Position numbers and translations under genes: made by a program. This document shows positions 1-64,000 of a DNA stretch of 64,000 nt, piece by piece; within the stretch, counting starts at the first letter, position 1, and each line of letters opens with the position of its first letter. The stretch covers positions 20,109-84,108 of the forward strand of contig PFAM01000004.1 in the NCBI GenBank assembly GCA_002778705.1. Reading direction: 5' to 3'. The stretch comes from Candidatus Falkowbacteria bacterium CG10_big_fil_rev_8_21_14_0_10_37_14 (GTDB taxonomy: Bacteria > Patescibacteriota > Patescibacteriia > Patescibacteriales > Patescibacteriaceae). Below the pieces are notes generated by a model. It was not told where the DNA came from, did not search any database, and saw nothing but the letters and a program-made list of their open reading frames with translations.

Positions 1-586
1 ACGATGAACTCCAGAATCTCCTTTTAAGTGACCAAAACTGTAACGACCTTTGATTTTTAATTGAACGCTTTTAATCCCAGCTTCATTACCGAGTGTCCGA
101 TCAAGAATCTCAGCTGACCAGCCTTTTTTCTCAGCATAGCGTAAATACATGCGTTCCAGCATCTGCGCCCAGTCTTGAGCTTCCACACCACCAGTACCGG
201 CATGAATGGCTAAAAAAGCATCATTGACATCATACTCACCACTAAACAACAAGGCAAATTCTAATTTATCATATCGGGCGGTCAATAAACGTAAATGCTC
301 TTCTAAATCAGCCCTCCAAGACTCATCAGAATTAACTTCCGTGGCTAAAGCTACTAAATCCTCGGTTTCTTGTTTTAGCTCGTCCCAAATCAAAACTTCA
401 CGACGTAATTCTTCCAGTTCACGTCCAATCTCGGCAGCTTTAGTTAAATCAGACCAAAAATCCGAAGCACCAGAAAACTCGGTTAATTCCAACATCCGCG
501 CGCGTTTGGTTGGTAGATCAAAGTAAGCTCTCAGCTCGCCGTCCGCGATCTAAGAGCAATTCCAATTGTTGTAAGTAATTATCCAT
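1..586 (-). CDS. prfB: Peptide chain release factor 2, N-terminal part (3' end outside window); needs a programmed +1 frameshift
   Basis: Minus-strand translation reads ...FDLPTKRARMLELTEFSGASDFWSD...DAFLAIHAGTGGVEAQDWAQMLERMYLRYAEKKGW...GDSGVHR, an RF2-type sequence. ATG at 586 opens a 22-codon frame ending CTT TGA (518-523), and the RF2 body continues in the +1 frame to position 1. It is absent from the ORF track because the body has no in-frame start. Confidence 0.85.
518..523 (-). promoter_or_regulatory. prfB: prfB autoregulatory +1 frameshift site CUU UGA
   Basis: Minus strand reads ...AGC TTA CTT TGA TCT ACC. Skipping the U of UGA gives GAT CTA CCA ACC AAA CGC = DLPTKR, which continues into RF2 sequence. 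Confidence 0.8.
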
Positions 587-592
587 AAAAAA

Positions 593-1516
593 TTATTTTT
601 TATAATGTTTTCTTTTCCAATGTACCATAGACAAGGCAAGGAAAATGGTCAAGCCCACAAAGGATAAAACCGGTGCCAGCCACCAACCAAAATCAGCGCC
701 AAAACTTTCGGCAATCATAATGATACTTAAAAATAAAATAGAAAACAAAGCTCCATTTTTTAAAAAAGTCCAGCGCGTCAGCCAGGGCAGACCCTGCACC
801 GTTAATTGTCTAACAACCAAGGCTCCTAAACCACTGCCTACTATAATCAAAGGCAAATTCATAGTAAAAGCAAATGAACCAATTATACCATCTAAAACAA
901 AAGCCGCATCTAAGACTTCTAAATAAACTAATTTAGACCAAACTCCCAGTTTAGCTTTTTTTAAATGCGTGCCAGTCCAATAAGCACCCCGTTTTAAACC
1001 ATCGGCTATAAAAAATACTCCGAAACCAATTAAGGCTGAAATGGTTAACTGTAAATTAACTAAAGAAGTTGTCCAGAGTAATAGACCTCCTAAAACTAAA
1101 ACTAAAAAATAAAATAAAAAGTGATATTTTTTAGTAAAACGACCGACTAAAAAATTAAAACGTTTTTCTTCGGTTAAAAACCAAGACCAAAAAATTAAAT
1201 GTAAATAAACTCCGCCAGCCATTAACAACCAAGCCCTGGACTCCATTAGCGAAGCTGTTAGAGCTGAACTTTGATTAAAAATAGCTAAAAAAACTTGCCA
1301 CCAAGACAGAGCGGGATTAGCCGACCAAATCAGAAAAAAAGGAAAAGAGCCACGCACCACTATAATAGAAAAAAGTAACCCCCAAAACAGAAAAAATCGC
1401 CGATATTTTTTAGGTAAATCGGTTAAAATTTTGGCATTAAGAACAGCGTTGTCAATACTACAAGCTATCTCTAACAAGGCCAAACCAAAGATAATTAATC
1501 CGGTTTGCCACCACAT
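593..1516 (-). CDS. TerC/DUF475-type integral membrane protein
   Basis: 307-aa ORF with many hydrophobic helices. The N-terminal LLEIACSIDNAVLNA motif resembles TerC-family membrane proteins. Confidence 0.55.
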   Translation of the reverse strand: MWWQTGLIIFGLALLEIACSIDNAVLNAKILTDLPKKYRRFFLFWGLLFSIIVVRGSFPFFLIWSANPALSWWQVFLAIFNQSSALTASLMESRAWLLMAGGVYLHLIFWSWFLTEEKRFNFLVGRFTKKYHFLFYFLVLVLGGLLLWTTSLVNLQLTISALIGFGVFFIADGLKRGAYWTGTHLKKAKLGVWSKLVYLEVLDAAFVLDGIIGSFAFTMNLPLIIVGSGLGALVVRQLTVQGLPWLTRWTFLKNGALFSILFLSIIMIAESFGADFGWWLAPVLSFVGLTIFLALSMVHWKRKHYKK

Positions 1517-1525
1517 ATTTTAAAT

Positions 1526-1726
1526 TTAAGACATCTTGTGAATAATGTAGGTTATCACTGAACCGACAGTTAAACCAGAAGTTAGAGAAGCAAGAATTAC
1601 TAAAAATAAAGAGCCACCGTTTTCTAGATACACAATCATTTGAAAAGACACTAACACTGAAACCAGAGTCATGATCATGCCGACAGACAGTCCGGCTGCA
1701 TATATGTAACGCCGTGATGTTTTCAT
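1526..1726 (-). CDS. Small membrane protein, unknown function
   Basis: 66-aa ORF with two hydrophobic helices. It lies 9 nt upstream of the TerC-like gene and 4 nt downstream of gap. Confidence 0.45.
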   Translation of the reverse strand: MKTSRRYIYAAGLSVGMIMTLVSVLVSFQMIVYLENGGSLFLVILASLTSGLTVGSVITYIIHKMS

Positions 1727-1730
1727 AAAA

Positions 1731-2741
1731 TTATAGCAATTTTTTCTTGCCGATATATTCGCAGAAATCCGCTAAACGACTAGAATAGCCCCATTCATTA
1801 TCATACCAAGAAACCACTTTAACCAAATCCCCGTCTACCACTTTAGTTAAAGCCAAATCCACGATAGAGCTAGCTGGATTGCCAACGATATCCTTAGACA
1901 CAACCGGCTCATTAATCACTGTTAAAATATTTTTAAGACGTGGGGTTTTAGAGGCTTTAATTAAGGCATTGTTAATTTCTTCAGCGGTAGCGTTTTTAGC
2001 AATCAAGAAAGTCATATCACTAATAGAGCCGACTGGCACAGGTACACGCAGAGCTAAGCCGTCAAACTTGCCTTTAAGCTGAGGAATAGTTTCGGTGACA
2101 GCCACGGCTGCTCCGGTGGTGGTTGGGATAATACTTAAACCAGCACCGCGCGCGCGACGTAAATCTTTATGCGGGCCATCAACTAAGTTTTGATCAGCGG
2201 TATAAGCATGCACGGTGCTCATAATAGCTTTTTTGATACCAAAAGTAGCGCGGATAACCTCAGTCACCGGTGCTAAACAATTAGTAGTACAAGAGGCCAT
2301 AGAAACAACAGTGTCTTTTTTCGTTAATTTTTCTTCATTAACTCCGAGTACAAAAGTTTTAACATCACCGCCTTTAGCCGGTGCCGTAATAATCACTTTT
2401 TTGGCTCCAGCGGTTAGATGCATAGCGGCTTTATCACGCTCAGTAAAAATACCGGTGGACTCCACTACAATATCCACCTTTAATTGTTTCCAAGGCAAAG
2501 TGGACGGATCTTTAATAGCTAAAACAGGATATTTAACACCGTTAACAATCAGCGCGTCAGCCGTGGCTTTAACAGTACCGTCAAATTGACCATAACAACT
2601 ATCGTATTTAAATAAATGAGCGATGGTGGCGGTATCAGTTAAATCATTGATAGCTACCACGCGGATAGACTTTTTAGCCAACAGGGCTTTGAAGGTGGCT
2701 CGGCCGATGCGACCAAAACCGTTAATAGCAACATTAATCAT
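1731..2741 (-). CDS. gap: Type I glyceraldehyde-3-phosphate dehydrogenase
   Basis: MINVAINGFGRIGR Rossmann start, catalytic SCTTNCLAP, and WYDNEWGYS near the C-terminus. ATG 2741 is preferred over the track start at 2801. Confidence 0.95.
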   Translation of the reverse strand: MINVAINGFGRIGRATFKALLAKKSIRVVAINDLTDTATIAHLFKYDSCYGQFDGTVKATADALIVNGVKYPVLAIKDPSTLPWKQLKVDIVVESTGIFTERDKAAMHLTAGAKKVIITAPAKGGDVKTFVLGVNEEKLTKKDTVVSMASCTTNCLAPVTEVIRATFGIKKAIMSTVHAYTADQNLVDGPHKDLRRARGAGLSIIPTTTGAAVAVTETIPQLKGKFDGLALRVPVPVGSISDMTFLIAKNATAEEINNALIKASKTPRLKNILTVINEPVVSKDIVGNPASSIVDLALTKVVDGDLVKVVSWYDNEWGYSSRLADFCEYIGKKKLL

Positions 2742-2832
2742 ATAGTTTGTAAATTTTACCCTTGCGAAAGCGAGGGTCTCTCCACAAACAAATAATAACA
2801 TGTTTTAAAACAAGAAGCAATTACTTGGATGT

Positions 2833-3925
2833 TTATGGCTTGGTAGCGTTATAGAGAGCTGAAACCTCAGTAGATGATAAAGCGCGATTATAGATACGAA
2901 GATCACTAAAAACACTGTTATCAAAAGCTGCTGCCCCCCAAGCCCCTAATCGTAACGAATTAAATGTAGGTATCGTACCACTAAAATTTAAACTACTTTT
3001 ATAAGATTCGTCTAAATAAGACTCCGCTTTAGATCCGGTAACGACCATAACATAATGATGCCAATTGTTTTCTAAAACATTTTGTAATGTAATAAAATTA
3101 ATTTGACCACCAGTCCCAGCAAGATCAATAGCATGATAAAGGTGGGTTGCATCCTGTCTCCATATAGCCAATTGTTTTGATGCTATAGTTCCGTAAGTTA
3201 ACCAACCAGTGTAATGACTAAGATACGGCCCCGGCTTCACCCAAAAAGACACAGTAATGTAATTATTAAAATTACCAGTGGAATTAATGAATAAATCAAT
3301 ATAATTATTAACCCCATTAAATTCATAAGCTCCACTAGCTTCGCCAAAACGGCCAGTACTAGTAACAATAGTTGATGTGCCCATTGTTAAAGCACCATTG
3401 TTACCACCACCGCTCAAATCTTTAGTACCAGTGACTCCATCAAGCATCCACCAACCAACTAAACCATTGGTGGGGCCGAGATCTCTGGCTTGCCCACCCT
3501 TTTCCATTTTTCTCGATCCGGCTGGAACATCGCCAACAGCCTTAGACAAGCAACCGATTAAAGAATAATTATCATTGCCGGCGGAGTATTGATATTCTAA
3601 ATCAGCACAAGCGCCTTCAGCTCTTGGCGTTGGGTTATTTGGCACTTTAGCCATGTAAGTTTTAGAACCGTCAGCCGAAACCAATGGTTGACCAGGGGTA
3701 ATGATATTTGGGTAAGCAGTATAATCAGCATAATACATCTCTAGAGCGGTAGAGATTTGCTTCATATCTGAAATTCTTTTAGCATCGCGGGCTCTAGTGC
3801 GAGCACCGTTAACAGCCACGGTCGCTAAAGTCGCCAAGACGCCGATAATAACGATGACAACTAATAATTCAATTAATGTAAACCCTCGTCGTGTGAGGGG
3901 GGGCTTTGTGAGTCATATTAGACAT
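2833..3925 (-). CDS. Prepilin-type N-terminal domain protein with C-terminal LamG/concanavalin-like domain (paralogue 1); frame interrupted at a C7 tract
   Basis: In-frame RRGFTLIELLVVIVIIGVLATLATVAVNG prepilin helix. The C-terminus ...LRIYNRALSSTEVSALYNA is typical of Laminin_G_3 domains. The only upstream ATGs (3925, 3916) are one nucleotide out of frame across the C7 run at 3897-3903. No ATG/GTG/TTG precedes TTG 3837 in the pilin frame. Confidence 0.7.
3897..3903 (-). repeat. C7 homopolymer in the 5' coding region of pilin-LamG paralogue 1
   Basis: Plus strand shows ggggggg. C6 or C9 would fuse ATG 3925 to the pilin frame, giving MSNMTHKAPLTRRGFTLIELL. Confidence 0.9.
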
Positions 3926-3933
3926 ATGAGATT

Positions 3934-3962
3934 ATTATAGCACGGATGAATGGGGGGGCAAA
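3934..3962 (-). promoter_or_regulatory. Candidate sigma70-type promoter of pilin-LamG paralogue 1 (TTGCCC-N16-TATAAT, TGC-extended -10)
   Basis: Minus strand reads TTTGCCCCCCCATTCATCCGTGCTATAATAATCTCATATG. The -10 lies 8 nt from the ATG. Confidence 0.45.
3952..3958 (-). repeat. C7 homopolymer inside the -35/-10 spacer of the same promoter
   Basis: Plus strand shows ggggggg at 3952-3958. Confidence 0.9.
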
Positions 3963-3969
3963 TAGCGTT

Positions 3970-4305
3970 TTATTTTAACAATTTTTTTATAGCTTTTTTC
4001 AGTTCCGGCAAATTATTCTGAATATATTTCCAAACTTCATCGGCGTCCACATCAAAATATTAATGTATTAAAAAATTTCTAGCATCGGTAATGTCTTACC
4101 AAACTATTTCAGGATGCATTTTTTTATATTGCTCTGAAATATTTTTAGAAGCTTCGCCCATTATTTCAAACCTTCTAACTACGGCATCAATCAAATATGG
4201 AGTATTTACAAAAAACTTTCTATCGTATTTTTTAAGATATTTTTCTACCAGTATAATACTGTCTAAAATGTGCTCAAGATAAACCCTGTCTAGTTTTTTA
4301 GCCAT
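3970..4305 (-). pseudogene. HEPN (DUF86) toxin gene with two in-frame TAA stops
   Basis: Translation: MAKKLDRVYLEHILDSIILVEKYL...HPEIVW*DITDARNFLIH*YFDVDADEVWKYIQNNLPELKKAIKKLLK*. It is colinear with the intact paralogue at 63418-63750 (...IPWRNIAGMRDIVIHEYFDVDLNHAWE...). The stops are at 4096-4098 and 4060-4062. Confidence 0.8.
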
Positions 4306-4591
4306 AGATTTTAATCAAGTCATTTTCTACATATTTTTTAACTCGCTTATTTAAACTCTTGAAAGTCCCTAGATCCACAACCCGCTTGGTCACGACTTCC
4401 AAATCTCGTTTTAAATTAACCATAGCTAAAAGGCCACCGGCATTTTTTTTAAATTCTATTAATAAATCAATGTCGCTATTTTTTTTATAATCACCTCTAG
4501 CATAGGAACCAAAAACAGCAGATTTTTTTACATCATATCTACTTAAAATCGGAGCACTATCTTGCTTTAATTTTTCAATTCGTTTATCCAT
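4298..4591 (-). CDS. Minimal nucleotidyltransferase (MNT) antitoxin-type protein
   Basis: FGSYARGDYKKNSDIDLLIEF (GSxxRG...DxD) motif. It overlaps the HEPN gene by 8 nt. ATG 4591 (MDKRIEKL) is the preferred start. Confidence 0.8.
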   Translation of the reverse strand: MDKRIEKLKQDSAPILSRYDVKKSAVFGSYARGDYKKNSDIDLLIEFKKNAGGLLAMVNLKRDLEVVTKRVVDLGTFKSLNKRVKKYVENDLIKIYG

Positions 4592-4646
4592 AAAGCAATT
4601 ATAGCAGAAGTTACAGGAAACAACAAACAATATGGCTATCACCCGT

Positions 4647-5600
4647 TTATTTTACTTTACTAAGCAAGGTTTTTAGATTCTTTGGTATGTCTCGCTCAAA
4701 ACGCTGGGGCTCGCCATTTAAATCAGTAAAGCCTAAAACACAAGAGGCTAGAAAAACTCGACCCAAGGCCAGTTTGGCGTCTTGGCGTCTAGTGGTAGCG
4801 GTACCATAAATACTATCCCCCACCACTGGGTGACCATAGGCCGCCAAGTGAGCACGAATTTGATGAGTACGACCAGTTTTCAATAAAACCTCCAAAAAAG
4901 TATAGTTAATAAATCTTTGTAACACGGTAAACTCAGAAATAGCAATTTTACTAGTTTCATCACCAAAAGGCTTAGCGGCCATTTTAGAGCCATCGGTACT
5001 TCTAACCAAAGGAAAATTAATCACATCACTGTCTTTGATAATAGCGCCGTGCACCAAGGCTTGATAACGCTTTTCCACTAAGCGTTTTTTAAATTGTCTT
5101 TTTAAATCGGCAAAACTATCTTCGGTTAAAGCCATGACAATTACGCCAGAAACTTGTTTGTCCAAACGATGAACAATACCAGGGCGAGAAGGATCGTCGC
5201 CGATTTTAGAGGCCCCGGGGTAATGCTCCACCAACCAATCCACCAAAGCTGGATTACGTTCGGGTTCTTGGCCTGGCTTACAAATCGGATAATGAACAAT
5301 CATACCGGCCGGTTTTTCTACCACCACATAATCTTTAGTTTCAGCTAACACCACAACCTTATCACGCAAATCTAATCTAGGTCGTGCTACAAAATCTCTG
5401 GCGGTTTGACGCCACTCTGGGACCGTCACTTTTTGCCCTAAACGCAAAGCATAATGAACGGTAACTACAGCACCATCAACCTTAACCGTCCCAGCTTTAA
5501 TTAATTTGGCAACTTGAGAACGCGACCACTCAGGTGATAATTTAGTCAACCAAGAATCCAAACGATCACCAACACCAGTTTCATCTACAAAATAATCCAT
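4647..5600 (-). CDS. RluA/RluD-family pseudouridine synthase
   Basis: S4-like N-terminus, plus HRLDKQVSGVIVMA and GRTHQIRAHLA motifs. Confidence 0.85.
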   Translation of the reverse strand: MDYFVDETGVGDRLDSWLTKLSPEWSRSQVAKLIKAGTVKVDGAVVTVHYALRLGQKVTVPEWRQTARDFVARPRLDLRDKVVVLAETKDYVVVEKPAGMIVHYPICKPGQEPERNPALVDWLVEHYPGASKIGDDPSRPGIVHRLDKQVSGVIVMALTEDSFADLKRQFKKRLVEKRYQALVHGAIIKDSDVINFPLVRSTDGSKMAAKPFGDETSKIAISEFTVLQRFINYTFLEVLLKTGRTHQIRAHLAAYGHPVVGDSIYGTATTRRQDAKLALGRVFLASCVLGFTDLNGEPQRFERDIPKNLKTLLSKVK

Positions 5601-5606
5601 AAAATT

Positions 5607-6629
5607 CTAATTATCTAACAATATTTTTCGCCAATCGCTTTGAATATGCGACCATAATAAATCTTGCTTAACCAGATGACGACTGGCTTGGCCGTAATTA
5701 AAAAGTGTAGTTCTGTTGTCCGACCAGCGTTTTAAAATAGCTACCGCCTCTTCTGTTAATTGCCAATCAATTTTTTCACCATTGACTTCCGGCAATAAGA
5801 TATCACTAAAAGTAGGGTCAGATGGCAACAATAGCGACAAACATGAAGCAGCAGCTAGAATAGCGGCCGATAAATCATCAACGCCTGGTTGTTTATTAGC
5901 CGTCGTCCACAAATCTAAATCTTGAAACCAAGGTTGTAAATCACTGCGACTACCAACAAAACGAACATTAGCACCCAAATTTAATTTTTTAACCAACCAA
6001 AGCAATTGCTCTTTTTGTAATCCGTCACCAATTAAAACTACTGACAAATTAAGATTAATAGCTTTAGCAGAAACAATCACGGTAAAAAGTTTTTCTACTA
6101 ATTGATTTTCCGATAAATCGGCCTGAACACCAATCATTAAACCATCTCTTTTTAATAAGGTGGCAGCTGAACCAGAATCAGCTAAAACAGATGCTTCCAC
6201 TGGTAATGTTAACCAGGAAATATTTTCAACTGGCCAACCGATATTTACCAAAGCATCACACCAACCCTTACTAACACAAAAAACTTTAGGTTTGACTTTC
6301 CACGATACAGCTTTTAGGCCCTCACTCTCAATAATGTCAGGACTCAAAAGCCAGTGTAAATTGCAATTTAACTTAGCAGAAATTTCTGTTAATGTCGAGG
6401 CTTGGCACTTTCCAAATAATAGCCAGTTGGTAAAACCCTCTTTAGCTAATTGTTTTAAGCGCCAAGATAACTTAAAACGTATAGGCCAAGATTCTACGGG
6501 CCAGGCGGTATCATTAAAAAGACTGGGGCGATCAGAAATAATTAGTCCACCTTCAGGGCTAATTTTCTCTAAAAAAGGCAAATACACTTTGCAATTAAAA
6601 GTTGCACAATCTAAAATTAACAGCTTCAT
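5607..6629 (-). CDS. GT-B (family 1/4-like) glycosyltransferase-like protein
   Basis: The C-terminal half VLIGDGLQKEQLLWLVKKLNLGANVRFVGSRSDLQPWFQDLDLW resembles the GT4 donor-binding region. The N-terminal half is divergent. Confidence 0.5.
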   Translation of the reverse strand: MKLLILDCATFNCKVYLPFLEKISPEGGLIISDRPSLFNDTAWPVESWPIRFKLSWRLKQLAKEGFTNWLLFGKCQASTLTEISAKLNCNLHWLLSPDIIESEGLKAVSWKVKPKVFCVSKGWCDALVNIGWPVENISWLTLPVEASVLADSGSAATLLKRDGLMIGVQADLSENQLVEKLFTVIVSAKAINLNLSVVLIGDGLQKEQLLWLVKKLNLGANVRFVGSRSDLQPWFQDLDLWTTANKQPGVDDLSAAILAAASCLSLLLPSDPTFSDILLPEVNGEKIDWQLTEEAVAILKRWSDNRTTLFNYGQASRHLVKQDLLWSHIQSDWRKILLDN

Positions 6630-8086
6630 AATTGGTTAATACTTGGCCCATTTAAACGACGTCCAATTAAATTATTTAAATCTTGGCGGTTAACAACTCC
6701 AAAAGCCACTAAAGCCAAGATGTAAATAGTGGCACCTAAAGCAACAGCTAAAATTAGCCAACCAAACTGATTATTAATTATTGGTAACATAGCTAAGACA
6801 GCTGCTGACATTAAAGCGGTAGCAGAAATAATTCGTAGTACTACATTCCAATGTAAATTAACACCGCCGAGACGCCTTAGAGCTAAAGCCGAGCCAAGTG
6901 CCATAGCAGTCTCGCTATAGACTGTGGCCCAAGCTGCTCCCAAATAACCGTAATTGACAATTAAAAAATAATACAAAGGCAAAGCTGTAACAGCAGTAAA
7001 AATGTAATACGGGATTAAACGTTTTTGTTGTTCACGACTAATCATTAAGTGTGTGAAAAAACAACTTATAAAAACTGCTAAAACGGCCAACATTAAGACT
7101 TGTAACACCCTCCCAGAAGCCGCAAAATCCGGTCCTGCCACCAGACGCATAATAGGACCAGCTAAAATGATACCTCCAACTGTTAAGGGGGCTGCCAAAG
7201 CTACGGTGTAATCAAAAAACTTTTGTTTTACAAGTAAATATTTTTCCTGATGACCAGATGACCAATGGCTTACAAGTAGTGGCAAAATTAAACCAGCAAA
7301 AACAAAAGGCAAACTAACTAAAACATCAATCACTTTATAAGCAGCCCCATATAAACCAACTTCTGCCTCACTACGTAGAAAAGATAAAATAATAATATCC
7401 GCTTTCAGATAAACCAAGTTTAGAACAATGGTAGTTAAAAGTGGCCAAGACAGGCTAATAATCTTACGCCAAACAATCAGATCAAAAGCCCATGATATTT
7501 TAGCTAAAGAACGTGACAAAAAATAATGGATCAAAAAGTTAACGGCATTAGCCAGCAACATTACCCAAAAAACACCATTTAAACCTAAATCAAAAACAAC
7601 CACTAACCAAGCACCTAAAGCTAACAAGGCACGACTAACAATTTCGGCGATAGCGATTCTCTCAGTGGTTAAGGTTTTTTGAAATAAGCTAACAAAAATC
7701 TGATTTAAGGCGACAAACCAAAAAGCACCAGACGCCAGCCAAACCCCCTGTCCTATCTCTGCATCATAAGGCAAAAGATAAGTAACCAGTGGAGCTAAGC
7801 CTATGATTAAAGTAGCTGAAACAACCCGAAAGGCAAAAAGATTAGACAAAAGCCTATTTTGATCTTGATGATGACGATTAATTAATTGACCAGCAACTAA
7901 GGTTAGGCCTAAGTCCGCCATAATAGCAAATAAAGATGCAATAGCAGCGGCCGTAGTATAACGACCAAAACCAGCACTACCTAAATAACGAGTAAACCAA
8001 GCTACGGCTAACAAACCAAAGGCAGTACCTACTATTTTACTAAAAAGCTGAACAATAGAATTATAAAAAATTTTTTGGCTAAGCAT
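6626..8086 (-). CDS. Polysaccharide/oligosaccharide flippase (MOP/Wzx-type)
   Basis: 486-aa polytopic membrane protein with an N-terminus FSKIVGTAFGLLAVAWFTRYLGSAGFGRYT typical of Wzx-like flippases. It overlaps the downstream GT gene by 4 nt. Confidence 0.75.
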   Translation of the reverse strand: MLSQKIFYNSIVQLFSKIVGTAFGLLAVAWFTRYLGSAGFGRYTTAAAIASLFAIMADLGLTLVAGQLINRHHQDQNRLLSNLFAFRVVSATLIIGLAPLVTYLLPYDAEIGQGVWLASGAFWFVALNQIFVSLFQKTLTTERIAIAEIVSRALLALGAWLVVVFDLGLNGVFWVMLLANAVNFLIHYFLSRSLAKISWAFDLIVWRKIISLSWPLLTTIVLNLVYLKADIIILSFLRSEAEVGLYGAAYKVIDVLVSLPFVFAGLILPLLVSHWSSGHQEKYLLVKQKFFDYTVALAAPLTVGGIILAGPIMRLVAGPDFAASGRVLQVLMLAVLAVFISCFFTHLMISREQQKRLIPYYIFTAVTALPLYYFLIVNYGYLGAAWATVYSETAMALGSALALRRLGGVNLHWNVVLRIISATALMSAAVLAMLPIINNQFGWLILAVALGATIYILALVAFGVVNRQDLNNLIGRRLNGPSINQL

Positions 8087-8261
8087 CTAAGAGTGTTAAA
8101 TAATAAATGTTATTGGCCCCAGGGTAGAGCCCTGGACCCAACCGCTATTACAGAAAGGCATCATAGCAGAGCTATGAGGTATTAAACCCTATAATGCCTG
8201 CGTCGCTCGAAAGATAAAATGTTTTACATTTTATCTTCACTCGCTATCCTCGGCAATAAAA

Positions 8262-8291
8262 TTGACCTAGCGTGGCTGTGAATGCTATAAT
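8262..8291 (+). promoter_or_regulatory. Candidate promoter TTGACC-N18-(TGC)TATAAT
   Basis: TTGACC at 8262-8267 and TATAAT at 8286-8291, 30 nt upstream of ATG 8322. Confidence 0.45.
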
Positions 8292-8321
8292 TAATAAATA
8301 AGATTTATTATAACAGAACTT

Positions 8322-8792
8322 ATGCAAAATACCAATCAGCCTAAGATTAAATACCTAATCTTTGGGCTTTTAGCTAGTTTAATCTTAATAACGGCCCTAC
8401 CTACTTTAGCTGCTAGCGGGACACCTAGCACCTGGCTAGAGAAAGCTGGGGGTATTGGTTTATTACAACTAGGTGACACTGCTTATGCCACGCAAGGGGA
8501 ACCTAAAGATATCAAAGATATTATGGCCAGTATTATCGCTGTGTTTTTAGGACTGCTAGCTACTATTTTTTTAGTATTAATCATTTTAGCTGGTGTAAAA
8601 TGGATGACCAGTCAAGGCGATAAAACTAAGATTGAAAATGCCAGAAAAACTATCGTAACAGCCTCAGCCGGACTATTGATTATTCTCGCTTCTTACGCTA
8701 TAACCATCTATATAACCAGGGGCTCTATTCATACCACCACTAATGCCAGTAGATATCAGCTAGATACTAACGGCCCTAAAAATACCGAATAA
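8322..8792 (+). CDS. TrbC/VirB2-like T4SS_pilin-type small membrane protein
   Basis: Signal peptide (ALPTLAASG), then IIAVFLGLLATIFLVLIILAGVKWMTSQGDKTKIENARKTIVTASAGLLIILASYAI. This matches the two-helix pattern of the T4SS pilin family common in CPR genomes. Confidence 0.6.
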   Translation: MQNTNQPKIKYLIFGLLASLILITALPTLAASGTPSTWLEKAGGIGLLQLGDTAYATQGEPKDIKDIMASIIAVFLGLLATIFLVLIILAGVKWMTSQGDKTKIENARKTIVTASAGLLIILASYAITIYITRGSIHTTTNASRYQLDTNGPKNTE

Positions 8793-8805
8793 TCAACTAA
8801 GTTTT

Positions 8806-9678
8806 ATGAAAAACGAAACCGTAAACTCGGGCTACCGACTAGGTCTTGATATCGGCGGCACTAAAATGTGTGCTGTTCTTTTAAACGGTGAACACTTAGT
8901 GGAGCACTATCGCCTTAGCACACCAAAGGAAGGCCCTAGACATTTTTGGATTATGGCCGTAGCAGTATTAAAGCCGTTACTAGAACGTGCTAAAAAAGAT
9001 GGCAAAAATATTATAGGCCTTGGTCTTGGTATCGCTGGAACAATTGATTTTCGTAAACAAAAAATTACCAATTCTCCCAATTTACCTTTCTTGAATGGCA
9101 TTAAACCTTTAGAAAAATTAACCGAAAACTTAAAACCTAGCTACCCCCTTTTTTTAGATAATGACGCTAATTGTTTTACCAGGGCCGAAGCTGTTTTAGG
9201 GGCTGGTAAAAAGTTTAATAATATTTACGGTATCACTATCGGCACCGGCATTGGTGGCGGACTAAGTTTGAATGGTGAAATATATCAAGGAGCGCATGGT
9301 GGTGCCGGAGAACCAGGAGCCATGCTAGTTGACCTTGAGAATAAGATTACTCTAGAAGATGCCTACCAAAAACTAACTCAAAATAACTCTAGAATCTTAG
9401 CTCAAGAAGCCTATGAGGGAGACCCATTGGCTGAACAAATTTTTCAAGAATTAGGCGAATACCTAGGCATGATATTTGCTAATATCGTTAACATTGTCGA
9501 TCCAGGAATCATTATTATTGGTGGCGGTACGGCTGCAGCATCTGATTTATTTTTATCTACCGCCAAACAGGTAATGACCGAATACATCGAAAATCCTGAG
9601 GCACGCGGAATTAAAATTGTTAAAAGTAAGTTAGGCGAACTAACAGGTGCTATTGGCGCAGCCTTAATGGTAAAATAA
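8806..9678 (+). CDS. ROK-family sugar kinase (glucokinase-like)
   Basis: LGLDIGGTKMCAVLL, DNDANCF and GTGIGGG motifs. Confidence 0.8.
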   Translation: MKNETVNSGYRLGLDIGGTKMCAVLLNGEHLVEHYRLSTPKEGPRHFWIMAVAVLKPLLERAKKDGKNIIGLGLGIAGTIDFRKQKITNSPNLPFLNGIKPLEKLTENLKPSYPLFLDNDANCFTRAEAVLGAGKKFNNIYGITIGTGIGGGLSLNGEIYQGAHGGAGEPGAMLVDLENKITLEDAYQKLTQNNSRILAQEAYEGDPLAEQIFQELGEYLGMIFANIVNIVDPGIIIIGGGTAAASDLFLSTAKQVMTEYIENPEARGIKIVKSKLGELTGAIGAALMVK

Positions 9679-9689
9679 TTTAAAAAATA

Positions 9690-9721
9690 AAACTCGTTTC
9701 TTAATTGAAACGAGTTTTTTG
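9690..9721 (+). terminator. Rho-independent terminator
   Basis: aaactcgtttc-ttaatt-gaaacgagttt followed by a T run. A-rich upstream, so possibly bidirectional. Confidence 0.7.
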
Positions 9722-9734
9722 ATTTTAGAAAATT

Positions 9735-10205
9735 TTAACGATAACGATAAATAACAAAAGCGGTAAAATTAATTAATTTATAATGTTTGCCACAAGCAAA
9801 AGAACGAATAACGGATTTTTTATTAATTTTAACGTTAAAGTTTTTTTCCCAAGCCTTTATTATATCTGTTAATTCTTGGGCACCTTGTGCCGCCAAAACA
9901 ACTGAGCGGGTAAGTGAAAAAATTTTTAATCTTTGTTGTCTGCTAGGCTGCTCCTTGATCTTGTAGTTAGTTTTAAAAATTTCATACTTAATCCTAACAA
10001 CTAAATAAAGCTGATTTTTATCGGAGCAATCTTTTTGTTCACAGATTAATTGTTTTATTGCGTGATTATTAGCCTCCGACCAATTCTGCACTTCATTAGT
10101 AAATTCTGTAGCAGCAGCTGCTAAAGCTTTTGAATTATTAACCTGAAGTAATTTTAAAAATTCTTTTGTTAAAACTTTTCCTTGAATCATGCTTAATACC
10201 CCCAT
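9735..10205 (-). CDS. Hypothetical protein
   Basis: 156-aa ORF with no family recognised. It lies next to a transposase remnant. Confidence 0.45.
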   Translation of the reverse strand: MGVLSMIQGKVLTKEFLKLLQVNNSKALAAAATEFTNEVQNWSEANNHAIKQLICEQKDCSDKNQLYLVVRIKYEIFKTNYKIKEQPSRQQRLKIFSLTRSVVLAAQGAQELTDIIKAWEKNFNVKINKKSVIRSFACGKHYKLINFTAFVIYRYR

Positions 10206-10262
10206 AACAATAATAAAAAGAACTTGACTTATGCACCTTACTGAAAAAGTGCTGAAAAGTCA

Positions 10263-10579
10263 AGGTCTTGTATCAGTCCACATCATTCTGGACAAGTAGT
10301 TCTTTTTAATTAAGTACTCCACAGGTGATTGAAGTTGTAAGCTCCGATGTCGTCTTTCGGTATTATACCACATTAACCAAGTTAGCATTTTTTCGTTAAA
10401 TACCTCCCCGTCTTTAAGCCAAATCTCATTTTGATCAACGAATTCATCTTGAATGGTTCTGTTAAATTTTTCAATGTGACTATTCTGAAAATATTTGGTT
10501 CTGATACGATAAAGCTTTTTATCTTTAACAATTCGTCTAATTGTGGTAACTGAGATCTTTTTAAACTTATTTAGGATTT
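10263..10579 (-). pseudogene. Transposase remnant (HTH fragment fused to the C-terminal end of an rve/DDE integrase domain)
   Basis: Start-less frame reads KILNKFKKISVTTIRRIVKDKKLYRIRTKYFQNSHIEKFNRTIQDEFVDQNEIWLKDGEVFNEKMLTWLMWYNTERRHRSLQLQSPVEYL...*. The FNRT...YNTERRH(R)SL pattern is the tail of IS481/IS3-type integrase cores. The catalytic core is missing. Confidence 0.7.
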
Positions 10580-10915
10580 TTATAATCCTTTTGCATTCTG
10601 CGCGGCATAATTAAACTCTAAAAAATATTTACGCCACTGATGGTCACTAGATTGATAAATGTTATCACCAAAACTATCAACTAAAACTTCTCTGGTACGT
10701 GCAATTTCTTTTAATCGCTGATTATTTTTTTTATCAGCCATGGTTAAATCAAATAATTCTAAAACACGCTCAAAAGCCATTTGAGAATATTCTTGATTAT
10801 TTTTAACCCTCCAATTAAGCGCCCTAATCACTTCACTACCGATATTAGCCAGTTGTTCCATTAAAGACAGCTTGAACCAGGCTCCAGCAGCCAATGTTTT
10901 ATGTTGACTAGTCAT
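10580..10915 (-). CDS. Hypothetical all-helical protein, partner of the DUF5674-like gene
   Basis: 111-aa ORF that overlaps the upstream gene by 8 nt. Acidic helix motifs (LMEQLANIGSEVIRAL, FERVLELFDLTMAD) are only vaguely like all-alpha NTP-pyrophosphohydrolases. Confidence 0.5.
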   Translation of the reverse strand: MTSQHKTLAAGAWFKLSLMEQLANIGSEVIRALNWRVKNNQEYSQMAFERVLELFDLTMADKKNNQRLKEIARTREVLVDSFGDNIYQSSDHQWRKYFLEFNYAAQNAKGL

Positions 10916-11252
10916 CTTTAACCAAATTATTAACTATTTTTTTTATTTTCGCTTGAATTTCTAAATCATCGACACTGCGACTACGATTATTGTGCGATGG
11001 GCGTAAATTAATCATTGAATCAAATTCAATAAAATCATCTCCAGAGAGCTCTGGATACAAATTAATCCCCCAGATATCAGCTTGTTTGGAGCCGTGTCCC
11101 AATAACTCCGCTTCTTCATCGGAATGCAATTCAGCGTCCACGGCCATAATTTCTTTATCAATATCAACCACCGCTTTGACTAAATTACCAAACATTTTAA
11201 CCGACATTTCTCTTAGCTCCAGGCGGGTTATTTTATCTTTAATTATTTTCAT
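10908..11252 (-). CDS. DUF5674-like protein
   Basis: KMFGNLVKAVVDIDKEIMAVDAELHSDEEAELLGHGSKQADIWGINLYPE...FIEFDSMINLRPSHNNRSR matches my recollection of DUF5674 proteins. Confidence 0.55.
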   Translation of the reverse strand: MKIIKDKITRLELREMSVKMFGNLVKAVVDIDKEIMAVDAELHSDEEAELLGHGSKQADIWGINLYPELSGDDFIEFDSMINLRPSHNNRSRSVDDLEIQAKIKKIVNNLVKDD

Positions 11253-11281
11253 AATGCCTAGATACTACCAATAATCTTGAT

Positions 11282-13036
11282 TTATGTCAAACTACGTTTG
11301 GCGATTTTATCTTGAAGCTCGGTTATAAAATCATCATAACTAATACTACGAGTATCTCGACTACCCCGATCTCTCACTTGTAAATCGCTACTAGCTAATT
11401 CCTTGTCACCAATGACCAGCATGTGTGATACTTTTTCATTAACCGCCTTGCGGATCTTGTTACCGACCGTTTCATTACTGGTGTCCACTTCCACTCTAAT
11501 ATCAGCCCGCTTGAAACGATTAGCTAATTCTTGGCAATAAGCAATGTGTGTTTCAGACACCGCCACTAGCTTCACTTGCACCGGAGTTAACCACAACGGG
11601 AAATTGCCACCAAAGTGTTCAATAATAATTCCCATAAAGCGCTCCAAAGAGCCAGAAATAGCACGATGAATAACCACTGGCCGTTCCTTCTCACCTTTGG
11701 CATTGACAAACGACAAATCAAAACGCTCCGGCAAATTAAAGTCGCACTGAATAGTCGCCAATTGCCATTCTCGTCCGATAGAATCCTTAAACATAAAGTC
11801 TAGCTTCGGGCCATAAAAAGCGGCTTCCCCTGGACCTAGGCGATACGGTAAGTCATTTTCTTTAGCACTTTTTTCTAAAGCATTTTCGGCCAAGGACCAA
11901 ACTTCATCAGAGCCTAAGTATTTACTGTGATCGTCACCACGAGTAGACAGCCGGACCCAATAATTTTCGAGCATCCCCATGGTGGTATAAAACTCACGAA
12001 TGACACCGACCACAATCGATACCTCGGTTTCAATCTGATCTACCCGACAAAATAAATGACCATCGTCTTGAGTAATGGCGCGCACACGAGTTAAGCCAGC
12101 TAACTGACCGGTTTTTTCATCGCGATAAATAGTTGCCGGTTCAAAATAACGAATAGGCAGATCGCGATAACTCCATTGGTTATCGGCAAAAATCTGCATG
12201 TGGTGCGGGCAATTCATTGGTTTTAAGAAAAAACTTTCTTCTTTGCCTTGCACCTTAAATAATTCATCACCGAACTTAGCGGCGTGGCCAGAAGTTTCAT
12301 AAAGGGCTGGCTTAGCCAAATGCGGAGTCCAAACCCGATCATATCCCTTATCTTTATGCAGTTCCCAAAGATAATCAGCAATCGCCTGACGAATAATCAT
12401 ACCTTTAGGCTGCATCATAGGCAAACCCGAACCGACCAATTCAGAAACAGTAAATAGTTTTAACTCCTTGCCAAGCTTACGATGATCGCGTTTTTCGGCT
12501 TCGACCATCATGTTTAAATAAGCGTCTAGATCGGTTTTATTATCAAAAGCGGCAACATAAATACGAGTGAGCATTTTATTTTTCTCGTTGCCTCGCCAAT
12601 AAGCACCAGCCAGCTTAGTTAAACAAAAACTGTCACCGGCAATTTCTGAAAGATTCTCCACATGAGGGCCTTTACATAAATCTTCAAAAACTCCGATTTT
12701 ATAATAACTAACTTCAGTTTCTCCGGCGGTTTGTAAATCACGAATCAATTCGGCTTTATAAATAGATCCGCCTACTTCTTCTTTAGCAAGAGCTTCAGCG
12801 ATTGGCAGAACCCAAGAGGTAACCGCTCCCCCGCGAGTCAAAATACCACGCATCTTTTTTTCAATCTTTGGTAAATCACTTTCTTTTAAAGTAAGGTTAT
12901 CAAAATCATAATAACAACCAGTATCGATGACAGGGCCGATAGCCAACTGAGCTTCTGGATATAATTCTAAGACAGCTGTCGCTAAAACATGTGCCAAACT
13001 GTGTCTTTTGTTGTGTAGTAAATCTTGTTTTTCCAT
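11282..13036 (-). CDS. thrS: Threonyl-tRNA synthetase (no TGS domain; starts in the editing/SAD region)
   Basis: RHSLAHVLA...AIGPVIDTGCYYDF, LAGAYWRGNEKNKMLTRIY, class II motifs (FRDE-like YRDEKTGQLAGLTRVR) and an anticodon-binding C-terminus. ATG 13036 is preferred because the leader RNA occupies 13037 upward. Confidence 0.95.
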   Translation of the reverse strand: MEKQDLLHNKRHSLAHVLATAVLELYPEAQLAIGPVIDTGCYYDFDNLTLKESDLPKIEKKMRGILTRGGAVTSWVLPIAEALAKEEVGGSIYKAELIRDLQTAGETEVSYYKIGVFEDLCKGPHVENLSEIAGDSFCLTKLAGAYWRGNEKNKMLTRIYVAAFDNKTDLDAYLNMMVEAEKRDHRKLGKELKLFTVSELVGSGLPMMQPKGMIIRQAIADYLWELHKDKGYDRVWTPHLAKPALYETSGHAAKFGDELFKVQGKEESFFLKPMNCPHHMQIFADNQWSYRDLPIRYFEPATIYRDEKTGQLAGLTRVRAITQDDGHLFCRVDQIETEVSIVVGVIREFYTTMGMLENYWVRLSTRGDDHSKYLGSDEVWSLAENALEKSAKENDLPYRLGPGEAAFYGPKLDFMFKDSIGREWQLATIQCDFNLPERFDLSFVNAKGEKERPVVIHRAISGSLERFMGIIIEHFGGNFPLWLTPVQVKLVAVSETHIAYCQELANRFKRADIRVEVDTSNETVGNKIRKAVNEKVSHMLVIGDKELASSDLQVRDRGSRDTRSISYDDFITELQDKIAKRSLT

Positions 13037-13052
13037 ATATTTTAAATTAAAT

Positions 13053-13242
13053 AAAAAAACTCGTCTCAAGAAAGCGTAAAAACACTTTACTGGGACGAGT
13101 TTTCTCGCGGTTCCACCCAGCTTCCCCAAAATTAAAACTCAGGGCGCTCTTTGGACAGCTTAGTCTTATAAGATAAGAATCACTGATGTTTAAATCAGTT
13201 GAACGCGGTTGGTGGGCGCGTCAATCACTGTTAATAAGTTGT
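13053..13242 (-). promoter_or_regulatory. T-box-like riboswitch leader of thrS with terminator/antiterminator
   Basis: Minus strand reads GGGGAAGCUGGGUGGAACCGCGAGAAAACUCGUCCC. The core at 13106-13118 matches the T-box consensus GGGUGGNACCGCG. A terminator follows: ACUCGUC...GAGACGAGUUUUUUU (13053-13100). The Thr codon ACC followed by A sits in a hairpin loop, UUGACGCG-CCCACCAAC-CGCGUUCAA (about 13203-13223). Confidence 0.6.
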
Positions 13243-13248
13243 GTACAA

Positions 13249-13277
13249 ATGATAATAAAACCAGCAGGAATTGTCAA
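13249..13277 (-). promoter_or_regulatory. Candidate thrS promoter TTGACA-N17-TATCAT
   Basis: Minus strand reads TTGACAATTCCTGCTGGTTTTATTATCAT. Confidence 0.55.
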
Positions 13278-13283
13278 TATCGG

Positions 13284-15428
13284 TTAAAAAGTTCCGACCG
13301 GGATAGCGTTTAGGTTTTTATTGGTAATCCCTAGTCCGAGCTCTCGCATAACCGCTAAGGCGGTGGCTGGCCGACCTAAGAAATAACGTTTGTTATTTAC
13401 AGGGAAAACATACCAAGCCTCGCCATGACCATCTACTTGTAATAAAATCCTGCCGGCTTGCGCAATAGAAAATTTAGTGTTTAATCCCCAAGAACCATTG
13501 CCGATTGGGCTATATCCTCCACTTACTTCAGAATAATCATCATAACCATCAGTGTCAGAATCGGCTAAATTAGGATTAGTATCCAAGGCCTTTTCTAAAG
13601 CGTCTGGCAAACCATCGTTGTCACTATCAGCAGAAATATCGCCAGCTAAGCCGACAGCGACGGCAATTTTATTTAAATCACTACGACGAGCGCCAATAGA
13701 TAAACGACGCATAGCTATTAAAGCTTGGTCTGGGGTGCCTAAATAATAACGCTTATTATCAGCCGGATTAACATACCAAGCCTCACCATGTGCCTCTACT
13801 TGTAACAAGATACGACCTCGCAAACCAGCTGGAGGATCTATTTGGTAAGGAGCGAGCGCTGTAGCCTGTTGAATATACTCTAGTTGTGTTTTTTCACCAG
13901 GCACTGGATCAATCTCCATAGATAATTCTTGTTTTTTGTTACCAGTCATGACGGCGTAATACGACACTTTTTCATTTTGTGAATCTACCGGTGATAAATA
14001 CAATGTTAATAAACCACTGGTCGGTATTTTGAGACTAGCCATCAAACGACTACGATCAATAACCGAGTTACCATCAACATTAACTTGCTTAGCATATAAT
14101 TTAACTGTCTCACCTACTGCTAATTTTTTATCTGGACGACGGATTATTAACTCCACTGAAGATAGATTTTTAGATACAAAATTTATAGCCGTGCAAGGAA
14201 AGGTTATATCATAAAACCAATGACAAGCATATTTAACTTTACTATCACAAACTTCTAGAGCATATTTTTTAGCCGGAGAAGGACTAAAAGAGTTTTTGGC
14301 ATAACCATAAGCGTCAACTGTTCCATTTAAAATTTTAGCGTCGGCCATAGGCAGGCCCTCATAGCTTAACTTCTGCTCATACAAAGTATAACTAAAACCA
14401 CCAACTATCTTAGACTCCGCATCATTAAAATTAAAACGCACCTCGGTTTTTAAACTACATTTAGTCTGGCTATACCTGTCTAATATAAAATTAAAAGTTG
14501 AACGCTTTTCTTTTTCTATAACTAAGTTTTTATAATTTTCTGTGCGACCGTCGGGATATTTAACTTGCGCTAAATAATTACCAGCTGAATATTGCCAATA
14601 AGCCTTACCGTCATCATTAGTAATAATAGAACCCAAAGATTTACCGTTAGTTAGACCACTGAGAGAGTCTATTTTTTGTTCGTATAAATCTAGTTTAACT
14701 TTAGGTAATGGCAAACTTGTGTCAGCGTCACGAATTGTAAAAATGGCGTCGCTTAATTTATAATTAATTTCTTTCCATTGACCATCAGTGGTTTGTAAAG
14801 AATAGTTCCAAAAAGAAACACCCTTGCTATTTTTAGCTTCCATTAATAGAAAAGGTGGTGAATCCGAAGCAGTATGGTTAGCCGATGGACTATAAATTAT
14901 AGCCACTCCAGAGTTGCCAGTACTGGCACTGCCTAAAACAGTTCCACCTATAGCCTCCCCATAACCATTACTCACCTGAGAATAAAAAGTAATTTTAGCG
15001 TTATTAATCGTTTGCAAATTAACATTATCCATAACCCTAATTCTAAATCCGCTTAAAACAATAGTTTCAGAATAAGTATCACCGCAAGTTAAAAACATTT
15101 GATTATAAAACCAAAAATCACTTTGTTTTAAGGATGGGTTGGTAATATTTAAAAGATAGGCTTTTTTAGTTTCATCAACTTTTATTTTTATAGTTGCTTT
15201 ACCTAAACTTTTATCGGTAGTCGCTGAACCAACCAAAGCACCTGGCTTTGGTTGACCATTAGCATCAAAAAGTTGTTCATAGACCTGAACCTTAATACCA
15301 GACAATAAATTACCAGTTGGATCTTTAACAACTATTTCGGCCACCGAAGAAGTGCAAGTGGCCGCTGATGCGCCATGTACTGTGAATAAAATTAGAGCGC
15401 AAATGCAAGCATAAAAAAATTTTGACAT
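13284..15428 (-). CDS. Large secreted repeat protein (Ig/CarboxypepD_reg-like repeats, Asp-rich Ca-binding-type linker, duplicated C-terminal module)
   Basis: Signal peptide MSKFFYACICALILFTVHGASAA. Repeated beta-rich segments. DSDNDGLPDALEKALDTNPNLADSDTDGYDDYSE resembles thrombospondin type-3 repeats. Two copies of GRILLQV(E/D)xHGEAWYVxPxxNKRY(Y/F)LGxP...A(I/V)MR are present. Confidence 0.7.
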   Translation of the reverse strand: MSKFFYACICALILFTVHGASAATCTSSVAEIVVKDPTGNLLSGIKVQVYEQLFDANGQPKPGALVGSATTDKSLGKATIKIKVDETKKAYLLNITNPSLKQSDFWFYNQMFLTCGDTYSETIVLSGFRIRVMDNVNLQTINNAKITFYSQVSNGYGEAIGGTVLGSASTGNSGVAIIYSPSANHTASDSPPFLLMEAKNSKGVSFWNYSLQTTDGQWKEINYKLSDAIFTIRDADTSLPLPKVKLDLYEQKIDSLSGLTNGKSLGSIITNDDGKAYWQYSAGNYLAQVKYPDGRTENYKNLVIEKEKRSTFNFILDRYSQTKCSLKTEVRFNFNDAESKIVGGFSYTLYEQKLSYEGLPMADAKILNGTVDAYGYAKNSFSPSPAKKYALEVCDSKVKYACHWFYDITFPCTAINFVSKNLSSVELIIRRPDKKLAVGETVKLYAKQVNVDGNSVIDRSRLMASLKIPTSGLLTLYLSPVDSQNEKVSYYAVMTGNKKQELSMEIDPVPGEKTQLEYIQQATALAPYQIDPPAGLRGRILLQVEAHGEAWYVNPADNKRYYLGTPDQALIAMRRLSIGARRSDLNKIAVAVGLAGDISADSDNDGLPDALEKALDTNPNLADSDTDGYDDYSEVSGGYSPIGNGSWGLNTKFSIAQAGRILLQVDGHGEAWYVFPVNNKRYFLGRPATALAVMRELGLGITNKNLNAIPVGTF

Positions 15429-15550
15429 AGTGTTATTCAATTTTACCCCCGCGAAGATTTATCTCAGCGAAAGTCGAGACTAGCGTTTAGAGTCTCCCAA
15501 AGAAGTAAGACCACATAATATATTATAGCTCAAATTAAATAATTCGGCAA

Positions 15551-15599
15551 ACAAAAAAGCCGCTCCTTACCAAACTAACTAGCAGAAGGAAACGGCTTC
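15551..15599 (-). terminator. Rho-independent terminator after the pilin gene array
   Basis: Minus strand reads AAGCCGUUUCCUU...AAGGAGCGGCUUUUUUGU. Confidence 0.65.
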
Positions 15600-15611
15600 T
15601 TTTAAAGAGGT

Positions 15612-16076
15612 TTATCTAGTAACAGAAATCACTTCACCTAATTCGGCGTCAGGAGCATTGACAGTAATGCGTCCATTGGCAGACTTCTTAATCATATAGC
15701 CAACACCATTGGTAGCGCACGCAGTAGGACAAGAAGGGTCTAGTGGTACAGAGGTGAAATAAGTTTCATTAGTAGTTAAAGCGGTTAACTCGGCTAATGA
15801 ACCTGTAGAACAGGTAGTAGTAGCAACGCCGGTTACACAAACCTCAAGCGCAGTATTTGTAATAGAAGTTGGTAAAGTGCCATTGTTGTCAATCGCATAT
15901 TGATGAACAGCGTTTAAAATAGTGTTAACATTGCTCCAACGTTGAGTATTTCTAGCTTGTGCCAATTGTTTGGCTGGGTTAATGGCAATAATTACGATGG
16001 AAGCTAAAATGGCAATAATGCCGATAACCAGCAAAACTTCCACCAAAGTAAAGCCGATATTTTGTTTGTGGCTCAT
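15612..16076 (-). CDS. Type IV (major) pilin-like protein, tandem paralogue 1
   Basis: [50 protein letters not shown]: a G/FTLVE prepilin cleavage motif plus a hydrophobic helix. The C-terminal half carries paired cysteines. Confidence 0.85.
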
Positions 16077-16150
16077 AATTTAATCTTAGTTGGTTATAAT
16101 TTTTATTAAGTATAGTCTCCAACCTCTTTAAACCATACTCTATTTTTTTA

Positions 16151-16179
16151 ATTTTACAATATTTTTTAAAAACTAGCAA
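16151..16179 (-). promoter_or_regulatory. Candidate promoter TTGCTA-N17-TAAAAT for pilin paralogue 1
   Basis: Minus strand reads TTGCTAGTTTTTAAAAAATATTGTAAAAT. Confidence 0.4.
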
Positions 16180-16193
16180 AGTTGTTAAAAGTA

Positions 16194-16658
16194 TTAACGA
16201 GTAACACTAATCGTCTCTCCTAATTCAGCACCTGGTGCAGCTACAACAATGCGACCATTGGCAGATTTCTTAACGGTATAACCAAGACCACTGGCATTAC
16301 AACCAGTTGGACAAGTTGGATCACCAGGGATGGCTGTAAAATAAATTTCATTATCTGTTAAAACTCTTAAGTCGGCTAAAGAAGCACCAGAACAAGTGCT
16401 GGTAATAGCACCGTTAGCACAAATCTCTTTGGTGGTGGTCGCAACGCCGACTGGCATAGCACCTTTATTATCAATAGCGTATTGGTGAATGGCATTCAAA
16501 ATAGTATTCACATTACTCCAGCGTTGAGTATTTCTGGCTTGTGCTAACTGTTTAGCGGGGTTAATGGCGATAATTACAATAGAGGCTAAGATAGCGATGA
16601 TAGCTATAACCAATAAAACCTCGACTAAAGTAAAACCTGTGTGTTGTTTTTTGTTCAT
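16194..16658 (-). CDS. Type IV (major) pilin-like protein, tandem paralogue 2
   Basis: [50 protein letters not shown]. The first ~60 residues are near-identical to its neighbours. Confidence 0.85.
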   Translation of the reverse strand: MNKKQHTGFTLVEVLLVIAIIAILASIVIIAINPAKQLAQARNTQRWSNVNTILNAIHQYAIDNKGAMPVGVATTTKEICANGAITSTCSGASLADLRVLTDNEIYFTAIPGDPTCPTGCNASGLGYTVKKSANGRIVVAAPGAELGETISVTR

Positions 16659-16676
16659 ATTGAAGATTATTTATTA

Positions 16677-17168
16677 CTAACGGGTAACGCTAATTGCTTC
16701 TCCTAATTCAGCATCAGGAGCCGAGACAACAATACGACCGTTATTTGTTTTTTTAACAGTATAACCAACTCCATTGGTATTGCAGACAGCCGGGCAACTA
16801 GGATCAATAGGAATCGCAGTAAAATATGTTTCATTATCAGTTAAAACACGGATATCAGCTAAAACCGAGGATGCACAAGTAGTAGTAGCTACACCATTGT
16901 TACAAATTTCTTGGTTGACCAGAGTCACACCACTCGGCAAAGTGCCCTTATTATCAATGGCATATTGATGGATAGCATTAAGAATCGTATTAACATTACT
17001 CCAACGCTGAGTATTTCTAGATTGGGCTAATTGTTTTGCTGGATTAATAGCAATAATTACCACTGAGGCTAAGATGGCTATGATACCTATCACCAAAAGA
17101 ACCTCGACTAAAGTAAAGCCTTGCTTTATCAAAAAGACTTGAGACGAGTCTTTGATTTTTTTGTTCAT
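16677..17168 (-). CDS. Type IV (major) pilin-like protein, tandem paralogue 3
   Basis: ...[47 protein letters not shown]. The leader is longer than in the other two paralogues. Confidence 0.85.
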   Translation of the reverse strand: MNKKIKDSSQVFLIKQGFTLVEVLLVIGIIAILASVVIIAINPAKQLAQSRNTQRWSNVNTILNAIHQYAIDNKGTLPSGVTLVNQEICNNGVATTTCASSVLADIRVLTDNETYFTAIPIDPSCPAVCNTNGVGYTVKKTNNGRIVVSAPDAELGEAISVTR

Positions 17169-17226
17169 AATGTTAATTAATGATTATTTTGATTACCAAG
17201 AACAAGGTAAAATATTTAATAAGTTT

Positions 17227-17255
17227 ATTATAGCATTTTTTAAAAAACTTACCAA
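17227..17255 (-). promoter_or_regulatory. Candidate promoter TTGGTA-N17-(TGC)TATAAT for pilin paralogues 3 and 2
   Basis: Minus strand reads TTGGTAAGTTTTTTAAAAAATGCTATAAT. Confidence 0.45.
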
Positions 17256-17302
17256 GCCCCTGCTTTGCCCGCATAGTACCCATAATCAACATTATCACTT
17301 CG

Positions 17303-18364
17303 TCAATAAAACATTGTAAATACCAGCCAAAAAAAGTAAGATGTTACAATACTTATCACTAAAACAGTTACCCACCAATACCGCCCAGCCAAATTAACAA
17401 AGGATTTCCACTTGGTTAAAAAACTGAAAAAATCAGTGTTATCAACAACCAGATTAAGATAGGGGGCCTGACAGGATTTTGTCAACATGATTAAACCGAT
17501 GTTAACAGCATGTGGTAAAACATGGCGATCATCAAAAACTACTGTATTAAATTTATTAACAGGATGACCAAGCTGGACTTTTTTAGATAAGATTCCACTA
17601 ACCATATCAGCTAAACCGTTTAACAGACTACCGCTACCAGATAAATAGCAGTCAAAAACTTGGCAACTATATTTCTTTTCATAATAATTTAAGGTCTGTT
17701 TAATTTCTGATAAAGTGCCTGGTAAACGCTGTTCATTAAATGGTAAAGCGGCTGATAACCGTAACCAGCCATTGTTATCAGCAAAAACAAGATTAATACT
17801 ACGACGATTAAAATCTAAAATTAAACTATGATCTTCTCCAGTCCCTGGTAACAAAGACCTAAGTAAAGACAGTTCTTCAATATCAGCTAAAACTAATTTT
17901 AAATTAGCCAAAGCTAGCGTTTGCCGATAGTCATCAATAATTCGGCGTGGCGTAGCCGCAAAAATAACCATAGACCGATCAGTCTGTTTAGTTATAATAT
18001 AATCCCAATAAAGCTCTTTTAATGGTAACGGCAAAATTTGGTGTAACTTGTTTAAAATAACAGCTTCTAACTTAGCTCTAGAGGCAACTGTTTCCAAAGC
18101 AAAACTATAAACATAAGTTTGAGATGAGGTTAGACTTATGGCCACATGACGACTGCCTATAAACTCTGGTAAACGCAAATCTTTAACGGCTATTTTTATT
18201 TTTTCGGCTAAGACATTGGCTTGCGTAACTGTATTATTAATAACCACTCCAGGCTCTAATAAAACCCGAGAGGCTACGATACGTTCTTCCGAAAACCAAG
18301 ATAAACATTCTACAGCCTGATCACTGATTGCGATGGCTATGAAATTATTGATAGAAAAAGGCAT
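17303..18364 (-). CDS. PilM-like (actin-fold) pilus assembly protein with a C-terminal transmembrane helix
   Basis: The N-terminus FIAIAISDQAVECLSW...LLEPGVVINNTVTQANVLAEKIKIAVKDL resembles PilM. A C-terminal helix YWWVTVLVISIVTSYFFWLVF is present. The track start 18463 is rejected because a terminator lies at 18443-18478. Confidence 0.5.
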   Translation of the reverse strand: MPFSINNFIAIAISDQAVECLSWFSEERIVASRVLLEPGVVINNTVTQANVLAEKIKIAVKDLRLPEFIGSRHVAISLTSSQTYVYSFALETVASRAKLEAVILNKLHQILPLPLKELYWDYIITKQTDRSMVIFAATPRRIIDDYRQTLALANLKLVLADIEELSLLRSLLPGTGEDHSLILDFNRRSINLVFADNNGWLRLSAALPFNEQRLPGTLSEIKQTLNYYEKKYSCQVFDCYLSGSGSLLNGLADMVSGILSKKVQLGHPVNKFNTVVFDDRHVLPHAVNIGLIMLTKSCQAPYLNLVVDNTDFFSFLTKWKSFVNLAGRYWWVTVLVISIVTSYFFWLVFTMFY

Positions 18365-18442
18365 GATATTTTTTACCCCAGCCAAGTCTGAGGTTACAAA
18401 AAATAAAATTTGAATAGTTGATTTTAGTTTACCATAATTAAC

Positions 18443-18478
18443 ACAAAAACAAAAATCAGGCACATAATTAGTGCCTGA
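18443..18478 (-). terminator. Rho-independent terminator
   Basis: Minus strand reads UCAGGCAC-UAAUUAU-GUGCCUGA followed by UUUUUGUUUUUG. Confidence 0.65.
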
Positions 18479-18585
18479 AATTTGTCTAATACTTTTTATA
18501 AAAATGTAACACTATAAAATTCAGCAGATAAGAAAAAAGATTATTTACCTGTGAGACCTGCTAGAGCACTGAAGACAAATAAATG

Positions 18586-19116
18586 TTACTCTAAACAACA
18601 ATTTATAGCCTTCTTTACTAGGCCACCTAACTTACCCATGAAACCAGATTTCACTTCATCTTTATTATCAATAGCATTATCGTCAATCTTTTTAACATCG
18701 CCAGTAGCAATTAATTTCATATTCAGCCCCCAAAATAAAGAATATAAATTATAAGCCTTATCAAATAAATCATAGGCCTGCTCTTTACCACCACGCCCCA
18801 ATTCTTTAGTACCAACCTCCATTAAACGATAGCTGGCAGCTAATAAATGCTTAGAAATACACCAAACCTCTCCCTCATACTCCTTAATGATTCTACCTAA
18901 TAAATCCTTGCGCATCTCACGAACTTCTAAAATTAAATCATAATAATCCGTCTTGCCGGTTTTAGCACCAGTAAAGAAAAAGTGCTCCTCAATAGAAACC
19001 AAATTCATAATAGCGATAGTCAGATCTTGGTCAGCCGATAAATCCAAAGGATTTTGTTTTTTTAGCTGATCATACTTTTCAACTAATTCTTGCCAATCTT
19101 TGTTTTCTTGTTCCAT
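18586..19116 (-). CDS. Hypothetical cytoplasmic protein
   Basis: 176-aa ORF with no hydrophobic segments and no family recognised. It is the last gene of the galU-thioredoxin-like operon. Confidence 0.5.
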   Translation of the reverse strand: MEQENKDWQELVEKYDQLKKQNPLDLSADQDLTIAIMNLVSIEEHFFFTGAKTGKTDYYDLILEVREMRKDLLGRIIKEYEGEVWCISKHLLAASYRLMEVGTKELGRGGKEQAYDLFDKAYNLYSLFWGLNMKLIATGDVKKIDDNAIDNKDEVKSGFMGKLGGLVKKAINCCLE

Positions 19117-19141
19117 AAAATTAAGCCATAATTTCGGGCTA

Positions 19142-19657
19142 TTAATTATTAGTCAAAAAATAAAAAACCAAACTAAGCAGCACGAGAGAACTAACGGGCA
19201 TCGCCACCTTCTGAAAAGGAAATAGAGCTTTACCATAATGCTTTTTATAAGCATCGTAAGCCGAAGCGGCTAACCAAAAAACTAGACTACCACAAATAAC
19301 TCCTAAAAGCAATTTATCAATTCCTAAAGATTCAAAGGCAACCAACGGATGACCAAACAAGCCCATAAATGGTAAAGGCAAAACCACCAAAGCATAATAA
19401 ATCGCCGTAGTCGCTTCTTTATACCAAGGGAATTGCCATTTTTTTCCATCGAGCCAGTTAATGGTCCACATCGACATTGAGGCGGTTAAAGCACCGACCC
19501 AAATACCAATCACAGCATCATCAACACCAAGATAACGAGATAAACCAACGCCAGCGCCAACAGCTAAAGTGCATATCGGGCAAACAGCTGCAGCAGATTT
19601 AGCAAAAAATAACGACAAGGCTGTTATTAAAAATGTTCCTAAATATTTATTGTGCAT
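19142..19657 (-). CDS. Polytopic membrane protein with an N-terminal CxxC motif
   Basis: Signal-like start, then AAAVCPICTLAVGAGVGLS and about 4-5 hydrophobic helices. It overlaps the upstream thioredoxin-fold gene by 11 nt. Confidence 0.55.
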   Translation of the reverse strand: MHNKYLGTFLITALSLFFAKSAAAVCPICTLAVGAGVGLSRYLGVDDAVIGIWVGALTASMSMWTINWLDGKKWQFPWYKEATTAIYYALVVLPLPFMGLFGHPLVAFESLGIDKLLLGVICGSLVFWLAASAYDAYKKHYGKALFPFQKVAMPVSSLVLLSLVFYFLTNN

Positions 19658-20039
19658 AATTTATTTTTTGCTTAAAATAATTGATAATCGGTTCATCACC
19701 AATTAAACATTGGCCATCGGCCCACAAGAATGGCACGCCAATGCTTTTAATATCAAGTCCGCAGCTTTCGGCTCGCTTAGTTAGCTCGGCAGCATTAGTT
19801 GAATTACGGTAAACCTCTTTATGTTCCCAGGTTAATTTTTCGGCTGCCCCAGATGAATCCAAAAAATCTTGGACTATTTTACAGTGAGGGCAAGTATCAC
19901 CATAATATAAAATTAAACCAGAGGTTGCTAAGACAGGAGTCTGTGCGACTATTACTTGTTTCTGAACCACTAAAGCCCAAATTGCCACCGGCAAAATCAT
20001 TAAAGTTAAAACGGCTGGAAGCCAAAGTTTATATTTCAT
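19647..20039 (-). CDS. Membrane-anchored thioredoxin/glutaredoxin-fold protein with a CPHC active site
   Basis: N-terminal anchor LPAVLTLMILPVAIWALVV, then LILYYGDTCPHCKIVQDFL and GVPFLW (cis-Pro loop-like). Confidence 0.7.
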   Translation of the reverse strand: MKYKLWLPAVLTLMILPVAIWALVVQKQVIVAQTPVLATSGLILYYGDTCPHCKIVQDFLDSSGAAEKLTWEHKEVYRNSTNAAELTKRAESCGLDIKSIGVPFLWADGQCLIGDEPIINYFKQKINYAQ

Positions 20040-20042
20040 AAA

Positions 20043-20933
20043 TTATATTTTAAGCCCTTCTAAGAAACTACGCAAATCACCCGATAATTCTTTGTTTTTT
20101 AAACCTAATTGAACATTAGCCTTAAGCCAACCCAGTTTGCTGCCAGTATCTAGCCATTCGCCTTCTAATACTTGACCATAAACCGTTCCGCCTTGTTTTA
20201 AGTATACACTAAAAGCGTCAGCTAGACGAATTTCTCCGCTAATTCCACCCTTCATTTCACCCAAAATCTTCATAATTGCTGGTGTAATAATATACGCGCC
20301 CACAGCGGCCAAATCTGAAGGAGCCTCGAGAGTTTTAGGTTTTTCTACAAAGCTTTGTATTTTATAAAGATCATTGCCATAATCAATGCCACCAACAACA
20401 CCAAATTGACTAACATTTTCCAAGCCAACTCTAGACAAGCCAATCACTGGTGCTTGGCAAGTTTCATAAACTTTAATAAGCTGTTCGGATGGAGACACTT
20501 GACTATCATATAAAGTATCGCCAAACAGTACTAAAACCGGCTCATCACCAATTAAATGAGCAGCACAACTGATAGCCTGTCCATCGCCCAAAGGCATCGG
20601 CTGACGGACATAAGCAAATTTAGCCAAATCTGAAATGTGACGAACTTCCTCGACTAAATCCAGTTTATTTTTCTCGACCAGTGTACGATCCAGTTCGAAA
20701 GAATAATCAAAGTGATCTTCAATGGCACGCTTACCACGACCAGTTACAAAAACAATTTCTTCAATACCAGCCTCCGAGGCTTCTTCCACCAGATATTGAA
20801 TAGCCGGTTTATCAACCACTGGCAGCATCTCTTTAGGCTGTGCCTTAGTAGCTGGTAAAAATCTGGTACCAAAACCAGCAACGGGAATAATCGCTTTAGT
20901 GATAGATTTAGCTTTTTGATTTGATGGTTGCAT
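20043..20933 (-). CDS. galU: UTP-glucose-1-phosphate uridylyltransferase
   Basis: AIIPVAGFGTRFLPATKAQPKEMLPVVDKPAIQYLVEEA. Confidence 0.85.
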   Translation of the reverse strand: MQPSNQKAKSITKAIIPVAGFGTRFLPATKAQPKEMLPVVDKPAIQYLVEEASEAGIEEIVFVTGRGKRAIEDHFDYSFELDRTLVEKNKLDLVEEVRHISDLAKFAYVRQPMPLGDGQAISCAAHLIGDEPVLVLFGDTLYDSQVSPSEQLIKVYETCQAPVIGLSRVGLENVSQFGVVGGIDYGNDLYKIQSFVEKPKTLEAPSDLAAVGAYIITPAIMKILGEMKGGISGEIRLADAFSVYLKQGGTVYGQVLEGEWLDTGSKLGWLKANVQLGLKNKELSGDLRSFLEGLKI

Positions 20934-20949
20934 ATGATAAAAATTGCCC

Positions 20950-21741
20950 TTACACCCCTTTCCATTTTAATAAATATTTAATCCAAGAAACAATATGAGT
21001 GCGAGTAGTTACCGAAGTGAAAAAATAATACCAAGGTGTCTGAGCACTTTCTCGGTTATGATTATGAATAATCTCTGCTCCAGGGTAATAAACCACTCGC
21101 CAACTTTTGCGATGAAAACGGCGACATAAATCAGTGTCTTCAAAGTATAGAAAAAACCTTTCATCAAAACCACCGACTTGAAGCAGGGCTTCACCGCGTA
21201 TAAACATAAATGAACCTAACAGCCAGTCAACTTCGCTGGAACTTTCTTTATCAAAATCAGTCATTAAAAATCTGGATAAATCTTGGCGGCCAGCTACAGT
21301 TTGTCCCAAAAAAGTGCGACGATATAAAGGCGTTAAAGCGCTATGCCAACGAAAACAAGAGTCCTGGACTGTATGATTGGGGTTATACTGTTTAGGACCA
21401 ACTAAACCAACTTGACTGTTAGCTTTCATGAAAGCATAAAGCGTCGGGATGGTATTCGGGAAAACTAGAGTATCAGGATTCATAACGCAAAGATACTTGC
21501 CTTTAGCACGACTAAAACCTAAATTGTTACCACCACCCATACCCAAATTAACTAAACTCTCTATCAAAATAACATCCGGGAATTGCCAGCGAATAATTTC
21601 GACCGAGTTATCCCCAGAAGCATTATCGACAACGATAATTTCATAGCTCAAATCACCCCAATCAGTAGCATACAGCGACTGCAGACAATTCAAGGTCAAG
21701 CCTTTCCTTTTATAATTAACAATAACAATGCTGATATCCAT
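20950..21741 (-). CDS. Family 2 glycosyltransferase
   Basis: ISIVIVNYKRK, VVDNASGDNS, NLGMGGGNN, FLYFEDTDLCRR. Confidence 0.8.
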   Translation of the reverse strand: MDISIVIVNYKRKGLTLNCLQSLYATDWGDLSYEIIVVDNASGDNSVEIIRWQFPDVILIESLVNLGMGGGNNLGFSRAKGKYLCVMNPDTLVFPNTIPTLYAFMKANSQVGLVGPKQYNPNHTVQDSCFRWHSALTPLYRRTFLGQTVAGRQDLSRFLMTDFDKESSSEVDWLLGSFMFIRGEALLQVGGFDERFFLYFEDTDLCRRFHRKSWRVVYYPGAEIIHNHNRESAQTPWYYFFTSVTTRTHIVSWIKYLLKWKGV

Positions 21742-21748
21742 AATCGGT

Positions 21749-22828
21749 TTATCTTATAAAAAATTTGATTAACCAAAAGTAGCCAGTCAAAAAAACATTA
21801 GCCAAGCTTAAAGCCGGACTAGCCACCTCTTGATAATCTAGACGAGCGGAAAATAATTTAATTATTTTTTTATCATTTACCTTTCTTAGACTAATTGATT
21901 CCTGGCGTGCTTTGATTAAATATTTCCAAGTGCTCGGAGCTAAAAAATAATACCAAACTTTTAATTTCTCTTTAAGCCAACCACCCTTACTAGCTGAAAA
22001 CAACATAGCTAGTTCTATTACTAAAACAGCTGGCAAAACTAACAATAAAGTAAGAAGGCTATAGTGTTTAAAAATGGAAATTAAGCGGTTACGATCCATC
22101 CAATAGAACTTGACAATAGATCGGCTAAACTCGTAGTGGTGATAGAAAACAGCTTGAGAAGACAATAACACCTGCCAACCGTTCAACCATAAACGCCAAC
22201 CTAAGTCTTGATCTTCATTATACATCCAATACTCCTCATCAAATAAACCGATAGCGCGCAGAGCAGAAATTTTTAATAAAACCGCAGCACCACTTGGATA
22301 AGCTATTTGAAGCTCATCATACTTATCAATATCAGCTACTTGCCAAGTTTGGCGGTAGCCATTGCAATAACCAAAGCCTAAAAAGTGGGTAACATTCCCC
22401 AAGCTATTAACGAGATGCTTGTCCGGTGTCAACATAATTCTAGCCTGAACAGCACCGGCCTGTGGATGTTCTATGGCTAATTTAACTAATTGTTCTAAAC
22501 AGTCAACTGCCGGATAACCATCCATGTTAAACAAGACGGCGTACTCATAATCCTCGTTTAAAATAATTTTTAAAGCTAAATTATTACCGCCTGCAAAACC
22601 AAGGTTATCAGAGCTTGATAAAAATCTTAAGCGTTTACTCCAGCCCTCACCCCAGATATTAATTGCCAGTTGACGAAAAGATTCAAACGATTCATCAGTA
22701 CTACCGTTATCAACTAAAAAAATATCAAAGTTTTGATTACTTTGCTTTTTTAAGCCAAGCAAACACTCCCGTAAGTATTTATCGGCATAATCACCCCAAT
22801 TTGGGCTAATAATAACGGCTAGCTTCAT
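21749..22828 (-). CDS. Family 2 glycosyltransferase with C-terminal membrane helices
   Basis: LVDNGSTDES, NLGFAGGNN, MYNEDQDLGWR, and hydrophobic C-terminal segments. Confidence 0.8.
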   Translation of the reverse strand: MKLAVIISPNWGDYADKYLRECLLGLKKQSNQNFDIFLVDNGSTDESFESFRQLAINIWGEGWSKRLRFLSSSDNLGFAGGNNLALKIILNEDYEYAVLFNMDGYPAVDCLEQLVKLAIEHPQAGAVQARIMLTPDKHLVNSLGNVTHFLGFGYCNGYRQTWQVADIDKYDELQIAYPSGAAVLLKISALRAIGLFDEEYWMYNEDQDLGWRLWLNGWQVLLSSQAVFYHHYEFSRSIVKFYWMDRNRLISIFKHYSLLTLLLVLPAVLVIELAMLFSASKGGWLKEKLKVWYYFLAPSTWKYLIKARQESISLRKVNDKKIIKLFSARLDYQEVASPALSLANVFLTGYFWLIKFFIR

Positions 22829-23003
22829 ATATTCTATTATAGCGTATTATAGCTTATTTTAAAAAAAAACATTAGTCAAATTACTAAAAACTCAATAAAA
22901 TATAAAAAACATTAAACTTGCCGACATTGCTTATTGTTGTTAAAGTATAATAATTACTACTGCTTGGAGAGACTTCCGCATTCACCGAAGTCAATACAAA
23001 AAC

Positions 23004-23618
23004 ATGTTAATAGATTTTGAACAACAATTATTTTTAAATGGTCTAAAAAGACTGGCCGGTACAGACGAGGCGGGGCGAGGACCGTTAGCGGGACCAGTGG
23101 TAGCCGCCACTGTGATAATCAATCATGATTGGCCCTTACCTGATAGTCTTAGGGCCGTTAATGATAGTAAGAAACTGACCACTAAAAAACGCGAAGCCTT
23201 ATTTGAGATAATAAAAACTAGCGTACCTAATTATGGCATCGCCATTGTTGATCATCAAACAATAGACCATATCAATATTTTACAAGCCTCTTTAGAAGCT
23301 ATGTATCAGGCAACTTTAGCTGCCGGTGCTAAATCTGACTGTTTATTGATAGATGGAAATCAACTGTTACCAAATTATAAACACCGTCAACAAACCTTGG
23401 TTGGTGGAGATGGTCTAAGCTTTACTATAGCTGCGGCGTCCATCTTAGCTAAAGTAACACGAGACCGACTAATGGAAGAATACGGCAAACTATACCCAGA
23501 ATATGGCTTCGCCAAGCACAAAGGCTATGGTACAGCCGCACATTTAGCAGCTATAAAAAAATATGGTCCCTCGCCCATACATCGTCTTAGTTTTGCGCCA
23601 ATGAAAAATAAAAAATAA
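23004..23618 (+). CDS. rnhB: Ribonuclease HII
   Basis: GTDEAGRGPLAGPVVAA and DSKKLT motifs. 204 aa. Confidence 0.9.
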   Translation: MLIDFEQQLFLNGLKRLAGTDEAGRGPLAGPVVAATVIINHDWPLPDSLRAVNDSKKLTTKKREALFEIIKTSVPNYGIAIVDHQTIDHINILQASLEAMYQATLAAGAKSDCLLIDGNQLLPNYKHRQQTLVGGDGLSFTIAAASILAKVTRDRLMEEYGKLYPEYGFAKHKGYGTAAHLAAIKKYGPSPIHRLSFAPMKNKK

Positions 23619-23623
23619 CTCTA

Positions 23624-24484
23624 TTAAGTTTTTGTTTTAGACTCAAGCTTTAGAATAATAGCTAAGCTTGTAATTATTCTGCCAATAAACCAGGCTAAGC
23701 GTAATAAAATTACTTCAATTGGGCTGTGCCATTTTATAAAATATTTAAGCATAGACTGGCGAAAATAGCTTTGTGCCCGACCACGAGAAATCAGCTTAAA
23801 GCTCTGCCCCACATAATCTATGGCCACAGCCACGGGAGTATACCAAACCTGTAAACCGATGGCTTTAGCTCGCTGACAATAATCCACTTCTTCAAACCAG
23901 ACAAAAAACCGTTCATCCAAACCCCCTAATTTTTCATAGGCAAAACGACGAATCATAAAACAAGCACCTCGAATAGAATCTACTCTAGCCGACTTGCTAT
24001 AATCAAAATCTCTAGCCAGATAGCTATCTAAAATATGCGGAGAAAGATGCGGTAATTTTAAGGCGATGGCTGTTTGATCTAAAATAGTTGGAAAACGACG
24101 CACATGATGAATTAATCCGCCATACTCATTAACGAGCCTTGGTCCACTAATAGCTGCCTGAGGGTTAGCCTCAAGCCAATCTAACCAAGCGGTTAGAGTA
24201 TTAGGCCGAAGCTTCATATCAGGGTTCAATAGCAGTAGATAGCGCCCCTTCGACTGGCTCAGAGCCAGATTGTTGGCGCGTGCAAAACCAATATTTTCTT
24301 TATTAGCAATCAACTTAACCCAGGAAAAGTGTTTTTTAATCATTTCCACGGTACCGTCCTTAGAAGCATTATCCACCACAAAAACTTCGGCATCCAAAGA
24401 TTCTAAAGCCGCCGATAAAGACCGCAAATTTATCTTGAGAACTTCTTTTGATTTCCAAGAAACAATAATAATGCTTAATAACAT
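23624..24484 (-). CDS. Family 2 glycosyltransferase
   Basis: LSIIIVSWKS, VVDNASKDGT, NIGFARANN, VWFEEVDYCQR. Confidence 0.8.
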   Translation of the reverse strand: MLLSIIIVSWKSKEVLKINLRSLSAALESLDAEVFVVDNASKDGTVEMIKKHFSWVKLIANKENIGFARANNLALSQSKGRYLLLLNPDMKLRPNTLTAWLDWLEANPQAAISGPRLVNEYGGLIHHVRRFPTILDQTAIALKLPHLSPHILDSYLARDFDYSKSARVDSIRGACFMIRRFAYEKLGGLDERFFVWFEEVDYCQRAKAIGLQVWYTPVAVAIDYVGQSFKLISRGRAQSYFRQSMLKYFIKWHSPIEVILLRLAWFIGRIITSLAIILKLESKTKT

Positions 24485-24487
24485 AAA

Positions 24488-25459
24488 TTATTTTATCCGC
24501 TTTGGGATTATAATTCTTTTTTTATTTTTCCAAAACCAGGTCCAAGCCGACAACAACGACCGATCAAAAATTAACGCATAGAGCCCTTCAGCGACTAAAC
24601 CAAAAAATAATTTCATCAAACCGAATAAAGATTCCTGACGCCAATACTTCCAGACTAAAACCAATTGATGCTTTCTGGACCACAATTTAGCCTTTTGATT
24701 TTTAGTGGCTTGTGCTTTCAAACGAGCTAACAAACCAATCCCCCGCCCGGCCACACTGCGGTCATGCCACACTCCTGCTGATGGTACTAATTCAGATTTC
24801 CAACCAGCCAACTTTAAACGCATGGCTAAATCCGAGTCTTCTTTATACATAAACATTAATTCATCAAAATATTGACCGCTAGTTGTTACCGATTGCAAGG
24901 CGGACACACGATATAATCCAGCACAACCGGATGGCCCAAGAACCTTGGCATTATCAAAACGGCCATGATCGGTTTCCCCTTGCCCGATATCAACAAATCG
25001 CAAGCCTGACAATTTAACGATACCACAACTATCCAAACGTTTAGTTTTTTTATTCAAAAGAAAGTCCCAATAAAAAACTTTAGGTACCACGCTACCAAGT
25101 TTATCGTTAAGCATAATTGCGGCTAATAATTTTTCAATAGCTTCTTCCGACCACAGAGTATCAGGATTAACAACTAAAAAATAATCGGCATCCCAAGCAA
25201 GAGCTTCTGTAATTAAAATATTATAAGCCCGACCAAAGCCGATATTTTCCACGCCTGACAAATAATTAATTTGTGGATAATCCATTAAAAAAGAATGATT
25301 GGACTGGTCGGCTGGCTGATTATCCCAACACCAAAAACGAGCAGACGAGCCGCTCTTTTCTACTGCTAACAACAAACTTTTCACAAAGGCAGGCAAGTAT
25401 TTGGCAGTAGCGGAGCCATAGACCAAAAAGCCAACTGCCAGTTTTACAGGACGAGCCAT
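24488..25459 (-). CDS. Family 2 glycosyltransferase
   Basis: NIGFGRAYN and MFMYKEDSDLAMR. The gap to the next GT2 gene is 3 nt. Confidence 0.75.
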   Translation of the reverse strand: MARPVKLAVGFLVYGSATAKYLPAFVKSLLLAVEKSGSSARFWCWDNQPADQSNHSFLMDYPQINYLSGVENIGFGRAYNILITEALAWDADYFLVVNPDTLWSEEAIEKLLAAIMLNDKLGSVVPKVFYWDFLLNKKTKRLDSCGIVKLSGLRFVDIGQGETDHGRFDNAKVLGPSGCAGLYRVSALQSVTTSGQYFDELMFMYKEDSDLAMRLKLAGWKSELVPSAGVWHDRSVAGRGIGLLARLKAQATKNQKAKLWSRKHQLVLVWKYWRQESLFGLMKLFFGLVAEGLYALIFDRSLLSAWTWFWKNKKRIIIPKRIK

Positions 25460-25462
25460 AGA

Positions 25463-26182
25463 CTATAAAATATTAGCCAAAATTAATTTTAAATATTTCA
25501 TAATCTCTTGCTGTTCCAATAAAGAGTTTTCAACTTCTAAAACAATATATTTACTGAAATAGTTTAGTGGAACGGTTTTGAGATACTCAAGGTCTTTCAA
25601 GCTACTAATCCAGTGACTATCCCCTCGTTTGCCAATTAAAGCATTAAAAATATCGTGCTTATAACCGCTGATATGGTTAACACCGATAGGTAAATCTGCT
25701 AAGACACTTAGCAAACGCCTATAACCAGGCTTATCGGTATCTTTGGTGTTCTGATAATGGGCCAAATCTAAGCAAACGCCGATAGCTTGGTGTTTGGTAA
25801 AAGTATCTTTATTAAAGAATAAATCTTTACGTAAATCACCATTTTCAACATAAATTAAACTAGCGTAACGGGCTAAAGAATCAAGCAAAACTAAATGCTC
25901 TGGATTAGCATGGCAACTAAAAATTTTTGTCTTAAACCGCTCCATTAAATAATCCAGCTCTTCTGAAAAAAAATCTTGACGCAAATGCACATAAGGGATA
26001 TTAACCACACCACTAGTTTCCAGTAATTTGTATAAATCTTGTCGTTCTTCATAACTCAAGCAAGTCGGCAACAAAGCGATTTCTTTGAGGCCAAGTTCTT
26101 TAATTTCGGCCACCTTATCACGCCAATTTGACTTAGGCGTAGTAGTTAAACCAAATAGTAGTTGCTTTTTATCATTAGACAT
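25463..26182 (-). CDS. Hypothetical protein, possibly a xylose-isomerase-like TIM barrel
   Basis: 239-aa ORF in the glycan operon. The GVCLDLAHY and IPYVHLRQDF motifs are only weakly suggestive. Confidence 0.35.
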   Translation of the reverse strand: MSNDKKQLLFGLTTTPKSNWRDKVAEIKELGLKEIALLPTCLSYEERQDLYKLLETSGVVNIPYVHLRQDFFSEELDYLMERFKTKIFSCHANPEHLVLLDSLARYASLIYVENGDLRKDLFFNKDTFTKHQAIGVCLDLAHYQNTKDTDKPGYRRLLSVLADLPIGVNHISGYKHDIFNALIGKRGDSHWISSLKDLEYLKTVPLNYFSKYIVLEVENSLLEQQEIMKYLKLILANIL

Positions 26183-26236
26183 AAGACTTTTATAGCTTTA
26201 TTTTAAGTTTAGCATTTTTTTAAAAGCAAGGCAACT

Positions 26237-27277
26237 TTATTTTTTCAAACTTTTTAATATTTTATCAACTTCGGTAAAAACCACCTTATTACCCTGGCGT
26301 GGATAACTAGCCAGCTTCTTTTCAAAAATAGGTAGTTTCTTTTCAAAATCTTTTATTTTAGCGACTGTTAGCTCTTTAGCCCAATCGCCATAACCGCTTT
26401 TACCAAGCTGATAGGCATTTAGAACTTGCTCAAATTGTAATTTAGCTGGTATAGCCAAATAAGGTTTACCTAAATACAAAGATTCACTAATTAAAGAAAA
26501 ACCGGCATTAGCCACAATAGCCTTAGCCCCAGATAAATCACGCAAAAAGTTTTTTTGATCATAAAGACGATAACTAATCAAACCCTCGTCTATTTTTTTG
26601 TTTAAGCCATAAACTACAAATCTTTTTTTAGATTTTTTTAAAGCTCCGATAACATTATCAGCCGGAGAAGTGAAATAAACCAAAATATAATTATCTTGGC
26701 GAGGAACTAATTTTAAAACCTCTTGTCTAACAATTGGCGGTAAAATTGTGGTGCGATCCTCTGTAGCATTGGCCTTAAAAAAACTTAAAATCAAATAATT
26801 TCGGGACTTAAAAATCAAAAGTCTGGTAACAAGTTTAGCTACCAGTGCTTCAGCTTGGTAACGAAGCGGATAATCCGCATCGCTTCTGGTTAAAATGTGC
26901 TGATTATCTATAGACACCAGTGGTATTTTTCTTAAATTAGCCACAATACAGCTAAGTGGTTCAAAATCGGTGAACACGATATCTGGTTTAAAATTATCTA
27001 TAATTTTTTTAACCCTTTCTAAAGATCTGGCAGCCTCAGGAGTCTTCAAAAGATTATCGAACATGGTCTCTAAATAGTGAACCTGATTTTTTTTGTAAGT
27101 AAACTTGAGACCAAAAATTTTCTCTGTATCAAAAAATTGCGATAAAAAATCAAAGCCACGGTCATAAGAAATAACCTTAACTTGATGCTTCTTCGATATC
27201 AGATAACTAATAATTTCTTTGGAACGAGCTGCGTGTCCAAAACCCTCCCCCGAAACTCCGTATAAAATTTTTGACAT
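26237..27277 (-). CDS. GT-B glycosyltransferase (GT1/GT28, MJ1255-like)
   Basis: N-terminal YGVSGEGFGHAARSKEI glycine loop. C-terminal ...VANAGFSLISESLYLGKPYLAIP nucleotide-sugar binding region. Confidence 0.7.
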   Translation of the reverse strand: MSKILYGVSGEGFGHAARSKEIISYLISKKHQVKVISYDRGFDFLSQFFDTEKIFGLKFTYKKNQVHYLETMFDNLLKTPEAARSLERVKKIIDNFKPDIVFTDFEPLSCIVANLRKIPLVSIDNQHILTRSDADYPLRYQAEALVAKLVTRLLIFKSRNYLILSFFKANATEDRTTILPPIVRQEVLKLVPRQDNYILVYFTSPADNVIGALKKSKKRFVVYGLNKKIDEGLISYRLYDQKNFLRDLSGAKAIVANAGFSLISESLYLGKPYLAIPAKLQFEQVLNAYQLGKSGYGDWAKELTVAKIKDFEKKLPIFEKKLASYPRQGNKVVFTEVDKILKSLKK

Positions 27278-27279
27278 AC

Positions 27280-27684
27280 TTAAAGGGCTGACTTAAAAGC
27301 ATTAACCATTTTTTTAGCCTCCTCGCCCTTGTATTGTTTCTGTGGCCAAGCCTTTAACCCGTCATCCCCATATCTCGGAATGATGTGACAATGAAAATGA
27401 TCAACAACTTGCCCAGCTGTAGCTCCATTATTAATAATAATGTTATAGCCAGAAACTTTTAAAGATTTTTTCATGGCCATACCAAGTTTTTTAACAATTT
27501 GCATCACATAGCCTAAAAGTAAATCATCTACCTCTTCGATGCTCTCGACATGCTTTTTGACAACTAGTAAAATGTGTCCCAAGTTAACAGGAGCGATGTC
27601 TAAAAAAGCTAAGACATGATCATCTTCATACACTTTATCACAAAGTAATTCACCTTTAATGATTTTACAAAAAATACATTGCAT
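27280..27684 (-). CDS. HIT-family (histidine triad) nucleotide hydrolase
   Basis: CIFCKII start and VVDHFHCHIIPR triad. ATG 27684 is preferred over 27753, which lies inside a repeat element. Confidence 0.85.
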   Translation of the reverse strand: MQCIFCKIIKGELLCDKVYEDDHVLAFLDIAPVNLGHILLVVKKHVESIEEVDDLLLGYVMQIVKKLGMAMKKSLKVSGYNIIINNGATAGQVVDHFHCHIIPRYGDDGLKAWPQKQYKGEEAKKMVNAFKSAL

Positions 27685-27701
27685 ATATTTGAATACCATA
27701 T

Positions 27702-27836
27702 CAAAATCCAAATATCCAATGTCAAACCAAAGGGCCCAAAATCTAAATCTCAAATAAATAACAAAAAAATTGGTATTATTTTATCATTTGATTTTTAAGC
27801 ATTGATTGGAAATTGGAAATTAGAAAGTTGACATTT
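27702..27836. repeat. Dispersed intergenic repeat, copy A (TTGGAAATTGGAAAT / TTGACATTT family)
   Basis: About 135 bp, alignable by eye along its length with 32747-32885. Both fill a whole intergenic gap between minus-strand genes. Confidence 0.75.
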
Positions 27837-27841
27837 TATTA

Positions 27842-28039
27842 TCACTTTTCCTCTCCCCAAACTATTACTATTATACCACTGATTACACAAAAAATAAACC
27901 AAGCTGATAAATTCAAAATAGAAAGCACTGATCTAGGCGCAATTATCTCTAAAAATATAAAAATAAGCAGACCAACAAATAGTACTTTAAATAGGACTAC
28001 AACATATTCCAAAATTTCGGTACGAGTTATTTTGGCCAT
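27842..28039 (-). CDS. Small membrane protein
   Basis: 65-aa ORF with two hydrophobic helices. It overlaps the upstream gene by 13 nt. Confidence 0.4.
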   Translation of the reverse strand: MAKITRTEILEYVVVLFKVLFVGLLIFIFLEIIAPRSVLSILNLSAWFIFCVISGIIVIVWGEEK

Positions 28040-29415
28040 AGTTTTTTAATTAAATCTTTAAGTCCTGCCCCAGTGAACTCAGCTTTTATTTCACTGATTT
28101 GGGGTGGCGTTCCCTCCCCATTCCAAGACAACATCAATTCATAATTACCTTGATCCCGCAGGCTACTTTTTAAATCAAAATCGACTTCCACCACCCGGCT
28201 TTCAGCTTCAACTAAAGGTCGCTGATAATCGGCTATAATATACTTAATCCGTTGATCATTCATAATACTAGCATCCAACTGACGAACGACTGGTCCAACC
28301 AAGCCGTCAATCCAAAAAGTTAGACGACCATTTAAGCCAACTTTATAACCACCCTTACTTAAATTAAATCTGCAAACTGTTTTTTGACAATCGCCTTTAT
28401 AAACAAAATTTTGATAAATTTTATCAACCACTAAAGAGTCTTTATCTATAGAAAATTCTCCTAAAGACTCGGGCAAACCGGTGGACAAAGCTAGATGAGA
28501 GCCAGAGAGCCATAAGGTAGTACCACGAGTTATTTGCACTGAACTTAGAAAGGCTAGTTTTTGTTGCTGAGTAGCTAATTCATCAATAATAGTTTTATCT
28601 CCACCGATCCAATCCCAACGATACAAACCTTCTGGTAGCTTGTCGATGCGAGCTGCTAATTTCAAAGAGTTGTCAATCTTTACAAAATCATTCAAAGTGT
28701 ATTCTTTAACTAGCTTGCCGTCAGAAGAACGCAATGACAACTTAATCTGAGCATCTACAGTCGAGGCTTTAGTGGTTAAATCTAAAACAGCTACTTCGTT
28801 TTTGAGATATGTTTCAGCTGTCCAAGAACCTTTCAGGCCTGAGATTTTATGCCAATCGGTTTTAGCTTGATAGTTCTTAATAAAAAAAGGTTTAGTCCAC
28901 TCATAATTGTAAACAGCCACACTACCCTCTGTTGGTGGGTTGGCTAAAAAATCTTCGACACTTGAATAATGTTCCTCGCGTTGCAATAACAATAAAGATT
29001 CTTTTTCTAAAACACCCCAAATCTTACTGGAAATTAATTCTGACAACCAACGATTGTCTATATTTCTTGTTTCATAACGCCAGAGCTGGCGATCTTGTAA
29101 AACACCAACAGCTAATGAGCCGGCATCGTTTAAGCGATAGCGAATTGTTAAATGTAATTTATTAAAAGGCCTGGAAGCAAAGATTGGAACATACACAGGA
29201 GAGCCAATTAATTGATAACCGTCGGTAGTTAACGAACTAATTCTTTCGAGTGGACGCCAAGTGCCAAAACGCTGGTGTGTATCAAAGGGTCGCCAAATAT
29301 AAACAGCTCGCCCGAGCGGTACAACCAAACTCCAAAGAATAACAACAATCAAAGTGGCTAATAACCACCATAAAATAAGGGTATAGGTTTTGAGATATTT
29401 ATTCAGCATTACCAT
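28027..29415 (-). CDS. Membrane-anchored hypothetical protein (glycan cluster)
   Basis: 462-aa ORF with one N-terminal helix (LILWWLLATLIVVILWSLVV). No family recognised. Confidence 0.55.
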   Translation of the reverse strand: MVMLNKYLKTYTLILWWLLATLIVVILWSLVVPLGRAVYIWRPFDTHQRFGTWRPLERISSLTTDGYQLIGSPVYVPIFASRPFNKLHLTIRYRLNDAGSLAVGVLQDRQLWRYETRNIDNRWLSELISSKIWGVLEKESLLLLQREEHYSSVEDFLANPPTEGSVAVYNYEWTKPFFIKNYQAKTDWHKISGLKGSWTAETYLKNEVAVLDLTTKASTVDAQIKLSLRSSDGKLVKEYTLNDFVKIDNSLKLAARIDKLPEGLYRWDWIGGDKTIIDELATQQQKLAFLSSVQITRGTTLWLSGSHLALSTGLPESLGEFSIDKDSLVVDKIYQNFVYKGDCQKTVCRFNLSKGGYKVGLNGRLTFWIDGLVGPVVRQLDASIMNDQRIKYIIADYQRPLVEAESRVVEVDFDLKSSLRDQGNYELMLSWNGEGTPPQISEIKAEFTGAGLKDLIKKLWPK

Positions 29416-29511
29416 ACTTTAACCACTGTTTTGTCGTTTTGTCAATGTAACTCCCCTGGACTTTTTACTAAAAAAATGCTACCGTATTATCAATTAACCT
29501 AATATAAACTT

Positions 29512-30804
29512 ATGACCCTGACACTTATTAAAAATATGGCCGAGAAAATCGGACAAGAAATCACTATAGCAGGTTGGGTCTATAATTTCCGATCTTCAGG
29601 CAAAATTATGTTCTGGCAAATTCGTGACGGTTCGGGTTTTACGCAAGCTATTTTATCCGCTACCGATTTAAAAGAAGAGCAATGGAAACTAGCAGAAAGC
29701 ATTACTATGGAAAGCTCGGTACAAATTACAGGTCAAGTCACTAAACATCCAAAAAAAGAAGAATACGAATTAGCTGTTAAAGATTTTAAAATCTTCCAAA
29801 TTGCTGAAGATTATCCAATAGCCAAAAAGGATCATGGTATTGACTTCTTAATGGATAATCGTCATTTATGGTTGCGTTCTCCTAGTCAATGGGCAATTCA
29901 ACGTATTCGCAACACTTTGATTTTAGCAACTTATGATTGGTTTCGAAATAACGATTTTATAAAAATTGATTCCCCTGTCTTAACCCCCTCAGCTGGAGAA
30001 AACACCACTGAATTATTTAAAGTGAAGTATTTTGACACTGAAGCTTATCTGTCACAAACAGGACAATTATATCTTGAGGCAGCCATTGCGGCTCATGGAC
30101 GAGTCTTTGATTTTGGCCCAACCTTCCGAGCCGAAAAGTCTAAAACCAGACGACACTTAACCGAGTTTTGGATGATGGACGCCGAGATGGCCTTTACAGA
30201 CCTGACCGGTAATTTGGCCATTCAAGAGTCTTTAATTAAGTTTATGATTAAAGCGGTCTTAGAAAAAAATGTGGCCGAACTGGCAATTTTAGAACGCAAT
30301 GTTACTGTTTTACAATCTAGTTTAGAAAAACCTTTCTATCGCCTAACACATAAACAAGCGGTAGCTAAATTACAAGAACTAGGCTCTGATATTAAAGATA
30401 ATGAAGATTTGGGCGGAGACGATGAAACCTTATTAACCAAGATTTATGACGCCCCTATTTTTGTTACTAATTACCCAGCCGCTATCAAAGCTTTTTATAT
30501 GAAGCGTAACGCTGAAGATCCAACTCGTGCCGAATGTGCTGATTTACTAGCTCCTGAAGGTTACGGAGAAATTATTGGTGGTTCTCAAAGAGAGGAAAAC
30601 TATGACACCCTAAGAAAAAGAATTATTGAATTCGGCTTAAAACCAGAAGATTATGATTGGTATCTAAATTTGCGTAAATATGGTTCAGTGCCACATGGTG
30701 GTTTTGGTTTCGGCTTAGAACGTATTGTAACTTGGGTTTGCGGATTAAGTCATGTGCGTGAATCTATTCCTTTTGCCAGAACTATTTATAGACTAAAGCC
30801 ATAA
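29512..30804 (+). CDS. asnS: Asparaginyl-tRNA synthetase
   Basis: OB-fold N-terminus, FRAEKSKTRRHLTEFWMMDAE (motif 2) and GGFGFGLERIV (motif 3). 430 aa. Confidence 0.9.
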   Translation: MTLTLIKNMAEKIGQEITIAGWVYNFRSSGKIMFWQIRDGSGFTQAILSATDLKEEQWKLAESITMESSVQITGQVTKHPKKEEYELAVKDFKIFQIAEDYPIAKKDHGIDFLMDNRHLWLRSPSQWAIQRIRNTLILATYDWFRNNDFIKIDSPVLTPSAGENTTELFKVKYFDTEAYLSQTGQLYLEAAIAAHGRVFDFGPTFRAEKSKTRRHLTEFWMMDAEMAFTDLTGNLAIQESLIKFMIKAVLEKNVAELAILERNVTVLQSSLEKPFYRLTHKQAVAKLQELGSDIKDNEDLGGDDETLLTKIYDAPIFVTNYPAAIKAFYMKRNAEDPTRAECADLLAPEGYGEIIGGSQREENYDTLRKRIIEFGLKPEDYDWYLNLRKYGSVPHGGFGFGLERIVTWVCGLSHVRESIPFARTIYRLKP

Positions 30805-30837
30805 CCCCCTGCTCTTAACTTTTTCTTTTTGATTAAA

Positions 30838-30871
30838 AAAATACAGTTTCTTTTTTAGAACTGTATTTTTT
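30838..30871 (+). terminator. Rho-independent (probably bidirectional) terminator
   Basis: aaaaaaatacagtt-tcttttttag-aactgtattttttatt, between convergent genes. Confidence 0.65.
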
Positions 30872-30893
30872 ATTATTTAAAATCGACTATATA

Positions 30894-31097
30894 TTACGAT
30901 GCAAAGGCATACATAAAAAAGGCAAAGACTTGAGAATAGACACCGACAGCAAAAGTAACCATAACAAAACTATCAGCCATTTCACCCCATTTGGGGTGAT
31001 TAGAATCTAGCGGTGTGGGCTCTTCAATGATAGGTTCGTCGTTACGACAACTACCACCGGTACAAGCTAAAGCTGGGTTACAATTTTTTTTAGACAT
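30894..31097 (-). CDS. Small Cys-containing protein with a C-terminal hydrophobic helix
   Basis: 67-aa ORF: NCNPALACTGGSC, then ...FVMVTFAVGVYSQVFAFFMYAFAS. Confidence 0.4.
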   Translation of the reverse strand: MSKKNCNPALACTGGSCRNDEPIIEEPTPLDSNHPKWGEMADSFVMVTFAVGVYSQVFAFFMYAFAS

Positions 31098-31241
31098 ATT
31101 TTTATTTTTATTTTTAACGCAGACTAATATCTACGCTACCTCAAAAAAGAGGATTTTTATTAAATTTAGTTTAGTTGATTAGTTTTCCGCTTGTTAGCTT
31201 TAAAAGCTATAAATTATTAAAGTCGGAACTAATAACGAAAC

Positions 31242-31424
31242 TTATATTTTTAAAGAATAATAAATAGTGCTTAAAATAACCGAACCAAATAGAACAATTA
31301 AAAAAGCAATGGCCAAAGAGAAAACGAGGTTTAACACGCTTAACTCACCAGCCACTGCTTTCTTGGTTTTGTCTTGGGATTTCCAAGCAAAAACAAAAGG
31401 ATTAATTTGATTAATAGTATTCAT
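31242..31424 (-). CDS. Small membrane protein
   Basis: 60 aa from ATG 31424 (MNTINQ...), with a C-terminal helix. The track start 31502 lies upstream of the predicted promoter. Confidence 0.4.
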   Translation of the reverse strand: MNTINQINPFVFAWKSQDKTKKAVAGELSVLNLVFSLAIAFLIVLFGSVILSTIYYSLKI

Positions 31425-31492
31425 ATTTTTATTTTTGTTTTTGTTTTCGTCCCTTTTGGCGGGAGTGGCCTTTTCAAACTTTCTATATCTAC

Positions 31493-31521
31493 AGTATAGC
31501 AAATTTTAAGTATTCCGTCAA
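31493..31521 (-). promoter_or_regulatory. Candidate promoter TTGACG-N17-TATACT
   Basis: Minus strand reads TTGACGGAATACTTAAAATTTGCTATACT. Confidence 0.45.
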
Positions 31522-31534
31522 CTGTGGATAACTT

Positions 31535-31576
31535 GGGGAAATGTCAAATATCCAATTTCCAATGACAAATCAATAG
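31535..31576. repeat. Repeat-family arm flanking the four-helix-bundle cassette (downstream side)
   Basis: ggggaaatgtcaaatatccaatttccaatgacaaatcaatag. It shares AAATATCCAAT and GTCAAA blocks with the left arms of copies A and B. Confidence 0.6.
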
Positions 31577-31582
31577 AAAACA

Positions 31583-31932
31583 CTAAGAAATATTAGTTCT
31601 ATTTATTATACTAGAGAATATCAAAGTTAATTCGTGAGCTTCTTGCCATAATTTTCTACATTCTTCAATCTTTTCAGCGTTAGTCCGAGCCGACATTCTT
31701 AACCAATAGGTTGTTTCTTTTGATTCTTTTTTGGAAATTCCTATTTTGTGTTTAAAATCTTTTTTAGATTCAGCGCAATCTGCCTCCATATAATTAGCTC
31801 CGATACTGGTTACCGATCTTATTAATTGACTAATAATTGATCTATTAATATTAGATTCTGGAACGGTTTTTACAAAATCTATAATCGCCTCACCAAAAGC
31901 TTCAGTCCTTAAACATAAATCGTATTTGACAT
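31583..31932 (-). pseudogene. Four-helix-bundle protein gene (23S rRNA IVS-protein family), frameshifted just after the start
   Basis: Body reads KYDLCLRTEAFGEAIIDFVKTVPESNINRSIISQLIRSVTSIGANYMEADCAESKKDFKHKIGISKKESKETTYWLRM...WQEAHELTLIFSSII. The only ATG (31930-31932, ATG TCA AAT ACG...) is in another frame. One extra A would restore MSKYDL.... Confidence 0.7.
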
Positions 31933-31965
31933 TTGAATTTGGAACTTGATTGGAAATTGGATATT
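31923..31965. repeat. Repeat-family arm flanking the four-helix-bundle cassette (upstream side)
   Basis: tatttgacatttgaatttggaacttgattggaaattggatatt. It shares CTTGATTGGAAATTGGA with the right arms of copies A and B. Confidence 0.6.
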
Positions 31966-31968
31966 GTA

Positions 31969-32340
31969 TTACTGCCCTAATACTTTTTTTACTTCAGCGG
32001 ATAGTTGGCTAGGTGTCATACTGGATTTTACAAAATAACCATTAGCCCCCTCTTTAACACCACGATCAATTTCTCCAGTTTGCCCCAGATTAGACAGCAA
32101 ATAAACTTTTAGTTTAGCTGTGGCAGCATCAGCTCGTAAATGTTTTAAGGTTTCATAACCATCCATTTTAGGCATCACTAAATCTAAAAGTACTATATCA
32201 GGTTTAGATTCAGCTATCACCTTTAAGGCTTCTACGCCATTAGAGGCAGTGTAAACTTCATAACCATCAGCTGTAAATTTCATTTTATACATCTCAAGCA
32301 AAAATTGCTCATCCTCTACGAGGACAATCTTAATAGCCAT
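31969..32340 (-). CDS. Single-domain response regulator (receiver only)
   Basis: MAIKIVLVEDEQ..., DIVLLDLVMPKMDGYE, and a conserved Lys region KVYLLSNLG. No output domain. Confidence 0.85.
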   Translation of the reverse strand: MAIKIVLVEDEQFLLEMYKMKFTADGYEVYTASNGVEALKVIAESKPDIVLLDLVMPKMDGYETLKHLRADAATAKLKVYLLSNLGQTGEIDRGVKEGANGYFVKSSMTPSQLSAEVKKVLGQ

Positions 32341-32728
32341 ACATTTTTTTAGCCTCACGGCCACTTAAAATATTGTCAACTTTTTCCAATAATTGTTTGG
32401 GTGATAAAGACGCTTTAGTAAAATAATAGTCAGCACCGTGCGATAAGCCCTCACGCACATCAGACGGCTGGTCTAAATTACTTAAAAAACAAATCAAGGT
32501 GTTTTTATAATTTTTTGTAGCACGCAAAGTTTTTAAGACAGTTAAGCCATCCATTTTCGGCATAACGATATCTAACAAGACTAAGTCTGGTCGATGTTCG
32601 CGAATTAATTTTAAGCCGATTTCACCATCACGCGCTACAAAGACTTCAAAACCGCCCAACTCCAATTGAAGGCGATACATATTAGCCAACGACGGCTCAT
32701 CTTCAACTATTAATAATTTTTTGCTCAT
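32330..32728 (-). CDS. Single-domain response regulator (receiver only)
   Basis: MSKKLLIVEDEP..., DLVLLDIVMPKMDG. It overlaps the downstream receiver gene by 11 nt. ATG 32728 is the preferred start. Confidence 0.85.
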   Translation of the reverse strand: MSKKLLIVEDEPSLANMYRLQLELGGFEVFVARDGEIGLKLIREHRPDLVLLDIVMPKMDGLTVLKTLRATKNYKNTLICFLSNLDQPSDVREGLSHGADYYFTKASLSPKQLLEKVDNILSGREAKKMYGY

Positions 32729-32746
32729 ACTATAGGATAATAATTT

Positions 32747-32885
32747 CAAAATCCAAATTTCTAATGCCAAATCAATGGGGGCCAAAATCCTAATTTCAAA
32801 TGCATACCAAGATTATTTGGTGTTATTTTTTGTCATTTGATTTTTAAGTATTGATTGGAAATTGGGAATTGGAAATTTGACATTT
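32747..32885. repeat. Dispersed intergenic repeat, copy B
   Basis: caaaatccaaatttctaatgccaaatcaatgggggccaaaatcc...tcatttgatttttaagtattgattggaaattgggaattggaaatttgacatttt, colinear with copy A. Confidence 0.75.
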
Positions 32886-32886
32886 T

Positions 32887-35043
32887 CTAAGTGTTCTTGG
32901 CTATCGGTATTTCAAAGATAAAGGTTGAACCCTTGCCGTCCCCGGCTGACTCCGCCCAGATCTTACCATTATGCGCCTCAATCATCATTTTGCCAACATA
33001 CAGCCCTAGACCTGTACCTTCGGTGTGAATTAAAGACACATCCTGGCCACGACTAAACTTTTGAAACAGGTGTGGCATATCCTCTTTGCTGATGCCCATA
33101 CCGGTGTCGGTCACACTATAACGCACCATATTTTTAAAGACCTCCAGCTTAATTTTTACCTCGCCTTGGTTAGTGTATTTAATAGCGTTGTCGGTGATAT
33201 TAATAACCACTTGGCGAATCTTATTTTTGTCGATTTTGACCGCCGGCAGATTGGCTTGTTTTTCATAGTTAACCACTAAGCCTTTTTTCTTGGCCACTTC
33301 TGATAATTCCTCAATCACGCTGTCAGTAACCGATTCCAAGCTCTCCACCACAAAATCAAATTTAAGACGGCCCGATTCAATGCGAGAGATATTCAATAAG
33401 TCTTCCACCAAAGCAATCAACCGTTCATTGGATTCATAAATCTTTTTGATATTTTCTTCAATCGGTGGTGTCATCTGACCAAAAGAACCCTCCATCATCA
33501 TAGAAGAATAGCCTTTGATAACCGTTAACGGGGTGCGTAATTGATGACTAGCAATGGAGATAAACTCAGACTTAGCCTCGTCTAAGCGTTTTAATTCTTC
33601 GTTGGCGGTTTGTAAATCTTTGGTGGCTAACTCCACTTCACGAGTTAACTTCAAATTGAAAGTACGAGTCTCTTCATACAGCCAAGAGTTTTCTAAAGAC
33701 ATGGCGACTTGCGTACCGACCACTGACAGCAATTCCACATCTTCATTATTATAAGCATCACCAGACTCTTTAGCACCCAGGGCGATGAAACCGACAATCT
33801 TACTTTTCAAAATCATGGGGACGATAACATCGACACCAAGTCGTTCACTATATTCTTTTAAAAAGCTACCTAAACCACCCACGGTTTTGTTTTTTAAGTC
33901 ATCTAGCAAAACCACATCGTTTTTGGCAAAATAATTATTCAAAATAATTTTGTTTATTTTTATATCCCCCTGCTTAAACTTGAAACCGTAATTAAACTTA
34001 ACATCAAAAACTTGTTGTTCGACACTGTAGTCTAAAATGGCCAAAGACTTAGGATGAAGTGCGGCTGTCAGATACTTTTCCACAGCCTGGCAGATGCGGT
34101 GCGGTTCTAAGGTGGAGGCTAATTCTTCGCTTAAATCGGAAATGACTTTTTTAGAATCATAAAGAGAGGTAAAAAAGTATTTGTTAGCGACGCGGAAAAA
34201 ATAATCATGGAGAGGAGGGAAGATGCCGAGGGCGACGACGATTAAAATAAAGTCGAACCAATAAGACAAACTGTTTACCACGAAACCGATGAGGTATTTA
34301 AGAGCAAAGACTAAGACGGTGGTGACGAACAATGAAGAAAGATAAACGATGGATTTGCGCAATACGAGCTTGATGTCCATGAGGTGATAAGATACTATCG
34401 AGTAACCGATTATAATGGTAAATATAAGCCCTGATATATAAGAGAAAGGATAAATATTAATACCGTATGCCGCTAAAAATCCCAACGGTCCCAAAAGTGC
34501 AAATTGTATAAAAGCTATTAACGCATATTTTATACGCTCTTTTTCAATGGACACATGTAACGACAAATAGTATCTAAATATGTAAATAAACCAAAGTGAT
34601 ATGTAAACAGAAAAATAAACTAAAAATACGTTATGAAACATCAATGCTTTTGAGTGGGCACCCCAGGAATAAACATACGCTACTCCTAAAAATAAATTTG
34701 TAGGTATTAAAGAGAAAAAAATTGATGAAATAAAATAACCAATCGCAATTATACTTTGAGTTTTTTTATTGTGTTGATTAACTAAAGTGAAACCAAAACT
34801 TAACATCGAAACAGGAATAAATACTACCCCGACATACACAATTCTGTCCCAAAATAAAATCAGATCTATATTACTTCTATTAAGAAACATCATGAAAGTT
34901 CCGAACATCCAAATTAAAACAAAAAAACAAAAAATAAGAAACGATGATTTACTTTTTGAATATTTAGCATATTTAAAAACAATTATTCCTAAAAAAAGAA
35001 CCAACACGGCACTTACTAACGGTAACAACGAAGATATTCCCAT
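32887..35043 (-). CDS. Sensor histidine kinase (polytopic N-terminal sensor, GAF-like domain, HisKA, HATPase_c)
   Basis: At least 7 hydrophobic helices. H-box FISIASHQLRTPLT. N/G boxes ITDNAIKYT, DTGMGI, GTGLGLYV. Confidence 0.85.
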   Translation of the reverse strand: MGISSLLPLVSAVLVLFLGIIVFKYAKYSKSKSSFLIFCFFVLIWMFGTFMMFLNRSNIDLILFWDRIVYVGVVFIPVSMLSFGFTLVNQHNKKTQSIIAIGYFISSIFFSLIPTNLFLGVAYVYSWGAHSKALMFHNVFLVYFSVYISLWFIYIFRYYLSLHVSIEKERIKYALIAFIQFALLGPLGFLAAYGINIYPFSYISGLIFTIIIGYSIVSYHLMDIKLVLRKSIVYLSSLFVTTVLVFALKYLIGFVVNSLSYWFDFILIVVALGIFPPLHDYFFRVANKYFFTSLYDSKKVISDLSEELASTLEPHRICQAVEKYLTAALHPKSLAILDYSVEQQVFDVKFNYGFKFKQGDIKINKIILNNYFAKNDVVLLDDLKNKTVGGLGSFLKEYSERLGVDVIVPMILKSKIVGFIALGAKESGDAYNNEDVELLSVVGTQVAMSLENSWLYEETRTFNLKLTREVELATKDLQTANEELKRLDEAKSEFISIASHQLRTPLTVIKGYSSMMMEGSFGQMTPPIEENIKKIYESNERLIALVEDLLNISRIESGRLKFDFVVESLESVTDSVIEELSEVAKKKGLVVNYEKQANLPAVKIDKNKIRQVVINITDNAIKYTNQGEVKIKLEVFKNMVRYSVTDTGMGISKEDMPHLFQKFSRGQDVSLIHTEGTGLGLYVGKMMIEAHNGKIWAESAGDGKGSTFIFEIPIAKNT

Positions 35044-35082
35044 AGTTTTATATTTTCTATATCATATCATATAATACAATAT

Positions 35083-35108
35083 AAAAAAAGGGAGTGCAGT
35101 GCACTCCC
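35083..35108 (-). terminator. Rho-independent terminator after the AAR-like gene
   Basis: Minus strand reads GGGAGUGCACUGCACUCCC followed by UUUUUUU. Confidence 0.7.
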
Positions 35109-35119
35109 TGATATACCAT

Positions 35120-36307
35120 TTATATCATTTTTGTCTCATCATCATCTTGATTGATGTAGTTGCATATGTAATTAGTTTCAGTTTTACTTTCACCAATATT
35201 TAAATCAAATGACTTAACTTTTTTACCAAAACATCTTGGATACGGAATGTTAACATTATATTTACTAAATAATGTCGATATTAAATCCATATTTTCTTGG
35301 CTAAAATTAAACAGATCAATTTTTTTTAAATACTCATCGTCAGGATTATCTTTTATTGCATTACACCAGACTAGAGCTTCCATAAAGCATCCAAAAGTAA
35401 TTCCTTTAGACAATCTGAACATTTTGTAAGATACAAATCCTAAAACATACTTAAGTTTAGTGCTATACCCATTACCCGCATCTTGCCTAATAACAACGCT
35501 CTCGCATTTATGATATTCTTCTTCAGTAAGGTTTGATGGTTCAGACACGTCAACGACAAGCAGTTTTTTGTGTTCTTTTCTTAATAATTCTATTCTATCA
35601 GCAGATAATCTGATTTGGCTACTATGAGTACATGCAACAACCGCATCAACCTTACCAGCACCTTCAAAAGAATTGGATATTTCAATGTTGTATTTAATTT
35701 TCATTTTTTTCAATCTACTGTGACTTGAACCAACTCCAACAACATTAAAGCCCTTTTCTACTAAATACTTAACCATAAGCTCCCCAAGAAAACCATATGG
35801 CCCAATAACACAAATTCGACTAGAGTCACTCTCTAAACCCGACTTATTAAATGCTCTTAAAGTTTCAGCTAATAGCAAATAAAAAGTACCATTGTCACCA
35901 ATTGTAAATAATATATTTGGGAACATTTCTTTAATTTCTTCTCCATTAACACCGAATAATCGCTTCGTAGATGCTGCTAGCAGTATAACTTTTGCTCCAT
36001 TTTCTTGAGCATGCTCAATCGCAGCAACACACTGTTCTTTGGCTCTTTTGGCGGAATGTGCATGAACTATATCTTCGCTAAGACTGTATATCGCTCTAGT
36101 TCTACCAGAAATGCCATTTAAGTAGTATCTCGGTCCATTAAAATGCCCAAACTCAGGAACATGTTTCCCTAAGAATCTTTTTTTGTCTACTTCATCTCTT
36201 ATATTTGTTATAAATACAACGTCATAGTCTTGACTACCTAAAATTCTTCTTAAGCCTAGTCTCCAGTCTAATAGCGCAGAAAAAAATCTCCAAATAAACC
36301 CTAACAT
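35120..36307 (-). CDS. NAD(P)-binding oxidoreductase resembling long-chain acyl-ACP reductase (AAR-like)
   Basis: Colinear by eye with cyanobacterial AAR as I recall it: AIEHAQENGAKVILLAAST, TIGDNGTFYLL, Rossmann ICVIGPYGFLGELMVKYL, and a Cys-containing TFGCFMEAL (AAR has FACFAEAM). Confidence 0.5.
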   Translation of the reverse strand: MLGFIWRFFSALLDWRLGLRRILGSQDYDVVFITNIRDEVDKKRFLGKHVPEFGHFNGPRYYLNGISGRTRAIYSLSEDIVHAHSAKRAKEQCVAAIEHAQENGAKVILLAASTKRLFGVNGEEIKEMFPNILFTIGDNGTFYLLLAETLRAFNKSGLESDSSRICVIGPYGFLGELMVKYLVEKGFNVVGVGSSHSRLKKMKIKYNIEISNSFEGAGKVDAVVACTHSSQIRLSADRIELLRKEHKKLLVVDVSEPSNLTEEEYHKCESVVIRQDAGNGYSTKLKYVLGFVSYKMFRLSKGITFGCFMEALVWCNAIKDNPDDEYLKKIDLFNFSQENMDLISTLFSKYNVNIPYPRCFGKKVKSFDLNIGESKTETNYICNYINQDDDETKMI

Positions 36308-36503
36308 AACGACCTCCTAATAACTACCATTAACATTCTACACAAAATAGATTCAATTATAGCCTTTGCTTCTTTATACATGACAATCTCCTATAAATTT
36401 ATTTAATTTTAACGAACTATTTCATTAACTATATGCACTATATCACTTTTTCGCCTTTTTGTCAATTGTTTTCAAATTACCCTTATTTTAGCCAAAATAT
36501 TGC

Positions 36504-37217
36504 TTATTTTAACACTGACTGATAATTTTTAAGCATAAATATCGCATCAGTTTTCAGATGATTTCTAATCCAATCCTTCTCTTTTTCACTCTCTACTAAC
36601 TCACCCAAGCCCCTTAATAAATCATTATCATTGATTTGCTCTATAAAACTAATGCAATCGGCTAAATATTCCTTAGTGTTTTTGCCAGTTCTGGCTCGAA
36701 TTATTTCCGCATTGATATCCCAATTATTTTTGGCGAAATAATGGATATCATAAACATCTCGCATGGCAGTTTCGCTTCTTAATGTCAGCGCCGCCAATTT
36801 GCTGGCAAATAGGTAATCCTGTTTAGCCGCAAACATAGAAATACCAAGATATTCTTTTAATTCGTAGTGGTCTTGGATATGCTCGGCTAGTTTTCTAACA
36901 TTAATTTCAACCTTAATATTATGATCAGCATCACCATAAGATAGCAAAGCAAAAACAGTAAACCGTTTAATATATTGATCTTTTATTTGCCCATATTTGC
37001 CTAATACATTAACAATTTTTTCTAAAACTAATTTTTGATTTTCTTCATTTACCACCAATAAATCAAAATCCAAGTCCACTGAAAATCTCGGCAGCTTATA
37101 AAAAAAATAGGCGCAAGTACCGCCCTTGAAGCCTAAAAGCGAGCTAACTGCCACATCCGAATAAAGGTCTTTTAAAATCTGACCCATTATTAATTGATGT
37201 TTTTCTCTATTTAACAT
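36504..37217 (-). CDS. AbiEii/AbiGii-family nucleotidyltransferase toxin (DUF1814)
   Basis: LLGFKGGTCAYFFYKLPRFSVDLDFDL N-terminus. 237 aa. It overlaps its partner gene by 11 nt. Confidence 0.8.
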   Translation of the reverse strand: MLNREKHQLIMGQILKDLYSDVAVSSLLGFKGGTCAYFFYKLPRFSVDLDFDLLVVNEENQKLVLEKIVNVLGKYGQIKDQYIKRFTVFALLSYGDADHNIKVEINVRKLAEHIQDHYELKEYLGISMFAAKQDYLFASKLAALTLRSETAMRDVYDIHYFAKNNWDINAEIIRARTGKNTKEYLADCISFIEQINDNDLLRGLGELVESEKEKDWIRNHLKTDAIFMLKNYQSVLK

Positions 37218-37779
37218 ATTGATTGCGATATTTATTTAAACGTTTAACCATTGCTTGATTATTATAAATTTTTACTAATTCATCGCACTTGTCCCAATTG
37301 ATAGATTTCAAATTATCAAAATAATAGTCGGAAAATAAATAAATCATATCCAAAAAAGCTCTTTCTGGAGTGGCGATACTATAATTATCTCTACTGATAA
37401 TGCCAGCGGAATTGAATAAAACCAAATCTTTTAATTTTCTAAAAGTAAAGGCGCGTCCGTCTATTTTTATAGTTTTAGGCCACTTGGAGGCTACAAAAAC
37501 TGCGTTGTAGTGCTGGAAAATTACGCCAGCCTCTCGTAAAACCGTTTCGAAGCTGATGTAAGACGGGGTATAAAAACTGGCGGCCAATTCTTTTAGATTA
37601 TAATCTTTATTTTTAGCAAAAACGCCTCTGGTTAACTTTATTAAAACTTTTTGCTTGACATAATAAGCGATTTTAGCCTTTAGGTTATTGGCGTTAGTTT
37701 CTTGCCAAATCAAGGCCAAGTCCTTATTAGTGAAAATGGTTTTTGATGATTGATACAATTTTGCAGTTAAATTATCCAT
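37207..37779 (-). CDS. AbiEi-type antitoxin-like protein
   Basis: Its position and overlap with the AbiEii gene. The N-terminal segment IFTNKDLALIW...YYVKQKVLIKLTRGVFA resembles AbiEi. ATG 37779 is the preferred start. Confidence 0.6.
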   Translation of the reverse strand: MDNLTAKLYQSSKTIFTNKDLALIWQETNANNLKAKIAYYVKQKVLIKLTRGVFAKNKDYNLKELAASFYTPSYISFETVLREAGVIFQHYNAVFVASKWPKTIKIDGRAFTFRKLKDLVLFNSAGIISRDNYSIATPERAFLDMIYLFSDYYFDNLKSINWDKCDELVKIYNNQAMVKRLNKYRNQYVK

Positions 37780-37953
37780 ATGTTTGCTGGAAGTAATATA
37801 AAATCTTACTTCCATTATACATTGTTGTGTATAGCGTGTCAACACGCTAAATTTCACAAAACCATAATACTCAAATTAATAAGAATTTAAGTATCGTATT
37901 ACTCAAATTTTTATTAATTTAATTAATATTTTCGCCTTTCTGATCTATTTCAA

Positions 37954-38982
37954 TCAAGCCTTTTTATCAAGCAATTTTTTAACCTCACGATCAAAGTCAG
38001 ATTCCAGTTGACGATCTTGAGCGATTCTATACTTTTCGTATTCTTTTTCTGCCAAAACCAAAGCTACTTCATGGCTGATTTTTCCATTATCTTGCAAGAT
38101 ATCTCTTTCATTAAACTGCAAAAAGGCATCCAACTTTTTTATCCAATCCTCCATATTCATTATAATACCTTTTTGCGCTTGCGTTTCAGCATATTCAAGA
38201 TACATCATTACAACACGATTTAATCCGTCCAGTTCCTTTTCATCAAGATAATTCTTAGCAATACCAACATCCGTTTTACGAACAGCACCTTGAGGCGCGT
38301 TTTTCCAGCTAGTTAAACCGAGATTGCTTTTTTGGCTATCAATTCTATGATAAATAATTTCTGACGCCGTTTGACCACTAATAGCGAAGTGCAATTTGTT
38401 TTGCACTGTAGCGAAAAAAGTTTTGGTTATTTCTGCATTCGGATTATAATCGGCACTACACTGGGCATAGATATCAGTAATTTTTTGATAAAATCTGCGT
38501 TCGCTGGAACGAATATTTCTAATACGCGCCAACTGCTCTTCAAAATAATCTTGGCCAAAAATATTACTTGGATTTTTCAAGCGCTCATCATCCATAGCAA
38601 AACCTTTAATAATATACTCCTTTAGAATTTGCGTGGCCCAAATTCGAAAACGAGTTGCTTGTGCAGAGTTTACACGATAGCCAACGGAAATAATGGCATC
38701 GAGATTATAAAAATTAACATCTCTCTTAACTTGTCTTTCTCCCTCAATTTGAACTTGTGCAATTTTTGCACTTGTTGCTTTTTTGATTAATTCACTTTCA
38801 GAATAAATGTTTTGCAAATGCTTTGTAACAACACTTCTGTCAACGCCAAACAACTCTCCAATCTTAGCCTGTGTTAGCCAAATAGTTTCATTGTGCAAGA
38901 AAATCTCCACTTTCACTTTGCCGTTTGGCGTGGTGTATAGTAGAAATTCTGTAAAGGCATTATGTTTAATAACTTTTTTCAT
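37954..38982 (-). CDS. RhuM-family protein
   Basis: FLLYTTPNGKVKVEIFLHNETIWLTQAKIGELFGVDRSVVTKHL...FYNLDAIISVGYRVNSAQATRFRIWATQILKEYIIKGF...SSERRFYQKITDIYA. Confidence 0.85.
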   Translation of the reverse strand: MKKVIKHNAFTEFLLYTTPNGKVKVEIFLHNETIWLTQAKIGELFGVDRSVVTKHLQNIYSESELIKKATSAKIAQVQIEGERQVKRDVNFYNLDAIISVGYRVNSAQATRFRIWATQILKEYIIKGFAMDDERLKNPSNIFGQDYFEEQLARIRNIRSSERRFYQKITDIYAQCSADYNPNAEITKTFFATVQNKLHFAISGQTASEIIYHRIDSQKSNLGLTSWKNAPQGAVRKTDVGIAKNYLDEKELDGLNRVVMMYLEYAETQAQKGIIMNMEDWIKKLDAFLQFNERDILQDNGKISHEVALVLAEKEYEKYRIAQDRQLESDFDREVKKLLDKKA

Positions 38983-39105
38983 ATTTTTGAGCTAAAAAAT
39001 AATTAAACTCATTATAACATACTAGAACAGAAAACGAAAGAGGTGCAAAATAGGTAACAAAAATCCGCCTATTTAGCGGATTATCTATAACATTTTATCA
39101 TTCTA

Positions 39106-39387
39106 TTAAGCCTCCACAAAGGCGACTTTTAACTCACAATTAAAAGCCTCGGCAATTTTATGCAAAGTTCCGGTGGTTAGATTCTGCTGGCCGGCCTCCA
39201 TACGAGCCACATTACTCTGGGTAGTTCCGATTTTTTCAGCTAAATCAGCTTGCGACATCTTTTTTTTCTTCCGTAATTGCAAAATCTGATAAGCAATTTC
39301 CAATTGCTTACCGAATTCGTCATAAGCCTTTTTGAATTCAGGATCTTTTAGACTTTCGTCTAAATAGACTTGAAAATCATTATTCAT
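39106..39387 (-). CDS. XRE-family helix-turn-helix protein (antitoxin partner of the Gp49-like toxin)
   Basis: MSQADLAEKIGTTQSNVARMEAGQQNLTTGTLHKIAEAF. Its ATG overlaps the end of the upstream toxin frame. Confidence 0.85.
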   Translation of the reverse strand: MNNDFQVYLDESLKDPEFKKAYDEFGKQLEIAYQILQLRKKKKMSQADLAEKIGTTQSNVARMEAGQQNLTTGTLHKIAEAFNCELKVAFVEA

Positions 39388-39752
39388 ATAATTGCGGATT
39401 ATTTATTACATCTTCCATATTTTCTTCAGCTCTTTCAATTTCTCTAATCGGTGTCTTATCGGTTTTCTTTAAAAAAGCATGTAAGAAAACTATAGTTTTT
39501 TTAATAAAAGTAAAATAAAATATTCTATGTCTATTGGTGCTAAAATCTACCCTAAGCTCTCTTATTTTTCCCTTGATGTGTTTTGAATAAGGCTCATCTA
39601 AGTACCCCCTCGCTAAGCCTTAAAAACTCTACATATTTAGCTATTTTAGCCCGATCTTTTGCGTCAAGTTTTTCGAGATATTTAAGAATAGGAACGAACC
39701 CATCGTTCTTTTTATAAAACCTGGCTCGATAGTCGTCCTTATTATATATCAT
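39380..39752 (-). pseudogene. Gp49/HigB-like (RelE/ParE superfamily) toxin gene, frameshifted at a G5 run
   Basis: MIYNKDDYRARFYKKNDGFVPILKYLEKLDAKDRAKIAKYVEFLRLSEGVLR* is followed, in another frame, by (D)EPYSKHIKGKIRELRVDFSTNRHRIFYFTFIKKTIVFLHAFLKKTDKTPIREIERAEENM.... Removing one G from GAGGGGGTA (plus-strand C run 39605-39609) joins the two parts. Confidence 0.75.
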
Positions 39753-39776
39753 AAATGATATATTGTCAAGAGCTGT

Positions 39777-40160
39777 TTATTTCCCTGTTACTTCTCTAAT
39801 CTTCTTAATCAACTCATGAACATCAAAAGGTTTTTCTACCAACCCCTTCACTACTGGCAAGGCCTGAAAATTATTATTAGCTTTTTGAAAATCCTTATCA
39901 TTAATCGGCATCGCGGAGACAATAATTACCGGCACGGTTTTTAAATCGTCATCGGCCGACATAAACTTACAAATATCAAAACCAGATACTTCAGGCATAG
40001 TTAAATCAACTAAAGCCACGTCGTATTTATCCGATTTTAATTTACGCAAACCCTCTTTGCCAGATAAAGCAAAATCGGCAGTAAAATCTTTCTCCAGACT
40101 CAAGACGCTTTTAATCAACCCATTGATGTTGATGTCGTTGTCGATGACTAATACTTTCAT
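39777..40160 (-). CDS. Single-domain response regulator (receiver only)
   Basis: MKVLVIDND..., DVALVDLTMPEVSGFD, PVIIVSAM. Confidence 0.8.
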   Translation of the reverse strand: MKVLVIDNDININGLIKSVLSLEKDFTADFALSGKEGLRKLKSDKYDVALVDLTMPEVSGFDICKFMSADDDLKTVPVIIVSAMPINDKDFQKANNNFQALPVVKGLVEKPFDVHELIKKIREVTGK

Positions 40161-40202
40161 ATAGTTATGCTCCCCGACTTATGCCGAGGATGTTTATTAT
40201 AA

Positions 40203-40490
40203 TTACATTATTTTTCCAGCACGAACTAAACCGTTATCGTCAACATCGGCTGACGACAAAGCCGTTTGCCGTTCGTCATCATCCCAAGGCACGGCCACAT
40301 CGGCTCGCCAACGGTTCACCTGCCCTGTTACTTGTGCTGTCGGCTCTACGCCTGTAACATCCACCTTATTCAATTCATCAATATAATCTAAAACTTTACC
40401 AAGCTCTTTGGCATATTTTGTCGCTTCTTCATCAGTGATTTTTAGCTTGGCCAATTCCGCTACCTGGGAAACCTTTTTGGAATTCAACAT
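40203..40490 (-). CDS. gatC: Glu/Asp-tRNA amidotransferase subunit C
   Basis: 95 aa: VAELAKLKITDEEATKYAKELGKVLDYIDELNKVDVTGVEPT. Confidence 0.85.
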   Translation of the reverse strand: MLNSKKVSQVAELAKLKITDEEATKYAKELGKVLDYIDELNKVDVTGVEPTAQVTGQVNRWRADVAVPWDDDERQTALSSADVDDNGLVRAGKIM

Positions 40491-40516
40491 ACAAAAAGTA
40501 ATTTCAAATTTTTTAT

Positions 40517-40858
40517 TTATAAACTAAACTTCTTTTCATCACAACTTCTAGTTATCTTAGCAAAAATTAATACTCTTTCATGGGTTTCTTGCTAATATTT
40601 ACGACACATTTCAGAACAAGTCGGGTCAGCTTTCGATAACATTTGCAACCAATACTTTGTTTCATTAGCTTCTTTCAAACAAATTTTTATTTTGTGATAA
40701 AAATCTTTTTTACTTTCCGCTTGATTAGCTTCCATATAATTAGCGCCAATGCTCGTAGCTGATCTTATTAATTGAGATACTAACGGCCGACTAATTTCAT
40801 CCTTTTTAACCTTGTGACATAAAGTTATCACACATTCTCCATAATCAGCAACTCTTTT
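40517..40858 (-). pseudogene. Four-helix-bundle protein gene remnant (no ATG, in-frame TAG at a Trp position)
   Basis: KRVADYGECVITLCHKVKKDEISRPLVSQLIRSATSIGANYMEANQAESKKDFYHKIKICLKEANETKYWLQML...CRKY*QETHERVLIFAKIT.... This is colinear with the 31.6-kb copy (CRKLWQEAHELTLIFSSII). The TAG is at 40592-40594. Confidence 0.7.
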
Positions 40859-40872
40859 TTATAAGTTATAGA

Positions 40873-42987
<2,115 letters not shown>

Positions 42988-43089
42988 CTATCTATATTGT
43001 GTAATAAAGGTATTTTAGAATATCTTTGACAAAAAGTCCAATAAAAAACTGCCCAAAAATGGACAGTCGATTAGTAATAAAAAGCTTTA

Positions 43090-43632
43090 CTAGAAGCAAT
43101 ATCGGCCACAACCATCGGCAATATCACCAGTGCCACAATATGGCACACAAAAGAAGACTTCCAACTCCCGATTAGTGCCCTGGAAAGAGCCACGAGAATT
43201 AAGAGTTACTTGATTAGTCATAACTCCTGATGTCGGGAAAAAAAACTTAACACTATATTTAGGTAAATTATCATTGCCAAATAACTTGACAATACTCGCT
43301 GCTTCATTGCCAGCTGCTGGATTTGCATCCTTACACTCTGGTGGTAAATTTGGTATTAAAAAATATTTGGTATCAGGGATTCTACACGTAAATAAATCTT
43401 TATCACTATTACCATGGCCATAAAGCTTAAACTGTAAAGCCGACCACTCTACGCCAGCCTCTGCGGCATAAAAAGCTTTAAGCGAAGCTCCTTCAGCACG
43501 CTGTCTTTGTAAGCCGGAGGTAATAATATCAGTAGCAATCATGGCCATCGCCATCATGCCAAAGAGCAAAAATAGCGTGGTTAGAAGGGCTGAACCGTGG
43601 CGGATGGATAATCTCATATTAAAATTGTTCAA
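43090..43632 (-). CDS. PilX-like minor pilin (module A, position 4)
   Basis: RHGSALLTTLFLLFGMMAMAMIA... and FYAAEAGVE, a PilX_N-type N-terminus. Confidence 0.65.
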   Translation of the reverse strand: MNNFNMRLSIRHGSALLTTLFLLFGMMAMAMIATDIITSGLQRQRAEGASLKAFYAAEAGVEWSALQFKLYGHGNSDKDLFTCRIPDTKYFLIPNLPPECKDANPAAGNEAASIVKLFGNDNLPKYSVKFFFPTSGVMTNQVTLNSRGSFQGTNRELEVFFCVPYCGTGDIADGCGRYCF

Positions 43633-44299
43633 TATTACGCGCGGTCACAAAATTATAATAATCCACTATTGGCGTGTCCCAAAGCTGACTATTTAATTTC
43701 AAATAAAAAGCTACAGACGGCGGTTTACGAGTTCGATCGCCGAGAGCTGTATAATTTATAAAATCGGTCACTTCAAAATTTAATAGCTCTACACCTAAAT
43801 TGATCGGGGTTACCCACGCCTGTCTTAAAGGACGATTAGAATTAGAAGAGTCACAAAGCGAAAGATTATTAGTTATAGGTAAACATCTTTCAACTTTTAA
43901 TCTACTGAGATTATTATTTTGACTATCTGTTTCTAAAAAATAACGAACGCATTCGCCAGAAGAATTAATAAAAACTAAATCGGTATTAGATCCGTTTGTG
44001 TATTGGCAATAATAATTATTATTAAAATTTTGACCAACGCACTTACTGGCTTGATTATCTACAAAACTACCGCAACCGCTATCATCGTAATTTGGCTTAG
44101 CGGTTCTAATTTCTCTAGACATGGATTCAAATAAAAACTCGGCGTGGTCTTGCACGGCCTGTTTATAAACCAATTCACGACTAACCCGTAAAATGCTCAT
44201 AAAAGACTCGATGGCAATTAACATCACTACCGAAAAAACAGCCAACGCAATAGTTAGCTCGATTAAGGTTATGGCTTTAAATTTAATACTTTTGCGCAT
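43619..44299 (-). CDS. Minor pilin, PilW/GspJ-like (module A, position 3)
   Basis: KFKAITLIELTIALAVFSVVMLIAIESF prepilin-type N-terminus. It overlaps both neighbours. Confidence 0.65.
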   Translation of the reverse strand: MRKSIKFKAITLIELTIALAVFSVVMLIAIESFMSILRVSRELVYKQAVQDHAEFLFESMSREIRTAKPNYDDSGCGSFVDNQASKCVGQNFNNNYYCQYTNGSNTDLVFINSSGECVRYFLETDSQNNNLSRLKVERCLPITNNLSLCDSSNSNRPLRQAWVTPINLGVELLNFEVTDFINYTALGDRTRKPPSVAFYLKLNSQLWDTPIVDYYNFVTARNIEQF

Positions 44300-44972
44300 A
44301 ATCGGTTAAAAGAGTGTTTAAAATAAAATATTTATCACTACCTCGCTCATTCCAATAAACAATGGAACGGACTTCTAGCGAATCATCTTCGGCGTTGTTA
44401 GCTGTACTGTTATCTCGATAAGTGGTTTCTATGACGCGATGAAACTTAGTTGGAGTGCAACCCGCCTGCGGTAAAACCAGATTTATGCTATCGGTTGTGC
44501 CGGCTTGGCTATAGTAAAAATTGTTATTTTCGATTTCACACAAATACACCAAGGTTTTTTTATCTTTTACATAATCATTAGTATTTTCAGAGGGCGTAAA
44601 TCCGAAAGTGTCTGAATTTTTATACCAAACAACTATGTTTTGTCTATTGGAGTAGATATCACCAATTTTAATATTTTTATCTAATAAAAACATAGCACTG
44701 GTACCGTCGGTGTGGTCAGAGTCATTGGACAAACTATACGCAAAATCCTTGTTAGCTTGCCAGTTTTCATTACGAAGATAGCGCACCAACTCGATGCCCT
44801 CTTGTGCTACCACTCTAGACAAAAAGCTGTCACGGCTAGCTAAACGGACAACGATAGTCTGCTTAACTAGGGCCATAATACCCATAAAAGCCGTAGTTAC
44901 TATAAAAGTGACTATCAGTATTTCTATCAATGAAAAGGCTTTTAATTTAATCATATTAGCGTTCAACATCAA
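44283..44972 (-). CDS. Minor pilin, PilV/GspI-like (module A, position 2)
   Basis: KAFSLIEILIVTFIVTTAFMGIMAL...AQEGIELVRYLRNEN. Confidence 0.65.
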   Translation of the reverse strand: MMLNANMIKLKAFSLIEILIVTFIVTTAFMGIMALVKQTIVVRLASRDSFLSRVVAQEGIELVRYLRNENWQANKDFAYSLSNDSDHTDGTSAMFLLDKNIKIGDIYSNRQNIVVWYKNSDTFGFTPSENTNDYVKDKKTLVYLCEIENNNFYYSQAGTTDSINLVLPQAGCTPTKFHRVIETTYRDNSTANNAEDDSLEVRSIVYWNERGSDKYFILNTLLTDYAQKY

Positions 44973-45531
44973 TCAAACCGAAAAAGTTAAGGGAGACTAC
45001 TTTTTCAGATTGATTAAAACTATCTTTTAGAGTGATGTGTAAGGTGTCGCAAAAATTGTTAGCTACTGGGACCTCTGTCGTAGTGTTATTATTCCTAGTT
45101 ATTTTTACTAAAGGGTTTGGTGGAGTAAAGCTGATGGCAGCTGAATCTATTTCAACAGGCTCATCTGTACCGATTGTGCAAACAATCTTAGAAATGGTAA
45201 TTTGTTTTGGGAATTGAATAGTTTTATACAATTCGTCTGTTTCATATGTTTCATTAGTGTTTGTATCTACCCATAATTTATATTCGGAGCTATTATTTTT
45301 ATCTATATACAAACCCCAAATATTATTGCCAGCAACATCTTTCCAGGCCTTAGACGAGGCGGCATAGGCTTGCATTAAACGACCGCTACCAGCTAAACTT
45401 TGGGCGGTGTAAATAATTTCTATTCGCTTCGCAGAGTTACGATAGGCCACGGAAGACAAAGTTAAAACCGTTACTATCATACTGACAGTAACCATTAACT
45501 CTAAAAATGTAAAAGCTTTATTATGACGCAT
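44956..45531 (-). CDS. Minor pilin, FimT/GspH-like (module A, position 1)
   Basis: MRHNKAFTFLELMVTVSMIVTVLTLSSVAY. Confidence 0.65.
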   Translation of the reverse strand: MRHNKAFTFLELMVTVSMIVTVLTLSSVAYRNSAKRIEIIYTAQSLAGSGRLMQAYAASSKAWKDVAGNNIWGLYIDKNNSSEYKLWVDTNTNETYETDELYKTIQFPKQITISKIVCTIGTDEPVEIDSAAISFTPPNPLVKITRNNNTTTEVPVANNFCDTLHITLKDSFNQSEKVVSLNFFGLIDVER

Positions 45532-45533
45532 AT

Positions 45534-47081
45534 TTATTCTACACGGACTTCTTGATAACCACTGGCATCGGCACAGGCTTTGACAGGAGTGCTTTCAGCC
45601 CAACTACTGACCGTAAAATAACAGGTACCATTTCCATTATCACACAGCTGATTAAGAGTGCAGCCCGTTACTCCATTAGACGAGCACATAGTTGTCGAAC
45701 TATATACGCGGACACGATATTTAAAATAAATAAATCTATCGTTGTTAGCTAGAGTATCAGTAAAATATTCAACAGCAGTCTGGCCTCTACCTTGCCAACC
45801 CTCTAGACACACGCCGTTAACATCCGCTTTACAACGCTGAACATCAAAACCACCGGTATTAACCGGAAAATTACTCGGATCCGCATTAAAGTACGTCCAA
45901 GTTAAATAGACCTTGGCTTCGCTTGGGGCATCTTTATCGGAACAAACGGTTCTTAAATTTAAGCTAGTTATTTCCAAGACACTGGTTTGACGAGAAAAAA
46001 CATCGCTAGAAACACAGGCCAAAATATTACAGCTATTAACCGCATAATGATAGGTATAACCGACATCCAATCCGTTGCCATTATTACTGTCGGTAAAAGT
46101 GTAGCTCTGAAAACCTGTTTTACTACTAATCAATCCAAAATCATTTGTAGCATTGCCAGAAACCTCATTACAAGAGCCGATACAATTACTCCAATCTCCT
46201 GAAGAACAAGAAATACTACTACCTTGGCATGTCCATACAGCAGGATCGCCTCCGTCTGACACACAAGCTGTTACACAATCTTTTTTGAGTGTACAAGCGT
46301 TACCGTTGTTAGATCCACCAACACACTTTCTATTTTTTCTGTAAACTTGATAATAATTAGCTCCAAAAGCCGGAGACCAAGAAATTTTTATCTTATGACT
46401 CTCATCATCTTTAACTAATTCAGTACTGGGAATAGTTAGATCAGGACGACCATTAACCACATAACCCACTCCCTTAAAGCTTAGCCAACCCAAACCACAG
46501 CCTTTTTCGGTGTTATCAGAGAACTTACAACCACTCCAAGCGTAGCCACTTAATTTACCCCTTTGTGGATCAGAATAGACGCCCCAATCTTCAGGAAGTC
46601 CTTCTCCAGAATCAATAGCATAAACATAATAACTGGGATCATTATTCAAACTAATCCAACCTTCGCTACCCATAGATAAAACATAAGCACAGCCACTTAA
46701 TTCTCTGGTCGCTTTATTAAACTTTGCCCAAGTACTACCAACTCCGCAATTTGGATTAAGACTACCGGTATAGTTAAAGAAAGCAATCCAGCCGACATTA
46801 TCCGACCAAGCCCAAGAATCTGTAGCAAAATCACAAGTATCATTAAAGCAATTGCTTACCGCCACACCATAACCTTTACCAGTATTCCACATCCTTATCC
46901 AACCAATAGTATCAGTCCAGACATACCCTCGCAGAGGAGCGGAGGTCGTGCTGTCAGGTAGGGCGGCATTAACCGAATGAAGATTATTCCCCCACAGCCT
47001 CCAAACAGTCAATGACAAAAGGCCTAATACAGATATTAGGCACAGGGAAAAAATAAGTTTATGATGTTTTTGCGGTAGCAT
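45534..47081 (-). CDS. Secreted Trp/Cys-rich repeat protein with FN3-like C-terminal domains
   Basis: Signal anchor. Repeated G(Y/W)xW(S/T)DxxGWIxF motif (GYVWTDTIGWIRMW, SWAWSDNVGWIAFF, EGWISLNN, GYAWSG...GLGWLSFKG). FN3-like KISWSPAFGANYYQVYRK. Confidence 0.65.
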   Translation of the reverse strand: MLPQKHHKLIFSLCLISVLGLLSLTVWRLWGNNLHSVNAALPDSTTSAPLRGYVWTDTIGWIRMWNTGKGYGVAVSNCFNDTCDFATDSWAWSDNVGWIAFFNYTGSLNPNCGVGSTWAKFNKATRELSGCAYVLSMGSEGWISLNNDPSYYVYAIDSGEGLPEDWGVYSDPQRGKLSGYAWSGCKFSDNTEKGCGLGWLSFKGVGYVVNGRPDLTIPSTELVKDDESHKIKISWSPAFGANYYQVYRKNRKCVGGSNNGNACTLKKDCVTACVSDGGDPAVWTCQGSSISCSSGDWSNCIGSCNEVSGNATNDFGLISSKTGFQSYTFTDSNNGNGLDVGYTYHYAVNSCNILACVSSDVFSRQTSVLEITSLNLRTVCSDKDAPSEAKVYLTWTYFNADPSNFPVNTGGFDVQRCKADVNGVCLEGWQGRGQTAVEYFTDTLANNDRFIYFKYRVRVYSSTTMCSSNGVTGCTLNQLCDNGNGTCYFTVSSWAESTPVKACADASGYQEVRVE

Positions 47082-47100
47082 ATGGTGGATTAGTTTAGAT

Positions 47101-47275
47101 TCCCTTCCCTCACCAATGAGTACATTGGCTCGCCGGGAATGACAGAATAAGCTAGGAATAACAGCATAAGCCGGTGGTCTCGGAAATGACAGCTTTTTAT
47201 GTCACCCCCGGCATTTTGTACTCAAAATGGGAAGGGGGTTTCGGAAATGACACCATAAGCTAGAAGTGACACGAT
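47101..47275. other. GC-richer intergenic element with four degenerate ~21-nt repeat units and nested helices (candidate structured RNA or operator array)
   Basis: Repeat units: gggaatgacagaataagctag (47135-47155), ggaataacagcataagccgg (47155-47174), cggaaatgacagc (47181-47193), cggaaatgacaccataagctag (47242-47263). Possible pairings: cccttccc (47102-47109) with gggaaggg (47229-47236), and hairpins at 47113-47128, 47187-47204 and 47213-47228. Confidence 0.5.
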
Positions 47276-47282
47276 GTAAAAA

Positions 47283-47537
47283 TTACTGTCCAGCCTCGGT
47301 AGCTGGAGTTTCGGTGGCTCTTGGTTGATTTTGTGAGGCAGCTTGAATTTGTTGGTTTAAAAAGGATTGGATATTGGCTAAATTATTGGCATTATTTTGA
47401 ATAGCTGCTTGTAAATTTGATAATTTTTCCGCCTGATAAAAATTAACAGTAATTAAAGTAATTATTAAAGCGGTGGCTAGTAATAAAATCAGACCGACGG
47501 AAATAACTTGAGTTTTATTGTCTTTATTGATGGGCAT
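47283..47537 (-). CDS. Small bitopic protein (N-terminal TM, Gln/Asn-rich coiled segment)
   Basis: 84-aa ORF: VISVGLILLLATALIITLITV, then LQAAIQNNANNLANIQSFLNQQIQ. Confidence 0.5.
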   Translation of the reverse strand: MPINKDNKTQVISVGLILLLATALIITLITVNFYQAEKLSNLQAAIQNNANNLANIQSFLNQQIQAASQNQPRATETPATEAGQ

Positions 47538-47551
47538 AAATATAATTTAAC

Positions 47552-47740
47552 TTATTTAGTTTTGGGGGCGGTAACTTCTTTCAGCCAATCGCTGATTTGT
47601 GTGATGTCGGCAGTTTGCTTGTCGTTTATTGCTTCAGTTATTTTAATACTGTTAGACAACTGCCAATTAATTAAACTGAACCAACCTAAGAAAACACCAC
47701 AAATAACTAGCGCAGCCGAGATATAATATTGTTTAGACAT
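47552..47740 (-). CDS. Small bitopic protein
   Basis: 62-aa ORF with an N-terminal helix ISAALVICGVFLGWFSLI. Confidence 0.45.
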   Translation of the reverse strand: MSKQYYISAALVICGVFLGWFSLINWQLSNSIKITEAINDKQTADITQISDWLKEVTAPKTK

Positions 47741-47749
47741 AATTTTAAA

Positions 47750-49774
47750 TTAATTACAATAACCCATAGCAGTACAGCAAGCAGCTAAAGAATCGGTCTT
47801 ACATGCTGCCTCGGGTAAAACTCTTTCACAAACTAAAATTCCACCAAAAAAATGAATAGACTTCCAACCGGTAGCAGTTTGAACGCAGCTAGACGACGGT
47901 ATAGCTAGCGCTTTATAATTACTAATTTTTATGCCAGCCTTAATTTCCAGGCGACCATTAACTCTTAAATAAGGGTCACTAGAATCTGAAAATTGTCCGT
48001 AAAGTAAAGCGTTATTAGCGGAAGGACTGCTTGTCGTCCTAGCTTTATTGTCAACAATAAATAAACTGGTGCTACTACTAATATCATAACCAGAATAATA
48101 GCCTAAAAAAACATTAGAAGAGCCTATATTAGCATCGCCAGAATTAGTTCCTAAATAAGTATTATTAGATCCATCCTTCGAAGCCTTACCACTGTCATTA
48201 CCAACAAAAACGTTACCTGTACCTATATTACTGTAGCCGGCTTGAACACCTATAAATACGGAACCAGAAGTAGTAGACATTGCTCCCGCTAAAGATCCTA
48301 TGGCAGTATTAAAATTTTGGTTAAAGGTACCAGAGTTATCACCAGATAAAGCTTTGTAACCAATGGCCGTATTACCAGACGATACAGTGTGATATCTTAG
48401 AGATTCATTACCAATAGCAACCGTGTTAGCACTATTAGTAGCAGTTTGTAAAGAATAATTACCAATAATTACAGTATTGGCACTAGCCGATCCACTGGTG
48501 TTTAATACTGTGCCAGCTGAAAAACCAATAGCAATGGCTCCCTTAATGCGAGTTGAACTAGACAGAGCCCATGAACCAATAGCAATGGATTCGCTGCCTC
48601 CACCTAATTCTGATAAAGCATTAAAGCCTAGAGCAACTACATTACCAGCAAAACTCGAACTTGTATAAGGAGTCCCCTTTCCAATAAATAAATTAGTACC
48701 AAATTTATTACTCATAAAAGGGACGCCACCAAAATAAATTACGCCTGTAGTTTTAAATAGAGGGTTACTCTCATCAAGAGTGTTGTCAACAACATCCAAT
48801 GAGCCATAAAGTTTTAACTGGCTATTAATATCATCCCAAAAGAAATTAGCATTATTTTCAGCTAACAAACCATTTAAACCAATAAAGAGTACAGAACCAG
48901 TAGCCATACCAGGTTTGATGTTAAATGAGTTTGAACACTTTAGTGTATGATTATTGCCAGGGTCAAATCCCACAGATACTTCCCCTAGAGGACAAAGCTC
49001 AGGCTTGTGAGTAACCTGATTCCAGGGAATACTGCCGTTTACTATATGTCCAAGAGCATCAACTGTAAAATTTGGACTATCGTTTTGATCGACGATTCTT
49101 AAAGGAGGATAAGCTGAACCGGTCGTAGAACTTGAATGTATTAACAAACCTCCCTTCCCAGCATCATCTCTAATGGTTAATCCGTTCTTAGTAGAGTTTT
49201 TGTTAGTAATAAACAATTTAGATGATATTGTGCTATTAAAATAGCCCAGCTTTAAATAGCTTTCATTGCCATTGTTAAGCCACTGGAGGTATGTGGAATT
49301 ACCAGAAATAGATCCAGGATTAACTCCTTGCTGAAATAAAAGAGCACCATTTCCAGCATTAACTCCAGCTGAAGGACTGCCAAAAATTAAATCAAGATCA
49401 TTACCGCTACTAGTGTTAGAGACAATTAAGGCCTGACCAATAGACCCTTTTAGTTTTGGTAATTTGATATTATAAGAGTCGCCAACACCTAACGACTTAT
49501 CTATTGAAACATTTCTGCCCTCAGGATCGTTAATAGAATTGGTAAAAATTAAAGCGTTGTTTCTGATATAGAGTGGGCTAGTGTCCAAACCTAGGGGTCC
49601 GCCTTTGGTTTGGAGAAGACTACCGACATTAATTGGAGTGTCTCTATTTCCAGATTCACCAGGAGGAAGCATAGAGCTATCAGGCTCTGTCCAAGTGGCA
49701 GCATAAGTAACAGACACTGAGGCCAAAATGGCAATCAATAAAAGAGAAAGATATTTTAAAATATGTTTAGTCAT
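47750..49774 (-). CDS. Secreted adhesin/tail-fibre-like protein with YadA-head-like N(T/V)xxG repeats
   Basis: Signal peptide ...ASVSVTYAA. A long run of repeats: SANTVIIGNYSL, SANTVAIGNESL, SGNTAIGYKAL, NTAIGSLAG, GNVFVGNDSG, NNTYLGTNSG, SNVFLGYYSG. Then ALLYGQF...LRVNGRLEI and a Cys-rich C-terminus. Confidence 0.65.
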   Translation of the reverse strand: MTKHILKYLSLLLIAILASVSVTYAATWTEPDSSMLPPGESGNRDTPINVGSLLQTKGGPLGLDTSPLYIRNNALIFTNSINDPEGRNVSIDKSLGVGDSYNIKLPKLKGSIGQALIVSNTSSGNDLDLIFGSPSAGVNAGNGALLFQQGVNPGSISGNSTYLQWLNNGNESYLKLGYFNSTISSKLFITNKNSTKNGLTIRDDAGKGGLLIHSSSTTGSAYPPLRIVDQNDSPNFTVDALGHIVNGSIPWNQVTHKPELCPLGEVSVGFDPGNNHTLKCSNSFNIKPGMATGSVLFIGLNGLLAENNANFFWDDINSQLKLYGSLDVVDNTLDESNPLFKTTGVIYFGGVPFMSNKFGTNLFIGKGTPYTSSSFAGNVVALGFNALSELGGGSESIAIGSWALSSSTRIKGAIAIGFSAGTVLNTSGSASANTVIIGNYSLQTATNSANTVAIGNESLRYHTVSSGNTAIGYKALSGDNSGTFNQNFNTAIGSLAGAMSTTSGSVFIGVQAGYSNIGTGNVFVGNDSGKASKDGSNNTYLGTNSGDANIGSSNVFLGYYSGYDISSSTSLFIVDNKARTTSSPSANNALLYGQFSDSSDPYLRVNGRLEIKAGIKISNYKALAIPSSSCVQTATGWKSIHFFGGILVCERVLPEAACKTDSLAACCTAMGYCN

Positions 49775-49775
49775 A

Positions 49776-50201
49776 TTATTTAACTGATTTTAACAAAACA
49801 GCTTCATCAGTATTAATCTTTTGCTCTGTTAATAGTTTATCTATCGTAAAAGACTTCTTATCAGACAAAAATTTCTTTTCTTCATCGGTATATTTACGAT
49901 TTGCCGCCTCTGTTCTTATTTTAGCCATAATTGCCTCGGTTTCAGCGCTTACTAAAACTTCTAATTCCGCCAAACTTCTGACAGTTGACTGGTTAGTTAC
50001 TGGCGTATTGGGACTAGCCATATCAGAACCTGAAATAATCGGTTGATTATCAAGAGGAGGATTGGTATTTGTTTGACTAGTTGGTGAGCTGGTTGGCAAT
50101 TGAACAATTTCTGCAGTATCAGCTGAATACAACAAAACAAAAACGCCAACAATCAGCACTAAAGAAACCACGATAACCACTAACCATTTTTGTGTATTCA
50201 T
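49776..50201 (-). CDS. Bitopic membrane protein
   Basis: 141-aa ORF with an N-terminal helix WLVVIVVSLVLIVGVFVLL, a Pro/Thr-rich linker and a helical C-terminus. Confidence 0.5.
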   Translation of the reverse strand: MNTQKWLVVIVVSLVLIVGVFVLLYSADTAEIVQLPTSSPTSQTNTNPPLDNQPIISGSDMASPNTPVTNQSTVRSLAELEVLVSAETEAIMAKIRTEAANRKYTDEEKKFLSDKKSFTIDKLLTEQKINTDEAVLLKSVK

Positions 50202-50275
50202 ATTACATCTTAAATATCTGTCTTTATAAACTTTTAACTTATTCTATTATATCATAATCTTTATAAGTAGCCAAG

Positions 50276-50839
50276 CTAGTCAACTAAACAATGGTTATCA
50301 AGACATGTGTAATTTGTTGGGCAACTTTGCACATTAGTACAAACTCCTCCACAACCATCAGCGCCAGTATTAGGCACTCCATTATAAACCCCTGTATTAC
50401 AAGACATAAAACAATTAGGTAAACAAGTAACAATATCACCAGGAACAGCCGTATTAGCCCCTGCACCAACATCACTAGTTTTATTACCCAAACAAAAACT
50501 TAAGCTATAAGAAGCACCATTTTCATCTTGGCTATAAGTATAAGTGGTAGTGGCCGTGCAACCGTTATCCACAGGCTGTGGATTAAAAGGCACATGAGGT
50601 AAATAAGTTGTTAAACTATAGCTTAGAGGACTCCCAGCGGTAATGGTGGTTGGATACATACCAACATCACGATAAAAACTTTCCAGAGCACCTTGAATTA
50701 AACGAATATCGGTAATTCGCTTACCATCACGATTAGCCATACGCAAAGATGATAAAGTTTTAACCGTCAAGGCGGTTAAAATAGACATGATTACAATAGC
50801 TAAAAGTAGCTCTAAAATAGTAAAACCTGTTTTTTTCAT
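50276..50839 (-). CDS. Type IV pilin-like protein with a Cys-rich C-terminal extension
   Basis: MKKTGFTILELLLAIVIMSILTALTV...RDGKRITDIRLIQGALESFYRD. The C-terminus has many Cys residues (CLPNCFMSCNTG...CGGVCTNVQSCPTNYTCLDNHC). Confidence 0.8.
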   Translation of the reverse strand: MKKTGFTILELLLAIVIMSILTALTVKTLSSLRMANRDGKRITDIRLIQGALESFYRDVGMYPTTITAGSPLSYSLTTYLPHVPFNPQPVDNGCTATTTYTYSQDENGASYSLSFCLGNKTSDVGAGANTAVPGDIVTCLPNCFMSCNTGVYNGVPNTGADGCGGVCTNVQSCPTNYTCLDNHCLVD

Positions 50840-50844
50840 AAAAC

Positions 50845-51309
50845 TTAATAAGAAACAGTACCAGCGGGCATAGCCCGATTATTGCCAGCGGATAAATCTC
50901 CCGCATCATCACCTAAACAAAAATCTAAATGATAGGAAGTGCCGTTAGCGTCATTGGAATAAACATAAGCAGCATCGCTTGGACAAGAGCCGTCGGCTGG
51001 CTGGGGATAAGTCGGCAATTCTTCCATATAAGTTATGGATCCTGAAACCAAAGAATTGCCAGCCACCAAATTTGCAGGATAGACACCTTGATCACGATAA
51101 TAAGCGCGCAAAGCTGATTGCATTTGTGTTACATGAATAATGCGGGTAGAGTCACGAGCACCAGAACGCATCCAAGAAAAAACCCGAAAGACCATGGTGG
51201 CCAATAAAGCCAGAATGGCGATGACAGTTAACATTTCCAGTAATGAAAAACCTGAGCTTATCGAAAGGTTAGTGCGATTATTTAACATACGAAAATTAAT
51301 CTTGGACAC
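50845..51309 (-). CDS. Type IV pilin-like protein
   Basis: ...SSGFSLLEMLTVIAILALLATMVF...RDSTRIIHVTQMQSALRAYYRD. Confidence 0.8.
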   Translation of the reverse strand: MSKINFRMLNNRTNLSISSGFSLLEMLTVIAILALLATMVFRVFSWMRSGARDSTRIIHVTQMQSALRAYYRDQGVYPANLVAGNSLVSGSITYMEELPTYPQPADGSCPSDAAYVYSNDANGTSYHLDFCLGDDAGDLSAGNNRAMPAGTVSY

Positions 51310-52375
51310 AACGGACGCTGTAATAATTATTAACAGTAGCAGATGTTTGAGTTACTACGGGACTGTCGTCAGATATTTTAATATAATTATTATCAGAGGT
51401 CCATAAACGATTCTCGGTATTTCTGCCACCCGTAACAGCTGAAGGTAAAATTTCATGATAGCCGGCGCCCACAGCATTAAACTGCGCCCAGCCAGTAGCA
51501 TTAGCAGGCGTGGTCCAATAAGTATTATCTGGCATTTGATTAGTTCTTAGTTTGTAGCCAGGGTCTGTGCCTAAAAAGGTATTGAAAGCTGTAAACTCTT
51601 CTGTAGTTGGCACGTGCCAACCACTAGGGCAAAGACTGGCAAGCATAGTTCCTTTGTATAAAAGACCGACATCATTAACTGTTCCAGAGTCTTCGCAAGG
51701 TGCACTAGAACAAACTCCAGTACTAGCAGCGTATAAATAATGGCTTGTGTCCATATCTCCAGCTGTATAAGTTAAACTAGCTGTGGTTTTTAAGTTGCTG
51801 GCAAACCAACATTCCCCAGAATCTTGCTGACCATTAGGGATAATGTCATACCAAACTAAATTGTAATTATTTCCCGATAAGTCAACAGCACTATTTCCAC
51901 CAGTTGGGCAGGTAGGACCAGGTGATTGCAAATAGCTGATATTAGCATCAATTTTAATCGTGGTGGCACCGACCGCACAACGACCAGTAGTACAACTGCC
52001 AATAGACCTTAAAGTCATCGAATTGCCAGATGGCAAACCGCCATACTCTACAGAATAAGTACAACTATTATCAAGACTGATGACAGTGCCTGCTTCACCA
52101 GGTTGTCCACAAGTTCCCAAATTGGGGATTAGATATTGCCCCGGCTGGCAGTTAGTAGCGTAATTGCCAAGCTGACCGTAAACCGCTTGTCGTAAACCAG
52201 TCTCGGCCGCCGAATAAGCAGGGATATCACAAGAACCAACACCATAAGCTCTTAAGCGAATAATGACCGAGGTCATCATAAACAAGGCTGCCAACATAAC
52301 GGCCGACATAGCAAAAACCGTGGAGCCTAGCATACTACCCTGATGACTCGAATGTAACCAAGTAAAATGTTTCAT
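51296..52375 (-). CDS. PilX-like minor pilin fused to a FISUMP (Fibrobacter succinogenes major paralogous, TIGR02145-type) domain (module B, position 4)
   Basis: N-terminus HQGSMLGSTVFAMSAVMLAALFMM...YSAAETGLRQ. C-terminus CWFASNL...GLLYKG...CPSGWHVPTTEEFTAFNTFLG...FNAVGAGY...RLWTS...YYSVRCVQD. Confidence 0.7.
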   Translation of the reverse strand: MKHFTWLHSSHQGSMLGSTVFAMSAVMLAALFMMTSVIIRLRAYGVGSCDIPAYSAAETGLRQAVYGQLGNYATNCQPGQYLIPNLGTCGQPGEAGTVISLDNSCTYSVEYGGLPSGNSMTLRSIGSCTTGRCAVGATTIKIDANISYLQSPGPTCPTGGNSAVDLSGNNYNLVWYDIIPNGQQDSGECWFASNLKTTASLTYTAGDMDTSHYLYAASTGVCSSAPCEDSGTVNDVGLLYKGTMLASLCPSGWHVPTTEEFTAFNTFLGTDPGYKLRTNQMPDNTYWTTPANATGWAQFNAVGAGYHEILPSAVTGGRNTENRLWTSDNNYIKISDDSPVVTQTSATVNNYYSVRCVQD

Positions 52376-52402
52376 AAAAAAATTATTAATAAAATCATTA
52401 TA

Positions 52403-52948
52403 TCATTGTAAAGGCGTATTGGTAATAGCTGTCTGATAATAAACCGATTCATTAGCATTTTTAGTAGAAGTAGCTGATAAACGAATGGCCACGGTGCTAC
52501 TATTACTAGTTAGGGTATCAAAATATATTTTGTTAATAAAAATATCTGCCGAAGTAATGGTGTAGACAGAAGCTAAACGCTGAGCAATTAAACGACCATT
52601 AGTAACATAATATTGGACGCAAACATCTTTATTATCCAACACACAAAGTTTGTTTTTAATACCAGGGGCGACACTATTAACACAAAAATAAGTATCAGAA
52701 GAGCAAGAACAATAAGCGGAACACTCAGCGGCGATAAACTTTTTAGATTTCTTAGTTTCATCAGTTAAGACACCTAAAGCATAACGCAAATCGCCTTCCA
52801 GATTTTGCTGATTGGTAATTTTATCTTGGACATCCATCACCCGTAAAAATACTCTAGTAATTGCCAGGGCAAGTATAGCAAATAAGCTGACAGCAACTAT
52901 TAGTTCAATCAGCGTTAAAGCTTGGTGATGATTTTTAATTGGTGTCAT
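52403..52948 (-). CDS. Minor pilin, PilW/GspJ-like (module B, position 3)
   Basis: HHQALTLIELIVAVSLFAILALAITRVF. Confidence 0.65.
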   Translation of the reverse strand: MTPIKNHHQALTLIELIVAVSLFAILALAITRVFLRVMDVQDKITNQQNLEGDLRYALGVLTDETKKSKKFIAAECSAYCSCSSDTYFCVNSVAPGIKNKLCVLDNKDVCVQYYVTNGRLIAQRLASVYTITSADIFINKIYFDTLTSNSSTVAIRLSATSTKNANESVYYQTAITNTPLQ

Positions 52949-53552
52949 ATAACCTGGATAATACTTGACTAGTGTGTCCCTTACCTCGCTCCTCCCAATA
53001 AACTTTCACAATAACATTGATAAATTTTTTAGAATCTGGGGCATTAGGATCATAACTAACTTCAAAATAACGATAAAAAGGTGTATCAGAACCGGAAGTT
53101 CGTTGATAAAATGATGGAGTGGTGGAAGCAATGTCAGCACTTAATTTAAGGCGAGCGGTGCTAGTAGCCGGAAAAAGGCTGGCAAGAGCAGGCGTGATCT
53201 GAGTACTAGAAACAGTGGCTCGATTAGAGGTTGGCACATTAGTCCAATCAAAAACTACAATATGAGCACAAGGACCGGTATCACAAGGAGCCGTTGTAGT
53301 ACTAATTAAACCACTAGCGAAACTGATACTACCAACTACATTTTCATTACGCATGGCTTCGGCCAATTCCACACCCTCCCGTAACAACCCTTGGGCGATA
53401 AAATCGTTTTTAATAACATTTTCCATTTGTAAACTGCGAGTGGTTAAACTCATCACACCGACAAAAACCACTGCCACCATAGCCACAATTAAAATGACCT
53501 CTATTAAAGAGAAGGCGAAGACAGGTTTTGATTTGGAATTGATTAAAGGCAC
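52935..53552 (-). CDS. Minor pilin, PilV/GspI-like (module B, position 2), GTG start
   Basis: KPVFAFSLIEVILIVAMVAVVFVGVMSL...REGVELAEAMRNEN, homologous to the 44283-44972 product. Confidence 0.65.
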   Translation of the reverse strand: MPLINSKSKPVFAFSLIEVILIVAMVAVVFVGVMSLTTRSLQMENVIKNDFIAQGLLREGVELAEAMRNENVVGSISFASGLISTTTAPCDTGPCAHIVVFDWTNVPTSNRATVSSTQITPALASLFPATSTARLKLSADIASTTPSFYQRTSGSDTPFYRYFEVSYDPNAPDSKKFINVIVKVYWEERGKGHTSQVLSRLYDTN

Positions 53553-53702
53553 AAAAACAATTTTTAATTTTGTAATTTTTAATTTTTAAATAAACAAATC
53601 TAATTTTTAATTTTTTAAAACACGAGAGCAATATCTTGGTATTTATTTTGAAAATTGAAACATTATTTTGAAATTAAAAATTTGAAATTTGAAATTTTTT
53701 CC
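53553..53702. repeat. Low-complexity AT-rich intergenic element related to the TTGGAAAT/TTTGAAAT repeat family
   Basis: aatttttaattttgtaatttttaatttttaaataaacaa...cttggtatttattttgaaaattgaaac...ttgaaattaaaaatttgaaatttgaaatttttt. Its layout resembles copies A and B. The 18-mer taatttttaaataaacaa recurs at 57415-57432. Confidence 0.45.
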
Positions 53703-54938
53703 CTATGGTGTTGTTGTAGCGCTAATTAAGCCAGAGGGCCAGATCCGAAAAGACTTAGGCGTATAACCAGGATAACCTTTATTAGAACCACCTCGATTAA
53801 CAGTTATGATGGCCGAATCTTCAGTGGCACTGGCGCCATTGATTCTCATTAAATAATCGGCTGGCGAAAAGAAAACATCAATAGTGCTGGTGATACTGGT
53901 TGTGGCTCCGATACTATTAACGCTATAAAACTTATCAAAAACGGGACCAGGCGGTAGTTTAACCTCTTGATATTTTTCTTCATCAGCACTGTAAAGTTTG
54001 GTGGGCGGAGTAAAAGATTGATACCAAGGCGCCCAGTCTTTCACAAAACGAATTTCATCGACGCTGCCAGCAAATGTAGCACTGCCAATATTTAAACTGG
54101 AGCCTGAATCATAATACATTTCGGTAGTAGTACCTATTTGTAAAACATCTTTGGCTTTACCGTCTACAAAAATTTTAATAAACTGCCGATCCCTAACGGC
54201 AGCAACATGATGCCAGACATTGGTAGCTAAAGTAGTAGTAGAAGATGAGCCAATTTCATACCAGACGCTACCCGAAGTTCTAAAACCAAAACGAGCTGTA
54301 GTTGTTGTTCCGGCAAGATTCACGCCGACATAAAAGCTATTTGACTTTTCGGCAATTTTTTGTAAACTGCCACTAAAACTTGTCATTTTAAACCAAAAAT
54401 CTATCGCAAAACTACTGGTGCCGGTATTAAAGTCTTGGTGATTAGGAATAGATAAATAATCGCTAGCATCAAAAGTCCAGTGATCACCACCAACACCACT
54501 AGGAGCACCGCCCCCGCTAGTGTTAATAGGAGTAGCGTTTTTAGTCACAGTTTTAGTGGTAGTTGCGGTGCTAGACACCGAACTGTCAAAAAAAGTTGTG
54601 CCAGAAACCACTTCTGTCCCGTGGATTAAAAGCTTGGTTGGGAAATCATAGTTTTGACTGCCATTTAAATCACCATAGGTAATATATTTACCACCGGGAC
54701 GATTAAAATAGACTCCCCAACCATAAGGTGCTTTATCAGCCGAAAGCATCCGACCGTTTAACGCAAAGTTTTGAGCAACACGGACTTGCTCACGCATTTT
54801 ATCGCTGACCGCCACAATCTCCCCGCTATCGTTAATCTCATTAAAGTTAGCGTAAACCACCACCGAAATAATCACGATGATTGAGATAGTGATGGCAATT
54901 TCAATAAGGGTAAAAGCTTGTTTGGCGGTTTTTAGCAT
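53703..54938 (-). CDS. Minor pilin, FimT/GspH-like, with a LamG/concanavalin-like C-terminal domain (module B, position 1)
   Basis: MLKTAKQAFTLIEIAITISIIVIISVVV. The C-terminal part has WHHVAAVRDRQFIKIFVDGK and GSVDEIRFVK, typical of Laminin_G_3 domains. Confidence 0.7.
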   Translation of the reverse strand: MLKTAKQAFTLIEIAITISIIVIISVVVYANFNEINDSGEIVAVSDKMREQVRVAQNFALNGRMLSADKAPYGWGVYFNRPGGKYITYGDLNGSQNYDFPTKLLIHGTEVVSGTTFFDSSVSSTATTTKTVTKNATPINTSGGGAPSGVGGDHWTFDASDYLSIPNHQDFNTGTSSFAIDFWFKMTSFSGSLQKIAEKSNSFYVGVNLAGTTTTARFGFRTSGSVWYEIGSSSTTTLATNVWHHVAAVRDRQFIKIFVDGKAKDVLQIGTTTEMYYDSGSSLNIGSATFAGSVDEIRFVKDWAPWYQSFTPPTKLYSADEEKYQEVKLPPGPVFDKFYSVNSIGATTSITSTIDVFFSPADYLMRINGASATEDSAIITVNRGGSNKGYPGYTPKSFRIWPSGLISATTTP

Positions 54939-54941
54939 AAA

Positions 54942-56219
54942 TTATTTGGCTTGAAGTAATTCTAAAGCCTTGTTGAGCTGAGGATCGTTTTTATCTTTAG
55001 CATCTTTCTCAGTAAACTCTATTTTAATATCCGGTTCAATACCCTCTTTATCAATGGCGCGACCTTTCGGGGTTAACCATTTGGCTGAAGTAACTTTCAT
55101 AGAGCTTCCACCAGGCAAAGACATTAAAGATTGAACAGAGCCTTTGCCAAAAGTTTTAGCACCGACTAATTTAGCCAAGCCATAGTCTTGTAAAGCCCCA
55201 GCCACAATCTCAGCGGCTGAAGCTGAGCCTTGATTAACTAAAACTACCGTTGGGATACTAGCTAAAGTAGCAGGACCTGAAGATTTATGCGGATCTTGTT
55301 CTTTGTTGGCATAGCGTTCAATCACAATTGTATTATTTTTAATCCAATAACCGCCCATCTTAACAGCGGAAAAAAGATAACCGCCCGGATTGTTACGCAA
55401 GTCTAACACAATGCCTTGAGCCGACTTGGTAATTGCCTCATTAACAGCGGTAGCAAATAAACTGTCAGTATCATCATTAAAATTAGAAACTCGAATAATT
55501 ATATTGTCACCTTTCCACTCGGTTTTGACACTTTTAATTTGAATAACAGCACGAGTAATTTTAATTTCTAAAGTATCAGCTGCACCTTCCCGCAAAATTG
55601 TTAAAGCAACGACCGTACCTTTAGGTCCACGAATTTTTTTAACCGCCTCGGTTACTGAAAAACCGGTGGTTAATTCTCCGTTAATTTTAATAATTTTATC
55701 TCCAGCTTTTAGCCCAGCTTTTTGTGCCGGCATTTCATCTAGTGGAGTGATGACCGTAATAATTTCATCCTTTAAGCCGATTTCGGCGCCAATACCTTCA
55801 AAAGACCCTGACATATCATCATTAAACTCTTTAGTTGATGATGGTGTCATAAAAACAGTATAAGGATCTTTAGTTGAGGCTACTAGACCTTCTAAAGCAC
55901 CGTAAAAAATATCTTGATCAGTCAACTGTTCGTGGTCAACATAAGTGCTTCGTAAATTATCCCAAACCTGCCAAAAAAGCTGTTCATCAAAAGCCGAAGA
56001 TTTGTCAGAATTAGTTATGATTCCGGTTTGATTTTTAAGGTTTTTATCACCTTGTGGTTGACCTAAAACCCAACCTGCAAAAAAGGCTGTTATAACTGCT
56101 GTAACAGCTAAAATACCTAAAATTAACTCTCTGGGATTACCTACACCACGCTTCTTTGAAAGACGGTCTTTTTCAGAAGACACATCTTTAACAGAAGCTT
56201 TCTTTTTCTTGTGAATCAT
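54942..56219 (-). CDS. S41-family carboxy-terminal processing protease with a PDZ domain
   Basis: PDZ GLKAGDKIIKING, LDLRNNPGG, and catalytic region NQGSASAAEI. ATG 56219 is the preferred start. Confidence 0.85.
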   Translation of the reverse strand: MIHKKKKASVKDVSSEKDRLSKKRGVGNPRELILGILAVTAVITAFFAGWVLGQPQGDKNLKNQTGIITNSDKSSAFDEQLFWQVWDNLRSTYVDHEQLTDQDIFYGALEGLVASTKDPYTVFMTPSSTKEFNDDMSGSFEGIGAEIGLKDEIITVITPLDEMPAQKAGLKAGDKIIKINGELTTGFSVTEAVKKIRGPKGTVVALTILREGAADTLEIKITRAVIQIKSVKTEWKGDNIIIRVSNFNDDTDSLFATAVNEAITKSAQGIVLDLRNNPGGYLFSAVKMGGYWIKNNTIVIERYANKEQDPHKSSGPATLASIPTVVLVNQGSASAAEIVAGALQDYGLAKLVGAKTFGKGSVQSLMSLPGGSSMKVTSAKWLTPKGRAIDKEGIEPDIKIEFTEKDAKDKNDPQLNKALELLQAK

Positions 56220-56319
56220 AATAAAAATAAATAATTTTTTGATAAGCCTATTATAACATATTTTAGCAATTGGCAAAACTGTACTTACTTGCTAAGATAA
56301 AAACAATTAAATATCAATT

Positions 56320-57390
56320 ATGACTACTATCATCATCATCTTACTAATACTATTAGCTTTAGCGGTAGCAGCTGTAGTTTGGCTAGCTAGCCGTCAACCA
56401 AAAGCGGTTGGAGCAGACCCCGTACTTTTAGAAAAATTAAACAATATGGGCGAGCAAAATAAAGAACTTCGTCAATTATTTGATAACCGCTTGCGTGAAA
56501 GCCATGAGATTAGCCGTAACCAATTTTCTGAAACTACTAGAGTAATACAAAACATCAGCCGTGATTCAGCTAAAACCATTGCCGAAGTAACCGAAAAATT
56601 AACCAAGCTAGACGAAACTAATAGACAAGTGGTGAATTTTTCTTCACAGCTGCAAAAACTGCAAGATATTTTAAAAAATCCAAAACAACGAGGTGTCTTA
56701 GGTGAGTATTTTTTAGAAGAAACATTAAAAAATGTATTGCCGCCTAATTCTTATGAAATGCAATACAAATTTAAGAACGGCGAAATTGTGGACGCCGTGG
56801 TATTTGTGAAAGATTTAATCGTACCAATTGATTCTAAATTTTCTTTAGAAAATTATGAAAAATTAATTGACGCCAAAGACCAAGCAACTCGCGACAACTG
56901 GGAAAAATTATTTAAACAAGATTTAAAAAATCGTATTGATGAAACTTCTAAATACATCAGACCAGCCGAAAAAACTATGGACTTCGCTTTTATGTTTATC
57001 CCATCAGAAGCGATTTATTATGATTTGCTAGTCGGCCGAGTAGGCGTCGATACCCGTAACTTAATTGAATATGCTTTTGTTAATAAAAAGGTGATTATTG
57101 TGTCCCCCACTTCGTTCTTGGCTTATTTACAAACCGTCTTGCAAGGCTTGAGAGCCATGCAAATTGAAGAATCAGCAAAAAGTATCCGCGAGAATGTTGA
57201 GAAACTAGGCAAACACTTGACGGCCTATGAAGTATTTATGGATAAATTGGGTAACACCTTAGGCACCACAGTTAATCATTACAACTCCGCCGTCGGTGAA
57301 TTTAAAAAAGTCGATAAAGATGTAGCGCGTATTACTGAAAGTTCCACAACTTCCAATCTTGACTTAATAGAGGCTCCTCATCATGACTAA
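56320..57390 (+). CDS. rmuC: DNA recombination protein RmuC
   Basis: N-terminal TM helix, coiled coil, NPKQRGVLGEYFLEETLKNVLP, FMFIPSEAIYYDL. Confidence 0.85.
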   Translation: MTTIIIILLILLALAVAAVVWLASRQPKAVGADPVLLEKLNNMGEQNKELRQLFDNRLRESHEISRNQFSETTRVIQNISRDSAKTIAEVTEKLTKLDETNRQVVNFSSQLQKLQDILKNPKQRGVLGEYFLEETLKNVLPPNSYEMQYKFKNGEIVDAVVFVKDLIVPIDSKFSLENYEKLIDAKDQATRDNWEKLFKQDLKNRIDETSKYIRPAEKTMDFAFMFIPSEAIYYDLLVGRVGVDTRNLIEYAFVNKKVIIVSPTSFLAYLQTVLQGLRAMQIEESAKSIRENVEKLGKHLTAYEVFMDKLGNTLGTTVNHYNSAVGEFKKVDKDVARITESSTTSNLDLIEAPHHD

Positions 57391-57445
57391 AAACCTAAAA
57401 ATTTTTTAATTCTATAATTTTTAAATAAACAAGGAAATTTTTAAT

Positions 57446-58351
57446 TTGAAAAAATACCAAAGTCTATTAATGAATAATGATACTGAAATTAAGAAGGCGG
57501 TTAAAAAAACTTTAATTTGGTTTGATATGTTTGACTATCCGCTAACACTTTTAGAAGTGGCTAACTATTTACCGATTACGGCTAAAATAGAAGATGTCCA
57601 AACAGTTCTAATGGACTACCCTCAAACTTACGGTTTTTATCATTTACCAGGACGAGAGAAAATTCTTGTCGAAAGACAAAGACGCAGTAATTGGGCAGAT
57701 CGAAAATTTAAAAAAGCTCGGCGACTAGCTAGAATTTTTGGAGTTTTACCCTGGCTAAGACTAGTGGCCGTAACTAATCTGATTGGACAAAGCAATTTAA
57801 AAGATGGTGGCGATATAGACTTGTTTATCATTACTTCACCAAAAAGAATTTGGCTGACGCGCTTAATTATGGCTGGCACTTTAAAAGTTTTTAATTTACG
57901 CCCTAGTGCCAAAAAACATCGTGATACTTATTGTTTAAGTTTTTTTGTAGCTGAAGACCGTTTAAACTTAAGCGATTTGCGTTTGCCCAACGATACTTTA
58001 TTTACACATTGGGTGAGCGGTTCTGTTGTTCTTTGGCAACGGCCAGGTGTTTATGATAAATTATTGGCGGCTAATATCTGGATTAGAAGTCAAATGCCTA
58101 ACTGGCAGCCAGTAGAGCCCACGCGTCGGCGACCGTTTATTGCTCGCCAAACTAAGCAAGTCGGATCTTGGCTAGATACTTTTGAAAATAATACGCGAAT
58201 TTGGCAAGTTAAACATTTCCCTAAAAAATTAGCTGAGCTTAATAACCTAGACAACCGGGTGGTGACTAAATTTGATATTATCAAACTCCACTCTAATGAT
58301 AATCGTGCAGAAGTCCAAGAGTTATTTATAAATCGACTAAAGAAAGTATGA
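57446..58351 (+). CDS. Hypothetical protein, possible nucleotidyltransferase fold
   Basis: 301-aa ORF (TTG start; an ATG lies 24 nt downstream). GGDIDLFIITS motif. It overlaps the O-antigen-ligase-like gene by 4 nt. Confidence 0.45.
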   Translation: MKKYQSLLMNNDTEIKKAVKKTLIWFDMFDYPLTLLEVANYLPITAKIEDVQTVLMDYPQTYGFYHLPGREKILVERQRRSNWADRKFKKARRLARIFGVLPWLRLVAVTNLIGQSNLKDGGDIDLFIITSPKRIWLTRLIMAGTLKVFNLRPSAKKHRDTYCLSFFVAEDRLNLSDLRLPNDTLFTHWVSGSVVLWQRPGVYDKLLAANIWIRSQMPNWQPVEPTRRRPFIARQTKQVGSWLDTFENNTRIWQVKHFPKKLAELNNLDNRVVTKFDIIKLHSNDNRAEVQELFINRLKKV

Positions 58352-59625
58352 AAATTAATACCGAGCAACTGCGATTATTTTTAACTAAAGGACTAGCGAT
58401 ATTCCCATTGCTTTTAATTTGGCAAACCAAATTAATTATCGACTGGGCTTGGCCTGGAATAATTCGCTGGGAATTTAACAGTTTGGCTTTATACCTTTCT
58501 GACATTGGCTTAATTATTTTGTTAATTATAGGCTTTATACTTTTTCATGGATCGGAAACAAAAGACAAAAAAAGGCTGTGGTTTTATGTAGCAGGATTGG
58601 CTGTTGTTTTTGTTAGTACTTTTGGTATTTATACCTCGTTTGATAAACCTTTATTAGTCTTTAATACCCTGAGAATTTTTGGAGCTCTGTCCTTAACTTG
58701 GTTAGTTATTAATTTTGCTGACAGAAAAACTTTAGCTCAAGGATTTGTAATAGCAGCCGTAATTTGTGCTTTGATTGGCTGGATACAATTTGCCAGCCAA
58801 ACGACTGTGGCTAACAAGTGGTTGGGACTAGCCGAACATCAAGTAAGCGTTCCTGGTGTGGCAGTGTTTATTACCGAGCAAGGCAGACTGTTAAGAGCTT
58901 ATGGTCCATTAGACCACCCTAATATTTTAGGGGGATTACTTGCTCTGGCTTTAATTATTTTAGCCGGCTATCGATTATTTAAAAATTATTGGTTAACTTT
59001 TAGTTTAGCTATATTATTGACCACTGGTTTATTTTTTAGCGGAAGTCGTAGCGCTCTCTTGGCCACGGGGCTTGGCTTGGTTATACTTTTGCTAAATAAA
59101 AATCGAAAAAAATATTTGGGCGTAGCAACGGTTGTGTTGTTAACTGGTCTGTCGCTGAGCTTGGTCTTTGGTAATCTCTGGAGCCCCAGATTATCAGCTA
59201 CCGGCCGACTGGAAAATAATTCTATTAACGAACGACAAACGCAATTTAGCCAAGCTTTACAAACTATTCAAACACACCCACTAGGTGTGTCTAGCGGGCA
59301 ATACACCGAATGGTTAGCCAAACAGGATAACAACGCCAAGGAACCATCAGCTTATCAACCAGTCCATAACATTTGGCTGTTAACCATAGCTGAATTAGGT
59401 TGGTTGGGGGGACTTGCTTACTTAGGATTATGGCTAATACCCTTGTTAATTATCGGCAGACGACCGCTTGGCATAGATTTAGCTTTATGGTTAGCCATAT
59501 TTATCTTAGGCTGTTTTGACCATTGGCTTTATAGTAATCATTTTGGTCTGCTCCTGTGGGCCTTAATAATCGGCCTCCTATTAATAGAACCTCCAAAAAT
59601 GGACAAAACCCTAAAAATCAGGTAA
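58348..59625 (+). CDS. O-antigen ligase (Wzy_C)-family membrane protein
   Basis: Polytopic, with LFFSGSRSALLATGLG typical of the O-antigen ligase domain. Confidence 0.7.
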   Translation: MKINTEQLRLFLTKGLAIFPLLLIWQTKLIIDWAWPGIIRWEFNSLALYLSDIGLIILLIIGFILFHGSETKDKKRLWFYVAGLAVVFVSTFGIYTSFDKPLLVFNTLRIFGALSLTWLVINFADRKTLAQGFVIAAVICALIGWIQFASQTTVANKWLGLAEHQVSVPGVAVFITEQGRLLRAYGPLDHPNILGGLLALALIILAGYRLFKNYWLTFSLAILLTTGLFFSGSRSALLATGLGLVILLLNKNRKKYLGVATVVLLTGLSLSLVFGNLWSPRLSATGRLENNSINERQTQFSQALQTIQTHPLGVSSGQYTEWLAKQDNNAKEPSAYQPVHNIWLLTIAELGWLGGLAYLGLWLIPLLIIGRRPLGIDLALWLAIFILGCFDHWLYSNHFGLLLWALIIGLLLIEPPKMDKTLKIR

Positions 59626-59651
59626 ATTAAAGCTTAATTAAAGATTATTAT

Positions 59652-60962
59652 ATGCAAGAACAAAAACTAGATGCGATGGATAAAATTATCTCGCTAGCCA
59701 AACGCCGAGGCTTTATTTTTCCCGGCTCAGATATTTACGGGGGTTTGGCTAATGCTTGGGATTACGGGCCTTTGGGCGTGGAACTCAAAAACAATGTTAA
59801 GCAACGCTGGTGGAAGACTTTTGTAACTAGGCGTGCAGATATGGTTGGTTTGGATGCTGCACTTTTAATGAACACTAAAGTTTGGCAAGCTTCTGGACAC
59901 TTAAAAGAATTTTCTGACCCGCTGGTGGAATGCAAGGCCTGCCACGCGCGTTTTCGGGCTGATCAAATTGATATTAAGTCCCCTTGCCCGGATTGCAAGA
60001 AAGGCGAACTAACCGCACCAAAGCAATTTAACTTAATGTTAAAAACTTTTTTAGGACCGGTGGAAAGCGAAGATAATGTAGTTTATTTTAGACCGGAAAC
60101 CGCGCAAGGTATTTTTGTTAATTTTAAAAACATTGCCGACACCATGCGAATGAAACTGCCTTTCGGTATTGCTCAAATTGGCAAAGCTTTTCGCAACGAA
60201 ATTACACCTGGTAATTATATCTTCCGCACTCGCGAGTTTGAACAAATGGAGATTGAATATTTTATCCGCCCACCAAAAGACGAAGCCGAGTGGCAAACCG
60301 CTTTCGAAGACTGGCGACTAGCTATTCTCGCTTGGTGTAGCGATCTCGGTTTAAAGACCGAAGAAGTTCATGAATTGGAAGTCGCTAAAGATGAACTGGC
60401 CCACTACTCCAAACGCACGATTGATTTTGAATATGATTTTCCTTTTGGTCGCAAAGAATTATTTGGTCTAGCTTATCGCACCGACTTTGATTTAAATAAT
60501 CACAGTCTAAACTATACCGATGATAACGGTGATAAATTAGTACCACACTGCATTGAGCCATCACTCGGCGTGGATCGCTCTATCTTAGCGGCTTTGTTAT
60601 CAGCCTACAGTGAAGAGGAAATAAAAGAGGGAGATATTCGCACGGTGTTAAAATTGCCGAAGTGGTTGGCGCCGATTAAGGCTGGTGTTTTCCCTTTAAT
60701 GAAAAATAAGCCGGAGCTAGTAGCTAAGGCTAAAGAAGTTTTTGCTTTATTGTCGGCCGACTACACCATGCAATATGACGATAATGGCAATGTCGGAAAA
60801 CGTTATCGCCGACAGGATGAAATCGGTACGCCATATTGTTTAACCATCGACTTCGATACCCTAGGAGATAATACAGTGACAGTGCGCGATCGCGATACTA
60901 TGGAGCAACAGCGTGTATTGATCGCTGAACTGCCAAATTTCTTAAGAACTAATATAAAATAA
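59652..60962 (+). CDS. glyQS: Glycyl-tRNA synthetase (alpha2 type)
   Basis: RRGFIFPGSDIYGGLANAWDYGPLG, GKAFRNEITPGNYIFRTREFEQMEIEYF, EPSLGVDRS. Confidence 0.9.
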   Translation: MQEQKLDAMDKIISLAKRRGFIFPGSDIYGGLANAWDYGPLGVELKNNVKQRWWKTFVTRRADMVGLDAALLMNTKVWQASGHLKEFSDPLVECKACHARFRADQIDIKSPCPDCKKGELTAPKQFNLMLKTFLGPVESEDNVVYFRPETAQGIFVNFKNIADTMRMKLPFGIAQIGKAFRNEITPGNYIFRTREFEQMEIEYFIRPPKDEAEWQTAFEDWRLAILAWCSDLGLKTEEVHELEVAKDELAHYSKRTIDFEYDFPFGRKELFGLAYRTDFDLNNHSLNYTDDNGDKLVPHCIEPSLGVDRSILAALLSAYSEEEIKEGDIRTVLKLPKWLAPIKAGVFPLMKNKPELVAKAKEVFALLSADYTMQYDDNGNVGKRYRRQDEIGTPYCLTIDFDTLGDNTVTVRDRDTMEQQRVLIAELPNFLRTNIK

Positions 60963-62246
60963 ATGTATCAAGAACATAAATTAGCCAACGGCTTAAAATT
61001 AATTACTGTGCCGATGGCTGGCACCGAGACTACTACACTACTAGTGATGTTCGCTACTGGCTCGCGTTTTGAATCGCGCGAACAAAATGGCTTATCACAC
61101 TTTTTGGAACACATGTTTTTCAAAGGCACAACCAAGCGCCCTGATACCATGTCAATTTCTTCGGCCTTGGATAATGTTGGCGCCGAATTCAACGCTTTTA
61201 CCAGTAAAGAATACACTGGTTATTGGATAAAGACTGCCGGCGAACATACCGAGCTGGCCTTGGATGTCTTATCTGATATGTTAATCAATTCTAAATTTGA
61301 CGAAAACGAAATTAACCGTGAAAAAGGAGTTATCACTGAAGAAATTAATATGTACCAAGATAATCCGATGTGGTACATTGAAGAAATTTTTGAAGCCCTG
61401 ATTTACGGTGACACTCCAGCCGGTTGGGACACCGCCGGTACCAAAGAAAATGTGGCAGGGTTTACCCGTGAGCAATTTATAACTTATTGGCAACAACAAT
61501 ATGGCAGTGATAGTGCTACTTTAATTTTAGCTGGTAAACTGCCAGAGAATCCTGAGGCTTTAATCGGTCGCTATTTTGACGGTTTGAATAAGAGCACTTA
61601 TAAAAAACAATTACCAACGGTTGATACTTTTAATGGACCGAAATTAAAAATCCATTTCAAAGATACCGACCAAGCTCATCTGTCCTTAGGCGTGCGAAGT
61701 GTGCCTTATGCTTCGGCTGATGAATCAACTATTAAAGTTTTATCAGTAATTTTAGGAGGGTCAATGTCTTCTAGGCTTTTTACTCAACTTAGAGAGCGTA
61801 ACGGTCTAGCTTACTATGTGCGTTGTAACCAAGAGAGTTATACCGATACCGGCTACATGACGACGCAAGCTGGAGTGCCGACCGATAAAATTGAACAAGC
61901 TATCAAAATAATTTTAGCTGAATACTCTAAACTGACTACCGAGCTGGTTCCTGATGAAGAATTAACCAGAGTGAAAAATTTGTTAAAAGGCAAAACACCA
62001 TTGTCACTAGAATCTTCGGATGAAGTGGCGGAGTTTTACGCTCGCCAAGCTGTGTTGTTGTTTGAACAAGAGAATCCTCGCCGAGGGATTATCAAGCCTG
62101 ATGAATTATTAAAAGGCATTGACGGCGTGAGAGCCGAGGATATTCAAGCACTGGCTAAGAAGTTATTTAGACCAGAGAACTTGAATTTAGCGGTGATTGG
62201 GCCCTACAAAGACTCCGCCCCTTTCGAAGCCTTGCTTAAATTGTAA
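60963..62246 (+). CDS. M16-family (pitrilysin-like) zinc peptidase
   Basis: HFLEHMFFKGT (HxxEH) motif. The start abuts the glyQS stop. Confidence 0.85.
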   Translation: MYQEHKLANGLKLITVPMAGTETTTLLVMFATGSRFESREQNGLSHFLEHMFFKGTTKRPDTMSISSALDNVGAEFNAFTSKEYTGYWIKTAGEHTELALDVLSDMLINSKFDENEINREKGVITEEINMYQDNPMWYIEEIFEALIYGDTPAGWDTAGTKENVAGFTREQFITYWQQQYGSDSATLILAGKLPENPEALIGRYFDGLNKSTYKKQLPTVDTFNGPKLKIHFKDTDQAHLSLGVRSVPYASADESTIKVLSVILGGSMSSRLFTQLRERNGLAYYVRCNQESYTDTGYMTTQAGVPTDKIEQAIKIILAEYSKLTTELVPDEELTRVKNLLKGKTPLSLESSDEVAEFYARQAVLLFEQENPRRGIIKPDELLKGIDGVRAEDIQALAKKLFRPENLNLAVIGPYKDSAPFEALLKL

Positions 62247-62258
62247 TATATTGTAATA

Positions 62259-62290
62259 CAAAAAAATCTTCCATTAGGAAGATTTTTTTG
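62259..62290. terminator. Bidirectional rho-independent terminator
   Basis: Perfect palindrome acaaaaaaatcttcc-atta-ggaagatttttttgt between convergent genes. Confidence 0.75.
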
Positions 62291-62303
62291 TATTGTTTTT
62301 TTC

Positions 62304-63326
62304 TTATCTGGTGGCGTTATAGAGAGCGGAGACTTCAGCGGCGGACAAAACTCGATCATAAATACGAACATCTGACACATACCCAAGCGACTGAGTGAAT
62401 AGATTTATAGTTGAGGCTATAGCGACGGAAGTAACAGCTAAGCCATTGCCGGAAACTACATAATTATTATCAACATAGATCTGCTTATAACTATCAGACC
62501 CTCTAAAGACAAAGCCTACAAAATGCCAGGTACCATCCTGTAAATTAACATAACCATATTGATATAAACTATTATGAGCATACAACAGCATATTATTTGT
62601 TGTTCCGTGTACTAATTTTAATCCTTGTGACCAACTAGAAATTAAATATTGCTCATTTTGAACTCCTATCTTAACCCAAGCAAAAACAGAGTAAGTGTAG
62701 TTAGCCGGCGTTTGTGCCCAATTAAAATTAGGTACGCTTAAATAAGAACCCCCACCACCATCAGAATAATAACTTCCATTTGCCTCACCAAATCTGCCAG
62801 TACTCGTACTAATGCCGCCAATAATTGTCGCCGTCTTACCGCCTGCCAAATCTTTCGTGCCATTTATTCCATCCAACATCCACCAACCAACTAAACCATT
62901 GGTGGGGCCGAGATCGCGAGTTTGTCCACTTTTTTCTATTCTTCTGGCGCCGGCTGGAACATCGCCAACGGCTTTAGATAAACAACCGATTAAAGAATAG
63001 TTATCATTGCCGGCAGCATATTGATAATCTAAATCAGCACAAGCACCCTCGGCTCTCGGGGTTGGGTTATTAGGCACTTTGGCCATATAGGTTTTAGAGC
63101 CGTCGGCCGAAACCAATGGTTGACCAGGGGTAATAATACTCGGGTAAGCCGTGTAATCAGCATAATACATCTCAAGTGCTGTCGAGATTTGTTTAAGATC
63201 GCTAATGCGCTTGGAGTCTCTAGCTCTAGTGCGGGCACCATTAACGGCTACGGTCGCTAAAGTTGCCAAGACGCCAATAATGACGATGACGGCTAATAAT
63301 TCAATTAGGGTGAAGCCTTTTTTTAT
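62304..63326 (-). CDS. Prepilin-type N-terminal domain protein with C-terminal LamG-like domain (paralogue 2); no canonical start codon
   Basis: The frame reads ATA AAA AAA GGC TTC ACC CTA ATT GAA = (I/M)KKGFTLIELLAVIVIIGVLATLA.... The first ~140 residues are about 90 percent identical to paralogue 1 (13 substitutions counted by eye), and the C-terminal domain is divergent but ends VRIYDRVLSAAEVSALYNA. A TAA lies 5 codons upstream of the ATA. Confidence 0.7.
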   Translation of the reverse strand: MKKGFTLIELLAVIVIIGVLATLATVAVNGARTRARDSKRISDLKQISTALEMYYADYTAYPSIITPGQPLVSADGSKTYMAKVPNNPTPRAEGACADLDYQYAAGNDNYSLIGCLSKAVGDVPAGARRIEKSGQTRDLGPTNGLVGWWMLDGINGTKDLAGGKTATIIGGISTSTGRFGEANGSYYSDGGGGSYLSVPNFNWAQTPANYTYSVFAWVKIGVQNEQYLISSWSQGLKLVHGTTNNMLLYAHNSLYQYGYVNLQDGTWHFVGFVFRGSDSYKQIYVDNNYVVSGNGLAVTSVAIASTINLFTQSLGYVSDVRIYDRVLSAAEVSALYNATR

Positions 63327-63417
63327 AGTAAATTGATTTTACCACACATCCCTAAAAAACAAAAGCCAGCCTTACAGCCGGTTCGGTGGTTATTTTTAAA
63401 ATTTATCTTGTGTGCAG

Positions 63418-63750
63418 TTATTTTAATAATTTAATCAACTCTCTTTTTAATTTCGGTAAACCAATTTTAGCTGTCTCCCAAGCATGATTTAAATCGACAT
63501 CAAAATATTCATGAATTACAATATCACGCATACCGGCAATGTTACGCCAAGGGATATTAGTATTTTGCTTTCTAATACTCTCGGGGATATTTTTAACAGC
63601 TTCGCCGATAATACCGATGCGTCTAATGACCGCGTCTTGTTTTTCTTTGTCAGCTAAAAAATCTTTTTTGCTAACACCATCAATATACTCAGCGACGACT
63701 TCAATACTTTCTAAAATATGCTGAATATAAATTTGAGGATTTTTGATCAT
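63418..63750 (-). CDS. HEPN (DUF86) toxin-type protein, intact
   Basis: 110 aa with an R-x4-H motif (MRDIVIHEY). It overlaps the MNT gene by 4 nt. Confidence 0.8.
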   Translation of the reverse strand: MIKNPQIYIQHILESIEVVAEYIDGVSKKDFLADKEKQDAVIRRIGIIGEAVKNIPESIRKQNTNIPWRNIAGMRDIVIHEYFDVDLNHAWETAKIGLPKLKRELIKLLK

Positions 63751-64000
63751 ATAATTTTAACCAAATCTTTCATAACATAAGTTTTGATAGCCGGCCTTAA
63801 AGCCGCTTTAGTTACCAAGTCAACCTCACGCCCCATAGCATCTTCTAAAGTAAATTTTAAACCGGCCAAATCAAATAAAGTTTTGCCTTTACCAAAATCT
63901 ATGAGTAAATCGATATCACTCTTAGCAGTAGCTTCGCCACGAGCAAAAGACCCAAACAAGCTGGCGCTTTTGACCCCTTGCTGTTTTAAAATCTTTTTTA
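63747..64000 (-). CDS. Minimal nucleotidyltransferase (MNT) antitoxin-type protein, 5' end outside window
   Basis: ...KKILKQQGVKSASLFGSFARGEATAKSDIDLLIDF.... The frame stays open to the window edge. Confidence 0.8.
   Translation of the reverse strand, partial: KKILKQQGVKSASLFGSFARGEATAKSDIDLLIDFGKGKTLFDLAGLKFTLEDAMGREVDLVTKAALRPAIKTYVMKDLVKII

Follow-up and report, generated by a model that had tools for sequence, protein, structure and literature searches.

A Pilin-LamG Gene Separated from Its Start Codon

The window, by which we mean the whole 64-kb stretch of DNA analysed, comes from an uncultured groundwater Falkowbacteria of Crystal Geyser and carries on its minus strand a gene, here called copy A, whose features are collected in Table 1. 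The AlphaFold model of its product (pLDDT 88) has a helix at residues 4–55 followed by beta domains, which is a pilin-like layout, and in a PDB sequence search the helix matched pilins and GspG. In Foldseek, the C-terminal LamG domain has matches among receptor-binding and carbohydrate-binding jelly rolls. The pilus-related genes identified within the window are pilin genes only, and no Rfam families or tRNAs were found in it.

Table 1. Features of copy A and its surroundings, in window coordinates
Feature	Position	Strand	Basis or remark
-35 hexamer TTGCCC; final CCC are the first bases of the promoter C7	3956..3961	-	read from sequence
Promoter poly-C tract, C7; fixes the -35/-10 spacer at 16 nt	3952..3958	-	read from sequence
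Extended -10 TGcTATAAT; TG 3942-3941, TATAAT 3939-3934	3934..3942	-	sequence and promoter scan
Start codon ATG, 8 nt 3' of the -10 box; leaderless-type start	3923..3925	-	read from sequence
Short out-of-frame ORF MSNMTHKAPPHTTRVYIN and stop; product of the current C7 allele	3869..3925	-	18 codons, TGA 3871-3869
Coding poly-C tract, C7; shifts the prepilin frame by +1, C6 or C9 being in frame	3897..3903	-	read from sequence
Pilin-frame CDS, Gly-1 (G-FTLIELL) to stop; 350 codons, no internal stop	2833..3885	-	
Laminin_G_3 (concanavalin-like lectin) jelly-roll, C-terminal	2860..3312	-	Pfam PF13385, 9e-14
HepT-like toxin pseudogene adjoining copy A; two in-frame TAA	3970..4305	-	local decay
Paralogue B, intact 337-codon body	62304..63344	-	sequence reading, Pfam

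The public annotation of copy A (PIT96399.1, 334 aa) begins only at TTG 3837. We considered this TTG as the true start and rejected it, as a product begun there has no helix, and the 17 codons that precede the TTG have, in the pilin frame, diverged in the manner of coding sequence. In three paralogues the public annotation has missed the real start and the frameshift, and the genes are labelled 'hypothetical protein'.

In a promoter scan the top-scoring promoter-like site of the region was TTGCCC-16-TATAAT, which scores 10/12 and has the TG of an extended -10. The original prediction had read this promoter, from the -35 through the C7-containing spacer to the ATG, and its reading is exact to the base, although it had overlooked the TG. 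A TGn extended -10 was found in all paralogue promoters that we read, which should reduce their reliance on the -35 and the spacer, so that a blunted effect of spacer length is expected. One C7 lies across the -35 and the spacer and the second at codons 8–10, a placement suited to changes of promoter geometry and of reading frame.

As had been predicted, the frame opened by the ATG closes at a TGA after 18 codons while the prepilin segment lies in the neighbouring frame. The latter begins at 3912, just past a TGA (3915-3913), and offers no ATG, GTG or TTG until TTG 3837. Deletion of one C from the coding tract, which the same prediction held would restore a prepilin leader, does so: the repaired product starts MSNMTHKAPLTRRG-FTLIELL and matches N_methyl (Pfam, 6e-8) and Laminin_G_3. 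Its N-terminus, ...TRRG-FTLIELL, is the class III signal peptide motif, a short basic leader followed by Gly at -1, Phe at +1 and Glu at +5, which in the present DNA is off-frame with the start. The repaired leader comprises 14 residues (family range 4–58). Copy A is a genuine prepilin-LamG gene that is broken at the C7 tract.

Runs of seven G/C had been called conspicuous in this DNA. In the 64 kb there are only two of at least seven, both of them the C7 tracts of copy A, and this count is unremarkable against the 2.2 expected under a first-order Markov model. Two such runs fell within 100 nt of each other in only 3 of 300 simulations (~1%). All six distinct G/C runs of at least 7 that we found in DNA of the lineage lie at pilin-LamG 5' regions.

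Tract Lengths across Crystal Geyser Assemblies

The tracts were compared at base level in 12 of the ~54 contigs bearing copy A (the look-up merges similar places), from independent assemblies that span several samples and BioProjects and the MEGAHIT, SPAdes and JGI pipelines. The coding tract was C7 in all 12. At 11 loci the promoter tract was also C7; the remaining one (L185) had C8, with the 17-nt spacer foreseen for such an allele, albeit on a ~2.3-kb contig where a consensus error is possible. Over a pairwise overlap of ~39 kb, copy A regions differ by one SNP and one indel; the indel is the promoter tract, and its flanks are invariant. A second pilin-LamG locus, in what we call the PGI context, has three variable columns in ~3 kb across four assemblies, and again the promoter tract (C9/C8) is among them. 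Its promoter tract was C9 three times and C8 twice, one C8 allele being on a 38-kb contig (L179) and the other on a ~2.3-kb contig (L017) with the same possibility of consensus error. Other contexts had C7 and C9. Variability grows with length: tracts that were C6 or interrupted were invariant (4/4), whereas variants occurred in 1/12 at C7 and in 2/5 at C8/C9.

Every member of the copy A protein cluster is a truncated call (334, 334, 328 and 301 aa), and no other protein cluster lies above 58% identity. An in-frame (ON) allele was found in none of the assemblies and ~54 contigs, and the protein collection had none either; contigs are consensus sequences, and minority variants are therefore invisible in them. 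Because the 12 assemblies agree and the ~54 contigs give truncated products only, the frameshift in copy A is real and not an artefact of assembly. An apparently split GAPDH gene in the low-coverage locus L002 is due to a run of N and contains no indel.

The phase variation originally predicted for this gene finds partial support: the promoter tract is polymorphic in length, whereas the coding tract does not vary and no ON allele was seen. The original prediction had itself named a uniform C7 as evidence against switching, and with a consensus coding tract of C7 at all 12 loci, the ON/OFF part is unproven by its own criterion. An exact-pattern metagenome scan that allowed any length at both tracts gave no match (the pattern does match the window and L001–L008), and protein-guided scans of genome and metagenome collections returned relatives of at most 47% identity, so that these collections yielded no strain-level census.

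We also examined 160 distant loci at 30–55% identity. The original prediction had proposed a comparison of orthologous loci, and these more distant relatives weaken it: homopolymers at the two positions are absent from the 160 loci, a TTG-C(n) promoter was not found among them, and their upstream regions show no enrichment of G/C runs (0.07 vs 0.085 per kb). There were just two exceptions: L100 has a G9 in its promoter spacer, and L093 has one at its Shine-Dalgarno site. Two further family members without the helix, P0046 (MCX6793224.1) and P0120, occur in other genomes.

Paralogues and Selection on Their Coding Bodies

A TTTG-C(n) promoter, with n from 6 to 9, lies upstream of at least five paralogous pilin-LamG loci, including paralogues C, D, P0002 and P0004. 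Intact paralogues start 6–8 nt past the -10 with ATG CGT AAA GC/GG TTT, giving MRKA or MRKG ahead of FTLIELL. Copy C begins ATG TCT AAT AT..., as copy A does, and the tract homologous to the coding C7 differs in length, being CCCTCCCC, interrupted by a T and two bases off the reading frame. The full promoter, the ATG and the leader are all present in A and in C. Paralogue B retains a -10 box and its 5' coding region, in the order TGgTAAAAT (63336-63344), 9 nt, an ATA (63324-63326) occupying the start-codon position, and then KKG-FTLIELL; every member of its cluster is a truncated call of 321 aa. Three paralogues in this genome (A, B and C) therefore combine damaged 5' ends with intact bodies, each with a single lesion right at its 5' end and no further defect over 337–355 codons. 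The lesions of B (ATG to ATA) and C (T in the tract) are not readily reversed by slippage, a pattern with which decay agrees as well as switching does. In a fourth paralogue, 7 contigs carry an allele frameshifted by a T4-to-T3 change. The 69-aa call of the HepT-like gene recurs in other assemblies.

The family is conserved in its 5' part, variable in the middle and conserved again at the 3' end (...RIYNRALS..E...LYNATKP). The PGI-side promoter and leader were found joined to the body of P0002 (L179) and to that of P0134 (L011, L012, L014, L017), and the P0134 body stands behind three different upstream contexts, with divergence starting exactly at TTTG-C(n). The contexts joined to the P0134 and P0002 bodies are those of PGI, RuvC and FtsK. 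Such body swaps behind a shared promoter-leader may have arisen in short-read assemblies as chimeric joins across a repeat of at least 200 nt.

Pilin-domain omega was 0.066 for A-B and 0.096 for A-C, as against 0.056–0.059 in comparisons with intact paralogues, and the divergence of the three damaged copies is old (dS 0.8–1.1). In the 17 helix codons before the TTG, copy A differs from B and C by 6 synonymous and 0–1 non-synonymous changes. The family is under purifying selection, in agreement with the original proposal, and the coding body of copy A bears, in its substitution pattern, the mark of past purifying selection. The further claim that the paralogue at 62.3 kb (B) differs mostly by silent changes is correct for the N-terminal 150 codons but fails for the LamG domain, which differs from that of copy A at ~49% of non-synonymous sites.

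Interpretation

We tentatively propose that copy A may be a contingency-type locus based on slippage which is OFF throughout the sampled population. Copy A belongs to a type IV pilin family of several genes whose products have a C-terminal, lectin-like LamG domain. Several members have a sigma-70-type promoter in which the spacer length is set by a C-run that starts inside the -35 (TTGCCC); A and C further have in common a leader with a second C-run. If these runs are hotspots of slipped-strand mispairing, changes of the promoter run between C6 and C9 would alter promoter geometry, and the coding run of copy A would have gained one base that put the prepilin out of frame, so that the in-frame product MSNMTHKAP(P)LTRRG-FTLIELL would return once the run lost one C or gained two. 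Switching may then be reversible at a useful rate, transcription may change with spacer length, and the pilin may serve in attachment. Among tract lengths known to switch, C7 is near the lower end.

A wider form of this proposal, which we consider rather unlikely, is a contingency system for the attachment organelle of episymbiotic-type Patescibacteria, built from a gated family of lectin-tipped type IV pilins. Each gene would be gated by a slippage-prone poly-C in the shared promoter, with an additional tract in the leader acting in one subfamily. Most copies would be silent yet intact, and loci would now and then exchange bodies at the promoter-leader cassette that they share.

The main rival is that copy A is a recent pseudogene, A, B and C being the latest casualties of a birth-and-death family without adaptive switching, and we regard this as a real possibility even though we lean against it. 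The first disabling hit would have fallen on the C-run because this run, simply inherited with the promoter and leader, mutates more readily than any other site. It would explain the OFF state common to all assemblies, the three different lesions in three paralogues (two irreversible by slippage), the frameshift in the fourth paralogue, the two nonsense codons in the adjoining HepT gene and the lack of conservation of the tracts in more distant relatives. The sampled population is also near-clonal, and fixation therefore says little about the age of the lesion. On the other hand, simple decay sits poorly with only one 5' lesion per copy in copies as old as these, with an omega as low as that against intact paralogues, with helix codons upstream of the annotated start that are conserved as coding, and with a promoter tract kept in at least five promoters despite their divergence and altered flanks. 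The genome is compact, and dead genes would be unusual in a window that is 91% coding. Survivorship bias, by which older wrecks become unrecognisable, weakens these arguments and does not remove them.

Copy A might instead be expressed at a low level with its DNA unchanged, by +1 slippage of tRNA-Pro on CCC-C or by slippage of RNA polymerase, which we judge improbable. CCC-C is a classic +1 slippery site for tRNA-Pro, and the 0-frame GCC CCC CCU is an Ala-Pro-Pro stall context in a sequence that permits the shift. A +1 move at the second CCC yields exactly MSNMTHKAPLTRRG-FTLIELL, could suit a low-copy tip pilin and would account for a selected body alongside unchanged C7 DNA. Beside the tract, beginning at its end, is a 5-bp hairpin, CCCTC-N7-GAGGG, kept in copy C with another loop; its conservation may however be due to coding, as the 3' arm of the stem overlaps constrained Arg-Gly codons. 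With m1G37 and EF-P in place, spontaneous +1 slippage is normally limited to a frequency on the order of a percent. The missing start codon of copy B is incurable by frameshifting. A conserved programmed frameshift was rejected: copy A needs +1 at CCC-C whereas copy C, at its interrupted tract, needs -1 or +2, and with opposite shifts there can be no conserved recoding signal.

There is likewise only a small chance that A, B and C are silent cassettes whose LamG bodies are moved into expressed loci by homologous recombination. In having several non-expressed pilin copies with variable parts between conserved ones, and possible exchange of bodies, the family resembles pilE/pilS of Neisseria, and the finding of one promoter-leader with different bodies, as well as of the P0134 body in three contexts, is in keeping with such movement, except that these context swaps may be the chimeric joins noted above. 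Whereas pilS is without promoter and 5' coding region, both of these and the start codon are retained in copies A and C, and a dS of 0.8 between the pilin domains of A and B shows that they have undergone no recent gene conversion with each other. Finally, a sequencing or assembly error in a real, intact C6 gene is effectively refuted: homopolymers are error-prone and public annotation never flagged the frameshift, but with the same C7 in 12 varied assemblies, no full-length product among ~54 contigs and no indel outside the promoter tract in ~39 kb, it could be rescued only by an artefact of the sequencing platform that recurs systematically at this one tract.

Comparison with Known Systems and Significance

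The C-tract of Bordetella fim promoters lies between the -10 and the BvgA activator site and usually has 10–18 bases in fim2 and fim3. As in fim2, fim3 and fimX, a small family of pilus subunit genes here has a promoter C-run in each with single-base gains and losses between strains. The two differ in that our C-tract starts inside the TTGCCC -35 of an extended -10 promoter with no activator known, and in that these are type IV pili whereas those of Bordetella are chaperone-usher fimbriae. In B. pertussis the fimX promoter C-stretch is C7 or C8 depending on the strain, with transcript levels 3.8-fold apart (PMC1891110); both lengths also occur here.

The coding tract recalls Neisseria pilC, Haemophilus and Campylobacter genes, in which a G/C homopolymer a few codons past the start gates the frame of the ORF; in pilC, a pilus-associated adhesin of Neisseria, the poly-G sits where the signal peptide is encoded. 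At about 9–13, the tracts of Neisseria are longer, and its isolates readily yield ON as well as OFF alleles, whereas the tract here is 7 and OFF alone was seen. In meningococcal strains even a C5/C6 tract varies between strains (PMC5084427).

The vlp genes of Mycoplasma hyorhinis are likewise a surface-protein multigene family of a small-genome, host-dependent bacterium with a promoter homopolymer per gene. Each has a poly-A between -35 and -10, and expression is combinatorial. The vlp tracts are poly-A, their products are lipoproteins and their switching was shown experimentally; here the tracts are poly-C and the products pilins.

Patescibacteria are thought to live attached to hosts, and type IV pili are the best candidate for finding and binding them. 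A literature search found no paper on phase variation in Patescibacteria. If the contingency system proposed above is real, it would have no described precedent as a phase- or antigenic-variation system in the Candidate Phyla Radiation. If poly-C slippage gates lectin-bearing pilins, its state could be readable straight from metagenomic reads as tract-length spectra, and host range or the avoidance of phages and predators would in these uncultured organisms follow the stochastic-switch logic long known in mucosal pathogens.

The 5' end of copy A and its product

Copy A, the minus-strand pilin-LamG gene whose frame breaks at a coding C7 tract, was read on segment 3869-3961. The promoter, ATG and C7 layout described in the original prediction, with an early TGA and the prepilin out of frame, was confirmed on the minus strand (see table). 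It is the adjoining frame, not the ATG frame, that encodes the prepilin sequence RRGFTLIELLVVIVIIGVLATLA. As had been stated, this pilin frame has no start ahead of TTG 3837, its earliest possible start; a TGA at 3915-3913 precedes its opening. Removal of one C from the coding tract in silico yields the prepilin leader that had been anticipated for C6, MSNMTHKAPLTRRG↓FTLIELL (arrow, cleavage site), and the repaired product matches the Pfam families N_methyl (6e-8) and Laminin_G_3 (9e-14).

Coordinates of the features read (window positions unless stated)
Feature	Position	Strand	Remark
-35 hexamer TTGCCC	3961-3956	minus	sequence reading
Promoter spacer, 16 nt		minus	between TTGCCC and TATAAT; sequence reading
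Promoter C7 tract	3958-3952	minus	sequence reading
-10 box TATAAT	3939-3934	minus	sequence reading
Start codon ATG	3925-3923	minus	8 nt after TATAAT; sequence reading
Coding C7 tract	3903-3897	minus	sequence reading
Stop TGA of ATG frame	3871-3869	minus	ATG-frame product MSNMTHKAPPHTTRVYIN
Copy B (COT94_00700)	62304-63326; with -10 box to 63344	minus	sequence reading
Copy C (COT94_00290)	L008 2349-2500		outside window; sequence reading
Intact LamG pilin, 411 aa	53703-54938	minus	within pilin cluster of window
Fib_succ_major protein	51296-52375	minus	no recognisable prepilin motif; in 50276-54938 cluster

A promoter scan ranked the copy A site first in the region (10/12 matches), and TG immediately 5' of the -10 box marks the promoter as extended -10 type. 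The two C7 tracts, which had been called conspicuous, are the only G/C runs of at least 7 nt in the 64-kb window. A first-order Markov model predicts 2.2 such runs, so their number is not unusual; what is rare is their closeness, a pair within 100 nt arising in 3 of 300 simulations. A small hairpin (CCCTC-ACACGAC-GAGGG, 3883-3899, minus) begins at the coding tract's 3' end. Its stem recurs with a different loop (AGTCAGA) in the paralogue copy C, and the 3' arm also encodes the cleavage-site Arg-Gly, so stem conservation may reflect coding.

The mature pilin-frame product of copy A has 350 residues and a high-confidence predicted fold (pLDDT 88, pTM 0.84) made up of an N-terminal helix of 52 residues, a small beta domain and a jelly roll. 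The helix has sequence matches to pilins and GspG; for the jelly roll the matches are lectin-type modules that bind receptors or carbohydrates. Copy A encodes a type IV pilin that carries a lectin-like domain at its C terminus and plausibly serves as an adhesin. At least seven further pilin genes occur in the window, where pilin clusters lie at 50276-54938 and 15612-17168 (both minus).

The frameshift across assemblies

The truncated copy A product (PIT96399.1, COT94_00350, 334 aa, "hypothetical protein", Candidatus Falkowbacteria, CG10 series) is called on ~54 contigs. We read the locus in 12 of these, from ENA and JGI assemblies built with MEGAHIT, SPAdes or the JGI pipeline from several Crystal Geyser samples. 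The coding tract is C7 in all 12, and pairwise overlaps of ~39 kb among these assemblies contain one SNP and one indel, the indel being the promoter C that distinguishes L185. Assembly error is therefore excluded as the cause of C7. A split GAPDH gene in the low-coverage locus L002 is a scaffold gap with no indel. The promoter tract is C7 in 11 of the 12 loci and C8 in one (L185), so that the postulated allele with a 17-nt spacer does exist. The length variation expected of the coding tract was not seen in the 12 assembled loci, nor did we find an in-frame copy A allele: the only calls in the 90% cluster are 334, 334, 328 and 301 aa long, and identity to the next cluster is 58%. In one assembly (L007, 1-400) copy A stands behind an RLAN-domain gene instead of the MNT/HepT pair, the context breaking ~190 nt upstream of the promoter; this copy is still C7/C7 and has two SNPs in the gene.

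Disabled and intact paralogues

In copy B an extended -10 element (TGgTAAAAT) is followed after 9 nt by ATA AAA AAA GGC TTC, which would encode KKG↓FTLIELL with ATA at the start-codon position. Sequence reading found no ATG, GTG or TTG ahead of the internal TTG, and every member of the copy B cluster is a truncated 321-aa call. In two intact paralogues, P0003 and the second gene on L179, ATG CGT AAA GC/GG TTT (MRKA/G↓FTLIELL) begins 6-8 nt past the -10 box, and a leaderless-type start directly behind that box is therefore the family norm. ATG 3925 is the authentic start codon of copy A, and the ATA of copy B is a mutated one.

Copy C has the promoter and leader of copy A (TTG-C6, 16-nt spacer, TATAAT, 8 nt to ATG), the leader reading ATG TCT AAT ATA CTT CAC AAA G-CCCTCCCC-TCA. 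Its homologous coding tract, CCCTCCCC, is 8 nt long and T-interrupted and shifts the gene 2 nt out of frame; the 4/4 loci are identical. Each of the three disabled copies carries a single lesion at its extreme 5' end, with 337-355 codons otherwise intact. Two members of the family from other genomes, P0046 (MCX6793224.1) and P0120, begin within or past the pilin helix (MAIIALGNARAKARD..., MVIVIIGILATLA...) and may be further 5'-disrupted genes.

Nei-Gojobori estimates over the 150-codon pilin domain gave omega values against copy A of 0.066 for copy B (dS 0.82, dN 0.054), 0.096 for copy C (dS 1.06, dN 0.10), 0.056 for the intact P0003 (dS 1.16, dN 0.065) and 0.059 for the intact P0002 (dS 1.04, dN 0.062). 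The LamG domains, at omega 0.4-0.9, are close to saturation. Copy B, the 62.3-kb paralogue, had been offered as evidence of selection, with which its omega agrees; that it is itself disabled by its ATA had been missed. Of the 17 helix codons 5' of the annotated TTG start, 6 differ synonymously and 1 non-synonymously between copies A and B, and 6 and 0 between copies A and C, as against 0-1 synonymous and 6 non-synonymous in the other two frames. The full prepilin was therefore translated through most of the history of these paralogues. In copies A and C the promoter and leader DNA is 77% identical whereas their pilin-domain synonymous sites are 57% different, so this region is constrained too. 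The coding fraction of the genome is 91%.

A family of C-tract promoters

The paralogues copy D (P0134, 426 aa), P0002 and P0004 have the promoter motif TTTG-C(n)-(T/G)AT(T)CATTT(A/G)TGA-TA(C/T)AAT, in which n is 7, 8 or 9 and the spacer spans 17-19 nt. In the PGI-side context the tract is C9 in three assemblies and C8 in two, and it accounts for one of three variable columns in ~3 kb among four assemblies with the same gene body. The C-tract promoter is thus common to at least five diverged loci, differing in length among loci and among assemblies of one locus, and variability climbs with length (none at C6, 1/12 at C7, 2/5 at C8/C9). Seven contigs carry a copy D frameshift allele (L009 1-300), a T4-to-T3 change at the Ala-Phe cleavage-site codons GCT TTT ACT, which is a 5'-end knockout with the body intact.

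The identical 426-aa copy D gene, with lactamase/gyrA downstream, occurs behind three upstream contexts, RuvC, PGI and FtsK (L010-L017, L179), which diverge exactly at the poly-C promoter. In L179 the PGI context is joined to the P0002 body instead, switching ~150 nt into the ORF, and contig L015 ends within the C-tract. These swaps represent either paralogue recombination or chimeric assembly at the shared repeat. D-type leaders are unusually long (46-56 residues, ending ...KNSYGPA↓FTLIELL with Ala at -1; L010 2501-2670, L179, L180) and are kept without indels across P0134, P0002 and P0004. The called start of P0004 overlaps its -10 box, and the second ATG is the likelier start.

Protein-guided scans of species-representative genomes and a metagenome collection gave 160 loci, all relatives of 26-79% identity with full-length matches of at most 47%. 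Among these, upstream G/C runs are not enriched and the TTG-C(n) promoter is absent; an exact-pattern scan of the metagenome collection returned no match to the copy A/C locus. Two of the 160 loci depart from this: L100 has a G9 in its promoter spacer (1230-1265; TTAGAC-19 nt-TATAAT, TGTGG ahead of the -10 box), and L093 has one at its Shine-Dalgarno site (1100-1130), 7 nt ahead of ATG. The tract system is a trait of the close paralogue group rather than of the family at large.

Candidate mechanisms

We tentatively favor the reading that copy A is a slipped-strand contingency locus, OFF (prepilin out of frame with the ATG) in the sampled population. Its promoter tract is visibly length-polymorphic, and the coding tract would have slipped at least once in copy A and once in copy C. 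The nearest parallel for the coding tract is Neisseria pilC. For the promoter tract it is the C-stretch of Bordetella fim promoters: that of fimX has the same C7 or C8 lengths among strains, with transcript levels 3.8-fold different (PMC1891110). No ON allele was found, which weakens the reading, as do the shortness of the tract, the extended -10 element, which should soften any spacer effect, and the lesions of copies B and C, which are not readily reversed.

In the main rival reading, which is possible if somewhat less likely, copy A belongs to a birth-and-death family and has recently died at a mutational hotspot; the pseudogenised HepT gene adjacent to copy A speaks for it. This HepT-like toxin gene (3970-4305, minus) has two in-frame TAA stops, after EIVW and between DITDARNFLIH and YFDVD, and the same truncated 69-aa HepT call recurs in the other assemblies. 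Its MNT partner (4298-4642) is unbroken, as are both genes of an MNT/HepT pair (63418-63959) that precedes copy B. At CCC-C, in an Ala-Pro-Pro context, tRNA-Pro could slip by +1 without DNA change, and the shift would yield exactly the repaired protein. The shift required in copy C runs the other way, however, which makes a conserved signal for recoding unlikely, and we give this explanation little credence. A role as silent cassettes of the pilS kind is suggested by the joining of one promoter and leader to differing gene bodies across assemblies, but it is improbable: chimeric assembly would look the same, and promoters are retained in copies A and C.

The observation itself is confirmed. 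Its interpretation as phase variation is partly supported, by the anatomy, the real frameshift and the promoter-tract polymorphism and not by an ON allele or coding-tract variation. Our literature search turned up no paper that describes phase variation of pilins in Patescibacteria; if the contingency reading is true, the mechanism would be of a known kind but new for the lineage and for the gene family.

Follow-up and report, generated by a model that had tools for sequence, protein, structure and literature searches.

Layout of the array

What might two sets of pilin-like genes, held at opposite ends of one array, do for the cell that encodes them? The host is Candidatus Falkowbacteria, an uncultivated groundwater Patescibacterium, and the array comprises 15 co-directional genes on the minus strand (54938 to 43090) of the 64-kb stretch of DNA that we analyzed, hereafter the window; it is flanked by genes for an S41 peptidase and LigA. 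An ORF check placed a pilin-like four-gene cassette at each end (modules B and A, in the direction of transcription), with the same order in both: GspH/FimU-like, GspI/PilV-like, GspJ/PilW-like, and finally a PilX_N-type protein. Positions 1-3 carry a class III leader and Glu5 in both cassettes; at position 4, a Gly is conserved and Glu5 is absent. All 15 ORFs lie where the original prediction had placed them and contain the motifs that it quoted, so its description of four pilin-like genes per module in the same order holds.

Junctions between the array genes are short or overlapping and, in the related lineage L044, no gap inside the array exceeds 56 nt. These features argue for a single transcript rather than a switch, and the use of the two sets as alternatives, as had been suggested, is not established. 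A terminator-like hairpin with a T-run (43047..43068), located 22 nt past the A4 stop codon, probably marks the end of the array. All array features described here are on the minus strand.

Pairing and family assignment of the cassettes

Within the cluster, BLASTP paired A2 with B2 (2e-12), A3 with B3 (3e-6), and A4 with B4 (6.5e-7), while A1-B1 was not significant (E = 4). Shuffle tests performed without the N-terminal helix gave z = 5.3 for A1-B1, 6.4 for A2-B2, 5.5 for A4-B4, and only 0.9 for A3-B3. When small family profiles were compared by hhalign in all 45 family pairs, the top cross-family pair was P1-P2 (99.9%), two pilins encoded between the cassettes, followed by A2-B2 (98.4%), A1-B1 (97.8%), and A3-B3 (96.7%); A4 and B4 were mutual best partners (77% over 143 columns). 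Because BLASTP, shuffle tests, and hhalign pair the cassettes by position, their parallel gene order is well beyond chance, and the pairing of the modules (1-1, 2-2, 3-3, 4-4) stands. In a neighbor-joining tree of the second position (no bootstrap), the A2 and B2 sequences form two monophyletic sister clades; the comparison suggests one old duplication inside this clade.

Matches to known families agree with position (GspH/ComGD, GspI/PilV, GspJ, and GspK) but are sub-threshold: no cassette member reached the curated cut-offs of the GspH/I/J/K, PilV, or ComG models. PF12019 (GspH) matched 2 of the 20 members of the position-1 (H) family weakly, and PF14341 (PilX_N) matched 6 of the 19 members of the position-4 (K) family (best 1.1e-6). 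A profile search of PDB sequences matched the N-terminal helix alone, and Foldseek of the A2 and A4 models, pilin-like as they are, against solved structures returned nothing significant. The arrangement resembles GspH-I-J-K of type II secretion systems, Pseudomonas aeruginosa FimU-PilVWX, and Gram-positive ComGD-GG in its order, in having three Glu5 pilins followed by one without, and in that the cassettes of relatives adjoin prepilin peptidase and assembly genes. It differs in that the similarity lies mostly in the N-terminal helix, with neither a curated threshold nor a significant globular-domain structure match. These comparisons support A and B as putative complete, paralogous core minor-pilin cassettes.

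The plain cassette

A1 (191 aa; 44956..45531), at the GspH/FimU position, has a predicted cleavage site A|FTFLE, sub-threshold matches to ComGD (0.0012) and GspH (0.054), and no added domain. The AlphaFold2 model of A2 (GspI/PilV position, with subfamily orthologues and the tree above; 229 aa; 44283..44972; pLDDT 87.4) shows a helix at 15-72 followed by seven beta-strands, a pilin-type helix-plus-sheet layout. A3 (GspJ/PilW position, 226 aa; 43619..44299), with orthologues at 42-45% identity, matches N_methyl at threshold and ComGE and GspJ below it. A4 (180 aa, or 175 aa according to gene callers; 43090..43632) is the PilX_N-type fourth member, with G|SALLT and no Glu5, a sub-threshold GspK match (0.018), and a model (pLDDT 73.9) made of a helix at 12-71 and 4 strands. 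Pfam adds no further domain to any module A protein, as expected from their description as bare, although A4 ends in a short Cys-rich tail.

The nearest structures to the A4 model are the Thermus thermophilus tip pilins ComZ and PilA2 (PDB 6qvi, 6qvf), with ComZ the top Foldseek match (E 0.15, probability 0.89, TM 0.37; not significant). ComZ, a minor pilin, carries a large additional module, a beta-solenoid to which a part in DNA binding has been ascribed (PMC8179133), whereas A4 has no large insert. Together with the weak ComGD match of A1 and the ComGE match of A3, these competence-pilin neighbors would fit a split of functions, in which A serves DNA uptake through a competence-type (Com/T2SS-like) pseudopilus and B forms part of an adhesive pilus. 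Patescibacteria generally show natural competence and lack nucleotide synthesis, which also counts in favor of a DNA-uptake role. We nevertheless consider such a split unlikely: the Com matches are all sub-threshold and mostly within the N-terminal helix, ComEA and ComEC were not found nearby, the A cassette is linked to a large surface protein (W, see below), which is not a Com feature, and T4P-2 pilin mutants of Saccharibacteria TM7x kept wild-type transformation rates (PMC11623550).

The decorated cassette

B1 (411 aa; 53703..54938), at the GspH/FimU position with predicted cleavage A|FTLIE, combines the Pfam domains N_methyl and Laminin_G_3 (residues 157-299, E 1.5e-16), and the H-family alignment shows pilin halves on both sides of the LamG insert, which therefore interrupts the pilin fold. 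B2 (GspI/PilV position, 205 aa; 52935..53552; predicted cleavage A|FSLIE) has a sub-threshold GspI match (0.0027) and belongs to a family of 4180 representative clusters, and B3 (GspJ/PilW position, 181 aa; 52403..52948; predicted cleavage A|LTLIE) matches N_methyl (3e-6) and, below threshold, GspJ (1.3e-5). B4 (359 aa; 51296..52375; G|SMLGS, no Glu5), aligned with the K family as the PilX_N-type fourth member, ends in a C-terminal Fib_succ_major/FISUMP domain (residues 187-358, E 1.2e-15). Pfam thereby confirms the original prediction of LamG on the first protein and FISUMP on the last, and its clan label backs the term lectin-like for the former. This decoration is not fixed across lineages: LamG is present on B1 orthologues in 6/6 lineages and FISUMP on B4 in 2/4, including the L044 orthologue. 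Comparable add-on modules occur at other cassette positions in other Patescibacteria.

Modular, lectin-bearing pilins have been published, e.g. Streptococcus sanguinis PilB (vWA) and PilC (ConA-like lectin) (Raynaud et al. 2021, PMC8179133), and pilins with PF13385 (LamG) are among the commonest modular architectures, many of them from Patescibacteria including Falkowbacteria (PMC8179133). As in module B, these proteins have a binding module grafted onto a pilin module. In the published proteins, however, the module is C-terminal and follows a short linker, whereas the LamG of B1 interrupts the pilin domain; B4 also differs in having no canonical N_methyl signature.

Conservation of the array

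Four lineages that have diverged to 57-69% LigA identity keep the whole 15-gene array in order, with no gene lost and all eight cassette genes intact, so that neither module is pseudogenised or absent. Other Patescibacteria loci have a single cassette adjoining PilD or PilMNO; in ~20 such loci the cassette is regularly accompanied by pilins, PilD, or PilMNO, which links it to pili. The cluster proteins evolve fast, with 25-56% identity across lineages vs 57-72% for flanking housekeeping genes, as might be seen if one cassette were a redundant duplicate drifting neutrally with no distinct function. We disfavor this explanation and rate it very improbable, given that the eight genes persist intact at about 60% LigA identity, that A and B each form a monophyletic clade, and that none of the six B1 orthologues has lost the LamG insertion.

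Genes between the cassettes

The seven genes between the modules agree in ORFs and composition with the earlier description of two extra pilins, small bitopic proteins, a 674-aa repeat protein, and a 515-aa Trp/Cys-rich protein. P1 (50845..51309; 154 aa, 147 aa by gene callers) and P2 (187 aa; 50276..50839) are GspG-like pilins. P1, a small one, matches N_methyl (5.9e-5), T2SSG weakly, and GspG below threshold (1.1e-7), and is 40-56% identical to its orthologues in all four lineages; P2, identified by profile matches and by orthologues at 43-52% identity, has a Cys-rich C-terminal tail (…DGCGGVC…). The two are paralogues (40% identity by BLASTP).

Hydropathy predicts one N-terminal hydrophobic segment each for S1 (141 aa; 49776..50201), S2 (62 aa; 47552..47740), and S3 (84 aa; 47283..47537), the last two being single-pass membrane proteins with orthologues. 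S1 gave no match in family searches; ELA601 and L044 encode orthologues of it at the corresponding position. S3 orthologues adjoin W in ELA601, L044, and L035 (BLASTP), and L045 has in this position an 89-aa gene without a BLASTP match to S3.

R (674 aa; 47750..49774), rich in Ser, Gly, and Asn and with a Cys-rich C-terminus, is predicted to be secreted or anchored; its orthologues (644-903 aa) keep their position in all four lineages. The short-period N-x-x-[ILV]-G repeat behind its earlier label of YadA-head-like is present (5 copies observed vs 0.16 expected), but R has no match in Pfam, NCBIfam, or PDB sequences. W (515 aa; 45534..47081), directly upstream of A1, is predicted from hydropathy to be N-terminally anchored and is rich in Cys (25 residues) and Trp (19); four Trp repeats of the (A)WS.N.GWI.F type precede Cys-rich FN3-like regions, and the ELA601 orthologue of W has a weak fn3 match. 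W, A1, and A2 are linked in the window, ELA601, L044, L045, and L035. Neither R nor W matches a recognizable family, and no PilY1 homologue was found. R is a candidate non-pilin partner or adhesin; the assignment of R and W as partners of the cassettes is a guess.

Two proposed heads on one or two fibers

We propose that the array is a pilus-accessory operon whose two cassettes, ordered H-I-J-K like GspH-I-J-K, FimU-PilV-PilW-PilX, and ComGD-GG, may encode two priming/tip complexes, one with add-on binding domains, built by one machine; we give this reading an even chance. The four proteins of each cassette would form a membrane complex that primes pilin polymerization by the type IV pilus machine and then caps the extended pilus. 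In the B complex, the H-type pilin would expose its looped-out LamG (concanavalin-A-like) domain and, in this genome, the capping PilX-type protein would expose FISUMP as well, giving an armed, probably glycan-binding tip. The A complex would be plain, its genes always following that of W, and the two cassettes may have R and W as their non-pilin partners, in a PilY1-like role. The outcome would be pili with two kinds of head.

Another arrangement would place the eight cassette proteins and P1/P2 in a single enlarged priming/tip complex. Co-transcription is probable (tight junctions, L044 internal gaps of 56 nt or less), and some species have minor pilins beyond the core four (PilE in Pseudomonas, ComP/PilV/PilX in Neisseria). 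We think this very improbable, as same-position paralogues would compete for one place in a one-start helical tip and known tip complexes have one copy per position.

The choice of fiber bears on the original prediction of two tip complexes with differing binding on a common fiber. Its first part is consistent with paralogous, intact sets, one of them decorated, in a Patescibacterium, but the common fiber is not established. The window contains two pilin classes, the P1/P2 type inside the cluster and, overlooked earlier, a PilA type: PilM and three tandem major-pilin-like genes lie at 15612-18463, the three PilA-type genes (15612-17168) being 71-78% identical and without a cassette of their own. 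PilB/C/D/T were not found by a Pfam scan of the window's ORFs (all but a few of 237 aa or less) or by tblastn with Patescibacteria PilD/M/N/O, in agreement with their predicted absence.

Each cassette could instead prime and cap its own filament, e.g. B with P1/P2-type and A with PilA-type pilins, which would fit the thick and thin pili of TM7x. That organism, the one Patescibacterium studied in this respect, runs two type IV pilus systems that share neither major pilin nor ATPase, and each has a separate set of minor pilins that includes accessory-domain PilX proteins (PMC11623550). Here the two pilin classes are unrelated, P1 and P2 are an old duplicate pair, the B1-B4-P1(-P2) linkage is kept in every lineage and partial contig examined, and P1/P2-matching pilins adjoin the cassette in other Patescibacteria; lying between the cassettes in every lineage, P1/P2 could be real polymerizing subunits. 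We regard two fibers as possible but doubtful: a single PilM and no second machinery were found within the 64 kb, the cassettes and P1/P2 share one co-directional array, several sets can serve one fiber in Myxococcus xanthus, and two more P1/P2-type pilins carry C-terminal LamG modules, which are more typical of minor than of major pilins. We lean towards one machine that would build both heads on the PilA-type pilins, P1/P2 then being additional pilins of low abundance.

The tandem arrangement itself is real and conserved, but it varies a theme known from related bacteria: multiple minor-pilin sets have been published for Myxococcus and TM7x. In M. xanthus, which has minor-pilin/PilY1 clusters 1-3, two of the sets are each sufficient alone (Treuner-Lange et al. 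2020, PMC7541494). The likeness lies in several complete FimU-PilV-PilW-PilX sets per genome, PF14341 on the fourth member, a large non-pilin protein with each set, and a role in priming/tip complexes, which would also apply here. M. xanthus, however, is a diderm with a secretin, and its sets are spread over three loci that each include a true PilY1, whereas this Patescibacterium has two sets in one array, no PilY1 homologue, and add-on domains on the pilins. TM7x, of the same superphylum, has two paralogous minor-pilin sets (T4P-1/T4P-2), and in its PilX-type proteins the leader is non-canonical and the accessory domain lectin-like or a beta-propeller; PilX2 is required for host binding (PMC11623550). 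Its sets differ in being encoded apart, each beside a major pilin and an ATPase of its own, and in forming two filaments; ours are in tandem in one array with shared neighbors, with LamG in the H-type pilin and FISUMP on PilX.

Spacers and repeats

Two spacers stand out in the array. The one that separates B1 from B2 (53553..53702; 150 nt, AT-rich) contains heptamer tandem repeats (TRF arrays at 53559-53589 and 53667-53697), and measures just 7 nt in ELA601. The 201-nt region 5' of W (47082..47282), a gap that is not kept in L044, lies beside a terminator-like hairpin (47307-47289) and contains three TGTCATTYCCG copies detected with a repeat finder, the only exact copies in the window; it may possibly hold regulator sites or an internal promoter.

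Two paired minor-pilin cassettes in one array

An ORF check of the window placed 15 co-directional genes on the minus strand, from 54938 down to 43090, in the order B1, B2, B3, B4, P1, P2, S1, R, S2, S3, W, A1, A2, A3, A4. Two four-gene minor-pilin cassettes, B1-B4 (54938-51296) and A1-A4 (45531-43090), enclose two GspG-like pilins (P1 and P2), three small membrane proteins (S1-S3), and two larger proteins (R and W); in each cassette, positions 1 to 4 hold a GspH/FimU-like (H), a GspI/PilV-like (I), a GspJ/PilW-like (J), and a PilX_N-type (K) protein.

The same four-protein order in both cassettes had been proposed in the original prediction, and position-by-position pairing upheld it. BLASTP within the cluster paired A2 with B2 (2e-12), A3 with B3 (3e-6), and A4 with B4 (6.5e-7); A1-B1 was not significant. 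In shuffle tests that excluded the hydrophobic helix, A1-B1 reached z=5.3, A2-B2 6.4, and A4-B4 5.5, with only 0.9 for A3-B3. When small profiles (the window protein plus one orthologue each) were compared by hhalign over all 45 family pairs, the top ranks were P1-P2 (99.9%), A2-B2 (98.4%), A1-B1 (97.8%), and A3-B3 (96.7%), and A4 and B4 were mutual best partners (77% over 143 columns). Taken together, the three comparisons indicate that the parallel cassette order is real.

The predicted LamG-like and FISUMP domains of cassette B were likewise found by Pfam. B1 contains N_methyl (also detected in B3, A1, and A3) and Laminin_G_3 at residues 157-299 (1.5e-16), and B4 carries a C-terminal Fib_succ_major domain (FISUMP, which we take to be IPR011871) at residues 187-358 (1.2e-15). 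According to the H-family alignment, both the N- and the C-terminal halves of the pilin domain are common to B1, A1, and their relatives; LamG lies between these halves in B1 and is therefore an insertion, not a C-terminal graft. Both proteins combine a pilin module with a non-pilus domain, as described for modular type IV pilins (Raynaud et al. 2021); in those the additional module is C-terminal on a short linker, which fits B4, whereas B1 has LamG inside the pilin. Pilins with PF13385 (LamG) are among the most frequent modular architectures, with Falkowbacteria examples cited, and IPR011871 is listed among modular pilins as a domain of unknown function (PMC8179133).

The genes are tightly packed. 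Overlaps of 14-17 nt occur at the B2/B3, A1/A2, A2/A3, and A3/A4 junctions, and the remaining junctions are gaps of 1-27 nt, apart from three wider ones (B1-B2, 150 nt; P2-S1, 74 nt; S3-W, 201 nt). Tight junctions together with the lack of a conserved internal gap argue that both cassettes would be co-expressed rather than switched. We gave low weight to a two-operon structure, suggested by the 201-nt gap and three repeats before W, because the gap is not conserved: L044, a relative's locus on a Logan contig, has none before W, and in the relative ELA601 the gap sits before S3 instead. The repeats are three TGTCATTYCCG copies on the minus strand, 47 and 61 nt apart, within the gap (47082-47282); the 64-kb window has no further exact copies, and they could be regulator binding sites. 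The AT-rich B1-B2 spacer (53553-53702, 150 nt) contains two heptamer tandem arrays (plus strand, AATTTTT x4.3 and TTTGAAA x4.4); at this junction ELA601 has 7 nt and L044 has 44 nt. A terminator-like hairpin (43068-43047, minus strand) lies 3' of A4, ahead of LigA. GC content is 33-41% across the whole window, without a compositional break at the cluster, and an identical cluster is present in GCA_009992115.1 and several groundwater metagenomes.

Conservation of the doubled array

Comparison of cluster architecture, which had been put forward as a check on the two modules, favoured them: the full 15-gene array, with both cassettes in the same order, is kept in at least four lineages, i.e. the window organism, the Falkowbacteria MAG ELA601 (L007, L029, L034), L044, and L045/L046. 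The array is flanked by RmuC and an S41 peptidase on one side and by LigA on the other, and identity to the window is 57-69% for LigA and 25-56% for the cluster proteins. Partial contigs of further lineages contain B1(LamG)-B2-B3-B4-P1, S3-W-A1-A2, or A1-A2-A3. A metagenome scan with P2 retrieved the ELA601 organism again and nothing else.

LamG is present in all six B1 orthologues, partial contigs counted, including those of the window, L044, L045, and ELA601. The decoration of B4 varies: FISUMP is found in the window and in L044, the L045 protein (208 aa) has no extra Pfam domain, and ELA601 has two tandem genes in place of B4, also without extra Pfam domains. In a neighbour-joining tree of the second-position proteins, built without bootstrap, the A2 and B2 groups are separately monophyletic and form sister clades nested among single-cassette Patescibacteria. 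This topology points to one old cassette duplication in this clade of Falkowbacteria, with both copies retained since. The clade would have long kept a duplicated cassette, of which one copy became specialised by add-on domains.

The gene next to B1 on its upstream side, ending 3 nt before it, encodes the S41 C-terminal processing peptidase (54942-56276, minus strand; TIGR00225 prc, 8.6e-102). Its position is kept in ELA601 and L044, and in the P0011 contig as judged by gene size only; the L045 locus breaks off within B1. This linkage may serve a function (e.g. processing of Cys-rich tails) or merely reflect conserved synteny. In L045, two 23S rRNA intervening sequence protein/Avd-like genes flank A4 (11438-11788 and 12408-12764), encoding small four-helix bundles of 116 and 118 aa that match PF05635 and, weakly, PF22296 (bAvd). 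A 79-aa ORF at the equivalent position of the window, between LigA and GatC (40592-40831, minus strand), resembles them by eye only.

The cassette across Patescibacteria

Patescibacteria are mostly uncultivated, and pili are the foremost candidates for how they find and hold on to their hosts. Word-indexed searches for homologues of B4 and A2 recovered essentially the query alone, and an exhaustive HMMER search was needed; with a profile of A2 and B2 it matched 4180 representative clusters at E≤1e-3, of which 477 reached E≤1e-10. For the degenerate-pattern search for loci we used a six-sequence alignment of the A2 subfamily, since broad PilV-family alignments were too variable. It yielded at least 22 loci from species-representative genomes, almost all of them from Patescibacteria among the matches listed (Falkowbacteria, Paceibacterota, Moranbacteria, Komeilibacteria, Peribacteria, Saccharibacteria, and others).

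Nearly all listed loci have A1-like, A2/B2-like, A3/B3-like, and A4-like genes in this order. The H-I-J-K order is shared by both cassettes of the window and about 20 Patescibacteria loci, and L011 has J before I. Two layouts are usual, either two to four small pilins followed by a prepilin peptidase (PilD) and the cassette, or pilins followed by the cassette and PilM-N-O. In relatives the cassette is thereby associated with type IV pilus machinery, through adjoining PilD or PilM-N-O genes. Across Patescibacteria pilus loci, these four minor-pilin genes make up an almost universal and recognisable unit.

Add-on domains also occur in these loci, at various positions. Fourth-position PilX-type proteins carry Laminin_G_3 in L012 and BNR/sortilin repeats in L013, FISUMP is found on the first-position pilin of L025 (1.5e-21), and second-position pilins are extended to 858 aa with DUF4215/MopE motifs (L021) or to 726 aa with weak GH43-like/beta-propeller matches (L024). 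These modules match the published modular-pilin concept, and their distribution is evidence that the same add-on modules may move between cassette positions across Patescibacteria lineages, which is new here. Also new are the tandem arrangement of two cassettes in one array across a clade and the insertion of LamG within an H-type pilin. Multiple minor-pilin sets, modular lectin-bearing pilins, and Patescibacteria PilX-type proteins with accessory domains are already published; the doubled, decorated cassettes extend known concepts and overturn none. Together with their add-on domains, the cassettes provide a concrete, testable protein set for studies of host specificity.

Minor-pilin character of the cassette proteins

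The first three proteins of each cassette have a prepilin-type (class III) leader and Glu5, with N_methyl or TIGR02532 matches in A1-A3 and B1-B3 and the motifs FTLIE, FSLIE, LTLIE, FTFLE, and ITLIE. In the fourth protein Glu5 is absent, and S-x-L follows a conserved Gly (G/SALLT in A4, G/SMLGS in B4) that at least 90% of 19 family members retain. PF14341 (PilX_N) is matched by 6 of the 19 fourth-position proteins (best 1.1e-6), and A4 and B4 themselves score below E 0.1 for it. At -1 of the predicted cleavage site, each of the six canonical minor pilins in the window has Ala, and P1, P2, and the PilA-type pilins have Gly. We dropped -1 Ala as a marker of a separate peptidase, as orthologues use Gly, Ala, or Ser interchangeably.

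Sub-threshold NCBIfam matches agree with position: A1 matches ComGD and GspH, B2 GspI, B3 GspJ, and A4 GspK (0.018), and P1 and P2 combine N_methyl with sub-threshold GspG matches. These matches cover mainly the N-terminal helix and fall far short of the cut-offs; no cassette protein reaches the curated thresholds of the GspH/I/J/K, PilV, or ComGD-GG models. With Pfam, weak GspH matches (0.006) were obtained for 2 of 20 first-position proteins, and the J family of position 3 has no match beyond N_methyl. AlphaFold2 models cover two of the eight cassette proteins, A2 (pLDDT 87.4) and A4 (73.9); in each, a single long helix at the N-terminus is predicted to precede beta-strands, as would be expected for a pilin. 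Foldseek searches of the PDB with these two models gave no match with E<=0.001, the top A4 matches being the Thermus competence pilins ComZ and PilA2 (E 0.15-0.2, not significant). No useful PDB match came from sequence and profile searches with R, W, B1, the FISUMP domain, or the PilV family. On this evidence we treat the cassette as a probable functional counterpart of the core minor-pilin sets GspH-I-J-K, FimU-PilVWX, or ComGD-GG; membership of any curated family is not demonstrated.

Genes between the cassettes

P1 and P2 share 40% identity as old paralogues, and every lineage has kept both. The C-terminus of P2 (50276-50420) is a Cys-rich tail, C.P.C…DGCG..C…, which recurs on A4 (43090-43150) and several orthologues (in L007, 2229-2792 and 11301-11846), one of the two ELA601 genes resembling B4 among them. 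In hhalign the tail of A4 even aligned with that of P2, and such a tail might form a disulfide knot or bind a metal.

R (674 aa) is rich in Ser, Gly, and Asn and has a hydrophobic N-terminal segment. It had been labelled YadA-head-like, a description that stood only as an impression: five N-x-x-[ILV]-G repeats occur against 0.16 expected, but Pfam, NCBIfam, and PDB searches gave no family or PDB match. W, always directly before A1, has 515 aa with 25 Cys and 19 Trp, an N-terminal anchor, four (A)WS.N.GWI.F-type repeats, and then Cys-rich regions with faint FN3 similarity. S1-S3 have one predicted N-terminal membrane segment each. Pfam and NCBIfam made no assignment for R, W, S1-S3, or their ELA601 orthologues, and domain searches found no PilY1/PilC-type domain in any cluster protein. 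As positional analogues of PilY1, R and W are candidate non-pilin partners without homology to it.

One fibre or two

In work on M. xanthus, core minor pilins are described as assembling into a priming complex for pilus polymerisation that then remains at the tip; several sets are proposed to share a single pilin and machine there, and two of the sets are each sufficient for pilus formation (PMC7541494). The array resembles that system in having two complete four-pilin sets and differs from it in the lack of a PilY1/PilC-type domain. By analogy, each cassette would build its own priming/tip complex, the B tip exposing LamG and, in the window genome, FISUMP, the A tip being plain, and R and W taking the non-pilin partner role that PilY1 plays elsewhere. 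We give about an even chance to the two tips being alternative heads on shared machinery.

A second pilus locus, absent from the original prediction, lies at 13284-18463 (minus strand). It comprises a PilM-like gene (17303-18463; PF11104 3e-11, TIGR01175 1.6e-13), three tandem PilA-type pilin genes that are 71-78% identical (15612-16076, 16194-16658, and 16677-17168), and a gene (13284-15440) whose 718-aa secreted product has a bacterial TSP3 repeat, all on the minus strand. The PilA-type pilins, which with PilM lie 26 kb from the array, are of a different type from P1 and P2. A Pfam scan of most window ORFs and a tblastn search with Patescibacteria PilD, PilM, PilN, and PilO turned up no PilB, PilC, PilD, or PilT gene in the window, as had been predicted.

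These genes bear on whether the cassettes serve one filament or one filament each. TM7x has two distinct pili, each with a minor-pilin set, a major pilin, and an ATPase of its own (PMC11623550), and the embedding of P1 and P2 between the cassettes would suit such an arrangement. The PilA-type trio beside PilM has no cassette of its own, which would suit one fibre. The 64 kb contain no ATPase gene. Two separate filaments, one per cassette, seem to us less probable, and alternative heads on shared machinery is the reading we prefer.

Two further pilin genes of the P1/P2 type (2833-3925 and 62304-63345, minus strand) encode a C-terminal Laminin_G_3 domain and are 54% identical. In both genes the prepilin leader and the G/FTLIELL body are shifted by 1 nt relative to the frame of the start codon, and the offset spans a homopolymer, C7 in the first (plus-strand G-run 3897-3903) and A7 in the second (63318-63324); removal of one base restores MSNMTHKAPLTRRG/FTLIELL… and VVKSIYYKKG/FTLIELL…, respectively. 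The only two G/C runs of at least 7 nt in the 64 kb are both at the 5' end of the 2833-3925 gene, the second (3952-3958) just upstream of a TGCTATAAT box. From these tracts, the LamG-tailed pilins look like phase-variable or slippage-dependent adhesin pilins. Tract length did not vary among six (C7) and three (A7) assemblies, in a look-up biased towards the same frame state.

It is conceivable, and in our estimate quite unlikely, that the array and these two genes constitute a programmable adhesion repertoire with one machine and interchangeable heads: the plain A tip with W, the LamG/FISUMP B tip with R, and the LamG-tailed pilins, switched on and off at the C7 and A7 tracts. If this were true, the heads would set which host cells the Falkowbacteria episymbiont can attach to, and modules (LamG, FISUMP, BNR, and others) would be shuffled between cassette positions as the host range of Patescibacteria evolves.

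HepT-like toxin fragments lie near the LamG-tailed pilin genes, and the window also contains a RhuM-family gene (37954-38982, minus strand; PF13310, 1.8e-112), suggesting mobile or defence-type islands in the neighbourhood.
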